From an uncultured Pseudomonadota bacterium (lineage in GTDB: Bacteria; Myxococcota_A; Polyangia; Fen-1088), in the NCBI GenBank assembly GCA_963723305.1, contig CAVRRT010000088.1, positions 19,514 through 83,513 on the forward strand: a stretch of DNA of 64,000 nucleotides. Reading direction: 5' to 3'. The notes under the pieces are model-generated. The model had not been told where the DNA came from. It did not search any database and was given only the letters and a program-made list of their open reading frames with translations. This document shows positions 1 through 64,000 of this stretch, piece after piece (positions within the stretch are counted from its first letter, which is position 1; each line of letters starts with the position of its first letter). Both the position numbers and the translations under genes were made by a program.

Positions 1-577
1 TCCGCTCGGCGGTGTCCAGGTCCTTCAGCTGAAACTGCGCGAACCCGCGCCGCCCCATCGCCTCGATCTTGTCGTCGGCGGTCAGATCCTTCCGCTCCAG
101 GATCTGGGCGAACGTCGTGGCGGAGGTGGGCCAGTTCCCCATCTCGGCGTAGCAGGCGCCGATCTGAAACTGCGCGTCCTTGGCGTCCGAGCTCTCGGGG
201 TGCTCCGTCGCCAGCCGCTGGAACCGGGCGATGGCGGTCTGCCAGTCCTTGGTCCCCTCGTAGGCCAGCCCCCCGTTGTAGAGGGCGGCCTTGGTGAAGC
301 GCGTGTCGGGGAACTCCTTGAGCAGCTGGTCGTAGTCGCGCGCGGCGTCGGCCGGCCGCTTGGCCGACAGCGCGGCTCCTGCCCGCTCGAAGAGCTCGGT
401 CACGTCGTAGGTCTCGAGGTGCGTGCCGTCGGGCCCCTTGACCGCGGCGATCTTGATGGGGTCCATCTCGATCTGCTCGACCGGCGCCCCCGGCGGCACG
501 ATGGTGACGTCGTTCTTCCCCTTGCCGGCGCAGGCGGCGAGCAGCGTCAGCGGAACCACCCAGAGTCGTCTCGTCAT
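1..577 (-). CDS. TPR-repeat lipoprotein (BamD/CpoB-like helical repeats), runs off the left edge of the window
   Basis: Read manually on the minus strand from ATG 577: MTRRLWVVPLTLLAAC (lipobox LAAC), then TPR-like helices (ARDYDQLLKEFPDTRFTKAALYNGGLAYE; AKDAQFQIGACYAEMGNW). Absent from the ORF track because its stop lies outside the window. Confidence 0.8.
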   Translation of the reverse strand, partial: MTRRLWVVPLTLLAACAGKGKNDVTIVPPGAPVEQIEMDPIKIAAVKGPDGTHLETYDVTELFERAGAALSAKRPADAARDYDQLLKEFPDTRFTKAALYNGGLAYEGTKDWQTAIARFQRLATEHPESSDAKDAQFQIGACYAEMGNWPTSATTFAQILERKDLTADDKIEAMGRRGFAQFQLKDLDTAER

Positions 578-727
578 CGGGAGCCCCTCTCGTCAGTTTT
601 AAGGACAACGCTGAGGCCCGCCAGGTTCCATCGAAGCTGCGCCGTTGCGCGGATTCGCCTGGTTTGGCCGGATCGGCCTGGAATTGGCGGTTGAAAGCGG
701 CCAGACGGTCGTGCCACGGTGGTCGGG

Positions 728-1244
728 ATGCCGACCAGGGAGCTGATTTCCCCCACCGCCATCGCCGAGCGGGTCGCCGAGATGGGGGCCGAGATCGACG
801 CTCGCCTCCCGCCAGGGCCGCTGACCGTGGTCGGGGTGCTGCGCGGCGCCTTCGTCTTCATGGCCGATCTGGTGCGGGCCATTCCACGCCAGCTGACCTG
901 CGACTTTCTCGGGGTGCGCAGCTACGGCGACGCCACCGTCTCCTCGGGCGTCGTCGAGATCACCAGCGATCTCGGTGGCCCCGATCGCCGGCCGCCACGT
1001 CCTGCTGGTGGAGGACATCGTCGACACCGGCCTCACGCTCCGCTATCTGCTCGACCTCCTGCGCGCCCGCGGCCCGGCCAGCGTTCATGTCTGCGCCTTG
1101 CTGGCCAAGCCCGCGCACACCACCACCGGCGCGGCGCTCGACTTCGTCGGCTTCCTGGCGCCCGACGCCTTCGTGGTCGGCTACGGCCTGGACGCCCGGC
1201 AGCTCTACCGGAACCTGCCCGGGATCTGCGCGCTGGAGGAGTGA
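728..1244 (+). CDS. hpt: Hypoxanthine phosphoribosyltransferase (one frameshift near 972)
   Basis: N-half in ORF 719..1282 (VGVLRGAFVFMADL, SYG); C-half in ORF 975..1244 with the PRPP-binding motif VLLVEDIVDTGLTL and FVVGYGLD..YRNLP. Confidence 0.92.
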
Positions 1245-1292
1245 GGCGCGCCGGGCGGCGGCCGGTGGCCAGGCCCCGGTGACCTCCGCCGC

Positions 1293-2333
1293 CTAGCGAT
1301 TCTTCTTCCGTCGGTCGAGCTCTTCCTTGAGCCGGACCTTGATGCCGTTGTAGCGCTGCAAGAACTCGAAGTGCTTCTGGCGGAAGGCCTGCAGGTAGCG
1401 CCGCTCGTGCGCCTTCTGCTTGAGCGCCTCGCGGATCTCGCCGAGGGGCCCCACCAGCTGCCCCGCCTCTGCGTAGCTGCCGACCAGGGTCATCACCCGT
1501 CCGGCGTCGATCAGCTTCACCTCGCCGGTGCGCCCACTCTTGCCGGGCGGGCTGTAGAGCAGCGTCAAGACGTCGGGGGCGCCCGACTTGACGGTGTTGA
1601 CGACCATGCTCCCTGGCAGATCCGGCAGGTCCTCTTTGACGATGACGATCTGGGGACGCGTCTGGGTGACGACGTCGAGCGCCTCCCCGCCCGAGAGCGC
1701 CGCGCGGAACTGCCACCCCTCGGCCGCCGTCAGCACCTGCTCCAGCTTCTCGATCGCTGTCGGGTCGTCGTCGACGACGACCACGCTCACGTGCCCCAGG
1801 CTGGTCGCGTCGTCCGCGGTCCGCCCCGAGGCGCGGTCCTCGAGGTCGAGCAGCTCGTGCGAGACCTCGCGCAGCCGCCGCAGGAACTCCTCGTGCGTCT
1901 CGGCGACCTCCTCGAGCAGACTGTTGCGGTCGGCGGTCGCCTTGATGTCGCCGGCGGCCTCGATCACCCGCTCGCGCAGGTAGGGGACGACGTCCGGCTC
2001 CTTGAGGACGACGTCGGCCGCGCCGGCGCGGAACGCCCTGACCGCGGTCTCATACGACTTGCGCGCCGTCATGATCACCACCGAGGTGAGCGGAGACTTG
2101 TCGCGCGCGAACTGCAAGAGCTCGATGCCGCCGCCCGGCGTGGGCGTGTCGGCGTCGACCAGCGCCACGGCGTAAAACTTGTTCAGCAGCTGGTCGCGCG
2201 CCCTGACCGGATCGTGGGTGCCGGTGACGATCAACCCGACCTTGGTCAGCAGCCGATCGAGCCCCTTGACGACTTGCTCGTCGGCGTCGACGACCAGGAC
2301 CTCTTGCCCGGCGGCGGCGGGTTGATTAGCCAC
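1293..2333 (-). CDS. Response regulator-like protein: receiver, coiled coil, atypical second receiver, coiled coil; no output domain
   Basis: REC1 has VLVVDAD, ALVD, IMTA and LKEP. REC2 has VVVVDDDP but IVIVKEDLP at the acceptor position. Confidence 0.8.
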   Translation of the reverse strand: MANQPAAAGQEVLVVDADEQVVKGLDRLLTKVGLIVTGTHDPVRARDQLLNKFYAVALVDADTPTPGGGIELLQFARDKSPLTSVVIMTARKSYETAVRAFRAGAADVVLKEPDVVPYLRERVIEAAGDIKATADRNSLLEEVAETHEEFLRRLREVSHELLDLEDRASGRTADDATSLGHVSVVVVDDDPTAIEKLEQVLTAAEGWQFRAALSGGEALDVVTQTRPQIVIVKEDLPDLPGSMVVNTVKSGAPDVLTLLYSPPGKSGRTGEVKLIDAGRVMTLVGSYAEAGQLVGPLGEIREALKQKAHERRYLQAFRQKHFEFLQRYNGIKVRLKEELDRRKKNR

Positions 2334-2433
2334 GTTACGGAGAACTTACCCCGGCGCTCGGTCACGCATCAAGCGAACCGGCCCGGCGAGCTGGTACTCT
2401 TGTTGAAAATTGGGAATCGCGAGGGCATCCGAC

Positions 2434-3459
2434 GTGGACTCTTTCTTCGACAGAGCGCTGCTGGCGGCGCGGCGGCTGGGCGCCTCGGACGTTCATCTGA
2501 AGCCGGGGCTGGCCCCGATTCTCCGGATCGCGGGCGAGCTGCGCACGCTGAGCGACGTCCCCCCGCTGTCGCGCGAGTTCCTCCACAGCCTGGGCCTCTC
2601 GCTGCTGAACGATCGCCGGCGCGAGACCCTGGAGCGAACGGGCGACGTGATCGTCGCGCTGGCCACCAGCAACGGCGGGCGGCAGCGGGCGCACCTCTTT
2701 CACCACCGCGGGGGCCTCAGCCTGGCGCTCCGCCTGATCCCGCCCGAGGTCCCGGCGTTCGACACGCTGGGGCTGCCGGCCGAGGCGCGCCAGCTGACCG
2801 AGCCGGGCGCCGGCCTGGTGATCGTGGCCGCCGGCCCGGGACAGGGCAAGACCACCACGCTGGCCGCGCTCGTGGAGAGCGTCACCGCGCGGCGCCCCTG
2901 CCGCGTCCTGACCATCGAGGACCCGGTCGAGTACCTGCTGAGGGACCGCCAGGGGGTGGTCGTCCAGCGAGAGGTGGGGACCGACGTCCCCTCGACCGTA
3001 GCGGCGCTCCGGGCGATGAGCCGGCAGGACGTCGACGTCCTGGTCATCGGCGATCTCGGCGACCCGGAGGCGGCGCGGCTGGCGATCGAGGCGGTCGAGA
3101 CGGGGCGGCTGGTCATCGCAGGATTGGCTGCGACGAGCGTTGCCCAGAGCGTTGCGCGGCTGACCGCGGGGCCCGGCGACGAGCACGAGCCGCTTCCGCG
3201 CGGGCGGGTCGCCGCCGCCCTGCGCGGCCTCATCGTCCAGCGGCTGGTCTCGACCGCCGGCGGGAAGGGGCGCCGGCCGGCCGGGACGCTGCTGCGGGTC
3301 GCCCCGGAAACGCGGGAGCGCCTCGCCGACGGGAGCGCCTCGCTCGAGACGCCCGAGCTGCCTGGCAGCCTGGCGTTCGAGCCCCCGGCCGAGCCGCCCC
3401 GAAAGCGGCGCGCAGGAGAAACGCGCACGGCTGTTGAGGACGACGCCGCGGACGACTAG
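2434..3459 (+). CDS. PilT/PilU-family ATPase paralogue with degenerate motifs
   Basis: ASDVHL, Walker [10 protein letters not shown], Asp box [13 protein letters not shown]. Walker B and His box are altered. GAGGG RBS-like sequence precedes GTG 2434. Confidence 0.85.
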
Positions 3460-3473
3460 TCTTCGCTCCCCCC

Positions 3474-6159
3474 ATGTCCTCACAGCCGTCCCTTCCCTCT
3501 TCCGTCCCCGCCCTGTCGCTCGACGCGCGCCGCGCCTTTCTCGACTACTTCGCCCAGCGCGGCCACCAGGAGACGCCGAGCGCGTCGCTGGTTCCGGAGA
3601 ACGATCCGACGTTGCTCTTCACCAACGCCGGGATGAACCAGTTCAAGGACTTCTTCACCGGCAAGGCCAAGACCACGTTCTCGCGCGCCACCAGCTCGCA
3701 GAAGTGCGTCCGCGCCGGCGGCAAGCACAACGACCTGGATAACGTCGGCCGCACCGCCCGCCACCAGACGTTCTTCGAGATGCTGGGGAACTTCTCGTTC
3801 GGCGACTACTTCAAGGCCGACGCCATCGCCTTCGCGCACGAGCTGCTGACCAAGACCTACGCCATCGACGCCGCCCGGCTCGTCTACACGGTGCACGAGA
3901 CCGACGACGAAGCGCGCGCGCTCTGGAAGAGGATCGCGGGCGTGGGCGACGATCGCGTCGTCGGCCTGGGCGACAAGGACAACTTCTGGGCCATGGGCGA
4001 GACCGGCCCCTGCGGCCCCTGCAGCGAGATCCACTACCTGCAGGGCGCCGAGATCCACTGCGCCGTGGAGACGGCCGGCGGACATTGTCAGGGCCCGGCC
4101 TGCGACTGCGACCGCTGGGTGGAGATCTGGAACCTGGTCTTCATGCAGTTCGAGCAGGTGGCGCCGGGTGATCGCCGCCCGCTGCCGAAGCCGTCGGTCG
4201 ACACCGGCATGGGGCTCGAACGGCTGTGCGCGGTCTTGCAGGGCGTGCGCTCCAACTACGAGACGGATCTGTCTGCGTCCGCTCATCGATCCGAACCGCC
4301 GATCTGTCGAACAGGAGATTCGACGCCCACCGACTACCAGTGGAGCGAGCGTCTCGCTGCGCGCCATCGCCGACCACGCCCGCGCGGCGGCTTTCTTGAT
4401 CGCCGACGGCGTCTTCCCCGACAAGACCGGGCGCGAGTACGTGCTGCGGCGGATCATGCGGCGGGCGGTCTATCACGGCTGGCTCCTGGGCATCAAAGAG
4501 CCGTTCCTCGACGCACTGGCGGCCGACGTGGTGATGAAGATGGGCGGCGTGTATCCCGCGCTCGCCGAGCGCGCCAGCCTGATCGCCAAGATCACGCGCG
4601 AGGAGGAGGTGCGCTTCCGCGAGACGCTGGAGCGCGGCGTGCGCCTCCTCGACGAGAAGGTCTTTGCGGCGGGCGGCGGCACCAAGGAGATCCCCGGCGC
4701 GACCGCGTTCATGCTCTATGACACCTACGGTTTCCCCCTCGATCTGACCCGCGTGATCGCCGAGCAACACCACTACCGCGTTGACGAGGCCGGCTTCGCG
4801 CGCGCCATGGACGAGCAGCGCCGGCGCAGCGAGTTCCAGGGCTCGGGCGAGGTGGCGGTGGCGGCGGTGTTCCAGCAGATTGCCGACCGCGTCGGCCCGA
4901 CGAAGTTCCTCGGCTACGACAAGACGACCGCCTCGTCGAAGGTCGTGGCGCTCATCGCCGACGGCAAGGAGGTCGACACCGTCGGTCCGTACTCCAAGGA
5001 TGTCGCGGTGATCGTCGGCGAGACACCGTTCTATGGCGAGCAAGGCGGACAGATCGGCGACGCCGGGACGATGACCTCGCCCAAGGCCCGCCTGGCGGTG
5101 CGCGACTCCAAGCGGCCGGTGGCGACGCTGTGGGTCCACTTCGCCGAGGTGGAGAGCGGCGAGCTGCACGTCGGCGACACCGTCGAGCTGACCGTCGACG
5201 TCGAGCGGCGGGACGACATCCGCCGCAACCACTCGGCGACCCACCTGCTCCACTGGGCGCTCCGCCACGTGCTCGGCGCCCACGTGACGCAAAAGGGCTC
5301 GCTGGTGGCCCCCGATCGCCTGCGCTTCGACTTCTCCCACACCTCGCCGCTCACCGACGAGGAGAAGCAGAAGGTCGAGGATCTGGTCAACGCGCGCGTG
5401 CGCAAGAACGTGGCCACCGACACCGCCGTGCTCCCCATCGCGGAGGCCAAGCAGGCCGGCGCCATCGCCTTCTTCGGCGAGAAGTACGGCGACACGGTGC
5501 GCGTCGTGACGATGGGCGAATCGAAGGAGTTCTGCGGCGGCACGCACGTCGCGCGCACCGGCGACATCGCGCTCTTCAAGCTGACCGAGGAGACCGGCGT
5601 CGCGCAGGGGGTGCGGCGCATCGAGGCCGCCACCGGCGCCGGGGCGCTCGCCCACGTGCGGAGGATGGAGACCGAGCTCCTCGAATCGAGCCGTTTGTTG
5701 CGCGCCGGCGAGTTCGAGGTCGCCGCCCGCATCAGCAAGCTGCAGGGGGACCAGCGGGCGCTGGAAAAGGAGCTCGAGAAGCTGCGCCGCAAGCTCGCCT
5801 CGGGCGGCGGCCGCGACCTCCTCTCCGAGGCGCGCGAGGTGAACGGCGTGCGCGTGCTGGCGACCCGCGCCGACGTCGCCGATCCGAAGGCGTTGCGCGA
5901 GGTCGCCGATCAGCTGCGCGACAAGCTGGGGTCGGGCGTGATCGTTCTGGCCGGCGTCGAAGGGGACAAGATCGCACTGGTGGCGATGGTGTCGCCCGAC
6001 CTCATCGGCAAGCACCACGCCGGCAAGATCGTCGGCGAGGTGGCCAAGGCCGTCGGCGGCAAGGGGGGCGGTCGCCCTGACATGGCACAGGGAGGCGGCT
6101 CCGATCCAACCGCGCTCGACGCGGCGCTGGCCCGCGTGATCGATCTCGTCCGTGGTTGA
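3474..6159 (+). CDS. alaS: Alanine--tRNA ligase (frameshifts around 4270-4340)
   Basis: [41 protein letters not shown] and DTGMGLER in ORF 3474..4721; [16 protein letters not shown] and [15 protein letters not shown] in ORF 4168..6159. Confidence 0.97.
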
Positions 6160-7147
6160 GCGCGGCGCCGCCACGTCGTTCGAGCTCGACGCGGCCGACG
6201 CGGGGGTCACGCTGGCCGCGGCCCTGCGGCGTCGGCTGGCCGGGAAGAGCTGGACCGAGGTGCGGACGCTCTGCTCGACCGGCAAGGTCAGCCTCGACGG
6301 CGAGCGGGAGCTCGATCCGGCCGTCCGCGTGAGCGCCGGCCAGAAGATCGAGCTCCGTCCCAACGCCCCCAAACCGATGACCGTCCCGGCCGGGTTCCGG
6401 ATCGTCCTCGAGGACGTCCACCTGGTGGTGATCGAAAAGCCGTCGGGGATCTCCAGCGTCCCCTACGAGCGCAAGGAGACCGGCACCGCGCTCGATCTGA
6501 TCCGCGCCACCTGGAAGCGGGCCGGCAAGCGCGCCACGGCGACGCCGCTCTACACCGTCCACCGGATCGACAAGGACACCTCGGGGCTCCTCGTCTTCGC
6601 CAAGACGAAGCTCGCCGAGCGCGGGCTGCACGAGATCTTCCAGCGCCACACCGCCGCGCGCGCCTACCTGGCCGTCGCCGAGGGGGACGTGGGGGCGGTG
6701 CGCATCGAATCGCAGCTCGTCGCCGACCGCGGCGACGGCATCCGCGGCTCGACCCGGAACCCGCAGCACGAAGCCGGACAGCTGGCCATCACCTATGTCG
6801 AACCGCTCAAGCACTACGCGCGGAAATCGCGCGCCGCGGCCGGGCCTGCGGGAGCGATCGTCGCTACACTTTGCCGCGTGCGCCTCGAGACCGGACGAAC
6901 CCATCAGATCCGCATCCACCTCTCCGAGCGCGGCCATCCGCTGGTCGGCGAGACGGTCTACATTCGCGATCTCCTGCGCGCCGGCCGGCAGCCGCTGCCG
7001 GCGCCCCGCCTGATGTTACACGCGGCGCTGCTCGGCTTCGACCATCCGGTGACGGGCGCGCCGATCGAGCTGCGCGCCACGCCGCCGGAGGACTTCATGC
7101 AGGTGATCGAATCGCTGGGGGGTGCCCGTGGCGACTGCCGGCTCTGA
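6152..7147 (+). CDS. RluA/RluD-family pseudouridine synthase with N-terminal S4-like domain
   Basis: HRIDKDTSGLL catalytic motif, LETGRTHQIRIH, LMLHA; start overlaps the alaS stop. Confidence 0.93.
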   Translation: MVERGAATSFELDAADAGVTLAAALRRRLAGKSWTEVRTLCSTGKVSLDGERELDPAVRVSAGQKIELRPNAPKPMTVPAGFRIVLEDVHLVVIEKPSGISSVPYERKETGTALDLIRATWKRAGKRATATPLYTVHRIDKDTSGLLVFAKTKLAERGLHEIFQRHTAARAYLAVAEGDVGAVRIESQLVADRGDGIRGSTRNPQHEAGQLAITYVEPLKHYARKSRAAAGPAGAIVATLCRVRLETGRTHQIRIHLSERGHPLVGETVYIRDLLRAGRQPLPAPRLMLHAALLGFDHPVTGAPIELRATPPEDFMQVIESLGGARGDCRL

Positions 7148-7985
7148 CGGCGGCATCAAGTCGGCGCTCGGCGCGGTGGTGGAGGCGATGCGCTCGGCCT
7201 ACGGACCGGCTGCCAAGCGGGCCGCCGACCTCCCCAACGGGGGCCTCGATCCCGCCTTTGTCGATCGGACAGCGCCGCTGCTCGAGTTCCTCTGGTCGCG
7301 CTACTTTCGCGTCCGCCTGCTCGGCATCGAGAACGTCCCCGCCACCGGCGCCGCCATGCTGGTCGGCAACCATTCGGGCGGCATCCCCTACGACGGGGCG
7401 CTGCTTTTGCACGGCGTCCACCGCGACCACCCCTGCCACCGGCGGGTGAGACCGCTGGTGGCGAACTTCGCCTTTCGGGCCGGCTGGATGGCCAACGTCG
7501 TGGCGCGCGTGGGGGGCGTCCGGGCGTCTCGGGAGACGGCCTTACCCCTCCTTGCCGCGGGAGAGCTGATTGCCGTGTTTCCGGAGGGTCTCAAAGGGGT
7601 TGGCAAGCTCTACCGGGAACGTTACAGAATGGCCCGCTTCGGTCGGGGGGGCTTCGCTCGACTGGCCGGTGAGGCACAGGTGCCCCTCCTTCCGGTCGCA
7701 ATCGTCGGCGCTGAGGAGATCCATCCGGTCATCGCGAAACTAACCTCTCTTGCGGAACCTCTTGGGCTGCCTTACATCCCAATTACGCCGACGTTTCCAT
7801 GGCTTGGGCCCCTGGGCCTGCTCCCGGTACCGACCAAATGGACGATACAGATAGGACCACCCATCGAACCGCCATCCGCTGGCGACAGCGCGGGGACCGT
7901 CCGCGTGGCGGAGGTGGTCCGGACGGCGATCGACGGAATGATCGCCGATTTGCTGGTCCAGCGCCGGTCGATTCTTTTCGGTTGA
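7122..7985 (+). CDS. Lysophospholipid/glycerol acyltransferase (PlsC superfamily)
   Basis: NHSGGIPYD (His/Asp motif), VFPEG, FGRGGF, PVAIVGAEE. Confidence 0.9.
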   Translation: MPVATAGSDGGIKSALGAVVEAMRSAYGPAAKRAADLPNGGLDPAFVDRTAPLLEFLWSRYFRVRLLGIENVPATGAAMLVGNHSGGIPYDGALLLHGVHRDHPCHRRVRPLVANFAFRAGWMANVVARVGGVRASRETALPLLAAGELIAVFPEGLKGVGKLYRERYRMARFGRGGFARLAGEAQVPLLPVAIVGAEEIHPVIAKLTSLAEPLGLPYIPITPTFPWLGPLGLLPVPTKWTIQIGPPIEPPSAGDSAGTVRVAEVVRTAIDGMIADLLVQRRSILFG

Positions 7986-8073
7986 CCGCCGGGAAACGTT
8001 TGGCTTCTCGTACGTTATATTCGTGCGGCACTATACAGTTCAGCTATAAACTGGAGGCTTAGCCCCCGGCTTC

Positions 8074-9615
8074 ATGATCGATATCGGGCACACGATCGGG
8101 AACTACAAGATCACCGCCAAGCTCGGAGAGGGGGGCATGGGCGTGGTGTACCTCGCGGAGCACCCGGTCATTGGCAAGAAGGTTGCCATGAAGGCAATCC
8201 ACCCGGAGCTCTCGAAGAACTCCGACGTGGTGTCGCGCTTCATCACCGAGGCCAAGGCGGTCAACCAGATTGGCCACGAGCACATCGTGGACATTGCCGA
8301 CTTCGGCAACACCTCCGACGGCGAGTTCTACTTCGTGATGGAGTACCTGCAGGGCGAGTCCCTGTCGGACCGCCTCAAACGCGAAAAGCGGATTCCGCTG
8401 GGGCAGGCCATGTCGATCAGCGCGCAGATCGCCGACGCGCTGAACGCCTCGCACCAGCAGGGGATCATCCACCGCGACCTCAAGCCGGAGAACATCTTCC
8501 TCTGCCACCGCGGCGCGAACCGCGAGTTCGTCAAGGTGCTCGACTTCGGGCTGGCCAAGCTGACCCAGAACGATCAGAAGGTCACCCACAAGACCCGCAC
8601 CGGCTCGGTGATGGGGACGCCGTATTACATGTCCCCCGAGCAGTGCGAGGGGAAGACCGAGATCGACTACCGCGCCGACATCTATTCGCTGGGCGTGCTG
8701 ATCTTCGAGATGCTGACCGGCAAGGTTCCCTTCGGCGGCGAGGGATACGGCGAGATCATCGTCAAGCACGTGACGATGCCGCCGCCGTCGGTCCGCAGCG
8801 TGGTCCCCGAGCTGCCGGAGTACATGGACTCCATCATGTACCGGGTTCTGGCCAAGGATCGCGAGCAGCGATTCCAGACCATGTCCGACCTGCGCGAAGC
8901 GCTGCTCGATCCGGAGCGCTACGCCAGCTCGGCGCCTGACGTCGGCATCCCCGACGATCTCTCGGGGATCGCCCGGGCCGCGGCGCCGATGGCGCGCGCC
9001 GAGCTGGAGGCGCGCTCCGCGCTCGGGCACCCCTCGCAGATCCTCACGCCGCCGCCGACGGGCGGAACGCCCTCGGGCCGGGGCGAGCTGATCGAGAACA
9101 TCGACAACCTGATCCGGACCAAGCCGGGGAGCCGGCTGGTGCTGCTGCTCGGTCTCGGGTCAGCGACGGTGGCGCTGTTCGCGGTGTTCGGCCGCCACGA
9201 CACCCGGCGCCCGATCCCGGCGGCGAGCATGCCGCTTCATCCGGCGACCGTGCGCGTGAACTTCAACTCCGATCCCGACGGCGCGGTGGTGGCGCGTTCG
9301 GATGGCAAGACCCTGGGTCTGACGCCGCTGTCGATCGAGATCCCCTACAGCGATTCAGCGGTGGAGTATCAGTTCAAGAAATCGGGCTACGAGCCCAAGA
9401 CGATGTACGTCGTCCCCAACCTCCCCTCACCGCTCTTCGCGACGCTGCGGCGCGCGGACATCGAGCCCGCGTCCGTCGAGGGGGCCGGTGGCTCGGTCGG
9501 AGAGGCCAAGGCTGCTTTGAATCGCCCGCATCGCTCGCACGCCGCCGCGCCTCAGGCACCGATCCGTCCCCAAAAAGACGACGAAGACGGCGTCCTCGAG
9601 CCCAGCATCCGTTAA
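8074..9615 (+). CDS. Hanks-type Ser/Thr kinase with TM helix and C-terminal PEGA-like domain
   Basis: GEGGMGVVY, VAMK, HRDLKPEN, DFG, GTPYYMSPE; TM LVLLLGLGSATVALFAVF; PEGA-like SDPDGAVV..LGLTPL..KKSGYEP. Confidence 0.95.
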   Translation: MIDIGHTIGNYKITAKLGEGGMGVVYLAEHPVIGKKVAMKAIHPELSKNSDVVSRFITEAKAVNQIGHEHIVDIADFGNTSDGEFYFVMEYLQGESLSDRLKREKRIPLGQAMSISAQIADALNASHQQGIIHRDLKPENIFLCHRGANREFVKVLDFGLAKLTQNDQKVTHKTRTGSVMGTPYYMSPEQCEGKTEIDYRADIYSLGVLIFEMLTGKVPFGGEGYGEIIVKHVTMPPPSVRSVVPELPEYMDSIMYRVLAKDREQRFQTMSDLREALLDPERYASSAPDVGIPDDLSGIARAAAPMARAELEARSALGHPSQILTPPPTGGTPSGRGELIENIDNLIRTKPGSRLVLLLGLGSATVALFAVFGRHDTRRPIPAASMPLHPATVRVNFNSDPDGAVVARSDGKTLGLTPLSIEIPYSDSAVEYQFKKSGYEPKTMYVVPNLPSPLFATLRRADIEPASVEGAGGSVGEAKAALNRPHRSHAAAPQAPIRPQKDDEDGVLEPSIR

Positions 9616-9617
9616 CA

Positions 9618-9829
9618 CAGGAACCCTGGGAGGGTTCCTGCGACCTCGCGCGATGAGGTCGTACGAGCGAAGCTCGCCCGACCTCGAAGCGGACAACGAA
9701 TCAGGACCCGATCCGATCAGTTGATCGGAGGCGGGCTCTGCCCGCCGGAGACTTGCGGGCCGAGGAGATCCGGGGTCGAGCTCATCTGATCCGTCGGGGT
9801 GGGCCCGTGGGAGGGGCGAAGCCCCTCCC
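9618..9829. repeat. Cluster of six GC-rich inverted repeats between convergent genes (terminator/REP-like)
   Basis: Stems at 9618-9640, 9642-9660, 9664-9676, 9712-9729, 9730-9746 and 9809-9829; two close on GCGAAGC. Confidence 0.65.
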
Positions 9830-9837
9830 GCGCGCGC

Positions 9838-10758
9838 TTACGCGCAGACGCGGTTGCGGCCGCTGGCCTTCGCTTCGTAGAGGCGCTCGTCGGCGCGCTT
9901 GATGATGGCGGCGGACTCCGTCAGCTCGGCGTCGACGGTGGCGATCCCCATCGAGATGGTCACCGGGATGCGCACGTTCTCGAACTTGAACTCCGTCTTC
10001 TCCACGATCTGCCGGATCTTCTCGGCGAACGGAAGGCAGCTGCCGCCGTCGATCTCGGGGAGCACGATGGCGAACTCCTCGCCGCCGTAGCGGGCAAAGC
10101 AGTCCTCGCGGCGGATCTTGGCGCGCACCGTCTGCGCCAGGTGCTTGAGCACGTAGTCGCCGGCCAGGTGACCGTACCCGTCGTTCACCTTCTTGAAGTG
10201 ATCGATGTCGAACATCACCAGCGAGAGCGGGCGGCGATAGCGATGCGCGCGCGCGAGCTCACGCTCGATGGTGTCGAGGAAGTAGCGCTTGTTGAAGATC
10301 TGCGTGAGGCCGTCGACCGTGGTGAGGCGATAGATCTCCTCGTGGTAGGCGTTCTCGATGTTGCCGCCGGTGAGGAACTTGAAGATCGTCCGGCCGATCT
10401 TGATCAGATCCGCGTCGCGCAGGATGTACTCGTCGACGGGCTCGTCGTTGACGTACGTTCCATTCGTCGAGCCGAGATCGCGCACCAGGATCGACTTGCC
10501 GGTGTTGACGATCTTCGAGTGGTTGCGCGAGATCGATTCCTGATCGATCTGGATGTCGCACTTCGACGAGCGGCCGATGACCATCGACGCCGCGTTGAGA
10601 TTGTATTTTTTTCCCAGCTCCGAGCCGTAGATCACGACCAGGCAGGCTTCGTTCCCAGCCGGCCGCTCGGTGATGCGGCTGATGCTGGTGACGACCGTCT
10701 TCGCTCGGACATGGTCCGATTCGGATGTGTCGTTGGGATCTCGGGGATGGCGCGCCAC
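9838..10758 (-). CDS. FHA-domain diguanylate cyclase
   Basis: FHA motifs [21 protein letters not shown]; GGDEF domain with [11 protein letters not shown]-site RRED and active site RYGGEEF. Confidence 0.95.
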
Positions 10759-10849
10759 GGGGACCGGCGAAGCAGGCTAGGTCAAAGCCATGAAGGCGGC
10801 AAGGGGAGGATAATTTGACACTTCCACCTACATGTATGACGGTGTCATT

Positions 10850-12025
10850 ATGGCACATACCCACCGGATCGCAACGGGCGCCTTCATTCTTTTCGTCTCG
10901 TTGCCCGCGCGGGGCCAATCCCCGACCGTCAAACCCGAGTCGATCCGTCTCGCCGGGCACCACTATGTCGCCGATCTCACAGATGGCGGGCACGCCGAGC
11001 TGACGCTGGATCCGCGCCTACAAACCAGCACCGACGAAGTCCTGCACGCCTTCCAGATCCCCTACGCCGGCGCGGTCGTCGTCTCGATCCCCGACGGCCG
11101 CGTGCTGGCGATGGTGGGACGGTCGGCCGCTGATCCGCGGCTTGGCCCGGCCGACCTGGCGCTGCACCCCTGGGCACCCTCCGCCTCGGTGTTCAAGGTC
11201 GTCTCGGCGACGGCGCTGGTCGAGAGCGGCGTTCCAGGGACGACGCGCATCTGCTACCACGGCGGCGTCTCCTCGGTGCTGCCCGACAACCTGATCAACA
11301 TCCCCACCATCGACAAGAGCTGCGCCACGCTGGCGTACGGGATCGGGAAGTCGCAGAACGCGATCGTCGCCAAGCTGGTCACCGAGCACCTCACCGCCGC
11401 GGATCTCGCGCGCGAGGGACGCAGCTTCGGCTTCGGCGAGACGATCCCCTTCGAGATCCCCGTCGAGCCGTCGCACCTCGACGTCCCGACGAACAACAGG
11501 CTGGAGATGGCGCGCGCCGCGGCGGGCTTCTGGCATTCGACGCTGTCGCCGATGCACGGCGCGCTGCTGGCGGCCACCATCGCCAACGGGGGGACGATGC
11601 CGTCACCGACGCTGATCGAGCGCGCCATCGACGCGGACGGCCGCCTGGAACAGCTCCCCATCGCCGCCCCCCGGCACGTCGCCGCGAGCGCGGCGGCAGC
11701 CGAGGTGGGGCGAATGATGGAGCTGACCACCCGGATCGGCACCGCCAAGGCCACCTTCCGCAACAAGCGCGGCCAGCGCTATCTCCCCGTCGAGGTCGCC
11801 GGCAAGACCGGGACGCTGAACGCCGAGACCGACCACGGCCCCATCGGCTACAGCTGGTTCGTCGGCTACGCGCCGGCGGACCACCCCACCATCGCCTTCG
11901 CCGTGGTCCTGGGGAACGCGCCCAACTGGCGCATCAAGGCGACCTACGTCGGCCGCCACATCGTGACCGAGTACCTCGCCGAGAAGAGCGAGCGCGCCGG
12001 CACGCACCTCGTCGCGGCCCGCTAA
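10850..12025 (+). CDS. Secreted penicillin-binding protein, transpeptidase domain only
   Basis: Signal-like N-terminus; SxxK (SVFK), SxN (SQN) and KTG (GKTGT) motifs; SWFVGYAP. Confidence 0.9.
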   Translation: MAHTHRIATGAFILFVSLPARGQSPTVKPESIRLAGHHYVADLTDGGHAELTLDPRLQTSTDEVLHAFQIPYAGAVVVSIPDGRVLAMVGRSAADPRLGPADLALHPWAPSASVFKVVSATALVESGVPGTTRICYHGGVSSVLPDNLINIPTIDKSCATLAYGIGKSQNAIVAKLVTEHLTAADLAREGRSFGFGETIPFEIPVEPSHLDVPTNNRLEMARAAAGFWHSTLSPMHGALLAATIANGGTMPSPTLIERAIDADGRLEQLPIAAPRHVAASAAAAEVGRMMELTTRIGTAKATFRNKRGQRYLPVEVAGKTGTLNAETDHGPIGYSWFVGYAPADHPTIAFAVVLGNAPNWRIKATYVGRHIVTEYLAEKSERAGTHLVAAR

Positions 12026-12276
12026 ACAGCCCCTCCAGACCGGCCCGCCACCGGCTCCGCGAACCGGCCCCAAACCGGCCCGAAATCGACGAAACAACGA
12101 CCTGCCAGCGACCCCCTCCAGCGACCTGCGGGCACCCGGCGCGCGCGACCGGCAGGCGCCCTGTGGGCGCCTCGACGAAAAAGCCGCCCCTGGCGCTTCT
12201 GGCCGGTGGGCCTTGTGGCGGGGAACAGTCGGCGTATAAACTGATCGGCGCTTTTCGAAAGGCCTCCGCCCGCAGC

Positions 12277-13770
12277 ATGCAGCTTTACGAATGGCTTTCG
12301 AGCGTCGCCTCGAACCAGAGCAGTGGTAAGGCTCTGGTCTATCGCGACACGTATCTCTCGTGGCGCGGGCTGCTCCACCGGGTCGACCGGCGCGCGCAGG
12401 AGCTGTACGCGCTGGGGATCACGCCCGGGGCCTGGGTCGGGCTGATGCTCGGCAATGTCCCCGACTTCGTCATTCTGGCGCTGGCGCTGTCGAAGATCGA
12501 CGCCGTGATCGTCCCGCTCGATCCCACCACCGGGAACCGCGAGCTGGAGATGGTGCTCGAGGCGGCGCCGCTGCGGGCCCTCATCACCCGACCGCGCGGC
12601 GGTGAAGGGGGACAGGCCACCGCGGGGCTCCCCTACTACGCCGGCCCCGTCGCGCCGCGGCCGCCCTCCGGGCCGCCGTCGAAGTTCGTCCCCGAGTCAC
12701 GCCGCCGGCTGCAGGGGACGCTGCTCACCTGCGGGCTCTACAAGCGCACCGGGCCGAGCAAGCTGACCGAGGGACCGGGCGCACCCGAGGTCGTGCAGCT
12801 CACCGCCAGCGTCGGCGGGGACCCCAAGGGGGTCATCAAGACGTCTGCCAATCTCGAGGCGGCCGCCGCGGCAATCCGCAAGACGCTGGACGCGACCGCC
12901 GCCGATCGCATCCTCTGCTCGCTGCCGCTGCACGCCAGCTACGGCTTCGACTTCGGCCTGCTGACCTCGCTGGCCAACGGAGCCACTCTCTTCCTGGAGG
13001 ACGAGGTGTCGCCCAAGCGAATCGCCAAGCTCCTGCGCGAGCAGCGGATCGATCTGTTCGCCGGAACGCCGGCGCTGTTCGGGTCGCTGGCGCGCGTCCC
13101 CACGGTCAAGCCGCTCAAGATCAGCGGCGCGCGCTTCCTGAGCTCGGGCTCGATGCTGCCGGCGAACATCGCCGAGGCGTTCCAGCTGCGCTTCGGCGTG
13201 CGGCTCCTGTCCTGCTACCACAGCACGCAGGCGGGTCCGCTGGCGATCGATCGCGGCGGCAAGGATCCGGAGAGCGTCGGGCGATCGTTCGAGGGGGTCG
13301 AGCTGCGCATCGCGGGACCCAAGGGGGATCGGCTCTCGAGCAGCGAGACGGGCCCGATCTGGGTGCGCTCGGGGGCGCTGTCGACGGTGTCGGTGCCGAA
13401 GATCCACCTCCCCAAGCGCGCCGACGGCATCCCCATCGGCGGGCTCGATGACGGCTGGCTGCGCACCGGCGATCTCGGCCAGCAGGACAAGGCCGGACGG
13501 ACGGTGATCACCGGCCGCGAGGACGACCTGGTCAAGGTCGACGGCAAGCGGGTGGCGCTGGGTGAGGTCGAGGGGTGCCTGGAGGCGTTCCCCAAGGTGA
13601 AGGCGGCGCAGGCGCGGATCGTCACCGACGATCTGGGCGGCCCAATGGTGGTGGCGCGCGTCGTGCGTGCCGGCGTCTGCCGCGCCGAGGACATCATCGA
13701 CCACTGCGCCCGCAACCTGGCGCCCTACAAGGTCCCCCGCCAGATCGAGTTCTGCGAGCAGCTCACGTAG
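12277..13770 (+). CDS. Class I adenylate-forming (ANL/acyl-CoA synthetase-like) protein with atypical motifs
   Basis: LPLHASYG, WLRTGDLG, GREDDLVKVDG, LAPYKVPRQIEF; P-loop altered to TASVGGDPKG. Confidence 0.88.
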   Translation: MQLYEWLSSVASNQSSGKALVYRDTYLSWRGLLHRVDRRAQELYALGITPGAWVGLMLGNVPDFVILALALSKIDAVIVPLDPTTGNRELEMVLEAAPLRALITRPRGGEGGQATAGLPYYAGPVAPRPPSGPPSKFVPESRRRLQGTLLTCGLYKRTGPSKLTEGPGAPEVVQLTASVGGDPKGVIKTSANLEAAAAAIRKTLDATAADRILCSLPLHASYGFDFGLLTSLANGATLFLEDEVSPKRIAKLLREQRIDLFAGTPALFGSLARVPTVKPLKISGARFLSSGSMLPANIAEAFQLRFGVRLLSCYHSTQAGPLAIDRGGKDPESVGRSFEGVELRIAGPKGDRLSSSETGPIWVRSGALSTVSVPKIHLPKRADGIPIGGLDDGWLRTGDLGQQDKAGRTVITGREDDLVKVDGKRVALGEVEGCLEAFPKVKAAQARIVTDDLGGPMVVARVVRAGVCRAEDIIDHCARNLAPYKVPRQIEFCEQLT

Positions 13771-13810
13771 TCGCCTGGAGCGTGGAGCGCGCCGGGCTCC
13801 ACCCGCTGCC

Positions 13811-14140
13811 TCAGTCCAAGAGCTCGCGCAGCTTGGCGTTGACGACGGTCCGGCTGCCCGGCGGCAGATCGACTTCCTGGAAGAAGGAGTAGTAGCCGGG
13901 GTGCCGGATCTCGATCCGGTGGAAGCCGGCGCGGAGCTGGTGCCCTTCGCCTTTCCACTCCGTGGTGCTGCCGGCCAGGAGATCGTCGATCCAGACGGTG
14001 GCGTCGGGGACGTTGCACTCGACCCGAACGCCGACCGCCCCCATCTCCAGGGTGTGGGCGCACCCGCCAGTGGCGGCGACCAGCAGGGCCAGCGCCAGCA
14101 GGCCTGCTCTGAGCGAACGGAGTCGGAGGCGGATCCGCAT
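13811..14140 (-). CDS. Small PEGA-domain lipoprotein
   Basis: Hydrophobic signal ending ATGGC; PEGA-like NVPDATVWID..LRAGFHRIEIRHPGY. Confidence 0.8.
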   Translation of the reverse strand: MRIRLRLRSLRAGLLALALLVAATGGCAHTLEMGAVGVRVECNVPDATVWIDDLLAGSTTEWKGEGHQLRAGFHRIEIRHPGYYSFFQEVDLPPGSRTVVNAKLRELLD

Positions 14141-15311
14141 CAGGGGTTGCTCCCGGTCTCGGAGGTGGCAGGCGCGCGCAGCCGGGCCCGCAGACGGATG
14201 ACGCCGGCGGAGGTCTGCACGTCACTCAAGCTCGATCATCGCGTCGGCGTCGCGCGAGAGCGCCGCCGCCACCGGCGCCGGGGCCGAGCGGGTGCGGGCG
14301 CGGATCTCGGCGCGGCCGCCGCCGACCCGCACCAGATCGGCGGCCGAGACCGCCCCCACCGCGCGCACGCTCTTGAGGAGCGCGGAGACCGCCGCCGGCT
14401 CGACCACGTCGGCCTCGATGGTGAGAATCGGCAGCTCGGACGCCGACCCGGCCGACGCGGACAGCGCCCCGGCCATGTCGGCCGCCAGCAGGCCGGCCAG
14501 CCGCGCCAGACAGTCGGTCCGGCCGACCTCCGTGCTGTCGGCGAAGGCGCGGGTGTTCGCCGCCCGGTCGGGGATCGAGACGCCGGTGAACCGCGCGGCC
14601 GCCCGGCAGGAGACCGAGACGCGCCCGGTGCCGCGCAGCGCCCCCTCGTCGGTCGTCGAGGCGGTCACCGTCGCAGCGGGGCTGGAGGGGGAAGCGGCGG
14701 CACCGGGGTCGGCGGCGCGGGCGTGCACGCCGGCCGACGACAGCGCGGCCGCGACGCCCGCCGCGAAGGCCGCCAGCGTGCCGTCGCCGGCCAGCACGGC
14801 AATCGAGAACGGCGACGCGTGCGCTGGCGGCTGCACGGGAGCCGCGTTCCAGCGCTCGATCTTGCTCTTGAGCGCGGAGCCGTCGACCTCGGCCTGGATG
14901 GTGATCTTGTAGACGCCGTTCTCCTCGCCCTCTTCGAGCGTCCGGTAGCGGCCGACGAAGCTGTGCGCCTTCGCCTCGAGCGCGCGGATGGCCTTGCCCT
15001 GGGCGGCCCGCGTCTGCGGATCGCAGAGATCGTCGATCGCCAGGTCGACCACCTGGCGGATCGCGTCTTCGAGCGCGCGCTCCGCGCGCGCCGGCGGCGT
15101 TCCCCCCCACGATGGGGGCCTGCCCGGTCGCCACCCGGGCGCCCGGATCGACCGCCGGATCGGCGATCGACGGCCGCGGCGGCCAAGCTGGCGCCGGTGC
15201 CGGTGTTGGTGCGGGCGCCGGTGACTGCGCCGACGCCGGCGGCGCGATGACGCCCGCCAGGACGCCCGCCAGGACGGCGGCGCCCGGAACAGACAGCCAG
15301 AACCTCCTCAC
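14140..15311 (-). CDS. Secreted protein with FlgT-N/LPP20-like N-terminal domain (frameshifts near 15085 and 14230)
   Basis: Signal peptide in ORF 14226..15311; VATGQAPIVGGNAAGA..ALEDAIRQVV continues into ORF 14222..15052. A second 1-nt correction gives ..SDVQTSAGVIRLRARL..SNP* whose TGA overlaps the next ATG at 14140. Confidence 0.65.
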
Positions 15312-15985
15312 CTCAGCACCTTCTGAACGTAGATCAGAGCCGGGCCGTGGGCGAGCCTTGCCGCCAGATCCGCGTTGCCGTCGACGACCAGGCGGCCGGT
15401 GTGGTCGAGGCGGGCGGCGCGCGCCGCCGCGCCGGCGGGCGGCGCGCCCAGGTGATAGGTCGCCGCGCCGATCGAGATCTCCTGGCCGCCGACGACGGCC
15501 GTCGGCGCGGCGCCGAGGTGCGCCTCGTGAACGCTGAGCGCGATCGGCGGCGCGCCGGGCCCTGCCAGCCAGTCGGCGAACCCGACCTCCATCCGGATCA
15601 CCGCCCCGCCGTTCGACTGATACTGGACGTCCGCGGCCCGCGCGTGGGCGAGGGCGCGGTCGATTCGATCGGGATCGAGCCGCTGGCCACCGCCCAGAGG
15701 GAGCGCCGCCAGCGCCCCCCGCAGCTTGCCGATCGCCGCCGCCCGGGCCCGCCGCTCGGCGCCGGGGCGCGCCAGGTCGACGCTCGGCATGCGCAGGTCG
15801 GCCGCCGCGCCGCCCGAGGCGCTCAGCGTCCCAGCGCGCCAGTCGATGGTGACGCCGTCGCGCGTCTCGACCAGATCGGGGGCGCCGCTCTGCGCCGAAG
15901 CGAGCGCCGACCAGGCGAGCGCAGCGACGACGAGCGCGGCGCTATTCCCACTCGATCGTCGCGGGGGGCTTCGACGAGATGTCAT
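15308..15985 (-). CDS. Secreted hypothetical protein, LPP20-like
   Basis: Signal peptide ([16 protein letters not shown]); [26 protein letters not shown] pattern; stop overlaps the next start; 5' end overlaps the guaA 3' end. Confidence 0.65.
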
Positions 15986-17567
15986 AGACGACGCGGTTCA
16001 TCCCTTTGACCTCGTTGACGATGCGCGACGAGATGGTGGCGAGCAGATCGTACGGCAGCGGAACCCAGTCGGCGGTCATGCCGTCCCGCGAATGCACGGC
16101 GCGCAGCGCCAGCACGTCGGCGTAGGTCCGCTCGTCCCCCATGACGCCGACGGTGCGCACCGGCAGGAGGACACCGAACGACTGCCAGATCGATTCGTAG
16201 AGGCCGGCGGCGCGGATCTCCTGCTCGATGATGGTGTCGGCGGCGCGCAGGACGTCGCAACGCTCGCGGGTCACCTCGCCGAGCACGCGCACCGCCAGGC
16301 CCGGCCCAGGAAACGGCTGGCGCCACAGCACGTGGTGCGGCAGCCCCAGCTCGGCACCGAGCGCGCGCACCTCGTCCTTGAACAGCTCGCGCAGCGGCTC
16401 GACCAGCTTGAGGTTCATGCGCTCGGGCAGGCCGCCCACGTTGTGGTGCGATTTGATCGTCGCCGACGGCCCCTTGTGCGAGACCGACTCGATGACGTCG
16501 GGGTAGAGCGTCCCCTGGACCAAGAAGTCGGCGCCGCCGGCCAGCTTCTTCGCTTCTTCCTCGAAGACGGCGATGAACTCCCCGCCGATGATCTTCCGTT
16601 TTTTCTCGGGATCGGTGACGCCGGCCAGCTTCGACAGGAACCGCTCGCTGGCGTCGACGACGCGCAGGTCGGCCTTGAAGGCGTCGCGGAACAGCGACTC
16701 GACCTGCGCCGCCTCGTTGGCCCGCGAGAGGCCGGTGTCCACGAAGATGCAGGTCAGGCGCGCGCCGATCGCCTTGAGGACCAGCGCCGCGGCGACGGAG
16801 GAGTCGACGCCGCCCGACAGGCCGCAGATGGCGTGGGCGTTCGGTCCCACGCGCGCCTCGACGGCGGCGATCGCCTGGCCGACGAAACCGGCCATCGTCC
16901 AGTTCGGCGCGGCGTCGCAGATCCGGAACAGGAAGTTGGCCAGGATCTCGCCGCCGCGCGGGGTGTGGGCCACCTCGGGATGGAACTGCACGCCCCAGAA
17001 CTTGCGCGCCGGCGCGGCGACGGCAGCCGCCGGACAGTTGGCGCTCTCGCCGGTGACCGCGAACCCAGCCGGCAGCGCCTCGACCCGGTCGCCATGCGAC
17101 ATCCAGACCGGAATCTCTTCGCCGGGGACGAAACCGTGGAACAGATCGCTCGTCTCCGTGACCCGCAGCGTGGCGCGTCCGTACTCCCGCCGCTCGGCCG
17201 GGACCACCTTGCCGCCCAGAAGCAGCGCCGTCAGCTGGACGCCGTAACAGATGCCCAGGATCGGCACGCCGAGGTCGAAGATCTCGGTGCTGATCTTCGG
17301 CGCGCCGGGATCGTACGACGACGAGGGCCCACCCGAGAGGATGATCCCCCGCGGCGCCAGCTCGCGGATGCGCCCGAGCGGCAAGTTGAAGGGGTGAATC
17401 TCGGAGTACACCTTCTGCTCGCGCACCCGCCGGGCGATGAGCTGCGTGTACTGCGACCCAAAGTCGAGGATGAGGATGAGGTCGCGACGCGCGGAGGTAA
17501 CTGGGCTTCGCCCGGCGGCGTCCTTCGCGGGGGGGTGAGGCAGGGTCCCCTTGGCAGGATGTTCCAT
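15942..17567 (-). CDS. guaA: GMP synthase (glutamine-hydrolysing)
   Basis: [51 protein letters not shown]. Confidence 0.98.
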
Positions 17568-19034
17568 CTACTGCTCGACGCGGTAGTTGGGCGCCTCTTT
17601 GGTGATGATGACGTCGTGCACGTGCGACTCGCGCAGCCCCATCGCCGTGGCGCGCACGAAGCGCGCCTTGGTCCGCAGCTCCTCGATCGTCCGGCAGCCG
17701 GTGTAGCCCATCCCCGACTTGAGCCCGCCGATCAGCTGGTAGAGCGATTGCGACAGCGGCCCGCGGTAGGGCACCCGCCCCTCGATCCCCTCGGGGACCA
17801 GCTTGGCGTCGCTCGTCACCTCGGTCTGGAAATAGCGGTCGCGGCTGCCGGCGCGCATGGCGCCAATCGAGCCCATCCCGCGGTAAACTTTGTAGCTGCG
17901 CCCCTGGTAGAGAATGATCTCGCCCGGCGCCTCGTCGGTGCCGGCGAACAGGCTGCCGATCATGACCGTGTTGGCGCCGGCGGCGATGGCCTTGGCCACG
18001 TCGCCCGAGTACTTGATGCCGCCATCCGCGATGATCGTGACGTCCAGCCCCGCCACCGCCTTGGCGCAGTCGGCGATGGCCGTGATCTGCGGAACGCCGA
18101 CACCGGCGACCACGCGCGTGGTGCAGATGGAGCCCGGGCCGATGCCGACCTTCACCGCGTTGGCCCCGGCCTTGGCCAGCGCCAACGCCGCCTCGCCGGT
18201 CGCCACGTTGCCGGCGATGATCTGGGCCTTGGGAAAATTGCGGCGGACGTCGGCGACCGCCTGCACGACGGCGCGCGAGTGGCCGTGGGCGGTGTCGATG
18301 CAGATCACGTCGGTGCCGGCCTTGAGAAGCGCGTCGACCCGCTCGTCCCGATCGGGCCCCACGCCGACCGCCGCGCCGACGCGCAGCCGGCCGAAGTCGT
18401 CTTTGGCGGCGAAGGGGTGGGCCTGCGCCTTCTCGATGTCCTTGATGGTGACGAGGCCCTTCAGGAAGCCGCCGCCGTCGATGACCAGCAGCTTTTCGAT
18501 CCGGTTCCTGTGCAGCAGCTCCTTGGCGCTCTCGACGCTGGTCCCCTCGGCGATGGTGATGAGCTTCTTGGTCATCATCGCGCTGATCGGCTGCTCGAGG
18601 TTCCGCTCGAACCGGATGTCGCGGTTGGTGAGGATGCCGACCGGCCGTCCGTCGGAGGCGACCACCGGCAGGCCGGAGATCTCGTGCCGCTTCATCAGCT
18701 CGAGCGCGACGGCCAGCTTCTGGTCGGGGCCGACGGTGACCGGATCGACCACCACACCGCTCTCCGCCTTCTTGACCTTGGTGACCTCCAGCGCCTGCTG
18801 GGGGATGGTGTAGTTCTTGTGCACGATCCCGATGCCGCCGTCGCGCGCCATGCAGATCGCCGTGGCCGCCTCGGTTACCGTGTCCATCGCGGACGACACG
18901 ATCGGCATCGCCAGTGGAATGCCCGCGGTCAGGTTGGTCCGCACCTCGACGTCCTTCGGGACCACGTCGCTCTCGGCCGGAACCAAGAGGACGTCGTCGA
19001 AAGTGAGGGCTTCCCGCAGCTGGTCAGGCAGCAT
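17568..19034 (-). CDS. guaB: IMP dehydrogenase with CBS pair
   Basis: [59 protein letters not shown]. Confidence 0.98.
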
Positions 19035-19040
19035 CTCGGG

Positions 19041-19070
19041 AGATTAGCCGAACGCCCTCCCGTGCGGCAA
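19041..19070 (-). promoter_or_regulatory. Putative sigma70 promoter for a probably leaderless guaB transcript
   Basis: Minus strand TTGCCG-18 nt-TAATCT-6 nt-ATG; no Shine-Dalgarno between the -10 and the start. Confidence 0.5.
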
Positions 19071-19085
19071 GGCGAGACTGCGCCG

Positions 19086-20141
19086 CTACTTCGCGCCGCG
19101 CTTGCTGCAGGTCGCGACGATGGCGTCGGCCTGTTTCTGCGCTTCCGGTTTGACCCCCGGCATCGCCTTGAAGCGACCGAGCTCCGACCTGGCGGCCGGG
19201 CAGTCCCCCTTGGCGACGAGGACCTTCATGAGCTCGTAGTGGGCGAGCGGGCTCTGAGGGTCGAGGTCGACGGCGGCGCGGCATTCGCCGGCGGCCCGTG
19301 CGGCGTCCTTTTGCTCCAGCAAGGCGCGGCAGAGATCGGCCGCGAAGGCGCCGTTCTTGCCGTCGAGCTTGCGGGCGCGCTCCTGGGCGGCGACCGCCGC
19401 GGGGAGCTGACCGCGCTTCAGCTCGACGCGGCCGAGGCGGTTCCAGCCCAGCGCGAAGTCGGGCTTCAGCTTGGTCGCCTTGTCGAGCGCCGCTTGCGCT
19501 TCGTCGTAGCTCTTCTGGTCGGAGAGCACCATTCCGAGGTCGGCCCAGGCGACCGGATCGCGCGGCGCCAGGCGGGTGGCGTCCTTGAGCGCCGCGACTG
19601 CCCCGGCCACGTCGCCCGTGCGCCGCAGCGCGGCCCCCAGGTTCAACCGATAGCCGGCGTCGGAGGGCTTGAGCCGGACGGCGGCCCGGTAGGCGGCGAC
19701 CGCCTCCGGCTTCCTGCCGAGCGCGTCGCGCGCAACGCCCAGGTTGTATTGCGCCTCGGCGTAGTCCGGCTTCGTCCGCACCGCCGCCTCGAGCTCGCCG
19801 GCGGCGCCGGCCGCATCGCCACGCGCGAGCAGCAGCGCGCCGAGATTGTTGTGCGCCTCGGAAAAATCGTTCTTGAGGCCGATGGCCCGGCGATAGGCGG
19901 CGGTCGCCGCCGCGGCGTCCCCCTTCTTCTCCAGCGCCACACCGGCCAGGTACTGCGGGCGTGCGTCGCGCGGGTCGGCCTTGGCGGCCTCCTCGAAGGC
20001 GGAAAGCGCGCCGGCCGTGTCCCCCTGGCGAAACAGCCGTTCCCCTTTTTCGAGCAGCGGCGCGGCGCCGCCGCCGGGATCGTTCTGGGCCAGGAGCGCG
20101 AGCAGCGGCAAGAGCTGACCAAACGACGGGAGCGCGATCAT
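19086..20141 (-). CDS. Secreted TPR-repeat protein
   Basis: Hydrophobic N-terminus; repeated TPRs (AHNNLGALL, AQYNLGVA, YRLNLGAAL, AWADLGMVL). Confidence 0.9.
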   Translation of the reverse strand: MIALPSFGQLLPLLALLAQNDPGGGAAPLLEKGERLFRQGDTAGALSAFEEAAKADPRDARPQYLAGVALEKKGDAAAATAAYRRAIGLKNDFSEAHNNLGALLLARGDAAGAAGELEAAVRTKPDYAEAQYNLGVARDALGRKPEAVAAYRAAVRLKPSDAGYRLNLGAALRRTGDVAGAVAALKDATRLAPRDPVAWADLGMVLSDQKSYDEAQAALDKATKLKPDFALGWNRLGRVELKRGQLPAAVAAQERARKLDGKNGAFAADLCRALLEQKDAARAAGECRAAVDLDPQSPLAHYELMKVLVAKGDCPAARSELGRFKAMPGVKPEAQKQADAIVATCSKRGAK

Positions 20142-20151
20142 CGCGCGCAGT

Positions 20152-22820
20152 CTACCTTTGGGCGAGCAGGTCCAGAAGCCTGGTCTTGAGCCGCGCCATC
20201 CGCTCGGGGTCGGTGATCTTCACCAGGTTCGCCTTGTCGCGCACGTAGAAGACGTCGATGGCGCGGTTGGCCTCGGTGGCGATCTTGGAGCGGTGGATGT
20301 CGAGCCCGTCGTTGAACAGCGTCCGCGCGATGGCGTAGAGGACGCCCGGGCGGTCCTCGGTGATCACCTCCATGACCGTGAAGTCGCGGCTCACCTCGTT
20401 GTCGATCTTGAGCTCCGTCGGCACGGCCGGCGTCCGCCAGGCGGCGATCGAGTCGCCGCGTGGGCGGGCCGCCACCAGCGACTCGCCGGTGACCTTCCCC
20501 GACAGCACGGCCTCCAGATCCTCGCGGACTTTCTTCCAGCGCCCCTCGTCCATGACCGGGCGCCGCATCCCGTCGCGCACCCGGAAGATGTCGAGCGCCT
20601 CCGCCTCCTCGCCGGGATCGACCGGCTGGCGCGAGTAGATCGCCGCGTCGACGACCTCGATGCGGTTGGCGAAGAGGACGCCGGCCACCTCGGCCAGCAG
20701 GCCGGGGAGATCGCGCGCCGCCAGCACCATCTCGGTGAGGCCGAGACGTTCCTCGTGCGCGATCTCCACCAGCGCGCTCTTGTTCGCGCCGCGGCGCTCG
20801 CGGATCAGGCGCACGTGCTTGGCGATCCGCAGCGCCGAGTTCTCCGCGAAGTAGCGGTCGGGAAAGCCGCCGAAGAGAGTGGTGAGCGCCGGGTTCTTCT
20901 CCGGCTCGTCGAGGATCGCCGCCGCGCGCTTCTGGCGCCGCTCGACGATCTCCGCGCGCTCGGCCCCCAGGAGATCGGGCCCGCGCCGCAGGAACTTCAG
21001 CGTCCGCGAGTAGAGCTCGGCGAGGAGGGTCTCCTTCCAGCTCGACATGGCGTCGGGCGCCACCGAGGCCAGATCGCAGAACGTCAGCAGATACAGCTCG
21101 TGCAGGTTCTCCTCGTCGCCGCAGAGGGTGGCGAAGTCGGAGATCATCCCCACGTCGTCGAGGTCGCGCCGCTGCGACATCTGCCCCATCACCAGGTGCT
21201 GCTTGACCAGGAACTCCACCCGCCGGATGTCCTCCTCGTCGATGCCGAGCCGCCGGCAGATGGTCACCGCCAGCCCGGCGCCGATCTCGCTGTGCGGGCT
21301 GCCGTAAGGCTTGCCGACGTCATGAAGCAACGTCCCGGCCGCCAGCGCCACCGGCCGTGTCACCGCACGCACCGTCTCGGTCGGGGTGGGGAACTGGTCG
21401 GCGTGGTCCCCGCGGCCGAGCGCGTGCAGCCGGCCGACCGCGTAGAGCGCGTGCTGGTCGACGGTGTAGACGTGATAGATATCGTGCTGCACCCGCCCCG
21501 TCGACGGCTCCCACTCGGGCATCAGCGCGCCCAGCAGGCCGAGGTCCTGCATCTGCTCCAGCCGCGAAGGGTTGGCCCGGTCGCGCCCGTCGCAGACGAT
21601 CTCGATGAACCGGCGCCCGGAGTCGGGATCGGCCCGCAGCGCCTCGCCGCGCGTCGCCGCCAGCTCCCCCAGCATCTCCAGCGTGCGCAGCGACAGCGGG
21701 ATGTCGAAGGCGATCGCCACCTGGAAGATGCGGATCATCTCCGACGGCTTCTTCTCGAACACCGCGCCGTCTTTTCCTTCCAGCGCCCCCTCCCGCACGA
21801 CGAAGCTCTCGTCGACGGCGCCACCGTCCAGCGTGGGGACCGGCTGGCTGGCGCGGCGCGGCTCGTCCCGGGCCGTGGCCCGCTGCAGGAGGCGCTCGGC
21901 CTCGTTGCGGATCAGCTTGGCGTGGGCGTGGTACTGGTGCATCAGCGCCTCGACGGCCGGGTGCACCGCCGGCCGGATGACGCCCCCGGTGTCGCGCGCC
22001 TCGGGATAGAGCACCGGCGCGATCGCCTCCTGCAGCGCGAAGCGCAGGTGATCCTGCCGGCGGCCGGCGGCCGCGTGCATGGCGATCCGGACCCGCAGCA
22101 GCCACTCGGTCGCCGTCGACGAACGCCTGCGCCAGGCGCCCGGTCATGACCCCCTTGGCCAGCAGCTCTTTGGCATCCGAGGTGCCGAAGCGGGCCATCG
22201 CCGCCCAGCGACCGACGCAGAGATCGCGCATGCCGCCCGGGCCGTTCTTGAGGTCGGGCTCGAGCAGGAAGATCGTGTCGCCGAAGCGGCTGTGGCGGGC
22301 CTTCTGCTCGGCGCGCAACCGGGCCACGAAGTCCTCGGCCGCCGTCGTGGCCACGCGCGCCCGGAACGCCTCCAGGAACTTGCGCGGCCAGCTCGGCGTC
22401 GCCGGTCAGAAAGCGCGCGTCGAGCAGCGCGGTCGCCGCCGCCAGATCGCTCTCCGGCAGCGACAGCGCCTGGCTTGTACGAGCGGACCGCGTGCCCGGC
22501 GTCGACCTTGGCGTCCCACAGCGGATAGAGAATCGCCTCGGCCAGCGCCTGCACCTCGGCCCCCGGGGTCTTGGCGCACAGCACCAGCAGATCGAGGTCG
22601 GAATACGGCGCCAGCTCGGAGCGGCCGAAGCCGCCGGTCGCGAGGATGGCCACCGGCGTCTGGCACTTGGCGACTTCCCGCCCGGCCACCTCGATCGACG
22701 ATGCCGTCCACGTCGCGCGAGAGCGCGCGCGAGACCTCGGATGCCGTTGCCCCCCGCGCGCACGGCGGCGGCGGCGCGCTCTCGGGCGGCGGCGAACCTC
22801 GGCGCGATATCCGACGGCAT
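20152..22820 (-). CDS. glnD: [Protein-PII] uridylyltransferase (several frameshifts)
   Basis: ATGGFGRSELAPYSDLDL, LEPDLKNGPGGMRD, VQHDIYHVYTVDQH, LLHDVGK, and two C-terminal ACT domains (DLPGLLA, DRPGVLY), spread over ORFs 22144..23025, 21320..22354 and 20152..22080. Start position uncertain. Confidence 0.93.
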
Positions 22821-22894
22821 CGGCTGGAGGGACATTACCAGAATCCGACGGCCGCGCATTGACGACGGTCGGTGCGTGCGGCACGGTAAGTCGC

Positions 22895-23367
22895 ATGGCA
22901 GAGATCGAGCTGGCGCCGCTTTCACACCGTCTGGACGAGGAGGAGATGCGGACGCTCGCCAAGCTGCTGGTCGAGGCGGGCGCACCGCCGCTCGACAAGG
23001 CCGACGAGCACGCCTCGCACACCATCGCCGCCCGGATCTCCGAGGAGGCGCTGACCGAGTTTCTGGACCGCCTCGACGCCCACGACCTGGGCGCGGAGAT
23101 CTACGTGCCGCTCGAGTTCGAAGGGCGCGTCACGTGGGTGATTTTCGAGTCGCCTCGTCGCAGGCGCTGCTGGACGTGCTGGAGGAGATGCGCGAGGAGC
23201 TGAGCGTCGATGCCGACGACGAAGAGGACGAGGAAGAAGAAGAGGACGCCGAGGACGAGGACGAGGGGACGGTCATCGAGGCCCAGCTCCGCCACATCTG
23301 GCACCTGGTCGCCGACGGCGCCACCGAGTCGATCGAGAAGGGCATGCCGCTACACATTCAGCTGTGA
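22895..23367 (+). CDS. Acidic hypothetical protein (frameshift near 23130)
   Basis: MAEIELAPLSHRLDEEE.. in ORF 22571..23203 joins ..VGDFRVASSQALLDVLEE..DDEEDEEEEED..LHIQL in ORF 22492..23367; TTGACG element upstream. Confidence 0.7.
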
Positions 23368-23393
23368 GGCACGATTGTGAGCGGCTGCGCCGC

Positions 23394-24440
23394 TCAGGCG
23401 CGCATGAAGACGTGCGGCGGGATGGGCTCGGGATAGACGGCGCGCAGCTCGACCTTGCGCTCGAGATCGCGCACGATGGCCGTGCCCGACGTCGATCTCG
23501 TACAGCTCGTTGATGTTGGCGATGCCGCCCGGCGCGAAGACGTTGATCTCGAGGATCTTGTCGCCGACCAGATCGACGCCCACGAAGTAGAGCCCGTCGG
23601 CCACCAGGCGCGGCCGCAGCAGATCGCAGATCCGGCGCTCGGCGTCCGAGAACTCGGTCCGGCCGGCGCGAGCCGCCGACGTGGATGTTGTTCCGGATGT
23701 CGTCCTTGGGGCGCATCCGCTTGTAGGCCGCCACGACGCCACCTACGTCGAGCGGCGCGCCCCCCAGCAGCAGCACCCGCTTGTCGCCCTTGGCCACCGC
23801 CGGGAGGTACTCCTGCACGATGACGTAGCCGGCGCGCCGCACGGTCGAGATCATCTGCTGCAGGTTCACGCTCTGCCCGCGCGCCACGTAAAAGACGTTC
23901 TTGCCGCCGAACCCCGCCAGCGGCTTGATGATGGCCGGACCGTCGAGCTCGCGGAGGAAGGCGCGCATCCGCTCGATCGACCGCGTGATCAGGGTCTTCG
24001 GCCGCAGCTCGACCGGAAACCCCGCCAGGTACATCTTGGACCCGGCGCGCGACAGCCCATCTGGATCGTTGACCACCAGCACGCCCAGCTGCTTGAGCCG
24101 GCGCCCGAAGTCGAGCGCCGGGTTGAACCGGTCGCCTTCCGCGCCGCCGGCGTTGGGGTTGTTGCGCAGGAAGATCACGTCGAAGTCGACGAGGCGCGCC
24201 TCTTCGCGCGGGGCCTCGGCGGCGGTCAGCGCCTTGGCGTAGGCCGCGGCGTCGCGCAGGCGGCCGGGCTTCGGGCGCACCACCTCGGCCACGATGTCGG
24301 TCCCCTCCCCTTGCGAGAACGCGTCGACCGAGGCGAACGCGACGTCGTGCCCGCGCCGGTAGGCGGCGAAGGCCAGGTGCAAGCGTCGTGTAGGTGGCCT
24401 TCTGCGTGCGGGCGCTGTTGACGACGAAGCAGAGGCGCAT
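23394..24440 (-). CDS. gshB: Glutathione synthetase-like ATP-grasp ligase (frameshifts)
   Basis: YTT.HLA, FLRNNP, IIKPLAGFGG, VQEYLP..GDKRV, RNNIHVGG, GVDLVGDKILEINV..PGG across three frames. Confidence 0.8.
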   Translation of the reverse strand: MRLCFVVNSARTQKATYTTLAPGLRRLPARARRRVRLGRRVLARGGDRHRGRGGAPEARPPARRRGLRQGADRRRGPARRGAPRRLRRDLPAQQPQRRRRGRRPVQPGARLRAPAQAAGRAGGQRSRWAVARRVQDVPGGVSGRAAAEDPDHAVDRADARLPPRARRSGHHQAAGGVRRQERLLRGARAEREPAADDLDRAARRLRHRAGVPPGGGQGRQAGAAAGGRAARRRWRRGGLQADAPQGRHPEQHPRRRLAPAGPSSRTPSAGSAICCGRAWWPTGSTSWASIWSATRSSRSTSSRRAASPTSTSCTRSTSGTAIVRDLERKVELRAVYPEPIPPHVFMRA

Positions 24441-24460
24441 GCGGCGCGACGAAACTATAC

Positions 24461-25774
24461 ATGGCTGCCCCGCTTTTGAACCAGCGGCTCTGGAACCCGG
24501 ACTTGATTCCGCTGCGCGATCGCTGGGGATCTGGGCAGATATCCGTTAAGATTCTAAGGTCATGGCCGGTAAGACCTTTCCGGGGATTGGCGAGCTTGGA
24601 GGACGAGTCGGCCCCACTCGCTCCGGCCGACGCAGCGGACAGCAGCGGTGACGGACAGTTCTATTCCGGTCCGACCGTCGTCGATGAGGCCAAGGTCGAA
24701 CAGGGGCTGAAGAAGCTCCGCTCGCTCGATGCGCCGCCCGGACCGCTGACCGGGATTCACCGAGCGGTCGCCGACGCGCTGGCCGACCCCCGCATCACGC
24801 CGCAGGTCACCATCCCCGGCACGCTCATGATGCCGGAGTTCAAGATCGATGCGGGGCGCGGAACCGCCGTGGGGCGGAGCGTGAGCGGACCGATCCCGGG
24901 CCAGCAAAAGACGCAGCCGTTCGACGACCGCGCGCTGCGCGGCACCATGTTCGGCCACGGCGTTCATCTCCCCGACCTCGATCTCCCCGAGCTCGAGCGG
25001 CCGCGCCCGAAGGAGGTGGAGACGTCGAAGGCGCTCGCCATCGTCGAGCGTGGTGTGCCGACCACCAACGAAATCGCCATCTTCCAACCCGGCCCCTACG
25101 CGCAGCACGGGGGCATCCCGCTCGGGCACGACCCTCACCTGCGCTCCAACCGGTTTCACGCCCGCGAGACGCCCATCGACCTGCGGGCGGTCTCGCCGCG
25201 CAAGAAGCTCGCCCTTCGGGTCGCGGCGGCGGCGGCGTGCATCGGGGCGATCGTGGTGGCGGCGCTGCTCTGGGTCCGCTCGACCAATGAGGAAGCCGAG
25301 ACAGGCCTGCGGTCGACCGCCACGCTCCCGGCGCCGCCGCCGGCGCCGCCACCGGCGCATCCGATCGACATCGCGCCCATGCCGCAGCTGGCGGCGCCGC
25401 CCCCGCTGGCTGCCGGAGCCACGGCGCCACCTCCGCCGGCGCTCGCCCCGAGGGCCCCCGCCCGCAACAGCGACGAGGACGATCTGCCGGGCGCCGGCTC
25501 CCCGGCCCGCCCGCGGCCCGCGCCCACGGCGTTGGCGACGCGACCCGTCGCGCCGGTGCTGGCCGGTCCGGCGGCACCGCTCCACCGTACCCACCCGAGC
25601 GCGACGCGCCCCGACCGGCGACACCCAGCCGCGCCCAAAGCCTCCGACGACGACGGCCAGAGGCTCGACAAGGGCGACAAGCCGGACCAGGCCGCCGCGC
25701 CCGTCAAGCCGACCAAGCCGAAGCGCTCGCTCGAGGACGATCCGGACGCCACGATGGCCCCGACCATCGAATGA
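24461..25774 (+). CDS. Single-pass membrane protein: disordered Thr-motif N-terminus, TM helix, Pro/Ala-rich C-terminus
   Basis: TM VAAAAACIGAIVVAALLWV; Pro-rich tail ending DDPDATMAPTIE. True start may be near 24587. Confidence 0.7.
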   Translation: MAAPLLNQRLWNPDLIPLRDRWGSGQISVKILRSWPVRPFRGLASLEDESAPLAPADAADSSGDGQFYSGPTVVDEAKVEQGLKKLRSLDAPPGPLTGIHRAVADALADPRITPQVTIPGTLMMPEFKIDAGRGTAVGRSVSGPIPGQQKTQPFDDRALRGTMFGHGVHLPDLDLPELERPRPKEVETSKALAIVERGVPTTNEIAIFQPGPYAQHGGIPLGHDPHLRSNRFHARETPIDLRAVSPRKKLALRVAAAAACIGAIVVAALLWVRSTNEEAETGLRSTATLPAPPPAPPPAHPIDIAPMPQLAAPPPLAAGATAPPPPALAPRAPARNSDEDDLPGAGSPARPRPAPTALATRPVAPVLAGPAAPLHRTHPSATRPDRRHPAAPKASDDDGQRLDKGDKPDQAAAPVKPTKPKRSLEDDPDATMAPTIE

Positions 25775-25871
25775 GCGCCCCCGCGGCCGTGTGGAAGACC
25801 GGGTCCAGGACCGTATCAAAGACCGCGCATCCAATTGCCGGCGTCAAACTGGCGTGTTACCCCTACCCGGG

Positions 25872-27320
25872 ATGAACATCGCCCTGGATCGAATCGATCC
25901 CGACGCGGCCAACGTCGTCCGGAGGTTGAAAGACTCCGGCCACGCCGCGTACCTGGTGGGCGGCTGCGTCCGCGACCTCCTGCTGGGCCTCAAGCCGAAG
26001 GACTTCGACGTCGTCACCAGCGCCACCCCCCCCGAGATCAAACGCCGTTTTCACAACTCGCGCATCATCGGCCGCCGCTTCCGCTTGGCCCACATCTTCT
26101 TCGGCCCGAAGATCATCGAGACCTCGACCTTCCGCGCCAACCCGCGTGAGATGGAGGACGACGACAACGACGGCGCCGCGCCCGAGAGCGGTGACCTGCT
26201 CATCCGGCGCGACAACGTCTTCGGCACGCCCGAGCAGGACGCCCGGCGGCGCGACTTCACCATCAACGGTCTCTTCTACGACATCGAGACCAAGCAGGTG
26301 ATCGACCACGTGCAGGGGCTGCCCGACCTGGAAGCGCGGGTGGTGCGCACCATCGGCGATCCCGACATTCGATTTCGCGAGGACCCGATCCGGATCCTGC
26401 GGGCGGTGAAGTTCGCCGCGCGGTGCGATCTGACCATCGAGCCGGAGACCTACCGGCGGATGATGGAGCACCGGCAAGAGATCACCAAGTGCGCGCAGGC
26501 GCGCGTCTCCGAGGAGTTCTACCGCCTCTTGCGCGCCGGGGCCGCCAAGCGGTCGCTCGAGCTGCTGGTCGAGACCGAGCTGCTCGAGTTCCTGGTCCCC
26601 GAGCTGGCGCGCGGGCTCAAGGGTGAGCCGGCCGACGAAGAGGCGACGCTGCGGCGGGCACGCCTGTGGGGCTATCTGGCGGCGCTCGATCGCTCGGCGG
26701 CGACCCGCCCGGTGCCGCCGTCGAACGCCCTCATTCTCGCCGCGCTCCTGTTGCCACCGCTGCGAGACTCGCTCGATCCGGACAGCAACGGCGTGCGCGA
26801 CATCGGACAGATGGTGGCCCAGGCGATCGCGCCGGCGCTCGACCGGCTGCGCCCCTCGCGTCGCGACAGCGAGCTGGCGCGCCAGATCCTGCTCGCGCTC
26901 CGCCGCCTCCTGCCCTCGAAGCGCACCCGCCGTCCGTCCCGCTCACGCGATCACGGGCGGGAGTATCTTGGCGAGGCGCTGCGGCTGGCGGAGATCGTCT
27001 TCGACGCCGAGTCCCAGGACCCGACCCTGGCCGGACGACCCATCGTCGCCGAGGGCCCGGACGTCCCCTACCCCGACGAGCTCGAGGCGGAGGAGGAGAT
27101 CCCCACGGCCGAGTTCGAGCGCGGGCGTCACCGTGACCGGGAACGGGGACGGGGACGGATCCAGCAGCCGGTTCCTGCGCGCCAGGTGCCGAGCCAGCCG
27201 GCGCTGGCCGTCGATCTCCACTCCCTCGGCAACGCGGCCCGCGCCCTGCTGACGGCCGATCTGCGCCCCGCGTTCCTGGGCGCCGGCAGCTTCGGCGGCC
27301 CCTGGAGCCGCGCCGACTGA
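25872..27320 (+). CDS. pcnB: Poly(A) polymerase I
   Basis: YLVGGCVRDLL, KDFD, PAP-type signature IIGRRFRLAHI, RRDFTINGL, FREDPIRILRA. Confidence 0.92.
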   Translation: MNIALDRIDPDAANVVRRLKDSGHAAYLVGGCVRDLLLGLKPKDFDVVTSATPPEIKRRFHNSRIIGRRFRLAHIFFGPKIIETSTFRANPREMEDDDNDGAAPESGDLLIRRDNVFGTPEQDARRRDFTINGLFYDIETKQVIDHVQGLPDLEARVVRTIGDPDIRFREDPIRILRAVKFAARCDLTIEPETYRRMMEHRQEITKCAQARVSEEFYRLLRAGAAKRSLELLVETELLEFLVPELARGLKGEPADEEATLRRARLWGYLAALDRSAATRPVPPSNALILAALLLPPLRDSLDPDSNGVRDIGQMVAQAIAPALDRLRPSRRDSELARQILLALRRLLPSKRTRRPSRSRDHGREYLGEALRLAEIVFDAESQDPTLAGRPIVAEGPDVPYPDELEAEEEIPTAEFERGRHRDRERGRGRIQQPVPARQVPSQPALAVDLHSLGNAARALLTADLRPAFLGAGSFGGPWSRAD

Positions 27321-27405
27321 AGCCAGGCGGGCGCTGCCGTAGAGCGACGGCGACGAGCGAAGCGAACCACGCCCGCCGCCGTGCCGCCCGCCCCCAGGCA
27401 GCAGC

Positions 27406-28083
27406 CTAGACGTAGCGGGTAGGATCTTCGACGCCTGCGCCTTCGAAGCCCCGGCGGCGGAGCTGGCACGAATCGCAGCCACCGCAGGCCGCACCCGACG
27501 GCGCCGGATCGTAGCAGGAGTGGGTGAGGCCGTAGTCGATGCCCAGCTTGATGCCGGCGCGGATGATCTCCGCCTTCGACATCTTGATGAGCGGCGCGCG
27601 GATGGTGACCGGGCGTCGCTCGACGCCGGTCTTGGTGCCGAGCCGGGCCACCTCCTGCATCGCCGCCAGCCACTCGGGGCGGCAGTCGGGATATCCCGAC
27701 GAGTCGAGCACGTTCACGCCGACGACGATCTCCGATGCGTCGCGCACCTCGGCCAGCGCGATGGCGTAGGACAGGAAGATGGTGTTGCGCGCCGGGACGT
27801 AGGTGACCGGGATGCCGCTTCCGATCGCCGCCTCGTCGCGCCCCTTGGGGACGGCGATGTCGTCGGTGAGCGCCGAGCCGCCGATGGCGCGCAGGTCGAG
27901 CGTCATCACGTCGTGGCGGATGGCGCCGAGGGCGCGGGCCACCCGCGCCGCCGCCTCGAGCTCGATGGCGTGGCGCTGTCCGTAGCGGAACGAGAGCGCG
28001 TGACAGCGGTGGCCGGCGGCGCGGGTCATGGCCAGCGCCGTTGCCGAATCGATCCCGCCCGACAGAAGCACGATGGCGTCCAT
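27406..28083 (-). CDS. queC: 7-cyano-7-deazaguanine synthase
   Basis: [41 protein letters not shown]. Confidence 0.96.
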
Positions 28084-28151
28084 GGGTCGCAAGCTCCCGC
28101 GACCACCGTCTCCGAGTCAAGCGCCAGCGATGCGGTCGGCTGCTGGGTACA

Positions 28152-28985
28152 ATGACCGGCGTGCGAAGCCCGTTCGACGACCCCCTGCTCTACGACTGGG
28201 AGTATCGCCGGCGACGCGACGACGTCCGCTTCTACCGCACGCTGGCCGACGAGCGGGGCGGTCCGGTGCTGGATCTCGGCTGCGGGACCGGGCGGCTGCT
28301 GTTGCCGCTGCTCGCCGACGGGCACGTCGTGGTGGGCCTCGATCGCGCGCCCGCCATGCTGGCCCGCGCGGCGGCGCGAATCGCCCGGGCTGGCGCCGCC
28401 AAGCGACGGCGGGCGGTCCTCGTCCGCGGCGATCTGCGGGCGCTTCCGTTCAAGCGGCGCCGGTTTTCGTTGGCGGTGGCGGCGTTCCACACCGTCCAGC
28501 ACTGCGAATCCGACGGCGATCTCCTGCGGTTCTTCCGGGGCGCGGCTGCCGCGCTGCTGCCCGGCGGGTGGCTGGCCTTCGACACGTTCGCGCCGACGCG
28601 CCTCTTTCTCGAGCGCCGCGGGCCGTCGGGACCGACCCGGTTTCGCGATCCAGGCAGCGGCCGCGCAACGATCTACACCGAGAGCCACACGCTCGAAGGG
28701 AGGGTGCTGGCCATGACCTTCCGCTATGAGCCCGTCGCTGCGCGCGGCGATCGGGCCCGGCGCCGCGCCCGGACCGTCTCGCTGCGCCACCGTCTGCTTC
28801 AACCCCGCGAAATCGAAGCGCTGCTGGTCCGCGCGGGGCTCGAGCTCATCGCCAGCTGGGGCGGCTTCGACGGCCGCCCGCTCGACCCCACCGACGAGCG
28901 CGGCGAACAACACATCTATCTGGCACGCATCGCGCACACGCACGTCGCGGGTCGCAAGACGACGCGACGCGTGGGCTCGAAATAA
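28152..28985 (+). CDS. Class I SAM-dependent methyltransferase
   Basis: VLDLGCGTGR, GLD..PAML, GDLR, LLPGG; start at ATG 28152 or GTG 28161. Confidence 0.9.
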   Translation: MTGVRSPFDDPLLYDWEYRRRRDDVRFYRTLADERGGPVLDLGCGTGRLLLPLLADGHVVVGLDRAPAMLARAAARIARAGAAKRRRAVLVRGDLRALPFKRRRFSLAVAAFHTVQHCESDGDLLRFFRGAAAALLPGGWLAFDTFAPTRLFLERRGPSGPTRFRDPGSGRATIYTESHTLEGRVLAMTFRYEPVAARGDRARRRARTVSLRHRLLQPREIEALLVRAGLELIASWGGFDGRPLDPTDERGEQHIYLARIAHTHVAGRKTTRRVGSK

Positions 28986-29031
28986 TACGAAAAACAGAGG
29001 TTGGACCAGCGATCGGCGTCGGGAATCCCAC

Positions 29032-29059
29032 TTGACAGCCCTGCGTCCCCCGATACGAT
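29032..29059 (+). promoter_or_regulatory. Near-consensus sigma70 promoter
   Basis: TTGACA-16 nt-TACGAT, 57 nt upstream of ATG 29117; GGAGGG RBS at 29103-29108. Confidence 0.65.
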
Positions 29060-29116
29060 GCACGTGACTTTTTGCAGCTGAAGTTTTCGCAAACTTTCTG
29101 ACGGAGGGCTGCCGAC

Positions 29117-29500
29117 ATGGCGGAAAAAGTCGCAAAGCTGGGTGTCGAGCGTGAGAAGGACTTCATGTATTACGTGAAGGACGGCGAGGTCTGGAAGGTT
29201 CAGCGAAAGCAACCTGGCGTGCCCAAAGGACGCCCGGAGAAGGTCGCCGACGGTGGCTTCGAGATGGATACGAACTACATCTACTTCGTCGATCGCGACG
29301 GCGACGTCGCGCGCGCCAAACGCGCCGTCGGTGGGCAGAAGCGAAAGAAGAAGGGCCGCGCCATCAAGGCCAAGGCGAAGGCCAAGCCCAAGAAGAAGAG
29401 CAGCGGCAAGAAGGCAAAGAAGGTGGCCAAGAAGAAGGGCGGCGCCAAGAAGAAGGCCGCCCCGAAGAAGAAGCCCGCCAAGAAGCGCGGTCGACGTTAG
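29117..29500 (+). CDS. Small basic protein with an internally duplicated ~35-aa unit and a Lys/Ala-rich histone-H1-like tail
   Basis: EKVAKLGVEREKDFMYYVKDGEV and EKVADGGFEMDTNYIYFVDRDGDV repeat; tail KAKAKAKPKKKSSGKKAKKVAKKK..; own promoter, RBS and terminator. Confidence 0.88.
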   Translation: MAEKVAKLGVEREKDFMYYVKDGEVWKVQRKQPGVPKGRPEKVADGGFEMDTNYIYFVDRDGDVARAKRAVGGQKRKKKGRAIKAKAKAKPKKKSSGKKAKKVAKKKGGAKKKAAPKKKPAKKRGRR

Positions 29501-29524
29501 TCGTTCGTCAGCCCTCGTACCGCC

Positions 29525-29560
29525 AAAAGGCCGCCGGGCATTCGTGCCGGCGGCCTTTTT
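29525..29560. terminator. Intrinsic terminator, probably bidirectional
   Basis: AAAAGGCCGCCG(G)GCA-TTCG-TGCCGGCGGCCTTTTT between convergent genes. Confidence 0.85.
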
Positions 29561-29627
29561 CGTTGTGTGGCCCCATCGAGCGGGAGGGCGCGCGCGAAGC
29601 GGCGCGATCGGCGACCCGGCCCTCCGT

Positions 29628-32105
29628 TTAGCGGCCGCGCCCGCGGGATCGGCCCCCGCCCCGCCGCCGGCTGTTCCCGCCACCGGCGCGCCGCGACGGT
29701 TTGCGCTGATTGATCGAGGCCGGGACGTCGGCCGCCGCGACCGCCACTGCGCCCGCGCTGGCCCCGGCGCTTGCCTCCACCGACGGGAGGTAGGCGAAGC
29801 GGTAGAGGATCCAGACGAACCCCAGCAGCGTGACGACCGACATCGCCATGTACTGCTCGTCGAGCCACTGCGACCACTTGAGGCCCATCCAGGGTTTGAC
29901 GTCGGGGATGTAGCGCGTCGGCGACCAATCGATGATGCCGGTCAGCGCCGTCATCCCCAGCAGGATCACGCCGGCCTCGCGCCGCTTGTGGTAGAGCAGC
30001 GTGATGGCGAAGAGGAACGAGTAGTAGTAGCAAGTCAGCTCGACCCCGACCGCCATCATCATCGCGCCGAGCGAGCAGGCCACCCACGGCTCGGCGTCGC
30101 GCAGCGCCTGGTACAGCAGCACCACGAACCCGCCGGCCAAGACGAGGTAGAGCCCAAACCGCGCGTGGAAGGTGCGGAGCTTCTGGCGCTTCCAGGGGCC
30201 CCAGGGATCCTCCTGGCGATCGTCCTTCATCACGCGGCCCGCTTCCGACGGGCTGTAGGCCACGACGGTGCGCAGGCCCATGTAGTTGGTGAGCGGCGTC
30301 TCCTTGTGCTTCTGGGTGTTGAAGGCGAACGCCCGGTAGCCGGCGATGCCGTTGCTGGTCACCAGGCTGATCGGCACCAGGATCACCAGCGCCAGCGCCG
30401 CACCGGCCAGGATGGAGACGAAGCGGCGGTCGACCCGCGCGCCCAGCGCCTGCCACGACGCCCAGGGCTCCGGCTTCCACCAGGGCCGCGGTGGCGGCTG
30501 GTCGCTGACCTTCGCCTCGCCGAGCGCCGGAGCCGTGGCAGATCCGGCCGCCGCCGTGGCGGCCGAGGGGAACGCACCAACCTTGCCCCAAAGCTGCCTG
30601 ATGATCACCAGGATCGGCCCCGAGAAGATGAAGAGCGGGAAGATCCGCAGCAGCGTCGAGTAGCCGAGGAAGAATCCCCCCAAGAGCGGGCGGTCTTTCT
30701 TCACCAGGCAGACGCCCCCCACCAGATAGAACAGCCAGTCCCAGCGCAGGAGCGAGCCGCCCGTCCAGTAGAAGCGTGAGGGGAAATTGGTGGCGAACAC
30801 CGCCAGCGCGACGCACATCGTCCGCCAGCCGAACGCCCACCAGGACATGAGGATGATCCCGAAGATGAAGAACGGATCGATCTTGGTGAGGAAGCTGACC
30901 TGGGCGTCGCTGATGGGCGACATGTTGGTCAGCGTCGTGCCGACGATGTTCCAGACCGGCGAGCCGTTGTACCCGTGATCGGTCTGCGCCTCTTCCCAGC
31001 GCTTGATGTCGTGGTGGTTCCGGAAGTAGGCCACGTCGTGCTTGAAGTCGGCCCAGCGCTCCGCCGTGAAGTGGACCTTACAGGTCCCGTTGGGGTCGGC
31101 CATGATGTCCTTGGTGTCGACCATCATGTTGGTGCGCAGGTTCATGATCTTCCGCAGCTCGACCCGGCGCTTGAGCCCCGGCTCCTCGGCGTCAGCGACG
31201 GCGACGCACTCGTAAAGCCGATCGTACGACAGCTCTTTGAAGTACTTCGAGCCAATGTAGTAGTGGAACGTGTCCCACATGTGGACGTAGTTCCCGAAGT
31301 GGAAGCTGAAGAAGTTCCAGTAGGCGCAGAACGACAGCACGCCGACCACGATCAGCAGCCGGTCGCGCAGCTTGCGCTTGAAATTCTCCCGCCCCTTCTT
31401 GGTCAGCCAGAGCCCCCAGCCGAGCAGCGCCATCGCCGCCAAGGCCAGGCACATCTCGAACCGTGAGCTGGCGTCGTTCTCCCACCAGGCGAACTTCCAG
31501 AACCCCGGCTCGACGACGATTGCCGGCGGCGCGTTGCTGATGGTCAGCTTGGGCGGAAACGGCGTCGGCGCCCGGCAGTAGGCCTGGAACTCCCCGATGG
31601 AGTAGGCGCCGTCGCCGACCGGCTCGCCGACTTTGAGGAAGCGGACCGGCGTCGCGTCGATGCTGACCGTCCGGGTCCGGAACCCGTGTCCCTGCGAGGC
31701 GACCACGTTGTCGATCTCGACCAACAGCTTGAACGCCTCTGGCTTGTTCTCTTCGGCGCCGAAGATCTTGTAGGTGTCGTTGGCGTCGGCCTGCAGCAGG
31801 AACGACGACACCGGCCGCACGGAGCCGAGGTCGTAGGTGAGCGAGCCGGCCGGCGTCTCGAGAATCACGCCGACGGGCGCGTCCCATTGCGCTCCCTCGG
31901 GAGCGACCGCCTCATCCGTCGGCAGATGAAGATCGCCGCGGATGTCCTGGCGCCAAACGGGCACCTTGTGGGAGAGCAGGTTGTCGGTCGTGCACTCGCT
32001 CGAGGAGGAGAGCGGCGCCTCGGCGGCGCCGGCCCGCCGCTCGATGCCCGGCGCCAGCGCGGCCAGCCCGAACGCCAAACCCAAGGCTAATTTACGGGAA
32101 ATCAC
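29628..32105 (-). CDS. Polytopic membrane protein: discoidin/F5-8-like extracellular domain plus GT-C (GT87-like) glycosyltransferase region
   Basis: Signal peptide; LTYDLG..LQADANDTY..RFLKV..GDGAYSIGEFQ beta-sandwich pattern; then about 10 TM helices with WDTFHYYIGSKYF, DHGYN and LLRWDW. Confidence 0.65.
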   Translation of the reverse strand: MISRKLALGLAFGLAALAPGIERRAGAAEAPLSSSSECTTDNLLSHKVPVWRQDIRGDLHLPTDEAVAPEGAQWDAPVGVILETPAGSLTYDLGSVRPVSSFLLQADANDTYKIFGAEENKPEAFKLLVEIDNVVASQGHGFRTRTVSIDATPVRFLKVGEPVGDGAYSIGEFQAYCRAPTPFPPKLTISNAPPAIVVEPGFWKFAWWENDASSRFEMCLALAAMALLGWGLWLTKKGRENFKRKLRDRLLIVVGVLSFCAYWNFFSFHFGNYVHMWDTFHYYIGSKYFKELSYDRLYECVAVADAEEPGLKRRVELRKIMNLRTNMMVDTKDIMADPNGTCKVHFTAERWADFKHDVAYFRNHHDIKRWEEAQTDHGYNGSPVWNIVGTTLTNMSPISDAQVSFLTKIDPFFIFGIILMSWWAFGWRTMCVALAVFATNFPSRFYWTGGSLLRWDWLFYLVGGVCLVKKDRPLLGGFFLGYSTLLRIFPLFIFSGPILVIIRQLWGKVGAFPSAATAAAGSATAPALGEAKVSDQPPPRPWWKPEPWASWQALGARVDRRFVSILAGAALALVILVPISLVTSNGIAGYRAFAFNTQKHKETPLTNYMGLRTVVAYSPSEAGRVMKDDRQEDPWGPWKRQKLRTFHARFGLYLVLAGGFVVLLYQALRDAEPWVACSLGAMMMAVGVELTCYYYSFLFAITLLYHKRREAGVILLGMTALTGIIDWSPTRYIPDVKPWMGLKWSQWLDEQYMAMSVVTLLGFVWILYRFAYLPSVEASAGASAGAVAVAAADVPASINQRKPSRRAGGGNSRRRGGGRSRGRGR

Positions 32106-32222
32106 AGCGGGGCGACATTACCACTAATCGGGTTTGCCGAAGCCCCTGGACGAAGCGCCACTTCGCCCGGGAACCTCCCGGGGTTCCTGTGTCGCGACGA
32201 TGTATGCGATTCTCCGGGCTCC

Positions 32223-33543
32223 ATGCACCCGAGTGTCGCGCTGCTGCTCACGGCGGTGATGGTCCTGGCCAACGCTTTCTTCGTCGCGGCCGAGTTCGCC
32301 TTCGTCAAGATGCGGCCGACCCGGCTGCAGCAGCTGGCGCGCGAGGGGCGCCGGCGCGCCCGCCTCCTGCTCACCATCACCCAGCAGCTCCCGGCGTATC
32401 TGTCGGCCAGCCAGCTCGGCATCACGGTGGCCTCGCTGACGCTCGGATGGCTGGGTGAGCCGGCCTTCGCGCAGCTCTTGCGGCCGCTGCTCTCCCGCGC
32501 TGGCCTCTTCTCCGATCGCACGCTGCACACGCTGGCCGCCACGGTCAGCCTCATCGCCATCACCTTCCTGCACACGGTACTCGGCGAGCTGGCGCCGAAG
32601 GCGCTGGCGATTCAGCTCACCGAGCCCATCGCCCTGTGGGCCGTGGTGCCGTTCCGCGTGTTCTACGTGATCACCTTCCCCATCATCTGGACGCTCAAGG
32701 GGGCGGCGGCGCTGGTGCTCAAGATCCTGCGGCTGCCGCCGGCCGTCCGAGGCGGAGATGGTCCACTCGCCCGACGAGCTGCGCCTGGTCCTGCAGCACG
32801 TCCACCTCGACCCGGGCGCGCGCCGCCTCATCGACCGGGTGTTCGACTACACGCACCGGCTGGCGCGCCACGTGATGACGCTCCGCCGCGACGTGGTGAC
32901 GCTGGAGGCCGGGCGGCCGTTCGACGACAACCTGCGGATCGCGGTGGCCAACCAGTACACCCGCTACCCGCTGGTCGAGCCGCTCACTGACCGCGTGGTC
33001 GGCTACGTCCACCTCAAGGACATCGTCACCGCGCTGGCCTCGGGCAATCGCCCCGACCGGATGCGGGAGCTGGTGCGGGAACCGATCTACGCCTCGGAGG
33101 ACACGCGCCTCGAGTGGCTGCGGCGCGAGTTCCAGCGCCGCCGGGTCCACATCGCCGTCATCCTGGGGAGCGGCCACACCTTCACCGGGATCGTCACGCT
33201 GGAGGATCTGGTCGAAGAGGTGGTGGGTGAGATCCAGGACGAGCAGGACGCCGAGGAGATCCCACCCATCCGGCGCAACGCCGACGGCAGCTTCGACGTC
33301 GACGGCCGCCTCACGCTCGACGTCGCGGCCCGCGAGCTGGGCCTCATCTTCCCGAAAGTTCCGCCGGAGGTCGAGACGCTGGGCGGCTTCATCATCACCC
33401 AGCTCCCCGAGCTCCCCGTCCCCGGCGACGAGATCTCCACGGTCGGATTCCACTTCACGGTCCTCGATGTTCGCGATCGGCGCGTCAGGCGCCTGCACGC
33501 GGTGCCTTTGCCGGCCGCCGATCCCCCCTCCTCCGACGAGTGA
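32223..33543 (+). CDS. Hemolysin-family CNNM/CorB-type protein (DUF21 + CBS pair + CorC); frameshift near 32745
   Basis: NAFFVAAEFA, SQLGITVASLTLGWLGEP, GELAPK; YTRYP, GIVTLEDLVEEVVGEIQDE, ETLGGF. Confidence 0.93.
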
Positions 33544-33551
33544 CTCTGTAT

Positions 33552-33596
33552 TTTCAGTTACTTGCGACCTGAGGTCGCAGAACCTGAAAGTTTTTT
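33552..33596 (+). terminator. Putative intrinsic terminator
   Basis: TTTCAG..TGCGACC-TGA-GGTCGCA..CTGAAA followed by G-TTTTTT, just after the stop codon. Confidence 0.6.
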
Positions 33597-33630
33597 GAGC
33601 CTCAGCCTGTGACTCTTGCCACCTACTCAC

Positions 33631-35629
33631 ATGGTGCGCCCTCCGTACCGAGGAATGGGTGCGGGCACTGTCGCGCTAGTCCTGGCGACGCTCGTGCCTG
33701 CCTGTGCTCCGAGCTCTCCGGACGTCGGCAGCGAGGTCGCCGCCAGCGATCCGCATCTGCTGACGGGCGAGTTCATCACCTACGTCGCTGATAACAGGGA
33801 CGGCACCAGCGAGTGGTGGCACGCGGTGCGCACCTCCGACGGGCGCGAGGTGCGGCTCGACTTCGACACGCCACCGTTCACCGCCACCGGCACCCAGGTG
33901 ACCGTCCAGGGCGACATGGTCGGCGCGAACATGCACGTGAGCAGCATCGAAGCGGTCCCCACCGCGCAGATCGCCGCCGAAGCTGACTCCACGGAGCCGC
34001 CCACTTACGCGGCGCCGTCGCCCGACTCTTACGCGCTGGTGCTCGTCGATCTGGGGAGCGGCGTCAACCTGACGGCCGCGCAGGGGGCGACCTACCTCAG
34101 CAGCATGACCCCCTCCGACAAGTCGTTCGCCGAGTACTACAACGAGGTCTCGTACGGGAAGTACCAGGTGACCGGCTCGGTCATCGGCCCCTATCCGTTC
34201 TCGATGACCACCTGTGACACCACCGGGATGTACCAGGCGATCGAGCCGATGATCACCGGCACCTACAACCACCTCATCTACTACTTCAACGAGACCAGCC
34301 TGTGCACCTTCGGCGGCCTCGGCGAAGAGGGATCGGCCTTGAAGCCGGCCAAGCGGACCTGGATGAACGGGTCGCTCTCCTGCGTCGTGCTGATGCAGGA
34401 GCCGGGGCACAACCTCGGCCTCATGCACGCCAACACTATCAAGTGCGGGACCAGCAGCTTCTCCACCACGCCGGCCACGGCGTGCACCATCACCGAGTAC
34501 GGCAGCTCGATGTCGACGATGGGCGGCGGCTGCAAGCAGTTCAACGCCTACGAGCGCTGGTACATGTCCTGGCTCTCCGGCTGCAACGGGGTCAAGGTGC
34601 CGGCCAACGGCACCTTCAACCTGCTGCCGCTCGAAAACAACTGCTCCGGCGGCAGCGGCGTCCAGGTGCTGCAGGTCCCGTTCCCGGCGACGTTGACGGT
34701 GAACGACCCCCAGGCGACGACCACCGCCGTCAACCTGAACAACTACTACGTCGAGCTGCGCACCTCCGGCGGGATCTTCGACGCCTACGCGACAAAGGCG
34801 CCGAGCTCGGGCGTCGTCTTCACCGGGCCGACGGTCTTCGTCTACACCAGCGACAACATCCACCTTCCGACGACGACCACCGGCCGCGGCGGCACCACCA
34901 GCACGAACCAGACGAGCAGCGTCTGGACCGAGCTGCTCAACATGAACCCCACCGCCAACGCGTTCGCCGGTCTCACCACCGCGGGCCAGAGCTTCGTCGA
35001 TCCGGCGGGCGGCCCGACGATCACGCTGACGTCGATCAGCGCGACCGGCGCCAGCGTGACGGTCAGCTATCCCGGCGGCGGCACCGGCTCGCCCACCTGC
35101 ATCGACGGCACCACGCTGACGGCGCCCGGACCCACGAGCTGTGCTGGCAGCAGCAGCACCGGCACCGGCGGCGCGCCCGGCACGGGTGGCGCCGCCGCGA
35201 CCGGCGGCACGACCGGCGCCGCCGGCACCAGCGGTAAAGGCGGCAGCACCGGCACCGGCGGCACGACCACCAGCGGCAGCGCGGGCGCCTCGGGAAAGGG
35301 CGGCGCCACGGGAACTGGCGGCACGACGACGACCGGAACCGGCGGCGCGCCGGGAACCGGCGGCGCGACCGTGATCGGAACGGGCGGCGCCACCGGAACC
35401 GGCGGCACGACGACGACCGGAACCGGCGGCGGCGACCGTGATCGGCACCGGCGGCGCCACCGGAGCCGGCGCCGGTGAAACGACGCCGAACGCGACCGGC
35501 ACGGTCTTGGGCGGCTGTTCGTGCAGCTTCGATCCCGCGCATCCCGCGGGATCGTCCAGCGGGTTCGCGATGGCCCTGACCGGCGTCGTCGGTCTGGTCC
35601 TCGCGCGGCGCCGACGCAAGCGCGCCTGA
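33631..35629 (+). CDS. Surface metallopeptidase-like protein (M11/gametolysin-like), Gly/Thr linker and MYXO-CTERM; frameshift near 35430
   Basis: Lipobox-like LVPAC; QEPGHNLGLMHAN; EYG...STMGG; TGTGG repeats; frame 35438..35629 ends GGCSC..ALTGVVGLVLARRRRKRA. Confidence 0.8.
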
Positions 35630-35642
35630 GCACCGCCGCACC

Positions 35643-37139
35643 ATGGGCGCACGCTTGGCTCTCCGACCGCGGGCGTCGCTGCCGCGCTGCCTCCTGCTGA
35701 TGGTCGCCGCCGTCGGGGCGCTGCTGCCGGCCCGGGAGGCGCGCGCTGACGGCGCCTTCCCCGATTCGCTCAGCATCCTGACCCCCGCGCAGCTGCCCGA
35801 CGAGACGCTGCTGGCGACCAACTTCGGCCTGGTCATGTCCTTCGACCGCGACCAGACCTGGATCTGGTCGTGCGAGCAGCCGCTGAACAGCTTCGGGACG
35901 CTCTATCAGATGGGCCCGCCGCCGAAGAACCGCATCTTCGCCATCGCGGCAGGCCTCATCTACAGCGACGACAGCTCCTGCACCTGGACCGCGGCCGGCG
36001 GCGCCGCCACCGCGGCGGACGCCTTCGCCGACCCGACCAACCCGAACCGCGTCCTGGCCGTCGTGACCTCCACGGTGGGCGACGCGGGCGCCGTCTACAC
36101 GGTGGTCGAGTCGAGCGACGCCGGCACCACGTTTTCCCAGCTCCGCTACACGGCCGCCGCCGGGGACCACATCACGGGCGTGGAGATCTCCCGCTCCGAT
36201 CCCGAGACGGTCTATCTGACGCTCACCAGCGGCACCGCCTACACGCCGAAGGTCGCGGTCACCACCGACGGCGGCACCAGCTGGACGCTGCACGATCTCA
36301 CCACCAGCCTGCCGGCCGGGACGTACAGCATCCGCCTGGTCGCCGTCGATCCGACCAATCCCGAGACGCTGTTCCTGCGGGTCGGCAGCACGGGAAGCCA
36401 GGCGCTGGCGGTGAGCGTGAACGGCGGCGCCAGCGCCACCACGCCGCTCACCTTTCCGGCGGGGGCCTTCAACGTATTCGCGCGCCTCGACAGCGGCTCG
36501 CTCATCGCCGGCGGCGTCGTGGGGACCGCCAACGTCGCCTACCGCTCGGTCAACGGGGGCACCTCTTTCGATCCGCTGCCGGCGGTGCCGTTCACCTTCA
36601 CCGGGTTGTCGGCGCGCGGGACCAGGCTCTACGCCGCGCTGGAGAACATGACCGATCTCTACGCCATCGAAACCTCCGATGACGAGGGGATGAGCTGGCA
36701 GCCCCTGATGCGCTTCAACCAGGACGTGGACGCCGGCGCCACCGGCTACATCCAAGCCATCCAGACCTGCGTGATGTCGTTCTGCCAGGACGATTGCAAC
36801 ACGCGCGCGGGAGCCGACCTCTTCTCGCAGGACGTCTGCTCGGCGACGGTCGCCCCCGATCCGCTCGACGGCGGGGCGGGCGGGACGGCGCCCGGCAGCG
36901 GGAGCGGCGGCGGCAGCGGAGGCACTCAGCCGACGACGGGCGGAGGGGGACAGGCAAGCGGCACCGGCGGGACCAGCGGCGCCGGCGGCTCGGGCGGCGC
37001 GCCCTCGTCGAGCAGCGGCTGCCACTGCGCCCTGTCGCCCGAGGTGCCCACTTCACCGCTCGCGAGGGCCGCGCTCCTGGTCGCCGCCTTCGCGCTCTGC
37101 CTCCGCCGCCGACGCCGCGAGATCCGCCCGCGTCGCTAG
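35643..37139 (+). CDS. Secreted BNR/Asp-box beta-propeller-like protein with MYXO-CTERM
   Basis: Signal ending ARA; Asp-box repeats SSDAGTTF, TTDGGTSW, SVNGGAS, SVNGGTSF, TSDDEGMSW; C-terminal SSGCHC..TM..RRRRR. Confidence 0.85.
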   Translation: MGARLALRPRASLPRCLLLMVAAVGALLPAREARADGAFPDSLSILTPAQLPDETLLATNFGLVMSFDRDQTWIWSCEQPLNSFGTLYQMGPPPKNRIFAIAAGLIYSDDSSCTWTAAGGAATAADAFADPTNPNRVLAVVTSTVGDAGAVYTVVESSDAGTTFSQLRYTAAAGDHITGVEISRSDPETVYLTLTSGTAYTPKVAVTTDGGTSWTLHDLTTSLPAGTYSIRLVAVDPTNPETLFLRVGSTGSQALAVSVNGGASATTPLTFPAGAFNVFARLDSGSLIAGGVVGTANVAYRSVNGGTSFDPLPAVPFTFTGLSARGTRLYAALENMTDLYAIETSDDEGMSWQPLMRFNQDVDAGATGYIQAIQTCVMSFCQDDCNTRAGADLFSQDVCSATVAPDPLDGGAGGTAPGSGSGGGSGGTQPTTGGGGQASGTGGTSGAGGSGGAPSSSSGCHCALSPEVPTSPLARAALLVAAFALCLRRRRREIRPRR

Positions 37140-37300
37140 ATCGCCGGCGGCGCTGGTTCCGCCAAGACCCTTAGATCCGTCGGCGGCGATAGTTCTGCCG
37201 ACGCCACAGGATCCGCCGACACCGCTGCCGACCCCCCGCGGACGCTACGATGCCCCCCGATCTGCCGACCCCGCTCGGCCGACCCCGCTAGAATGAGGGC

Positions 37301-37792
37301 ATGTCCCGCGTCACGCTCCTTGCGCTCGTGGCCTTGGCCGCCTGCCCTGGCGCCGCGCAGGCGGCCAGCGCGTGCAACTTTCCGGACGCGCGGATCCTGG
37401 TCGAGACCGGAACGCACCGGCTGGCGCTGTGCGAGCGGGACCGCGAGATCGCCTCCTTCTCCGTGCGCCTCGGGCGCGGCGGCGTCGGCAAGACCGCCGC
37501 GGGGGACGGCAAGACGCCGCTCGGCGCCTACCCTCTCGGCGACCCGCGCAAGTCCGACCGCTACGGCACCTTCATCCCCATCGGCTACCCGACGCCCGAC
37601 CAGCGCCGGCGCGGCTTCACCGGCGCCGACGTCGGCGTCCACGGGCCACACCGCTGGGTCCGCTGGCTGGGGCCGCTGGTGAACAGCTTCGACTCCTCGA
37701 GCGGCTGCGTCGGGCTGGCGACCGACGCCGAGATGGAGGCGATCGTCACCTGGATCAAGGCCGCGCACGCCCGAACCATCGAACTGCGGTAG
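37301..37792 (+). CDS. L,D-transpeptidase (YkuD family)
   Basis: GDGKTPLGAY, IGYPT, GVHG..SSSGCVGL (His/Cys catalytic motif); signal peptide. Confidence 0.9.
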   Translation: MSRVTLLALVALAACPGAAQAASACNFPDARILVETGTHRLALCERDREIASFSVRLGRGGVGKTAAGDGKTPLGAYPLGDPRKSDRYGTFIPIGYPTPDQRRRGFTGADVGVHGPHRWVRWLGPLVNSFDSSSGCVGLATDAEMEAIVTWIKAAHARTIELR

Positions 37793-37945
37793 CGCGGGCT
37801 GCGGTGCGCGGGCTGCGGTGGCGTGAACCGCCGTGGCGCGACCCGCGGTGGCGCAAGCACCTTCTCCGGGGCGGCGCCGAAGATCAGCCAATTTGAGCCA
37901 CGAACTGGAACATCGCCCACCAGTGGATGTAGCGTCTAAGACCAA

Positions 37946-38821
37946 ATGATCTCGATGCGGAGCTTTTGGGTGCTCTGCGCGGCGACCTTCGGCGCGGCGC
38001 TCGCGCCGACCGTTGCTGTCGCGGCGCCGGGGGACGCGGCGCGGCCGCGGGTGGTGGTGGTGAACGCGGTCGATCTGCCAGACAGCCTCGCCGACGTGCG
38101 CGCCCAGCTGCGGACCACGTTGAACGACGCGGTCACCAAGCACGGCTACGACCTGGCCCCGCAGGCCGGATCGTGCGCCGATCGCGAATGCATGAAGGTC
38201 GCCGCGGTCAGCTCGGGCGCCAGCGACGTGCTGGTGGCGACGGGCGGCCGCAACGACATGCGCGGCTACCACGTCCAGCTACAGATCTGGAACGTCGCCA
38301 GCGACCGGGAAGACAACGCCGTCGCCGAGTGCAACATCTGCGCGGCCCAGCAGATGGTCGAGAGCGTCGAGAACGCCGCCGACCCGCTCCTCGACCGCGT
38401 CCCGACCCTGCACGCGAACCTCTCCGCGACCGCGGCCCCACCATCGGCCGGGGCGCCGCCGGCCACAATCATGGCCCCGGCCGTGACCGCCCCCGACGCG
38501 GTAGTTCCAGAAACCAAGAACCCGCACCGCTGGCTCGGCTGGACGCTGATCGGCGCAGGAATCGTCGGGGGCGCCGCGAGCGGCTACTTGTTTGCGATCA
38601 ACGGCGACGCCACGGACTGTCTGAGTTCTTCAGCGGCCGCGATGGCTAACGTTCCACAATGCGCGGCCAAGCGGACGACGCTGGTCCCAGGGTTCATCAC
38701 CGCGGGGCTTTCCGCCGCAGCCATCGTCGGCGGAATCGTGTACCTTCATTTCGGTAGCGAGGACCACAGCCTGGCCCTCTCGATTCAACCGTTCGGCGTG
38801 ACACTGGGAGGTCAGCTGTGA
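37946..38821 (+). CDS. Secreted hypothetical protein with paired Cys and C-terminal hydrophobic segments
   Basis: Signal peptide; C-x3-C and C-x2-C; Pro/Ala linker; WLGWTLIGAGIVGG and GFITAGLSAAAIVGGIVYL; terminal GVTLGGQL; stop overlaps the next GTG. Confidence 0.75.
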   Translation: MISMRSFWVLCAATFGAALAPTVAVAAPGDAARPRVVVVNAVDLPDSLADVRAQLRTTLNDAVTKHGYDLAPQAGSCADRECMKVAAVSSGASDVLVATGGRNDMRGYHVQLQIWNVASDREDNAVAECNICAAQQMVESVENAADPLLDRVPTLHANLSATAAPPSAGAPPATIMAPAVTAPDAVVPETKNPHRWLGWTLIGAGIVGGAASGYLFAINGDATDCLSSSAAAMANVPQCAAKRTTLVPGFITAGLSAAAIVGGIVYLHFGSEDHSLALSIQPFGVTLGGQL

Positions 38822-40153
38822 GCGTTCGGTGGATGTGGAGTCTGGCTCTGCTCGCGACCGCAGCCTTCGGCTGCTCGAAGCTGAACTCGACCCGTTGCGA
38901 CCAGAACAGCGACTGCCCGAGCCAGCACTGCACGACCTCGACCAAGACCTGCGTCCCGGTCGACGGCGGCGCGACCGGCACCGGCGGAACCGGCGGGAAA
39001 GGCGGCGGCGGCGGCACCGCCGGCTCCCAAGGCACGGGCGGCACTGCCTTCTCCTGCGCTGTCGCGAACTGCTCGGGCAGCACACCTTTCTGCGACATCG
39101 ACGCTGGCAGCTGCAAAGGCTGCGAAATCGACACGAATACCTGTATGAATCTTGATGATGGAGGCACCCCGGTCTGCGTGACGACCGCCGACGCAGGGTC
39201 CGGAGCAACGAAAGGCTCGTGCGTCCGCTGCCTCGTGAACAGTGACTGCAGCGCCTCCACGCCCGTCTGCGTGACGGCTACCGACGGAGGCGCGGGCCCG
39301 ATGCAACATACGTGCGTCGGCTGTCTCAGCAACAGCGACTGCAAAGGCACGAAACCCATCTGCGACCTGACCTCGAACACATGCATGGCCTGCGGCCAAG
39401 ACTCAGACTGCGCGAACGTCGGCCCCGACATCTGTATGACCGACGGCCACTGCGCCACCGATAGCGAAACGATCTACGTCCAGAACAACACGGCGACCTG
39501 CACCGACACACCGTCTAGCGCAGACGGCGGCGCCAACGCGGGAACGAGCAAACAGCCGTTGTGCTCAATGCAGCCGGTAATAACGCTCCTATCGCCAAGT
39601 CGCGATCTTGTCGTGGTAAACGGAATGAGCGGAACGATCACCGGTGGAAGCTGGACGTACGCCGATCAGATTCAGCAGGGTCAACTTTCGGTTGTCGGCC
39701 AACAGAACGCGACAATTGGGAGTGTTTCGACCCCCGTATTCAGTATGCAAAGCGGCACCGTCAGCGTACGCGCGGTGAAGTTTTCGCCCTCCGCGTCGAT
39801 TGGGATCAAATCGACTGGCGGGTCTCTAACGCTCACAGGCGTTACCGTAGACAGTTGCATGGGTGGCGGAATCCTTCTCAGCGGTGTCACCTTCGACATC
39901 GAAAGGACGACGGTCACGAACAACGGGCCCGGGCCACAGGGAACGAGCTGGAGGCATCAGCGTGAGCGCCGCAGGGTCGGGCAGCACGCTCAATTTGGTA
40001 ACGATCGAGAACAACAAGCCGATCGGGATCACCTGCGACACTAGCGTCAATGAAACGGGCGTGTATGTCATGTCCAACACAGGTGGTAACGTCGCGATGA
40101 ACTGTAATTTCTCGTCGTGCCCAACACTCGGTTCCGGCTGCGGCGCTCCATGA
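38818..40153 (+). CDS. Cys-rich repeat lipoprotein with C-terminal beta-helix-like region (frameshift near 39935)
   Basis: Lipobox AFGC; repeats CVRCLVNSDC, CVGCLSNSDC, CMACGQDSDC; LTLTGVTVDSCMGGGILL..IERTTVTNN; continues in ORF 39863..40153. Confidence 0.8.
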
Positions 40154-41886
40154 CTGAAACCCGCGAACATATTCAGTTTGGGCCTTACGTCGTCGTCCGC
40201 GTGTCGGGCGCGGGGGGGATGGGGAGGATTGAGCTGGCATTGCGGGCGGACGCGAAGGATCCCGACGTCTGCGTGATCAAGCGGCTGCATGGGGCGGTGA
40301 ATGATGAGGAGCAGGAGGCGCGGTTTCGGCGGGAGGCGCAGATTGCGGCGCGGCTCGAGCACGAGAACATCGCGCGCACGCTGCGGACGGAGAAGATCGA
40401 CGGGGAGCTCTGCATCGCGCAGGAGTTCGTCGAGGGGGTGAATCTGGGGAAGGTGATGCGGCAGCTCGGCGCGCGGCCGGTGCCGGTCGCGGTCGCGGTT
40501 CATGTCGTGCGCGAGGTCGCACGCGGGCTGGGGTACGCGCACGGTTTTGGCAAGCTCGGCATCGTCCACCGCGACGTGACGCCGGAGAACGTCATGTTGT
40601 CGTTCGCGGGCGACGTGAAGTTGATCGACTTCGGGATCGCGCGCTCTACCGTCGACGGCACGCTGACCAACACCGGCGTCGTCGTCGGGCGGCGCAGCTA
40701 CGTTCCGCCCGAAGCGTGGGAGGGCGAGAAGGTCGACGCGCGCGCTGACGTTTTCGCGCTGGGGGTGGTCCTCTGGGAGCTGCTCACGGGCCGCCGCGCC
40801 GAGGAGACGCACGAGCCGACGCTCCCCGAACCGGCGACGCTGAACGCCGAGGTACAGCCGCTGCTGAGCCAGGTCGTCGCGCGGGCGATGGCGCACGCGC
40901 CCCACGATCGCCATCAGTCGGCCGACGAGCTCTCGGCGGCGCTGGCGGCGTTCGTGCCGCCCGGCAGCGACCCGCGGCAGGAGCTGACCGATCTGCTGGG
41001 GCTCTGCTTCAACGTTGCGCTTCAGCAGAAGCTCCTGGCGGAGGAGATCGCCGAGGCGAAGCAGTTCGTGCGCGCCCGGCGCGTCGCGCCTGCCTCGGCC
41101 TCCCTCACCGAGGTGATCACGCCGCCACCCGCGGCACCGACGGTCATCATGGCCGCGCAGACGACCAGCAAGCGGCGCAGCGGCAATGGACCCTGGATCG
41201 CCGCTGGCGTGGCCGCGATCGTGGCCACCTCCGGGATCGGCCTGCTTCGCACGCACGGGCGCACGGCACGCGCGCGCGCCTCGGCGGCGTCGCTGGTCGC
41301 CGAGCCGTCGCCGGCTCCCGTCGCGGCGTCGCCTGCGGCGCCGGTTCTTGCCGCGGCCGCCGCCGCGACCGGCGCGGCGCCCGCGGCGCCGCTGCTCGCA
41401 CCGCCGGCGCAGACACCGGACTGGCCGGTCGCGCCCCTGGCGCACGGCGCGCCCCTGGCGCACGGCGCGCCCCTGGCGCACGGCGCGCCCCTGGCGCACG
41501 GCGCGCCCGCGACCAAGCTGCCGGCGGCGATCGCGGCGCGCGTTCCGTCGACGGCGAACGAGGCGCGGCGAGTCGCCGGACGCGCTCCTGATTCGATCGG
41601 CCGCAATCCGCACAACACCCGCGCCGACCAGCTGCTCCGGCAGGCCAACGATCTGTGGGAGCGCGGAAACTCGCCGGGCGCCTACGCGCTGGCGCGCCAG
41701 GCGCTGGCGGCCGGGGCCGGCGCGCCCGCGCACGTTTTGCTGGGGACGCTGCTCATCAACATGCGGAACTACGCCGCGGCCGAGCCGGAGCTGGCGACCG
41801 CCGTGCGGCTCGATCCCCGCAACGCCGAGGCCCGCCGCATGCTGGCGCTGCTGCACACGACGACCGACGAGCAGCAGAGCAAGTAG
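40150..41886 (+). CDS. Ser/Thr kinase with TM helix, Ala/Pro linker and C-terminal TPR
   Basis: GAGGMG, VIKRL, HRDVTPEN, DFG, YVPPE; TM WIAAGVAAIVATSGIGLL; TPR AHVLLGTLL..AVRLDPRNAEARR; ATGA overlap with the upstream gene. Confidence 0.93.
   Translation: MTETREHIQFGPYVVVRVSGAGGMGRIELALRADAKDPDVCVIKRLHGAVNDEEQEARFRREAQIAARLEHENIARTLRTEKIDGELCIAQEFVEGVNLGKVMRQLGARPVPVAVAVHVVREVARGLGYAHGFGKLGIVHRDVTPENVMLSFAGDVKLIDFGIARSTVDGTLTNTGVVVGRRSYVPPEAWEGEKVDARADVFALGVVLWELLTGRRAEETHEPTLPEPATLNAEVQPLLSQVVARAMAHAPHDRHQSADELSAALAAFVPPGSDPRQELTDLLGLCFNVALQQKLLAEEIAEAKQFVRARRVAPASASLTEVITPPPAAPTVIMAAQTTSKRRSGNGPWIAAGVAAIVATSGIGLLRTHGRTARARASAASLVAEPSPAPVAASPAAPVLAAAAAATGAAPAAPLLAPPAQTPDWPVAPLAHGAPLAHGAPLAHGAPLAHGAPATKLPAAIAARVPSTANEARRVAGRAPDSIGRNPHNTRADQLLRQANDLWERGNSPGAYALARQALAAGAGAPAHVLLGTLLINMRNYAAAEPELATAVRLDPRNAEARRMLALLHTTTDEQQSK
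41431..41508 (+). repeat. Perfect 18-bp tandem repeat x4.3 encoding (APLAHG)n
   Basis: GCGCCCCTGGCGCACGGC repeated four times plus GCGCCC. Confidence 0.95.
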
Positions 41887-42111
41887 CGGCGCGACGAGGC
41901 GTGATGGCGGTCAAAATGCGCGGCGGGCGAAGTCGACGTCCGCGGTGAGCCTGACGGGCCTCCAACTGCTACTGCAGTTAGAATGGCGGCGACCGCAACA
42001 CAGCCGGCAGCTTTCCAGACGAGCCCGGTGCTCCGCGCAGATCGCGGGGACGGGCTATGACGCCGGGAGATTCCGCGCTATGAATGCTGGAAATCCGGCC
42101 GAGGTGATCCG

Positions 42112-45100
42112 ATGGTCGAGATTCCCGACTCTCTCGTTGAGAGGCTCAAGGCGCGTCAGGTCGTCCTGGTCACGGGTCTTGGTTGCAGCGAGCTGGCTGG
42201 CGCGCCGAGCTGGAAGACATTCATCGAATCGCTCGCCGATCGTCCGGTGTTCTCGGACGTGCGCGCACAGATCGCCGGGCTCATCGCCGCCGGGCGGCTC
42301 GGCGACGCGCTCGCGCTGATCCGCGATCTGCTCCCCCCGGCGCAGATCGAGGAGGCGATCGATCAGGCCTTCCGAGACGGGGCGCCGTTGCCCGACAGCG
42401 TCAGGCAGGCGGCCGACTTCCCCTGGCGCGCGGTGGTGACGACCGCCTTCGACGACCAGTGGGCGCGCGCGCTGGCGACGGCCACCGGGCGCCGCGATCC
42501 GCTGCGCGTGCTGGTCGGCATCGACGCCTCGGCGCGCGCGCAGTTCGGCGGGCCGGACACGCCGCTCTTGCACCTGTGCGGGCGGCGGGCGCTCCCCAAG
42601 AGCCTGTGCGTCGGGCCGGCGGAGGCGCGCGTGCGCCTCCTGCCGTCGGCCGGGATCGCCTGGCTCGATCAGCTGCGCCGCCGCCGGTCACTGGTGTTCA
42701 TCGGGTTTCGACCGACCGATCCCGATCTGGTCTGGCTGTCGTCCTGGCTCGGCGCGCACCCGGCCGCCGGCGGACCGCACTATCTCTTCCTCGATCTCTC
42801 GGCCGAGGCGGACCCCGACCGTGAGGCGATGGTCTGGGAGCTGCGCACCGGCCTCACCATCCTCCCCTGCCTCGAGGGGACCGCCGAGGCGATGGCCCGC
42901 CTGGCGAAGATCGCCGGATCGATCGGCACCCAGCTTCCCGGCTCGGACGGCGACGTCGATCTCGCTGCCTTGCTCGATCGCTGGGCGCGCAACCCGGCCG
43001 ATCCCGAGCCGCGCCAGGTCTTGGCCCGCGCCGAGTCGGCCTTGCGCGATGAAGAGCGCTGGGACCGCCTGGTCGAGCTCTTGCTCCGGCGCCTCGATCT
43101 GCAGGACGATCCGCGGCAGCAGATCGCGGCGCTGGGCGAGGTGGCGCGCCTCTTTCGCGACAGGCTCGACGCGCCCGAGCGGGCGCTCAAGGCGGAGATC
43201 GTCATGCTGCGGCTGCTCCCCACCGACGACGATCTGTGGGAGCGGCTGCGCGCCGACGCGCGCGCCGGCGCCGCCTGGGGGGCGCTGGCGACCGAGGCCC
43301 GCTGGGTCGCCGAGATGGCCGGCGCCACCCCCGCCGCCACCCGCATCTGGCGCGAGATCGCCCGCGTCGAGCGCGAGGAGCTCGATCGCCCCGCCGACGC
43401 GCTCGCCTCCTACGACCAGGCGCTGCTGGCGACGCCGGGACACCGCGAGGCGCGCGCCGAACAGATCGCGCTGCTCCGGGCGCTCGGCCGCTGGAGCGAG
43501 CTGGTGGCCGCGCTCAAGGCGTCGGCGGCCGAGACCGACGAGCCCGACCAGGCGATCGCCGGGCTGCTGGAGGCGGGCGAGATCCTCGAGGGGCCGGCCA
43601 ACGATCCCAACGGGGCCGTCGCCGCCTACGAGGCGACGCTGGCCATCGCCCCCGAGCGCGAGCGCGCCGTCACCGCGCTCGAGCGGCTCTACACGCGCGA
43701 GAAGCGCTGGGCCGATCTGGCGGCGCTGCTCGAGCGGCGGGCCGATCGCCTGCCGGCCAGCGAGGCGTCGGCGCTCCGCCACCGGCGCGTCGAAATTCTG
43801 GTCGATCATCTGGACGCGCTCGGACAGGCGGCGGAGCAGCTGGAGGCGCTGGCGGCGGAGGGGGATCGCAGCGCGCTCTTCAAGCTCGAGCAGATCTACC
43901 GGCGCGCCGAGCGGCACGACGACTATCTGCAGATCTTGCGCCGGCTGGCGGACGCCGCCGGCAACCAGCCCGAACGGATCGCGGCGCTGCGCCGCCTGGC
44001 GGCCGAGGCGGAGGCTCTCCCCGACGGTGAGGAGCAGGCCGCGCGCGCGCTCGACGAGATCTTGCGGCTCGATCCGCGCGACGCCGAGGCGTTCGGGGCG
44101 CTCACCAAGCTCTGTCGTGAGGGGGGACGCTTCGCGGCGCTGGCCGAGGCGCTGTCGCGGCGCCTCGAGGTCACGGAGACGGCGGAGGCGAAACGGGAGC
44201 TGCTGGTCTCGCTGGCCCAGATCTACGAGGACGAGCTCGAGGATCCCGAGCGCGCGCTCGACGCCTACGTCGCGGCCCGGAGCGCCGGCGATCGGCGCGA
44301 GGAGATCCACGAGGCGACGGCGCGGCTGGCGGAGCGCCTCAAGCGCTGGCCGCTCTGCGCCGAAGCGCTGGGGGCCTGGGCCGACGCCGCGACCGAGCCG
44401 GAGCTGCGCGCGGAGGTCCTGGTCGAAGCGGCGCGCGTCTTCGTCGAGCACCTCTCCGATGGCCCGGCGGCCGAGGCGGCGCTGGAACGGGTGGCCGCGC
44501 TGGCCCCCGAGCATCCGCGGGCGCTCGCCATCCTGGGACGGGTGCGCGAGGAAGGCGGCGGCTACGACCAGGCCGTGGCGCTCTACGAGCGGGCGGCCGG
44601 CAAGGAGCCCGACCGGAGCGAGCAGTCGGCGCTCCTCACCCGGGCCGCCGTCGTGCTGATGGAGCACGGCAAGGATGAGGACCGCGCCGCCGATCTCCTG
44701 GTGCGCGCGCTGGCGGCCGATCCCGGTCACCGCGACGCCAACGAGCGGCTGGTCGACGTCTACACCCGCCGCGAGCAGTGGGCCGACGTCGAGGCGCTGC
44801 TCGATCGTGAGGTGGCGAGCGCCCAGGCGGCGGCGCCGGCGGCAACGGGGGCAACAGTGCAAGGAAACGACGCCGATCGGCTGGCCGCGCTGCAGACGCA
44901 GCTCGGGCGAACGGCGTTGGCGCTGGGGAAGCCGGACAAGGCGCTCGCTTGCCTGGAGAGCGCGCACCGGCTCCGTCCCGAGCTGCTGCCGATGCTGCGC
45001 ACCTTCGCCGATTTCCGCTACGGACGCGATGAGTGGCAGGAGGCCGTCGCGCTCTACGAGTCGCTGCTGCGCCTGCACCGCGCCTCGCTGCCGACCGCCG

Positions 45101-46942
45101 AGCTGCCGGACCTCTTCTTGCGCCTCGGCCGGGCCAAGGGTGCGCTCGCCGACCCGGAGGGGGCGCTCGTCGCCACCCGTGAGGCGGCGGTGCTGGCGCC
45201 ACATTCACGGGCCGCGCGTGAGGCGCTCGCGCTGCTGCTGGCGGCGAAGCAAGATTGGGCCGGCTGGGTCGCCGAGCGCGAGGCGCTGGCCGGCATCATC
45301 GCCGAGCCGGAGCGGGGCGGCGTCTGGGAGGAGATCGCCGACGCCAGCGCGACGCACCTCGGTGACCGCGCCCGTGCCGAGGCCGCCTACCGCCGCGCCT
45401 TCGAGGCGGAGCCCACGCGGCGGGCGCCGATCGAGAAGCTGCTGGCGATCTACAAGGACGAGAGCCGGTTCGAGCCGGCGATCGAGATGCTGGCGGCGCT
45501 GGCCCAGATCGAAGCGGCGCCGGCCGCGCGGGCGGCGCTGCGGCGCGAGGCGGCCCGGCTGCTGCTCGACCAGGTGAATCGGCCCCTGGAGGCGGCGGCG
45601 ATGCTGGAACGCGCGCTCGACGACGCGCCCGACATGATCGACGCCTTCGACGAGCTGTGCCGCCTGCGTGAGGACGCCATGGATTGGGAGGGGTTGGTGG
45701 CCAGCCACCGCACCATGCTCGAGCGCTTGCCGCCCGAGGCGCCGCGCCCGCTCCGGCTGCGGCTCTGGACGCGCATGGGGAACGTGGCGCTGCGCCAGCT
45801 GCGCGATCGCAAGCTGGCCATGACCGCCTTCGAAGCGGCGGTGACGCTCGATCCCGAGGACCACGCCAAGCAGGAGACGCTGGCCCACGTCTACGAGCTG
45901 GTAGGGCCCGACGCGCGGGCGCGCGCCATCGCCGCGCACCAGCGGCTCATCGCCCACGATCCCCACCGCACCGACTCCTACCTGGCGCTGGCCAAGCTCT
46001 ACGGCGAGACCGGCGAGACCGACAAACGGTGGTGCGTCGCCGCGACGCTCTGGTACCTGAAGAAGATCACCCCCGCGCTCGACGAGCTGTTCCGGCGCCA
46101 CCGTCCGCCCCGGGTGCGGGGAGCCGAGCGGCCGTTCACCGAGGAGACCTGGAGCCGGGTGCGCCATCCCGACGAGGACCCGCGCATCGGCGACATGTTC
46201 GGCGTCGCCTCACCGTTTCTCGCCGTGTCGGCCGCCTACGATCCGTCCCACGTCGGGATCAAAAAGCGCGGGCAGGTCGACCTCACGCACGACGGCAGCC
46301 TCTGGGCGCAAACGCTGGTTGCGCTGGCCAGGACGCTGGGGCTCCCGCTCCCCGACGTCTACACGATGGAGGGCGAGTCGGGGCAGACCACCCTGGTCAA
46401 CGTCCGCCACCGCAGCGGCCCGCGGCCGACGCTTCTGCTCGGCCCGCCGACGATGCGGCGAAACAGCTTCGATCTGGTCTTCGACCTGGCGCCGCATTTT
46501 TCGTTCCTGCGCCCCGAACGCTTCCCCAAGGTGGCGCTGCGGACGCCGGCGATTCTCCACGGCGTCCTCGGGGTGTTGCGCGCGCTCGGCAAACCGAACG
46601 GGGGGCCGCCGCTCGACGGCGAGGCCGGTCAGCTCAAGGCGCACCTCGGGCGGGCCATGCCGCCCGCCGCGCTGGCCAAGCTGGCCGAGGCCAGCAGCAA
46701 GCTGGGGGCCGACGCAGAGCCGGTCGACATCGAGAAGTGGATCGCGGCGACGGATTCTGTCGGCCGCCCGCCTGGCGCTGGCCCTCACCGGCGAGCTGGC
46801 GGCGGCGTTCCGGGTGATCTCCAGCGAGCCGATCCCGCTTTCGACGATCCCCGCCCACCGCCGGATGGCCGACCTGGTGGCGTTCTCCGTCAGCGACGAC
46901 TACTTCACGGTCCGAAGCCAGCTGGGGCTGGCGATCGCCTAG
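42112..46942 (+). CDS. Giant protein: N-terminal SIR2-like domain with substituted catalytic residues, long TPR array, conserved myxobacterial-type C-terminal domain (frameshift near 46760)
   Basis: VVLVTGLGCS..G.PSW, VVTTAFDD, LLHLCG, LVFIGF..DPD; many TPR-like units (LERLY..EKRWADLAALLE); C-terminus ..SAARLALALTGEL..DLVAFSVSDDYFTVRSQLGLAIA in ORF 46319..46942. Confidence 0.85.
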
Positions 46943-47870
46943 TCAGCGATCTCAACCTGGGCCCGCGCCGCGCCAGCACCGCCAGGCCGGCCGCGGTGAC
47001 CGGGACGACCTGCACCACGTGGTAGAGGACCGCGAAGGCGACCGCCGCCGGCTTCCCGATCCTGGCCAGGACCAGGACCACCGCGGCGGCGCTCTCGAAC
47101 GTTCCCGCGGCGGCCGGCAGCGCCGGGACCGAGATGGCCAGGTTGATGCCGAGCAGGACGACGACCGCCAGCACCGGCCCTACCGTGAGCCCGATGGCGC
47201 GGGCGCAGAGCATGATCATGACGATCTCGCAGGTCCAGGCCCCGAGCGACGCGCCCAGCGCCTCGGCGGTCGCCCCCGAGCTCCGGAGAACGGAGATCCC
47301 AGGAGCGATCCGGGCGGCCAGCGTCCGCAGGAACCCGGGACCGCCAATCCCGCGAGCGTCCGTGGTTCGTCGGAGGATGGCGAGCGCACCGACCGCCACC
47401 CCCAGGGCGACCGCGCCGGCGCCGAGCGCCCACGACTGCTCGGGCGCGAAGCAGGTGGCGAGCAGGCCCAGCGCCGCCAGGACCGCGACCTCAAGCAACT
47501 TCTCGACCACGGCGATCGCCGTGGCGGTCGACTTGGAGATCCCCGCGCAGCTCTCCAGCATGTAGAGGCGCGCCACGTCGCCCGCCCGCAAGGGGAAGAC
47601 GTTGTTGAGCGCCGACGAGGTCAGCACGGCGAGAAACAGATCCCCGAACGAGGCCCGCGCCGGAGCGAGCAACAGCCGCAGCCGCGCGGTCCGGATCATC
47701 AGCATCAACCCGTTGAGGGCGACCACGGCGCCCAGCAGATCGAGCCTGGCGCGCCGGATCGCCGCCCAGACCTCGCCCCAACTCAAACGATGGGCGACCA
47801 GGGCGACGGCCGCCACCCCCACCAGGCCGCGCGCCGCCAGGGCCGCTACCCGGCGCCGCCGCGTGGGCAC
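46905..47870 (-). CDS. Lysylphosphatidylglycerol-synthase TM-domain (flippase-like, UPF0104) protein
   Basis: NNVFPLRAGDVAR, VVEKLLE, PALPAAAGTFE, FAVLYH; GAGGAA before GTG 47870. Confidence 0.88.
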   Translation of the reverse strand: MPTRRRRVAALAARGLVGVAAVALVAHRLSWGEVWAAIRRARLDLLGAVVALNGLMLMIRTARLRLLLAPARASFGDLFLAVLTSSALNNVFPLRAGDVARLYMLESCAGISKSTATAIAVVEKLLEVAVLAALGLLATCFAPEQSWALGAGAVALGVAVGALAILRRTTDARGIGGPGFLRTLAARIAPGISVLRSSGATAEALGASLGAWTCEIVMIMLCARAIGLTVGPVLAVVVLLGINLAISVPALPAAAGTFESAAAVVLVLARIGKPAAVAFAVLYHVVQVVPVTAAGLAVLARRGPRLRSLTRRSPAPAGFGP

Positions 47871-47874
47871 TTCC

Positions 47875-48780
47875 TCACCCGACCTGATGGGATCGCCTGC
47901 GCAACGCCGCCGCCGCCTGCCCCTCGGCCGGAACAAAGCGCTCGACGCGCGCGGGCTCGCCGTCCCGGGGCTGCGCGGCCTGCGCGGTCTGCGCCGGCGG
48001 GAGCGCTGGACCGTCGAGCCGCTTCATCGTCCAGATGATGCGGGCGACGGCGGTCCCGGTGTTGAGCAGGGCCAGGATGACCAGCGTCCCGGCGGTGATC
48101 GCATAGATCGGATGCGGCACGAACCCTTCGAATCGGTGCCCGATGAACGGCGAGATGGCCAGCGCCGTCGAGAGCAGCGTGATCCGGTCGGCCCGCTGCA
48201 TGAGCCCCTCGGCGCCGGTCAGGCCCAGCGCCTCGGCGCGCGTCCGGGCGTAGCTGATGACGAACGACATGATGAGCGCCACCAGCGCGGCGTACACGAT
48301 CGGGGACCCCGCGTAGTAGACGACGCAGCCGCCGAACATGAGGCCGTCGGAAAGCCGGTCGATGGTCGAGTCGAAGAACGCGCCGCGCGGGCTCGAGAGG
48401 TGCTGCGCGCGGGCGACCTCGCCGTCCATCACGTCCAGCGCGCCCGTGGCGACGAGCAGAGAGCCGCCCAGCGCGAAGTGGCCCGTCGCGATGGCGATCG
48501 CCGTCAGCAGTGACACCACCAGCCCGAGCCCGGTGAAGAAGCTCGCCGACTGCCCGCTCCGGATGGCGAGCCGACAGACCGGCCTCGTCAACCAATAAAA
48601 GTATCCGATGAGCAGGGGGGCCAGCAGGCGCCGACCAGCGCCCCGCGGGCGCAGCGTCGGCAGGGCCGACAGGCCGAGCCGCACACGCACGGCGTAGGTG
48701 ACAAGCGGTATCGAGAAGAACAGCAAGAACCCCACGAGAAACACCAGGTCCAGCGCCTGCAGTGACAGATGGGGAGTCAC
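47875..48780 (-). CDS. CDP-alcohol phosphatidyltransferase (PI/PIP-synthase-like)
   Basis: Signature DVMDGEVAR..GAFFDSTIDRLSD; ISYARTRAEALG..GLMQRADR; AAGGAGG RBS before GTG 48780. Confidence 0.93.
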   Translation of the reverse strand: MTPHLSLQALDLVFLVGFLLFFSIPLVTYAVRVRLGLSALPTLRPRGAGRRLLAPLLIGYFYWLTRPVCRLAIRSGQSASFFTGLGLVVSLLTAIAIATGHFALGGSLLVATGALDVMDGEVARAQHLSSPRGAFFDSTIDRLSDGLMFGGCVVYYAGSPIVYAALVALIMSFVISYARTRAEALGLTGAEGLMQRADRITLLSTALAISPFIGHRFEGFVPHPIYAITAGTLVILALLNTGTAVARIIWTMKRLDGPALPPAQTAQAAQPRDGEPARVERFVPAEGQAAAALRRRSHQVG

Positions 48781-48944
48781 GGCCCGACCTCCTTCTGCGG
48801 TGGGATGTCGTCGACGACCCACAGCCGTTCTGTGATCACGACCCACATCAGCTTCAGGTAGGCCAGGACGGTCAGTTGACCAAGGCGCCCAACAAGCACG
48901 AGCTGGCTTCGCAACGTCGTAGTCCTACTGATTGAGTTAACCAT
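48777..48944 (-). CDS. Putative 55-aa small protein coupled to the CDP-alcohol phosphotransferase
   Basis: MVNSISRTTTLRSQLVLVGRLGQLTVLAYLKLMWVVITERLWVVDDIPPQKEVGP; TGA overlaps the downstream GTG (GTGA). Confidence 0.45.
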   Translation of the reverse strand: MVNSISRTTTLRSQLVLVGRLGQLTVLAYLKLMWVVITERLWVVDDIPPQKEVGP

Positions 48945-48963
48945 CTGAACCACCCTCGCCAGA

Positions 48964-48979
48964 TGCAAGCGCGGCACCG
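48964..48979 (-). promoter_or_regulatory. Possible sigma54 (-24/-12) element
   Basis: CGGTGCCGCGCTTGCA: GG-N10-GC with TTGCA; weak -24 match. Confidence 0.3.
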
Positions 48980-49036
48980 CCGCCCGTGCCGGGCGCGCCG
49001 GCCCGTAACACAGCGGAAGCGCAGGCGGCGCGGCTG

Positions 49037-51581
49037 TCAGTATTTGGACGAATCGTCCAATGGCTGACGGCGCGACCGCGCGGCGGCCCCGGCGATCGAC
49101 GGCACGAACAGCAGCGCCGCGAGGAGGCAGCTCACCTCACCGAGGTCGGCCAGCTTTCCGAACGAGCGGAGCGCCCCGTTCGAGGCCATGAACAGCGAGC
49201 TGTAGCCGATGATGGTCGTCGTCGAGCAGAGGGCCACCGCGCTCCCCGTTTCGGCCAGGGCGCGCGTGCGGTGCGCCGCCGGCTCCGCGCCCAGGCGGGC
49301 GCAGATGTTCACCGCGTAATCGACGCCGATCCCGAGCGTGATCGGAAGCGCCACGAAGTTGAGGAAGTTGAGCCTCAACCCCAGCGCCGCGCCGGCGCCC
49401 CCCATCCAGAGCATGCCGGCCAACAGCGAGCCGAGCACCAGCGCGACGCTGCGGAGCTCCCTGAAAAGAATGACCACCAGGAACACCACGCCGGCGAAGG
49501 CGACCTCCGTCGCCAGCGGCCCGTCGTGTGAGATCGAACGGAGCATCGCCGCGAATATCGAGGAATTACCCGCCGCGCTGACCAGCTCTCCGCGCGGCAG
49601 CCGAACATCCTGGAACGTGTCGGACATCCGGATCAGGGAATGGCCGTCCCAGTTGGCCCAGACGCGAACCGGGTAGATGAGCGCCACTCGCCCCAGCGTG
49701 CCGTCGACCTCCCGGAAGCGGCGCGCGATCGGCTCGGGGAGATCCTGGATGGTCGAGCCGCCGCAGATCGTCGGGCGGGGCCCAGGCGTCCATCTCCTTC
49801 CTCTGCTCGGGATCGAGCAGCTCGAAGGCCGGATCGCGGAGCTGCCGGCGCAGGTCGGCGATCACCGCCAGCTTGGCCTCCTGGTCCTTCGGCAGCGCCT
49901 CGTGCGCGGTGGAGACCGCCGAGAGCAGCCCGCTCGTCGGCTCGCCGGCCGCCAGCCGGCGTTGGCAGATTTCGCGCAGCTCGCCCGGATCGGACGCCCG
50001 CGGATCCTTGGCGTCGGTGAGACCGGCGGCGCAGTCCTTGACGAGCAGGGCGTCCCGAAAGGCGGCCGCGTCGTCCGCCCGCGGGAGCAGCGCCACCCCC
50101 ACCGGGGAGAGATCCTGCGGGAAGATCCGACCCACCCGCACGTAGAGATCGCCGGCGCCATGCTGGCGGCTCTGCTGGTTCCGGAGCTTCGAGAAATCGT
50201 ACTCGAAGGGCCGCTTCAGGACGGGGGCGATGGCCCAGGCCGCCAGCAGCGTGATCGCGCCGACGGCCAGGAGCAACGCGCGCGGGTGGTCGATGATCGC
50301 CGTGGCGATCCGAATCCGCACCTTGGGCGGCGACGGCTGCCGACCCGGCGACCGGCGAATTCTCTCCCACAGGCAGATGAGGGCGGGACAGTAGCTGTAG
50401 GTGAAGAGCCAGCAGAGGATCATCCCCACCCCACCGACCTCGCCGAACTGCTGAAAGCCGCGGAACTTGGTCAGCGCCAGGCTTCCGTAGGCGATGGCGG
50501 CCGCCAGCGCCGCCGTCAGCGTCGGCTTGGCCGTCGTGCGCAGCGCGATCGCCAGCGCGTCTTCTACGCTCGCTTCCGGAAGGCGCGTCCGCTGCTCCCG
50601 ATAGCGGGCCAGCAGGATGATGCCGAAGTTGATCCCGTTGCCGAGGATGATCGACCCGAGGAACGCCGTGTTGGTGTTCAGGTACCCGATCGTCAGCGCG
50701 GCGATGGCGAACGCGCTGGCCACGCCGAGCAGCGTGGGAAAGAAGATGTAGGTCAGCGAGACCACGCTCCGGTAGTAGAGCGAGATGATCAGCAAGACGG
50801 CCACCGAGCAGACCAGGGAGACCCACTCGATGTCGGACTTGAGCGCGTCGTGCTCCTCGATGGCGGTCTCGACGTCGCCGGTGATCTGCGCGCGCACCGG
50901 GCCGAACCGGGCGGGGTTGGTGGCGGCGATCACCCTCTCGACGTCGTCACGGATCTGGAAGCCCGAAAGGTCACCCGTCCCCGACGACTTGGTCCAGGTG
51001 ACGATGGCGAGCAGCGAACGGTCGGCGTTCTCGTAGTAGCCGCTGGGGAACGGCGCCGGGCCGTGCCGGCGCTCGATGCTCCGCTTGAGGCGTCTGAGAT
51101 CGACCGCCGGATCGTCCTTCTCCTCGCCCAGATCGTCGTCGGCGAACGGGATGAACGCCGGATTCTTCTTGGAGACGATCAGCTTCTTCAGATCGTCGTC
51201 GGACCGCCGGAGATCGCCCAGGTCGGCGTAGAGGATCTTGTTGTGCTCGTAGAACGATCGGGTGGCATCCGGCCGGTAGTCGATGGCGCCCAGGTCCCGC
51301 CCGACGAGCGGCTGCAGGTTCGCCGCCAGCGCGTCGGCGAACCGTTCGTTGGCGCCCGGGTCGGGCCCCTCCACCGCGACCACCAGCGTCGCGCGGGGGC
51401 CCACCCGGTCGCCGATCTGCTGCAAGAGCTTGAGCTCGGGATCCTCCAGCGGCAGAAGCTCGCGAAAGTCCGACCGCAGCCGCAGCCGGCCGGCCGTCGA
51501 GAGCGCGAGCACGAAGAGGACCAGCGCCGCGGCGCAGATCGCCAGGTCGTACCGGCTGAGGGCCTTGACGTACCGGTTCAT
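49037..51581 (-). CDS. MMPL/RND-family lipid transporter (frameshift near 49765)
   Basis: Two RND halves: LRSDFRELLP, IILGNGINFGIILLARY, FRGFQQFG; second half NFVALPITLGIGVDYAVN, TTTIIGYSSL in ORF 49037..49687. Confidence 0.92.
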
Positions 51582-53281
51582 GAGGGTGGGGGGCGCACAA
51601 TCCGCTCGTGCCGCTCCTGGCTCATTCGCGCGGGGGCGGCCGGTGGCGCGTAGAGCGCCAGGTCCCCCTGCGCGTGCAGCAACCTCCAGCCGCGCCCGGC
51701 CAGCAGCGTCCGAAAGTCGCCCGGCGCCGCCCAGGTGAGCAGGTAGTCGTACGACGCCCCGAGCGCCGCGATGCGCGCCTCGGCCGCCAGGCGAACGTCG
51801 TCGCAGGAGAGCGAGGCCGAGAACCGCCGCACGGCGGTGCAGAGGCGCCCCTGGATGAGCGCGTACGGCTCATCCTCCGCGTCCGACGGAAAGGGAGATT
51901 CCACCAGATGGATGGGGAGCTCCCGGTAACGGTAGGGAAACCGCGTCTCGTGCCAGGCGAACGCGTACGGGGTCACCACGTCACGGGCCAGGCCGTAATA
52001 TCCCCAGGCGTGCAGGAAAGGCTTCACCAGGATCGAAGGTGAGCGGGGATCGAAGATCACCGGGTAGACGCGGCTCCCCTGGCGCACGTAGGGGATCCCC
52101 GACGAAAAGTCGTCGAGCGCGCGGCCGAGACGACCGAAGTCCCGGGCCAGGAGCGCGACGCCCCCCAGCCCCGAGACGAGCGCCAGCAGCGTCACGCGGC
52201 GGCGCGCAGGGGGCGAGAGCGCGACGCCGCCGTAACAGAGCAGGGAGAAGACCAACAGCGGCCGCAGCCGCGGCGTGAGGTCGGAGCCGAGGACGATGTG
52301 CGGAAGCGCGAAGTAGAGAAGCGCCAGGATCGCGGCGGCGTGAAGCGGCCACCGCGCCGCCGCCGGTGTCGCCGCGGCCCGGCGCGCGGCGAGCGGCAGC
52401 GCGATGAGCGCGCAGAGCGGCGGCCCCAACGCCGCGAGATCGATGAGGTGGTAGCGCATGGCGAACTCGACGAAGAACGCGCCGATCGCCGAGGGAAAGT
52501 CGTACGTCTCCCAGCCCGAGACGGTGGGATCGAGCGCCACGCGCGAGACGAGTATCCCCCGCCCCTGCGCGGCCCAGAGGATCAGGGACGGCAGGAGCGC
52601 CAGCGCGGTACGACCGGCGCCGGCCAGCCGCGCCGCTGGATTTGTGCGCGATCCGTCGGCCGGGAAGACGATTCGGATCGCGGTGAGCAGCAGAAGGACG
52701 GCAAAGGTAACGGTGTGCGCGAGGAAGACCACCAGGGCCGAGGCGGCCAGCGCCAGCGCCGCGGCGGGGCGCGGCCGCCCTCCGTCGCGCGCCACGATCC
52801 CCAGCCAGACCAGCGCCGGTGGTAGCGACAGCACGTAGTTGTAGAGCCCCTGGATGGCGAACCAGCTCCAGACCAGCGGCAGGAGGAGCAGCGCCAGCGG
52901 CGCGCTCGCCGGGGCGGCGGCGCGCAGGAAGAAGAGGCCGGCCAGCGGCAGCGCCAGCGCGTAGCCGGAGAGCACCAGCCGGTGCGCGAGGTCGATGGAG
53001 ATCCCACACCGGCCGAGCCCGAGCATGAGGAGGTGGAAGAGGACGTTCGTCTTCAGTCCCAGCGTCGAGGCGAAGGCCGCGGCCAGCGACGGGGAGGCCG
53101 TCCCGTTCGTCAGCGCGCGCAGCACCCCGACGGCATAGAGGTGATCCCCGGTGTCCTGACCGGGGAAGTAGCGAAACGCCCAGAGCGGGACCAGGTTGGC
53201 GGCCGCCACGACGGCGAAGACGGCCCACTCCCAGCGGGTGAGCGCCCCCGGTCGCGGCGATTCCTGAAGAGGGAGCGTCAT
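51578..53281 (-). CDS. Polytopic membrane protein, GT-C-like
   Basis: True start ATG 53281 (MTLPLQESP..), ATGA-coupled at both ends; first loop RYFPGQDTGDH after TM1; GLYNY; more than 10 TM helices and a soluble C-terminal domain. Confidence 0.7.
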   Translation of the reverse strand: MTLPLQESPRPGALTRWEWAVFAVVAAANLVPLWAFRYFPGQDTGDHLYAVGVLRALTNGTASPSLAAAFASTLGLKTNVLFHLLMLGLGRCGISIDLAHRLVLSGYALALPLAGLFFLRAAAPASAPLALLLLPLVWSWFAIQGLYNYVLSLPPALVWLGIVARDGGRPRPAAALALAASALVVFLAHTVTFAVLLLLTAIRIVFPADGSRTNPAARLAGAGRTALALLPSLILWAAQGRGILVSRVALDPTVSGWETYDFPSAIGAFFVEFAMRYHLIDLAALGPPLCALIALPLAARRAAATPAAARWPLHAAAILALLYFALPHIVLGSDLTPRLRPLLVFSLLCYGGVALSPPARRRVTLLALVSGLGGVALLARDFGRLGRALDDFSSGIPYVRQGSRVYPVIFDPRSPSILVKPFLHAWGYYGLARDVVTPYAFAWHETRFPYRYRELPIHLVESPFPSDAEDEPYALIQGRLCTAVRRFSASLSCDDVRLAAEARIAALGASYDYLLTWAAPGDFRTLLAGRGWRLLHAQGDLALYAPPAAPARMSQERHERIVRPPPS

Positions 53282-54873
53282 CGCCTGGCGAAGACCCGCG
53301 TTCCAGCGATGTCGCCGATGGGTGAATAGTTGCGGTCGACGATCGACTGCAGCCGCGGGAACCGAGAGAGCGGAAATTTTCCGTACGCGCCGAGGTTTCC
53401 GGGAGAGGTGTCGACGAACAGCTGCGGCAGACGGTCCTCGAGATCGGTGACGAACATCTCCCAGCTCTCGCCGACGACGTTGGCCGAGGCGTCGGCTTGG
53501 GGATCGGACTGGGTCCGTGTGGCGGGCGAGAGGCCGGTCAAGTAGTTGGAGAAGACGAAGCGGCTTCCGAGCGGCCGGTCGGCCTCGAAGTAGAGAACCG
53601 GGACGTTTCCCCAGACCACCAGCCCGTCGCCCGGGGAGCTGTGCGTGCGGACAAAACCGGCGATGGCTCCGTAGTCCGGACCGGTGGCGCCGATCGCCTG
53701 CGCCGCTGGCGCGTGGAGGAGGCCGATGAGAAGAAAGAGCGCCGCCGGCACCGCCAGCGCCGCCAGGCCGAGGAGGCGCCGCGAACGCCAGAGGCGCGCC
53801 GCCTCGGGCGCCGCCAGCGCCGCCAGCGGCGCCGTCACCTGGTGAAAGTAGTGGCCGAAGAACCGTCCCCCGGCGGTGATGGCCAGCGCGCTCACCGCGC
53901 ACCAGGCGAGCATGAACGGCCCCACCGGATCTTCCCCCCGCCGGCGCCAGGCCCCGCGCGCGGCCCGCGCCCCCAGAACCCAGATGAAGAGGGCGGGAAG
54001 GACACCGTACGAGAGGCGCGGTATGGCACGCGGCGCGACCTCCGTGAGCCGCAGCCCCTGCCGGATGTAGGCAGCGTTGAACGAAAACCAGAAGAGAGCG
54101 GCGTCGAGCGCCCCCGCCCGCCTCATCGCCACCAGCGCGACCCCGAGCGGCGCGACGAACCCCAGCGCGACCGCTCCCCACCCGCCGAGGAGCTGCGCCG
54201 CGCGACGGCGATGCACGATCGCCAGATGGAGCGCGTAGAGCGGCAGGTGCACCGCCGCCTGGTACTTGTAGAGGACGGCGACGCCGACCAGGGCCCCGGC
54301 GGCGAGGAGATCGGCGGTGCGCACCTCGGCGAAGCCCCGCAGGTAGAACAGCACCGACGCCGTCAGCGGCAGCAGCATGTAGAGCTCGCAGTTCGCGGCC
54401 AGCGCGTCGAAGTCGAGCAGCGTGGTGGTGAAGACGATGAAGAGCAGCGCTGCCGCAAACGGGACGCCGTCGGACAGGCCGTCCGACACGCTGGGGCATG
54501 ATGAAGATGCAGAAGCTGGCGCCGCAGATGAACGCCATCCGCAGGCGTCGCCGGCCGCCCGGCGCGTCGTTCGCAAGGCGATCCGCCCCAGCAGGAGCGC
54601 CGTGGCCCACACGACGGCGATGGTGAGGAGGTGCAGGAGCAGCATTCCGCCCCGCGGTCCGGCCAGCGCCTGCGTCGCCGCGTACGTCAGGTAGATGAGC
54701 GGTGGCTTGTGATCGACGACGTCCCGGTAAAGGACGCGGCCGTGCAGCATCTCGCGCGCCACCACGCAGTAGGTCGCCTCGTCGTCGCTCAGACAGGGGC
54801 GCGCGAGCGAGACGATCCGCAGGCCCAAGCAGAGGGCCAGCAGCAGGAGCGCGAGCCGGGTCCGCCTGGTCAT
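53278..54873 (-). CDS. ArnT/PMT-like (GT-C) glycosyltransferase
   Basis: Start ATG 54873 (MTRRTRL..); DDEATY, LYRDVVDHKPP, ANCELYM, GGRFFGHYF. Confidence 0.85.
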   Translation of the reverse strand: MTRRTRLALLLLALCLGLRIVSLARPCLSDDEATYCVVAREMLHGRVLYRDVVDHKPPLIYLTYAATQALAGPRGGMLLLHLLTIAVVWATALLLGRIALRTTRRAAGDACGWRSSAAPASASSSCPSVSDGLSDGVPFAAALLFIVFTTTLLDFDALAANCELYMLLPLTASVLFYLRGFAEVRTADLLAAGALVGVAVLYKYQAAVHLPLYALHLAIVHRRRAAQLLGGWGAVALGFVAPLGVALVAMRRAGALDAALFWFSFNAAYIRQGLRLTEVAPRAIPRLSYGVLPALFIWVLGARAARGAWRRRGEDPVGPFMLAWCAVSALAITAGGRFFGHYFHQVTAPLAALAAPEAARLWRSRRLLGLAALAVPAALFLLIGLLHAPAAQAIGATGPDYGAIAGFVRTHSSPGDGLVVWGNVPVLYFEADRPLGSRFVFSNYLTGLSPATRTQSDPQADASANVVGESWEMFVTDLEDRLPQLFVDTSPGNLGAYGKFPLSRFPRLQSIVDRNYSPIGDIAGTRVFARR

Positions 54874-56060
54874 GCCGAGCGCGCTGACGGCAGTGGTTCG
54901 GTCGCGCCCCCGCGGAGCCGGGCGTAAAGGGCCAGCACCTGCCCGGTGATCTGCCGCCAGTCGAAGCGCGCCGCCGTTCGACGCCCGGCCTCCGCGCAGC
55001 GCCGCCGCGCCGCCGGGTCGACCAGCAGCTCGTTCGCCGCCTGGGCGAGCGCGCGCGACCCGGGATCGATGGAGACGTCGACCAGGCGCCCTTCGACGCC
55101 GTCCCGCATGACGTTGCGGAAGCCGGGCGTGTCGGCCGCGACGACCGCGCACCCCGCGGCCATCGCCTCGAGCACGATGATCCCGAAGGTGCCACCGACC
55201 GCCGGGCAGAGCAGCAGGTCTCCCGACGCGTAATAGCTGCTTCGCTCCCGGCCCGGGACGAACCCCACGAAGTGGGCGTCGGCGCGCAGGTCGACGGGGA
55301 CCATCGCCTCGTACCGCGGCCGCAGCGGACCGTCCCCCACCAAGATCAGCCGGGCGTCGGTCCCCATCCGGCGAACGCCGACCCAGGCGCGGATCACGCG
55401 GTCGACGCCGTTGCGCGGATCGAACCGACCGACGTGAAGGACGTTCAGGCGGCCGTCGTCGAGCTCGGGGCGGCGGCGGCCCGAAGAGAACGCCTCCAGG
55501 TCCACGCCGTTGGGGATGACGTGCCAGGGCGCCCTGAAATAGCGGCGGACGCCGGTGAGCGCGGTGTCGGAGACGCCGACCGCGGCGTGCAGCCAATCGA
55601 CGTAGCGTTGCAGCCGCCGCTTGAGCAGGGCGAGGAGCAGGCTGCGATCGAAAGCGCTGTGAAAGGTGCCGACGTTGACGGCCTCCGAGCTGCGCAGCGC
55701 GAGCAGCGGCAGCGTCGGCATCAGGGGAGAGTGGACGTGCACCACGTCGAACTGTTCCGCGCGGATCACCTCACGCATCCGCGCCGAAAGGCCGGCGCCG
55801 CTCGACATACGCGCGATGGAGCCACCCGAAAACAGGGGGACCGAGACCCCGATGCGGATGACCTCGTTGTCGTCGTCCGCGCGCCGCGCGCCCCGAGAAG
55901 CGAGCCCGCCGCCCAGCGAGGCCAGTCCATCTGTCACGAGGGGTGTCAAGATTCGAACGTCGTGACCAGCACGACGCGCCTCCCGCGCGAAGTTGTGGAC
56001 GTGCTCCTGGATGCCGCCCAGGGTCGGGTAGTAGTACTCGGTGACGATCCCTATGCGCAT
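54870..56060 (-). CDS. GT4 glycosyltransferase, PimA-like
   Basis: MRIGIVTEYYYPTLGGIQEHV, FDVVHVHSP, VGTFH, IPNGVD, FGIIVLEAMAAG. Confidence 0.9.
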   Translation of the reverse strand: MRIGIVTEYYYPTLGGIQEHVHNFAREARRAGHDVRILTPLVTDGLASLGGGLASRGARRADDDNEVIRIGVSVPLFSGGSIARMSSGAGLSARMREVIRAEQFDVVHVHSPLMPTLPLLALRSSEAVNVGTFHSAFDRSLLLALLKRRLQRYVDWLHAAVGVSDTALTGVRRYFRAPWHVIPNGVDLEAFSSGRRRPELDDGRLNVLHVGRFDPRNGVDRVIRAWVGVRRMGTDARLILVGDGPLRPRYEAMVPVDLRADAHFVGFVPGRERSSYYASGDLLLCPAVGGTFGIIVLEAMAAGCAVVAADTPGFRNVMRDGVEGRLVDVSIDPGSRALAQAANELLVDPAARRRCAEAGRRTAARFDWRQITGQVLALYARLRGGATEPLPSARSA

Positions 56061-56106
56061 CGGCCGCCGTCCCGCGTAAGAGGAAGTGGTGCCGACTCAG
56101 CCTTAG

Positions 56107-56122
56107 TGCAAGGTGAAGACCA
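56107..56122 (-). promoter_or_regulatory. Possible sigma54 (-24/-12) promoter of the GT4-led operon
   Basis: TGGTCTTCACCTTGCA: TGG-N10-GC with TTGCA, 46 nt upstream of ATG 56060. Confidence 0.4.
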
Positions 56123-56232
56123 CGCAGCAGGAGAAGATCGAGCTTCCAGCAAGCTCGATCGCGACGGCGAATCCGCACACCGGCCGTCGGCGCTGGCGGG
56201 AGCGGGAGGGCGCAGGCGGGAGCGGGACGGCG

Positions 56233-58165
56233 TTAGCGGGAGCGGGAGCGGGACGGATTGGGCGCGCGTCGCGGCGGCTGCGTCTCGGCCGGCATTCCGC
56301 GCGGAAACATGGGGATTGCGATGATGAACGTCGATCCGCTTCCCGGGCGGTTCTGGACACGAATGCGCCCGCCATGCGCCTCGATGTACTCCTTCGAAAT
56401 CACCAACCCCAGACCGACGCTCGCCCGCCGGCGCCCGTCGTTTCCCCAGCGGTGCCGATCGAAGATCTGTTCGGCCTCCCCAGGCGCGATTCCCGGACCG
56501 CTGTCGGAGATGGCGACCTCCACATCCTCGCCCACCTGCTTCACCGCCAGGTCGACCTCTCCGCCGTCCTCACTGATCTCCACCGCGTTGGCGACCACGT
56601 TGCTCACGGCCTGGACCATCCGGTGGCGGTCGACGAACGCGGTCAGCCCCTTCTTCTCGGTGATGGCGCGCAGCCGGACCGCGCGCGCCTCGGCCAGCGG
56701 ACGAAACAGAATCGGCCACCTCGCTCATGATCGAGTCGATCGACTCCATCACCCGGCCCAAAACCAGCGCGCCCGACTCGATGACGAACATGGCGCCGAG
56801 ATCGGCGAGCAGTCAATCGGCCAGCGTGGCCGCGCTTCGAATCTGAGTCGCCAGCGGACTTCCGTTCTGCCTGGCCAGCTCGGTGGCGATGAAGCCGATG
56901 GCGTTCAGCGAGTTGCGAAGGTCATGAGAGACCATCGAGAGCACTTCCTCTCGGGTGTGCTTGGCGTCGAGGGCCAGTCCGTAGAGACGCGCGTTCTCCA
57001 GGGCCAGCGCCAGCCGATCGGCCAAGGCCTCGACGCTGGGGACGTCCTCCGCCACGAAGCGCCTGCTCTCGTCGACGATGAGCAAGGAAAGAAGGCCCGC
57101 CGGTTTCCCCCGCACGAGCAGGGGGACCCGCAGCGCGGAGCGGACGCCCAGCTTCTGGAGGCCCTCGCTGTCGTCGGCGACCACGCTTCGCAGCTCGGGC
57201 GCGGCGAACGGAAGGGCCCGACCCGCGCCGGCGGTGGCCAGAGCCTGGCCGGCCAAACCCTCCCGCAGCTTGACCGCCGCGCGCTTCAGGCGGTCGCCGT
57301 CCAGCAGATCGACCAGGCAGACGTCGGCGATGCGGGGGACGATCAGCGAGGTCAGGCTGCGCAGGATCTCGTCGCGATCCAGGGACAGCGAGAGCTCCTC
57401 CCCGGCGTCCGCGATGAGGCTCATCGCCCGCTCGGCCCGTTTGCTCTCGGTCAGATCGCGGATCGAAAGGCTGGTCCGAAGCTGGCCCTGGCGATCGGTG
57501 AAGACCTCCGACGAGAGCTCGACCTCGATCCTGGTGCCGTCCCCGCGGACCATCCTGATCTCGCCCCGCGCCGCCCCCGACCGATCTCGTTTCTCGATCA
57601 GCGTGGCGACGCGCGGATCGGTCGGATCGCAGACGCCGGCGCGTCCCAGCCGGCAGATCTCCTGCTCCGTCCGCTGCAGCATGCGGCACGCTGCAGGGTT
57701 CGCCGCCAGCGTCTCGCCCGTGGGCGCGGTCAACAGAATGCCGTCAACACTGTGCTCGAACAGCGATCGGTACCGCGCCTCGCTCTCCAACAGAGCGTCG
57801 ACCGCCCTCCGTTGCGCGGAGATCTCTCGAAAATAGACGGTCACCCCCGACGCCGAGGGGTAGACCTTGTGCGCAAGCCAGCACTGCTTGCCCGGCGAGA
57901 GCATCTCGAACTCGATCGGCGACTTCCCCGCAGCGGCCCTCAGGTACTGCTTTGCGACCGGCGACCCCACGCCGTCGGGGTAAACGTCCCAGGCGACCTT
58001 CCCCAACATCTGGGCTCTGGGAACCCCGAAGTGGTCTTCAGCCGCGCGGTTGATGAAAGTGAACCGCCACTCCCTGTCGAAGGCGACGACTCCGTCGCTG
58101 ATCCGATCGAGAATCTCTTCCACCTGGCGATCGAGACCGCCCGATCCCAACGACAGCTCCACCAT
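56233..58165 (-). CDS. Cytoplasmic sensor histidine kinase PAS-PAS-GAF-like-HisKA-HATPase (frameshifts near 56820 and 56710)
   Basis: PAS (DREWRFTFINRAAE; ANPAACRML); H-box VSHDLRN; N-box NVVANA; DSGPGI; GLGLVIS. Confidence 0.9.
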
Positions 58166-58214
58166 CCCGCCCGGAGAGTAACTCCGCTTTGGGCGATTTG
58201 CGTAATTTCGATCG

Positions 58215-59774
58215 TTAATTATTTGCTAACGCGCGTTGAAGCGTTTCGAAGGCCACAGGTTTGAGAAGGTAAGTTTCGAATCCCACCTCATCGCCCATCC
58301 GACGGTGATCACCGTGCCCGTAACCGGTGAGCGCGATGAGCCGCACTTGGGGGGCCCCCGCTTTGAGCCGCCGCGCCACCTCGAAGCCGTTCATTCCCGG
58401 CAGTCCGATGTCGATGATGGCCACGTCCGGGCGAGAGAGCGACGCCGCTTCCAGTCCCGCGGGTCCATCCGCCGCCTGGTAGACCTCGTGCCCGGCGAGC
58501 TCCAACAACCGCGCCAAGGCCTCGCGCGCATCGAGGTTGTCGTCGACGATCAGAATACGCCGCCGCGGAGACACCCCGCCACGGGGGTCACGGGTGGCCA
58601 GCGTCGCCGCCAGCGGCAGCCGGACGATGAACTCCGTCCCGCTGTTGAGCCCGGCGCTGCGCACGTCGATGCGTCCGCCATGCGCTTCCACCAGGCTCCG
58701 CACGATCGCCAGTCCCAGCCCGAGGCCTCCGTCCCGGCGACCAACCCCGCGCTCGCTGTGCACGAACAGATCGAAGACCCGGGGGAGCAGCTCCGGCTCG
58801 ATCCCGACGCCGGTGTCCTTCACGCGCAGAATGGCGTCTCCCCCCTCGGGCTCCACTTCGATGATGATTCTCCCCCCCGCCGGCGTGTACTTGATGGCGT
58901 TCATCAGGAGATTCGAGACAATCTGCTCCAGCCGCGGACCGTCGCCGCTCACGTGGGTCCCCGCGCACCGCAACTCGTGGCGATGGTGATCGAAGAGGCG
59001 GCGGTCGACGAAGTCGTGGACGCAGCGATGGACGAGAGCGACCAGATCGACGTTCGTCCGCTCGATTGTCATCTTCCCGGCCGAGAGCCGCGAGACGTCC
59101 AGCAGATCGTCGACGATGTGCGCCAGTTGATCGGTCTGACGCCGGATCGCGGCGCCGGCCTGGGAGAGAACGGGGTCGTCGCTCACGAGGTGATTGATCA
59201 AGGTGGACGCGTTCATGATGACGGACAGCGGATTGCGCAGCTCGTGCGACACCATGGCCAGGAATTCGTCCTTGCGCCGGCTGGCCTCGAGGATGCCCTC
59301 CTCCGCCCGCTTCCGTTTGGTGATGTCCATGCAGACGCCGACCATCCGAAACGCCTTGCCCTGGTCGTCCGAAGCCACCCTCCCCTTGCCGAGGATCCAT
59401 CGCCAGTCCCCGGCGGCGTCTTCCGAGCGGAACTCAACCTCGTAGTCGGCGCGCCCCTCGATGCAACCGCGGAGGGCGCTCATCACGCGTTCACGGTCCT
59501 CCGGGTGGATGAGAGCCTGATAGGCCTCGAACGTCCGCCCAAAGGTGCCCGGCGCGAGCCCGTGAATCCGCTCCAGGTTCTCCGACCAGCGGACAGCGCC
59601 GCTCCCAATCTCCCACTCCCAGCCACCCAGGTCACCCGCCTCCAGCGCAAATCGCAACCCGCCCTCGCTCAGGCCGAGCGTCACGCCGTGCGGTCCGCTC
59701 TCGTGCGTCTGCTCTGCGGGGTCAGGGGGTGGCTCCCTCTCGACACGCTGGTCGGGTGGAGTCCCGCGTCTCAT
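58215..59774 (-). CDS. Hybrid histidine kinase PAS-HisKA-HATPase-REC
   Basis: IHPEDRERV; FLAMVSHELRNPL; NLLMNAIKYT; DTGVGI; GLGLGL; ILIVDDN..IIDIGLPGMNG..LLKP. Confidence 0.95.
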   Translation of the reverse strand: MRRGTPPDQRVEREPPPDPAEQTHESGPHGVTLGLSEGGLRFALEAGDLGGWEWEIGSGAVRWSENLERIHGLAPGTFGRTFEAYQALIHPEDRERVMSALRGCIEGRADYEVEFRSEDAAGDWRWILGKGRVASDDQGKAFRMVGVCMDITKRKRAEEGILEASRRKDEFLAMVSHELRNPLSVIMNASTLINHLVSDDPVLSQAGAAIRRQTDQLAHIVDDLLDVSRLSAGKMTIERTNVDLVALVHRCVHDFVDRRLFDHHRHELRCAGTHVSGDGPRLEQIVSNLLMNAIKYTPAGGRIIIEVEPEGGDAILRVKDTGVGIEPELLPRVFDLFVHSERGVGRRDGGLGLGLAIVRSLVEAHGGRIDVRSAGLNSGTEFIVRLPLAATLATRDPRGGVSPRRRILIVDDNLDAREALARLLELAGHEVYQAADGPAGLEAASLSRPDVAIIDIGLPGMNGFEVARRLKAGAPQVRLIALTGYGHGDHRRMGDEVGFETYLLKPVAFETLQRALANN

Positions 59775-60035
59775 GGGAGCGAAGTTACAGCGCGTCGCTG
59801 TACCTCAAAAGTTTATTTCGGAAATTTCCCGCGCCGCGCCGAGTGACCGATTGGCCGGTCGAGCGTCATGACGTCCTGTGGCGAGGCCCCTGGCACGCGG
59901 GCCCACCTGGGCTGTCTCCGGGGCGAGCGGGAATTCAGCACAAGAGACAGTCATCCCGAAAACAGTCGGTCGTTTTATAGAAGATTTTCGTCTCCCATGT
60001 GGAACCTCAGTGGAAATGGAGGGCGCGTGGCCGCA

Positions 60036-60233
60036 TCAACCCGGCGGGGCGGACCGACGGCGGACAATCATCACGGCGCCGACGAGGAGCAAGGTGCTCC
60101 ATCCCGCGCCCGCGCTCTCACGCGAGCCGCTGCTGCAGGCGCACCCGCCACCACCGGTGGCGCGCACGCCGCCCCCCGCGGAGCCGCCACCGCCGATGTC
60201 GCTCGTGCACCTGGCGGGCGGCGCGACGATCAC
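60036..60233 (-). other. Orphan MYXO-CTERM-like C-terminal fragment
   Basis: GGGGSAGGG..GGGGCAC..WSTLLLVGAVMIVRRR with no signal peptide or body upstream. Confidence 0.5.
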
Positions 60234-60245
60234 CCTCCAGCGCGT

Positions 60246-60473
60246 CTACCGCGGGCGACCCGGGCGAGCGAAATCCAGCAGCCGCTGCAGCACGCCCGCC
60301 TTCGCGCCTGTCTTCACTCCGATCTTCGGGTTTGCCGCGCCGGGCTGGTGATCGGAGGCGCGGCACTGACAGCGCTCTGCCGCCGGCACGTCCCCCAGCA
60401 CGCTCTCGACGTGGCGACCACACCCCGCGAACGAAGGCTTTCCACAGACGTTGCAGGTGATCCGCTGGCACAT
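60246..60473 (-). CDS. Small Cys/His-rich putative metal-binding protein
   Basis: MCQRITCNVCGKPSFAGCGRHVESVLGDVPAAERCQC: six Cys plus His, a pattern I recall from small conserved hypothetical proteins. Confidence 0.8.
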   Translation of the reverse strand: MCQRITCNVCGKPSFAGCGRHVESVLGDVPAAERCQCRASDHQPGAANPKIGVKTGAKAGVLQRLLDFARPGRPR

Positions 60474-60575
60474 GTCTCAAGCGTATTTGGTTTTCGGATC
60501 TTTGCCAGAAGGGAGCACCAGACGTTTTGCGCCGATGACTGAGTGGCGCCCGACGGGTTAAGCTGTCGCCCGCTC

Positions 60576-61094
60576 ATGTCAGCGAGGCTCAAGAAGGTCT
60601 TCAAGTGGGGCGTCGTCGCCGGGCTGGTCGGGTTCGGCCTGCTCCAGATCGCGCCCGTGAAGCTGTTCGGCATTCCCACCCAGGACATCGGGACGAATCC
60701 GCCCGAGCGCTTCGCGTTCGATGGGCCGCCGGAGGTCGAGGCTGTCATGCGCCGCGCCTGCTTCGACTGCCACACCAACGAGACGCGCTGGCCGCTCTAC
60801 GCGCGGATCGCGCCCGGCTCCTGGCTGATGGCGCGCGACGTCCACAAGGGGCGCAACCACGTCAACTTTTCCAAGTGGGGCGACGCCGACGAGGACGAGC
60901 GCCAGACCGATCGTGAGAATGCCTGGGAACAGATCGAATCGGGCGCCATGCCCCCTTGGTTCTACATCCTGCCGATGCACCCCGACGCGAAGCTCTCGCC
61001 GGCTGACAAGGAGCTGCTCAAGAGTTACTTGCTCGCGAAGTCGACGAAGCCTTCGACGGAGACGTCGACGAAGCCTTCGACCGAGACGAAGTAA
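60576..61094 (+). CDS. Haem-binding domain protein (mono-haem cytochrome c)
   Basis: N-terminal TM/signal; CFDCH; WPLYARIAPGSW..GRNHVNFSKW; MPP..Y..MHP. Confidence 0.9.
   Translation: MSARLKKVFKWGVVAGLVGFGLLQIAPVKLFGIPTQDIGTNPPERFAFDGPPEVEAVMRRACFDCHTNETRWPLYARIAPGSWLMARDVHKGRNHVNFSKWGDADEDERQTDRENAWEQIESGAMPPWFYILPMHPDAKLSPADKELLKSYLLAKSTKPSTETSTKPSTETK
61040..61087 (+). repeat. 24-bp tandem duplication at the gene 3' end (STKPSTET x2)
   Basis: GTCGACGAAGCCTTCGAC(G/C)GAGAC twice. Confidence 0.9.
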
Positions 61095-61143
61095 TCCCGC
61101 CCGCGGCGCCCGTCGACTGAATCTCCGCCGCGGCCACGCGCCG

Positions 61144-62832
61144 TCACGGTTTCCCGACGAAGGTGGTGACGGTCGAGGCCGCCAGCGTCGGCGTGAAGCG
61201 TCCGGCGGTGACGGCGACCGCGGTCTTGGACGCCAGATTGTCACTGGCGGACGTCACCCACGGCGTCATCGAGCACGGAGCTCCACCGGAAAGGAAGATG
61301 GGGACCGAGACGTCGGAAGAACCGCTGTTGATCGCCACGACCACCACGGTGCCGTCGGTGGGGCTGGTGTACGCCGTCACCATGAGCGCCGAAGGGATCG
61401 TCCCCGACACGGCGACCCGCTGGTACCCGGGCCGGATGAACTTGCTGTAGTTGCCGAGCGTGTACATCCGCTTGGTCGTCCCACCGCCCATCAACAGCAG
61501 ACCCTCGTTGTCGGCGTTCAGCGACGTGATCCACCAGGCGTGCCAGGACCGCGCGTAGCCGACCGTGATGGCGTCGTGAATCCAGCCCGCCACGACGAGG
61601 CCGTTGCTGATGTCCGAGCTCGGTCCCGCATTGGGGTACCCCATCACGCCCGACATCTCCGTCATCCAGATCGGCTTGGTGACGCCCGCCGGAGGAGCCA
61701 CCGCCACCTCCGTTTCGTACATATGGGTCGCCAGAATGTCGACCGCGGCGGCGGCCGTCGCATCGGCCAGGATGGCGTCGCCGTAGTCGTAGTCGGTGCC
61801 CCACAGGTGGTCCCAGCGGGTCGACTCGGGGGAGAGCAGCTTGACCGGCGGGCTCAACGCCTTGAGCTTGGGTCCGAGCACCTTGATGAACGACACCATC
61901 TGGGCCGCGGTGTAGACGCAGGATTCGTAGGGCGTGGTGTTGTCGGACTCGTTCTGCGCCGAAATCCCCATCACCGTCACGCCGCTCGCCTTGGCCATGG
62001 CGGGAAACGCGGCCAGGGTGCTGGCCCACGAGTCGTAGCAGTTGTTGCTGGTGTTCAAGCTTCCGCCGTTGTCCACGCTGCCGTTCGACTTGCAGTTGGC
62101 CGGGGGCGTCCAGGGCGCGGCCCAGACGATGGCGCCGCGGGCGGCCGCCTTCACCGCGTCTCCGATCGGACCCAGGCTCGTACCGTCGGATTGGATGCCG
62201 AGGCGAAAAATGGAAAGACCGATCCCCTTGTTCGGATCGAAGAACTGATCGGCCTGCGCATCCGTGAGCGCGGTGCTTTGATACGCGTTCGAGACACCGA
62301 AGCCATCCATCGGCTGCTCGTTCTGTCCGAGGTTCACGACCATGTCGCTGGAGGTGGCTGTTCCTGCCCCGCACGCGGTCACCGCTCCGCCGGTGCCACC
62401 CGAGATGCCGGCTGCGCCCCCCGTGCCTGCTCCGCCGCTGCCGTTCCCGCCGCCGCCACCATGGCCTCCGGCTCCGCCGCTCCCTCCGCCGACGCCGCCA
62501 CTCCCCGCCTGTCCGCCCAGATTGGAGCCTCCGCCCCCCTGCCCGCCGCTGCTACCGCCGGTGGCTCCGGCGCCTCCCGTGTTGCCGTTCCCGGCGTCGC
62601 CGCCGGATCCGCCCGTCGCCTTCGAGCCCCCTGTGCCTGAGGCACCCCCGGTGGCGCTCCCACCGCTACCGCTCCCACCGCTGCCGCCGCTCCCCGAGCC
62701 GCTTGCGCCACCGGTGGCCGTGGCGCCGCCCGTTCCGGAAGTGGTTCCACCCCCGCTCGAGCCGCAACCGGCCGCCAGGAGCGCCAACGAAACTCCCCCC
62801 ATGGTGACGACGGCTCTGCGTGCGAAAGTCAT
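61144..62832 (-). CDS. GH30 glycoside hydrolase (XynC-like glucuronoxylanase), lipoprotein with long Gly-rich linker
   Basis: Lipobox LAAGC; QPMDGFG, GIGLSIFRL, WAAPWTPP, AQNE (acid/base), IWMTE (nucleophile), KRMYTLGNYSKFIRPG. Confidence 0.9.
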   Translation of the reverse strand: MTFARRAVVTMGGVSLALLAAGCGSSGGGTTSGTGGATATGGASGSGSGGSGGSGSGGSATGGASGTGGSKATGGSGGDAGNGNTGGAGATGGSSGGQGGGGSNLGGQAGSGGVGGGSGGAGGHGGGGGNGSGGAGTGGAAGISGGTGGAVTACGAGTATSSDMVVNLGQNEQPMDGFGVSNAYQSTALTDAQADQFFDPNKGIGLSIFRLGIQSDGTSLGPIGDAVKAAARGAIVWAAPWTPPANCKSNGSVDNGGSLNTSNNCYDSWASTLAAFPAMAKASGVTVMGISAQNESDNTTPYESCVYTAAQMVSFIKVLGPKLKALSPPVKLLSPESTRWDHLWGTDYDYGDAILADATAAAAVDILATHMYETEVAVAPPAGVTKPIWMTEMSGVMGYPNAGPSSDISNGLVVAGWIHDAITVGYARSWHAWWITSLNADNEGLLLMGGGTTKRMYTLGNYSKFIRPGYQRVAVSGTIPSALMVTAYTSPTDGTVVVVAINSGSSDVSVPIFLSGGAPCSMTPWVTSASDNLASKTAVAVTAGRFTPTLAASTVTTFVGKP

Positions 62833-62882
62833 TGGCTCACAGTTCCCGGGAACGGGAAAAGTGATCATCCCTACACGTAAAG

Positions 62883-63104
62883 GTGCCCTCGGCGCTGCCC
62901 GGTGTCCTCGCCTACGGCGCTACGCGCGACGAGGACCTCGCCGACGTCAAGGCGCTCGCCCTCGGCGCTCTGGGTCTCACCATGTTCTCCGGCACCCGGA
63001 GCGCGGCGAGTACATCTTCGCGTTCCACGATGGCGACGAAAACGGCCCGATCGTGGTGTCACGAAGGTCGCGAAAAGGACCGCACTGCCCGCGGGGACCT
63101 GCAG
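62883..63104 (+). pseudogene. Collapsed hicB-hicA type II toxin-antitoxin remnant
   Basis: ALPGVLAYGATRDE..VKALAL (HicB N-terminus-like) joined directly to SGSHHVLRHPERGEYIFAFHDGDENGP, then frameshifted KVAKRT (HicA C-terminus-like); no intact ORF. Confidence 0.7.
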
Positions 63105-63515
63105 CGACTTCTCTCTCATAGGCTGGCCTTGAAAGGGTCATCCACGGCCAACGGCCACGTCGCCAGGCCGCAGCGAGGAGTTCCTCGCCGATGAGCTCGC
63201 CGCGTTCGCCAGAACCTCTCGACTGAGTCGGGGCACCTTCCGTGGGCCAACGGTCCGGACGACATCCTGCACCGACAGCCAAGGTCGGTCCTTGGGCCGG
63301 TGTCTTGAAGGCGCTGAAGTTTAGCCGCATCGCCGGTAGCCGGGCCCGAGGCGTGGCGAATGCCGCCTCGTCGTTCTCGCAACGGCCCTGCCAGACAAGC
63401 CGACTCATTTGGCTGACAGTCGACGCGCACGCCGAGCTCATATTTCCAACCCGACCACGCCTGACATCCACTCGGCGGGTGCGGCATAGCCAAACGTGCT
63501 CCCTCGGCAAACCGA

Positions 63516-63570
63516 GTAACCTACCAGTCATTTTAACGCTCATTTGACTCCTTGGTAACCTGGTCGACAT
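63516..63570 (+). promoter_or_regulatory. Two copies of GTAAC-N6-GWCAT upstream of urtA (candidate nitrogen-regulator sites)
   Basis: GTAACCTACCAGTCAT at 63516-63531 and GTAACCTGGTCGACAT at 63555-63570, in an AT-richer region. Confidence 0.35.
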
Positions 63571-63671
63571 ACGCGCCTTGCTACAACGTTAATTGGCAGC
63601 ACCACACAATCACCAAATCAACGAGCCGCCCGACAACACCAACAAAACGTAATTAGCAAGGAGACCCACTC

Positions 63672-64000
63672 ATGCAGTTTGCTCCCAAACAGAGCCACAA
63701 TCGCCAACGCGCACGGTTGCCGCCGCGATCACCTCTTCCCTTGTTCTTGGCGACGCTCCTCACATCCCTCGCTGCATACGAGGCGCCGGCCAAGGCCGAG
63801 CTCCCGACCTCCGCCGTCGACACCACCGGCTTGGCGGTGACTGACAGCGAAGTCACCGTCGGCCAGTTGCATAGCGCCACGGGCACTATGGCGATCAGCG
63901 AGACGGGATCGATCCAGGCCGAGCGGCTGGCGATCGAGCAGATCAACGCCTCGGGCGGAATTCTCGGTCGCAAGATCAAGATCATCCAGGAAGATGGTGC
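63672..64000 (+). CDS. urtA: Urea/short-chain amide ABC transporter substrate-binding protein, runs off the right edge
   Basis: AAGGAG RBS; signal peptide; TGLAVTDSEVTVGQLHSATGTMAISETGSIQAERLAIEQINASGGILGRKIKIIQEDG. Confidence 0.88.
   Translation, partial: MQFAPKQSHNRQRARLPPRSPLPLFLATLLTSLAAYEAPAKAELPTSAVDTTGLAVTDSEVTVGQLHSATGTMAISETGSIQAERLAIEQINASGGILGRKIKIIQEDG

Follow-up and report, generated by a model that had tools for sequence, protein, structure and literature searches.

In mycobacteria, one operon encodes both a transferase of PIPS type and a GT4 of PimA type. In the early PIM pathway of these bacteria and of corynebacteria (the PIP synthase PgsA1, the GT4 PimA and, later, the GT-C PimE), GT-B glycosylation takes place on the cytoplasmic side and GT-C steps follow in the periplasm. 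Synthesis of the eukaryotic GPI-anchor precursor starts with the GT4 step of PIG-A on PI, after which the lipid is flipped and extended by GT-C mannosyltransferases. Bacteroides makes PI via a PIP intermediate, and the BT_1521–BT_1526 cluster of Bacteroides thetaiotaomicron places a PIP synthase (BT_1523-type) beside BT_1521, annotated as an LPG synthase, together with MIPS, a PgpA-like PIP phosphatase, an AUR1-like IPC synthase and a GtrA protein (Heaver et al, 2022, PMC9246714). In the portion of that paper drawn on here, no PimA-like GT4, GT-C or RND gene is described for the Bacteroides cluster.

Here, we analyzed a window of 64,000 nucleotides (the whole stretch of DNA under study) from an uncultured soil myxobacterium (Polyangia; Gram-negative), represented by a MAG that is 74.7% complete. 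Homology and gene linkage predict that one operon in this window probably directs the synthesis of a cell-envelope lipid, a glycosylated inositol phospholipid, through a PIM/GPI-like pathway. The operon resembles the PIM pathway in pairing genes for a transferase of PIPS type and a GT4 of PimA type, whose top solved matches are M. tuberculosis PgsA1 and M. smegmatis PimA, and in the predicted order of cytoplasmic GT-B glycosylation before periplasmic GT-C steps. With the GPI precursor the predicted pathway shares the order GT4, flipping, GT-C on an inositol lipid, and with the Bacteroides cluster a PIP synthase beside an LPG_synthase-type gene. The locus differs from the PIM pathway in its Gram-negative Polyangia host, in the flippase-like and RND genes built into the cluster and in having no acyltransferase there; from the Bacteroides cluster in holding no MIPS, PgpA-like, AUR1-like or GtrA gene; and from GPI synthesis in showing no evidence within the cluster of a de-N-acetylase, ethanolamine-phosphate transfer or protein attachment. 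Its features, in the order of transcription, are:

54870–56060, minus strand: PimA-like GT4 glycosyltransferase, 396 aa, first gene of the operon (Pfam GT4/GT1 domains and PimA match)
53278–54873, minus strand: GT-C1, a GT-C protein of GT39/ArnT-like (PMT_2) type, 531 aa, its ATG overlapping the GT4 stop as ATGA (weak PMT_2 match, homologs)
51578–53281, minus strand: GT-C2, an orphan membrane protein of predicted GT-C fold, 567 aa, its ATG overlapping the upstream stop as ATGA
49037–51581, minus strand: HpnN-like MMPL/HAE3 RND lipid transporter, one gene in two frames (49566–51581 and 49037–49687; MMPL match in both pieces)
48847–49036, minus strand: intergenic gap of ~190 nt from transporter to transferase (sequence inspection)
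47875–48846, minus strand: PIP/AIP-synthase-like CDP-alcohol phosphatidyltransferase, 323 aa, extended at its N-terminus by an additional helix region (CDP-OH_P_transf, E 2.2e-11; NCBIfam)
46905–47870, minus strand: flippase-like LPG_synthase_TM protein, ~321 aa from a GTG at 47870 (PF03706, TIGR00374)

GC3 frame analysis and the ORF listing place these genes in a single row, all on the minus strand, between 46905 and 56060. The gene cluster is real and contains six genes. An earlier note on this DNA had counted seven co-oriented ORFs; the co-orientation stands, but the number does not, because the separate small ORF it listed (49037–49687) is a frameshift artefact. This ORF carries on the 671-aa ORF past the frame change and is the second MMPL half of the transporter, matching positions 552–730 of the 733 in the NCBIfam HAE3 model. 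The transporter gene is a single 847-aa ORF in all three close relatives examined, and base 49753 of the window is missing from the contigs of three of four soil runs; one extra base at this position thus accounts for the split over two frames. Sequence inspection revealed ATGA start/stop overlaps at the GT4/GT-C1, GT-C1/GT-C2 and GT-C2/MMPL junctions, which couple the first four genes translationally. The ATGA/GTGA coupling previously proposed for most of the row holds at these three junctions but is interrupted by the ~190-nt gap between transporter and transferase, which may contain an internal transcription start; a consensus scan of the gap found no sigma-70-like site. As the note had stated, a domain search of the cluster genes detected neither an inositol-phosphate synthase nor an acyltransferase within the cluster, and neither a PIP phosphatase nor a polyprenyl-phosphate sugar synthase is present within it.

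The transferase scored 121.3 bits against the NCBIfam AIPS model, 107.1 against PIPS and 91.3 against the BT1523-type model, in each case under the equivalog cut-off (180, 170 and 350, respectively), and 40, 17 and 17 bits against DIPPS, PgsA and PssA. The PgsA (154 bits, cut-off 109) and PssA (118 bits, cut-off 107) of the same genome pass their own cut-offs. Among solved structures, M. tuberculosis PgsA1 was nearest (E 2-5e-19), followed by other PIP synthases. In a tree of 101 rows, 93 PIPS-like sequences split from eight paralogs of the same genome with 99% support; the transferase occupies a long branch of its own, which, like its extra N-terminal region, distinguishes it from the enzyme of the PIM pathway. 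A phylogenetic comparison of this kind had been suggested in the earlier note, and the NCBIfam scores, solved matches and tree split together support assignment of the transferase, as a predicted activity, to the PIP/AIP synthase group, distinct from housekeeping PGP/PS synthases. The CDP-alcohol motif D-x2-D-G-x2-A-R-x8-G-x3-D-x3-D is present, with D138, D141, G142, A145, R146, G155, D159 and D163 invariant in 13/13 aligned homologs. Equally invariant across these 13 are R221 and R269, the equivalents of MtPIPS R155 and R195, which bind the phosphate of inositol phosphate (Clarke et al, 2015).

This combination of CDP-alcohol motif and PIP synthase residues argues against the product being a sphingolipid (a glycosylated inositol-phosphoceramide) instead of a glycerolipid. 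The note had raised the sphingolipid option, and ceramide phosphoinositol has been reported in Myxococcus xanthus (Heaver et al, 2022, PMC9246714, citing Lorenzen et al, 2014). According to the same paper, Bacteroides relies for the ceramide step on a distinct, AUR1-like enzyme that acts on PI, and an AUR1-like gene was not found in the cluster. The sphingolipid alternative gained no support, and we consider it very unlikely. For the inositol phospholipid that we favor, the genome does encode ino1, as a search proposed in the note revealed: the gene lies outside the cluster on another contig and is frame-broken in the present assembly. A PgpA homolog is also located on another contig. The genome holds, in addition, a second inositol-related cluster with genes for a nucleotidyltransferase, a HAD hydrolase, an inositol monophosphatase and a Wzx-like flippase.

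The first gene of the operon matches Pfam Glycos_transf_1 (E 4.7e-28) and Glyco_transf_4 (E 8.9e-26). Against solved structures, M. smegmatis PimA ranked first over the full length (E 2e-46, 162 bits, residues 1–386), ~100 bits above the second-ranked GT4, which reached 63 bits over the C-terminal domain only, so that the PimA-like character proposed in the note is specific rather than generic. Mutagenesis has identified Y9, Q18, Y62, N63, R68, H118, R196, E199, R201 and E274 as critical residues of PimA (PMC9202250). In our alignment, six of the ten are retained (Y9, Q18, R68, H118, R196 and R201) and four are changed (Y62S, N63G) or missing (E199, E274). Y62S and N63G sit in the loop that binds PI in PimA. 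E199 and E274 are the mannose-binding glutamates of PimA, and their loss is clade-wide, as is K202N; K202 belongs to the PRKG loop of PimA and is described as contacting the β-phosphate of GDP-mannose. PRNG replaces PRKG in 13/13 same-genus GT4 sequences, and RKG is intact in 9/9 GT4s that neighbor PIPS genes in Chloroflexota and Actinomycetota. The missing glutamates and the PRNG loop set this enzyme apart from that of the PIM pathway and leave its sugar uncertain, so that “mannoside” is not implied; given the four altered critical residues and K202N, its donor, and possibly its acceptor too, may differ from those of PimA.

The two substitutions in the PI-binding loop would also fit a soluble or polyprenyl-linked glycosyl-inositol-phosphate, serving as a compatible solute or as a carrier-linked precursor of a polymer, in place of a membrane phosphatidylinositol glycoside. 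Such a product would be in keeping with the second inositol-related cluster and its Wzx-like flippase, and with the inclusion in the CDP-alcohol family of di-myo-inositol-phosphate synthases, to which the transferase has a weak match. However, the transferase scores three times as high against AIPS and PIPS as against DIPPS, the six retained residues of the GT4 are of PimA type, and the genes linked to the GT4/transferase pair include those for a lipid flippase-like protein and a lipid RND transporter. We regard a soluble or polyprenyl-linked product as highly improbable, and a membrane inositol glycolipid remains the preferred reading.

The flippase-like protein exceeds the cut-offs of PF03706 (E 2e-41, 142.8 bits, cut-off 33.4) and of the TIGR00374 flippase-like domain (75.6 bits, cut-off 43.2). 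GTG 47870, which follows the transferase stop by a few bases and is preceded by GAGGAA, is the most likely start of its gene; the longest ORF starts at 47936, giving a protein of 321–343 aa depending on the start. With MprF, a bifunctional lysyl-PG synthase and flippase, it shares the flippase-type LPG_synthase_TM region but not the C-terminal aminoacyl-PG synthase domain, the synthase part being undetected in this protein (bifunc_MprF 14 bits, cut-off 600). Stand-alone LPG_synthase_TM proteins recur beside PimA-like GT4s and, both here and in Bacteroides, beside PIP synthases.

The transporter matches MMPL (E 1.9e-24) and comprises both MMPL transmembrane halves, in two frames in the window. 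Its top solved match is HpnN, the hopanoid RND protein of Burkholderia (E 2.5e-18, residues 18–475), which specifies the MMPL transporter of the note as a lipid-type RND, a lipid shuttle of the HAE3/MMPL type. It differs from HpnN in falling far under the equivalog cut-offs (145 vs 752 bits and 107 vs 1100 bits) and in a gene context that points to an inositol lipid, not a hopanoid.

Of the two proteins that the note had called an ArnT/PMT-like GT-C and GT-C-like, GT-C1 belongs to the GT-Cs by sequence and GT-C2 by predicted fold. GT-C1 matches PMT_2 weakly (E 5.7e-05, 23.8 bits, under the cut-off of 26.1), but many of its homologs at 56–92% identity have PF13231 and are named GT39 or ArnT-like at their source. 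An acidic first-loop motif defines the GT39/GT83 (PMT_2) type of GT-C family, and inspection of GT-C1 located SDDEATY, with a DDE motif, right after TM1, as the acidic motif of the first extracytoplasmic loop. GT-C2 has no Pfam or NCBIfam match, and none of 40 sampled remote homologs has a Pfam match. Its AlphaFold2 model (pLDDT 85.2, pTM 0.86) retrieved GT-C enzymes as all of the best 25 listed Foldseek matches. VIA comparison of the model yielded 41 chains at Z ≥ 8, led by Pmt4 (Z 16.4), ArnT (Z 16.3, 429 residues aligned), AglB and AftD, with weaker matches to the GPI-transamidase subunit PIG-U (Z 8.1), a resemblance of fold only, and to PimE (Z 7.4). The first loop of GT-C2 carries a nearly invariant Asp43. 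On the strength of the model, we confidently assign GT-C2 a GT-C fold. The cluster's GT-Cs, one GT39-like and one orphan, are thus not GT87/PimE-like, a further difference from the PIM pathway.

Gene neighborhoods separate a constant pair from variable partners. In all 12 same-genus contexts, despite three gene orders, the transferase has a GT4 (at least 69% identity) no more than ~6 kb away, and the two genes are also adjacent in a genome from another family (G124). A PIPS-like gene occurs in 24/24 Polyangia genomes having a PimA-like GT4, compared with 64/151 overall, although in most other Polyangia families GT4 and transferase lie on different contigs. In two further genomes, a ~33%-identical transferase is grouped with a GT4, an LPG_synthase_TM gene and an MMPL gene, and in three genomes a second PimA-like GT4 adjoins, or lies within ~1 kb of, an LPG_synthase_TM paralog. 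Within the genus, the flippase-like gene adjoins in 9 of the 12 contexts, GT-C1 with the orthologous RND gene is present in 5 and GT-C2 in 3. No flippase-like ortholog was found in two species that retain the GT-C set, and three sister species lack the GT-C and RND genes and are left with the GT4, transferase and flippase genes, two of them also with an RND remnant. The neighborhood conservation for which the note had called therefore extends to the GT4/transferase pair but not to a fixed seven-gene unit, and the self-contained glycolipid pathway proposed there is supported in part. The variability of the GT-C, RND and flippase genes suggests that the later steps are optional or served by other genes.

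The same distribution would be expected if the GT4/transferase pair, with or without the flippase, made an inositol glycolipid alone and the GT-Cs and RND formed an unrelated inserted module, for example to modify lipid A, proteins or a different envelope polymer and to transport a lipid of another kind, such as a hopanoid. The ArnT-like and GT39 names of GT-C1 relatives and the top rank of HpnN among the transporter's solved matches agree with such a module. Yet ATGA overlaps join the first four genes, the GT-C1 ortholog and RND gene are again found beside GT4 in other arrangements, the distant paralogous transferase/GT4/flippase sets of the genomes G009 and G022 likewise come with an MMPL gene, and the HpnN equivalog cut-off is widely missed. 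We therefore judge an unrelated insertion unlikely and retain all six genes in one predicted pathway.

From the family and fold assignments, conserved residues and synteny, we infer the following substrates, product, topology and order of steps. Inositol phosphate would be supplied by the ino1 gene product, and the PIPS-like transferase would join it to the phosphatidyl group of a CDP-activated diradylglycerol, giving PIP, which a phosphatase encoded outside the cluster would convert to PI. The PimA-like GT4 would then add the first sugar on the cytoplasmic face; since its clade has lost the mannose-binding glutamates of PimA, this sugar need not be mannose. The LPG_synthase_TM protein would flip the glycolipid into the periplasmic leaflet, where, in species having them, the two GT-C enzymes would extend the head group from polyprenyl-phosphate sugars, and the HpnN-like RND transporter would carry the lipid toward the outer membrane.

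The predicted pathway resembles the early envelope-lipid pathway of mycobacteria but relies on enzymes of its own, some of them uncatalogued. A bolder reading, which we put forward tentatively and with more doubt than confidence, is that a lineage of Gram-negative soil myxobacteria may carry in the outer membrane an inositol glycolipid of PIM/GPI-like type that begins with a sugar other than mannose, that the stand-alone LPG_synthase_TM protein could be the flippase that is missing for glycosylated inositol lipids, and that the orphan GT-C2 might be the founder of a large uncatalogued GT-C family.

The window lies on contig C88 of a metagenome-assembled genome of 4.41 Mb (190 contigs, 74.7% complete). 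GC3 frame analysis and ORF lists resolved co-oriented minus-strand genes across 46905–56060, and their families were assigned by Pfam and NCBIfam scans.

Features of the cluster
54870–56060, minus: GT4 glycosyltransferase (Pfam/NCBIfam), first in transcription order
53278–54873, minus: GT-C1, membrane protein with a weak PMT_2 match
51578–53281, minus: GT-C2, membrane protein with no Pfam or NCBIfam family match
49566–51581, minus: MMPL/RND transporter, first frame (Pfam/NCBIfam)
49037–49687, minus: "small ORF" of 216 aa, carrying the second MMPL half
47875–48846, minus: CDP-alcohol phosphatidyltransferase (Pfam/NCBIfam)
46905–47936 (longest ORF), minus: LPG_synthase_TM protein (Pfam/NCBIfam)

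Sequence inspection revealed that the first four genes are coupled by ATGA overlaps and that a gap of ~190 nt directly precedes the transferase gene. To judge from the sequence, the most likely start codon of the LPG_synthase_TM gene is GTG 47870, immediately past the transferase stop. Sensor kinase genes lie upstream, and the remaining window holds housekeeping and signalling genes, none obviously tied to the cluster. A scan of 46700–56400 returned no promoter-like site (0.2 expected) and four terminator-like sites (4.1 expected). Downstream, a convergent gene (42112–47025, plus strand) encodes a TPR-rich protein of 1637 aa with a weak N-terminal SIR2_2 match (E 0.0065); at the 3′ end it runs ~120 nt into the flippase-like gene, and it is kept at the same position in relatives.

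The earlier note listed seven co-oriented ORFs, including the small ORF; we count six genes. The small ORF overlaps the end of the 671-aa MMPL ORF in a different frame and contains the second half of the MMPL region (Pfam MMPL positions 115–306; HAE3 model positions 552–730 of 733). In all three relatives compared (G004, G020 and G014), both parts are read in the same frame, as one ORF of 847 aa, and homology to the first MMPL frame of the window ends at residue 609, near 49754. Contigs of related strains, 90–99% identical, were present in 4/4 soil metagenome runs, each from a separate study. Base 49753 is absent from those of three runs and the fourth (X1) spans the site without the deletion, a comparison of short Logan contigs at depth 2–4 that speaks for these relatives rather than for the window's own population. 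Other genes of the assembly are broken likewise. The essential alaS (3438–6159, plus strand) is split over two frames near 4313–4330 (profile positions 3–260 versus 263–551). A PAS-PAS-GAF sensor histidine kinase (56233–58165, minus strand) is interrupted between HisKA and HATPase_c, leaving ORFs of 450 and 128 aa, and its ortholog in G014 (locus L035) is intact in one frame. Finally, ino1, for which the earlier note had suggested a search, is present on contig C19 (L001, G000:C19:26040–29378, minus strand), where the match to its family model is spread over four frames, with at least three frame changes in ~1.1 kb. Because these genes are broken in the same way, we read the MMPL break as a probable, though unproven, assembly indel error of a single base rather than a pseudogene, and reject the small ORF as a separate gene or as part of a split transporter; with the second MMPL half in the small ORF, this reading gives a cluster of six genes.

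Against NCBIfam models, the transferase scored 121 bits for archaetidylinositol-phosphate synthase, 107 for phosphatidylinositol-phosphate (PIP) synthase (PIPS) and 91 for the Bacteroides BT1523 type, all under the equivalog cut-offs, and only 17 bits each for PgsA and PssA. Its nearest solved relatives are M. tuberculosis PgsA1 (MtPIPS; E 2–5e-19) and then other PIP synthases. The CDP-alcohol motif is complete, and an extra N-terminal helix region is conserved. R221 and R269, invariant in 13/13 homologs, align to MtPIPS R155 and R195, described as binding the phosphate of inositol phosphate (Clarke et al, 2015); S132 of MtPIPS is retained and an arginine stands in place of K135. Nine CDP-alcohol transferase matches occur in the genome, among them a bona fide PgsA and PssA. 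In a 101-row tree, 93 PIPS-like sequences split from eight own paralogs with 99% support; the enzyme thus does not group with housekeeping PGP synthases, an outcome that the earlier note had named as refuting its proposal. The window-type transferases form a long-branched group of eight same-genus sequences inside the PIPS-like clade, and this tree does not fix the place of that group relative to the Actinomycetota clade or the others.

In a comparison with solved structures, the GT4 aligned along its full length with M. smegmatis PimA (E 2e-46, 162 bits), whereas the second-best solved GT4 scored 63 bits over the C-terminal domain only, a difference that justifies the name PimA-like. Ten PimA residues are described as critical by mutagenesis (PMC9202250); Y9, Q18, R68, H118, R196 and R201 are retained, Y62 and N63 are replaced by serine and glycine, and neither E199 nor E274 is present. 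E274 is reported to contact the mannose of GDP-mannose, docking also puts E199 at the mannose moiety, and K202 of the PRKG loop is reported to bind the β-phosphate (PMC9202250). The cluster GT4 has PRNG in place of this loop. All these substitutions are fixed in 13/13 same-genus sequences, which leads us to read the donor pocket as rebuilt, not decaying, and mannose thus cannot be assumed as the sugar. In nine of nine PIPS-adjacent GT4s from Chloroflexota and Actinomycetota, by contrast, both RKG and the ES(F/L)G glutamate are present. Since the GT4 departs from PimA in sequence and the transferase scores below the PIPS cut-off, both enzymes should be described as probably working like PimA and PgsA1, not as their orthologs.

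The two membrane proteins share no detectable sequence similarity. GT-C1 has a DDE motif after the first helix and its PMT_2 match falls below threshold; of its 405 homologs, many at 56–92% identity carry PF13231, and their source names, ArnT-like or "glycosyltransferase family 39 protein [Polyangia bacterium]", support the Polyangia placement. For GT-C2, no more than 82 homologs came from a word-based search, almost all of them at least 54% identical and every one unnamed or "hypothetical". In a 30-sequence alignment, the first-loop D43 of a GQD motif is nearly invariant. The AlphaFold2 model from this alignment (pLDDT 85.2, pTM 0.86) was searched with Foldseek, and the first 25 matches listed were all GT-C enzymes (AftD, DPY19, ArnT, PglB, ALG12, AftA/B, STT3). 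VIA-align gave Z scores of 16.4 for Pmt4, 16.3 for ArnT (429 residues aligned, over 6–549), 15.6 for AglB, 15.5 for AftD and only 7.4 for PimE. Searching 1.84 billion representatives by profile retrieved 2573 clusters, defined at 50% identity, at E ≤ 0.001, 945 (a lower bound) at E ≤ 1e-10 and only 26 at E ≤ 1e-30; remote relatives (proteins P0206–P0346) are typically 500–590 aa long. None of 40 sampled full-length family members had a Pfam match at E 0.01. The GT-C fold matches, the large cluster count and the absence of Pfam matches in this sample indicate that GT-C2, as modelled, is a member of a sizeable GT-C-fold family unmodelled in current domain libraries. ESM Atlas look-alikes are unannotated clusters, one auto-named "mannosyltransferase family protein", which we take as a lead only. 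A metagenomic protein of 789 aa (P0079) matches GT-C1 (67% identity, 85% coverage) plus the start of GT-C2, and may be a read-through, fusion or frame error across the coupled genes.

The top solved match of the transporter is the hopanoid transporter HpnN (E 2.5e-18, residues 18–475), with mycobacterial MmpL4 and MmpL5 scoring lower, although its NCBIfam score is far under the HpnN equivalog cut-off. The last gene encodes an LPG_synthase_TM ("flippase-like domain") protein that stands alone, lacking the MprF synthase part; sequence searches gave no match for it among solved structures at E up to 1.

A transferase ortholog (at least 49% identity) is present in 17/24 same-genus genomes, and gene context was taken for 12 of these 17. 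The GT4 (69–86% identity) lies within ~6 kb of the transferase in all 12 contexts, and in nine of them the transferase is followed directly by the flippase-like gene.

Gene order in the 12 same-genus contexts
G004: the window's six-gene order
G020, G014: window order minus the flippase-like gene
G021, G001, G003: GT4, transferase and flippase only; RND remnant in G001 and G003
G015, G010, G011: GT4 divergent from the transferase–flippase pair; paralogous MMPL gene
G006, G016: divergent form with RND, GT2 and GT-C1; Omp85-like gene in G006
G002: GT4 and transferase divergent; flippase-like ortholog 21 kb off

Neighbourhood conservation thus holds for the GT4/transferase linkage but not for the GT-C, RND and flippase-like genes, and of the self-contained pathway proposed in the earlier note only this core is constant. 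Judged by gene order, the GT4/transferase pair is the invariant core and the later steps are lineage-variable add-ons. This variability counts in favour of the alternative that the GT-C/RND block is functionally unrelated to the core, which we consider unlikely; a functional set is supported by recurring groupings of GT4, transferase, LPG_synthase_TM and MMPL genes. A ~33%-identical transferase lies beside GT4, LPG_synthase_TM and MMPL genes in G009 and G022, the GT4 there being not specifically PimA-like. G020 and G014 have only a 29–30% identical flippase-like paralog elsewhere in the genome. In G004 (C99:69739–71833) and G014 (C130:13530–15602), a second PimA-like GT4 (36–37% identity to the window's) immediately adjoins an LPG_synthase_TM paralog (29–30%), and in G002 (C492:4736–7553) the two lie within ~1 kb of each other. 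The GT2 between RND and GT-C1 in G006 and G016 (554 aa; L040, 3101–4765, and L047, 5838–7493, both plus strand) combines a cysteine-rich N-terminal region with a DAD motif of the DPM1/GtrB style, and could be the source of a polyprenyl-phosphate sugar donor; its relatives in the window's genome are only weak (25–36% identity).

Across 151 genomes of the class, a PimA-like GT4 (E ≤ 1e-40) was found in 24 and a PIPS-like gene (E ≤ 1e-25) in 64; all 24 are among the 64, over seven families, although the genomes are related, so that the overlap does not amount to a formal test. G124 is the only genome outside the window's family in which both genes lie on one contig. PIPS relatives of other phyla are 29–44% identical among the matches listed. 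Among 80 such loci listed, a GT4 is nearby in nine (37–39% identity in three Chloroflexota loci, 27–32% in six Actinomycetota-type loci) and an MMPL gene in two; tblastn with the flippase-like protein found none in these 80 loci at E 1e-4, a search too insensitive for a divergent family.

Besides ino1, the genome encodes a PgpA homolog on contig C162, which by likeness to BT_1525 is a possible PIP phosphatase. A second inositol-related cluster (L132, G000:C9:10100–30055) contains an intact MMPL paralog, an Omp85-like gene (72% identical to that inside the G006 cluster), a HAD hydrolase, a MobA-like nucleotidyltransferase, an Asn-synthase-like gene, a methyltransferase, two GT4s, a Wzx-like flippase, an inositol monophosphatase and an IPCT/DIPPS-like CDP-alcohol transferase. 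A proposed CDP-inositol route to inositol lipids is described as using a trio of nucleotidyltransferase, CDP-alcohol transferase and HAD hydrolase (Heaver et al, 2022; PMC9246714); with the same trio, L132 resembles this "alternative" route of Prevotella and Bacteroides vulgatus.

Overall, we consider it fairly probable that the six genes specify a PIM/GPI-like pathway. The PIPS-like transferase would make PIP, which would become PI; the PimA-like GT4 would add the first sugar on the cytoplasmic face; the LPG_synthase_TM protein would flip the glycosylated product; the two GT-C enzymes would elongate it on the periplasmic side; and export would fall to the HpnN-like RND. A ceramide backbone seems very improbable to us, although ceramide phosphoinositol is cited for Myxococcus xanthus (Heaver et al, 2022; PMC9246714). 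A probe for an AUR1-like inositol-phosphoceramide synthase (PAP2_C, PF14360) had no match in the 74.7% complete genome, but it also missed in the Bacteroides thetaiotaomicron control, and this result carries no weight either way. A soluble or carrier-linked product is, if anything, marginally less probable still. Among the closest systems known to resemble the PIM/GPI-like pathway is the mycobacterial PgsA1/PimA/PimE pathway, for which we know of no identified flippase; eukaryotic GPI precursor assembly is another. The Bacteroides BT_1521–1526 inositol-lipid cluster has in common the PIPS and LPG-synthase-like neighbourhood (Heaver et al, 2022; PMC9246714). Our literature search, with subscription journals mostly outside its coverage, found no paper tying PIM-type genes or lipids to myxobacteria.

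Glycosylated phosphatidylinositols are hallmark envelope lipids of Actinobacteria and also occur as eukaryotic GPI anchors. If the proposed pathway is correct, this chemistry would extend to a Gram-negative envelope, in Myxococcota. We rate as its most testable novelties the LPG_synthase_TM protein as a candidate flippase for inositol glycolipids, the GT4 as a PimA relative with an apparently rebuilt sugar pocket, and GT-C2, which would open a GT-C family missing from domain libraries.
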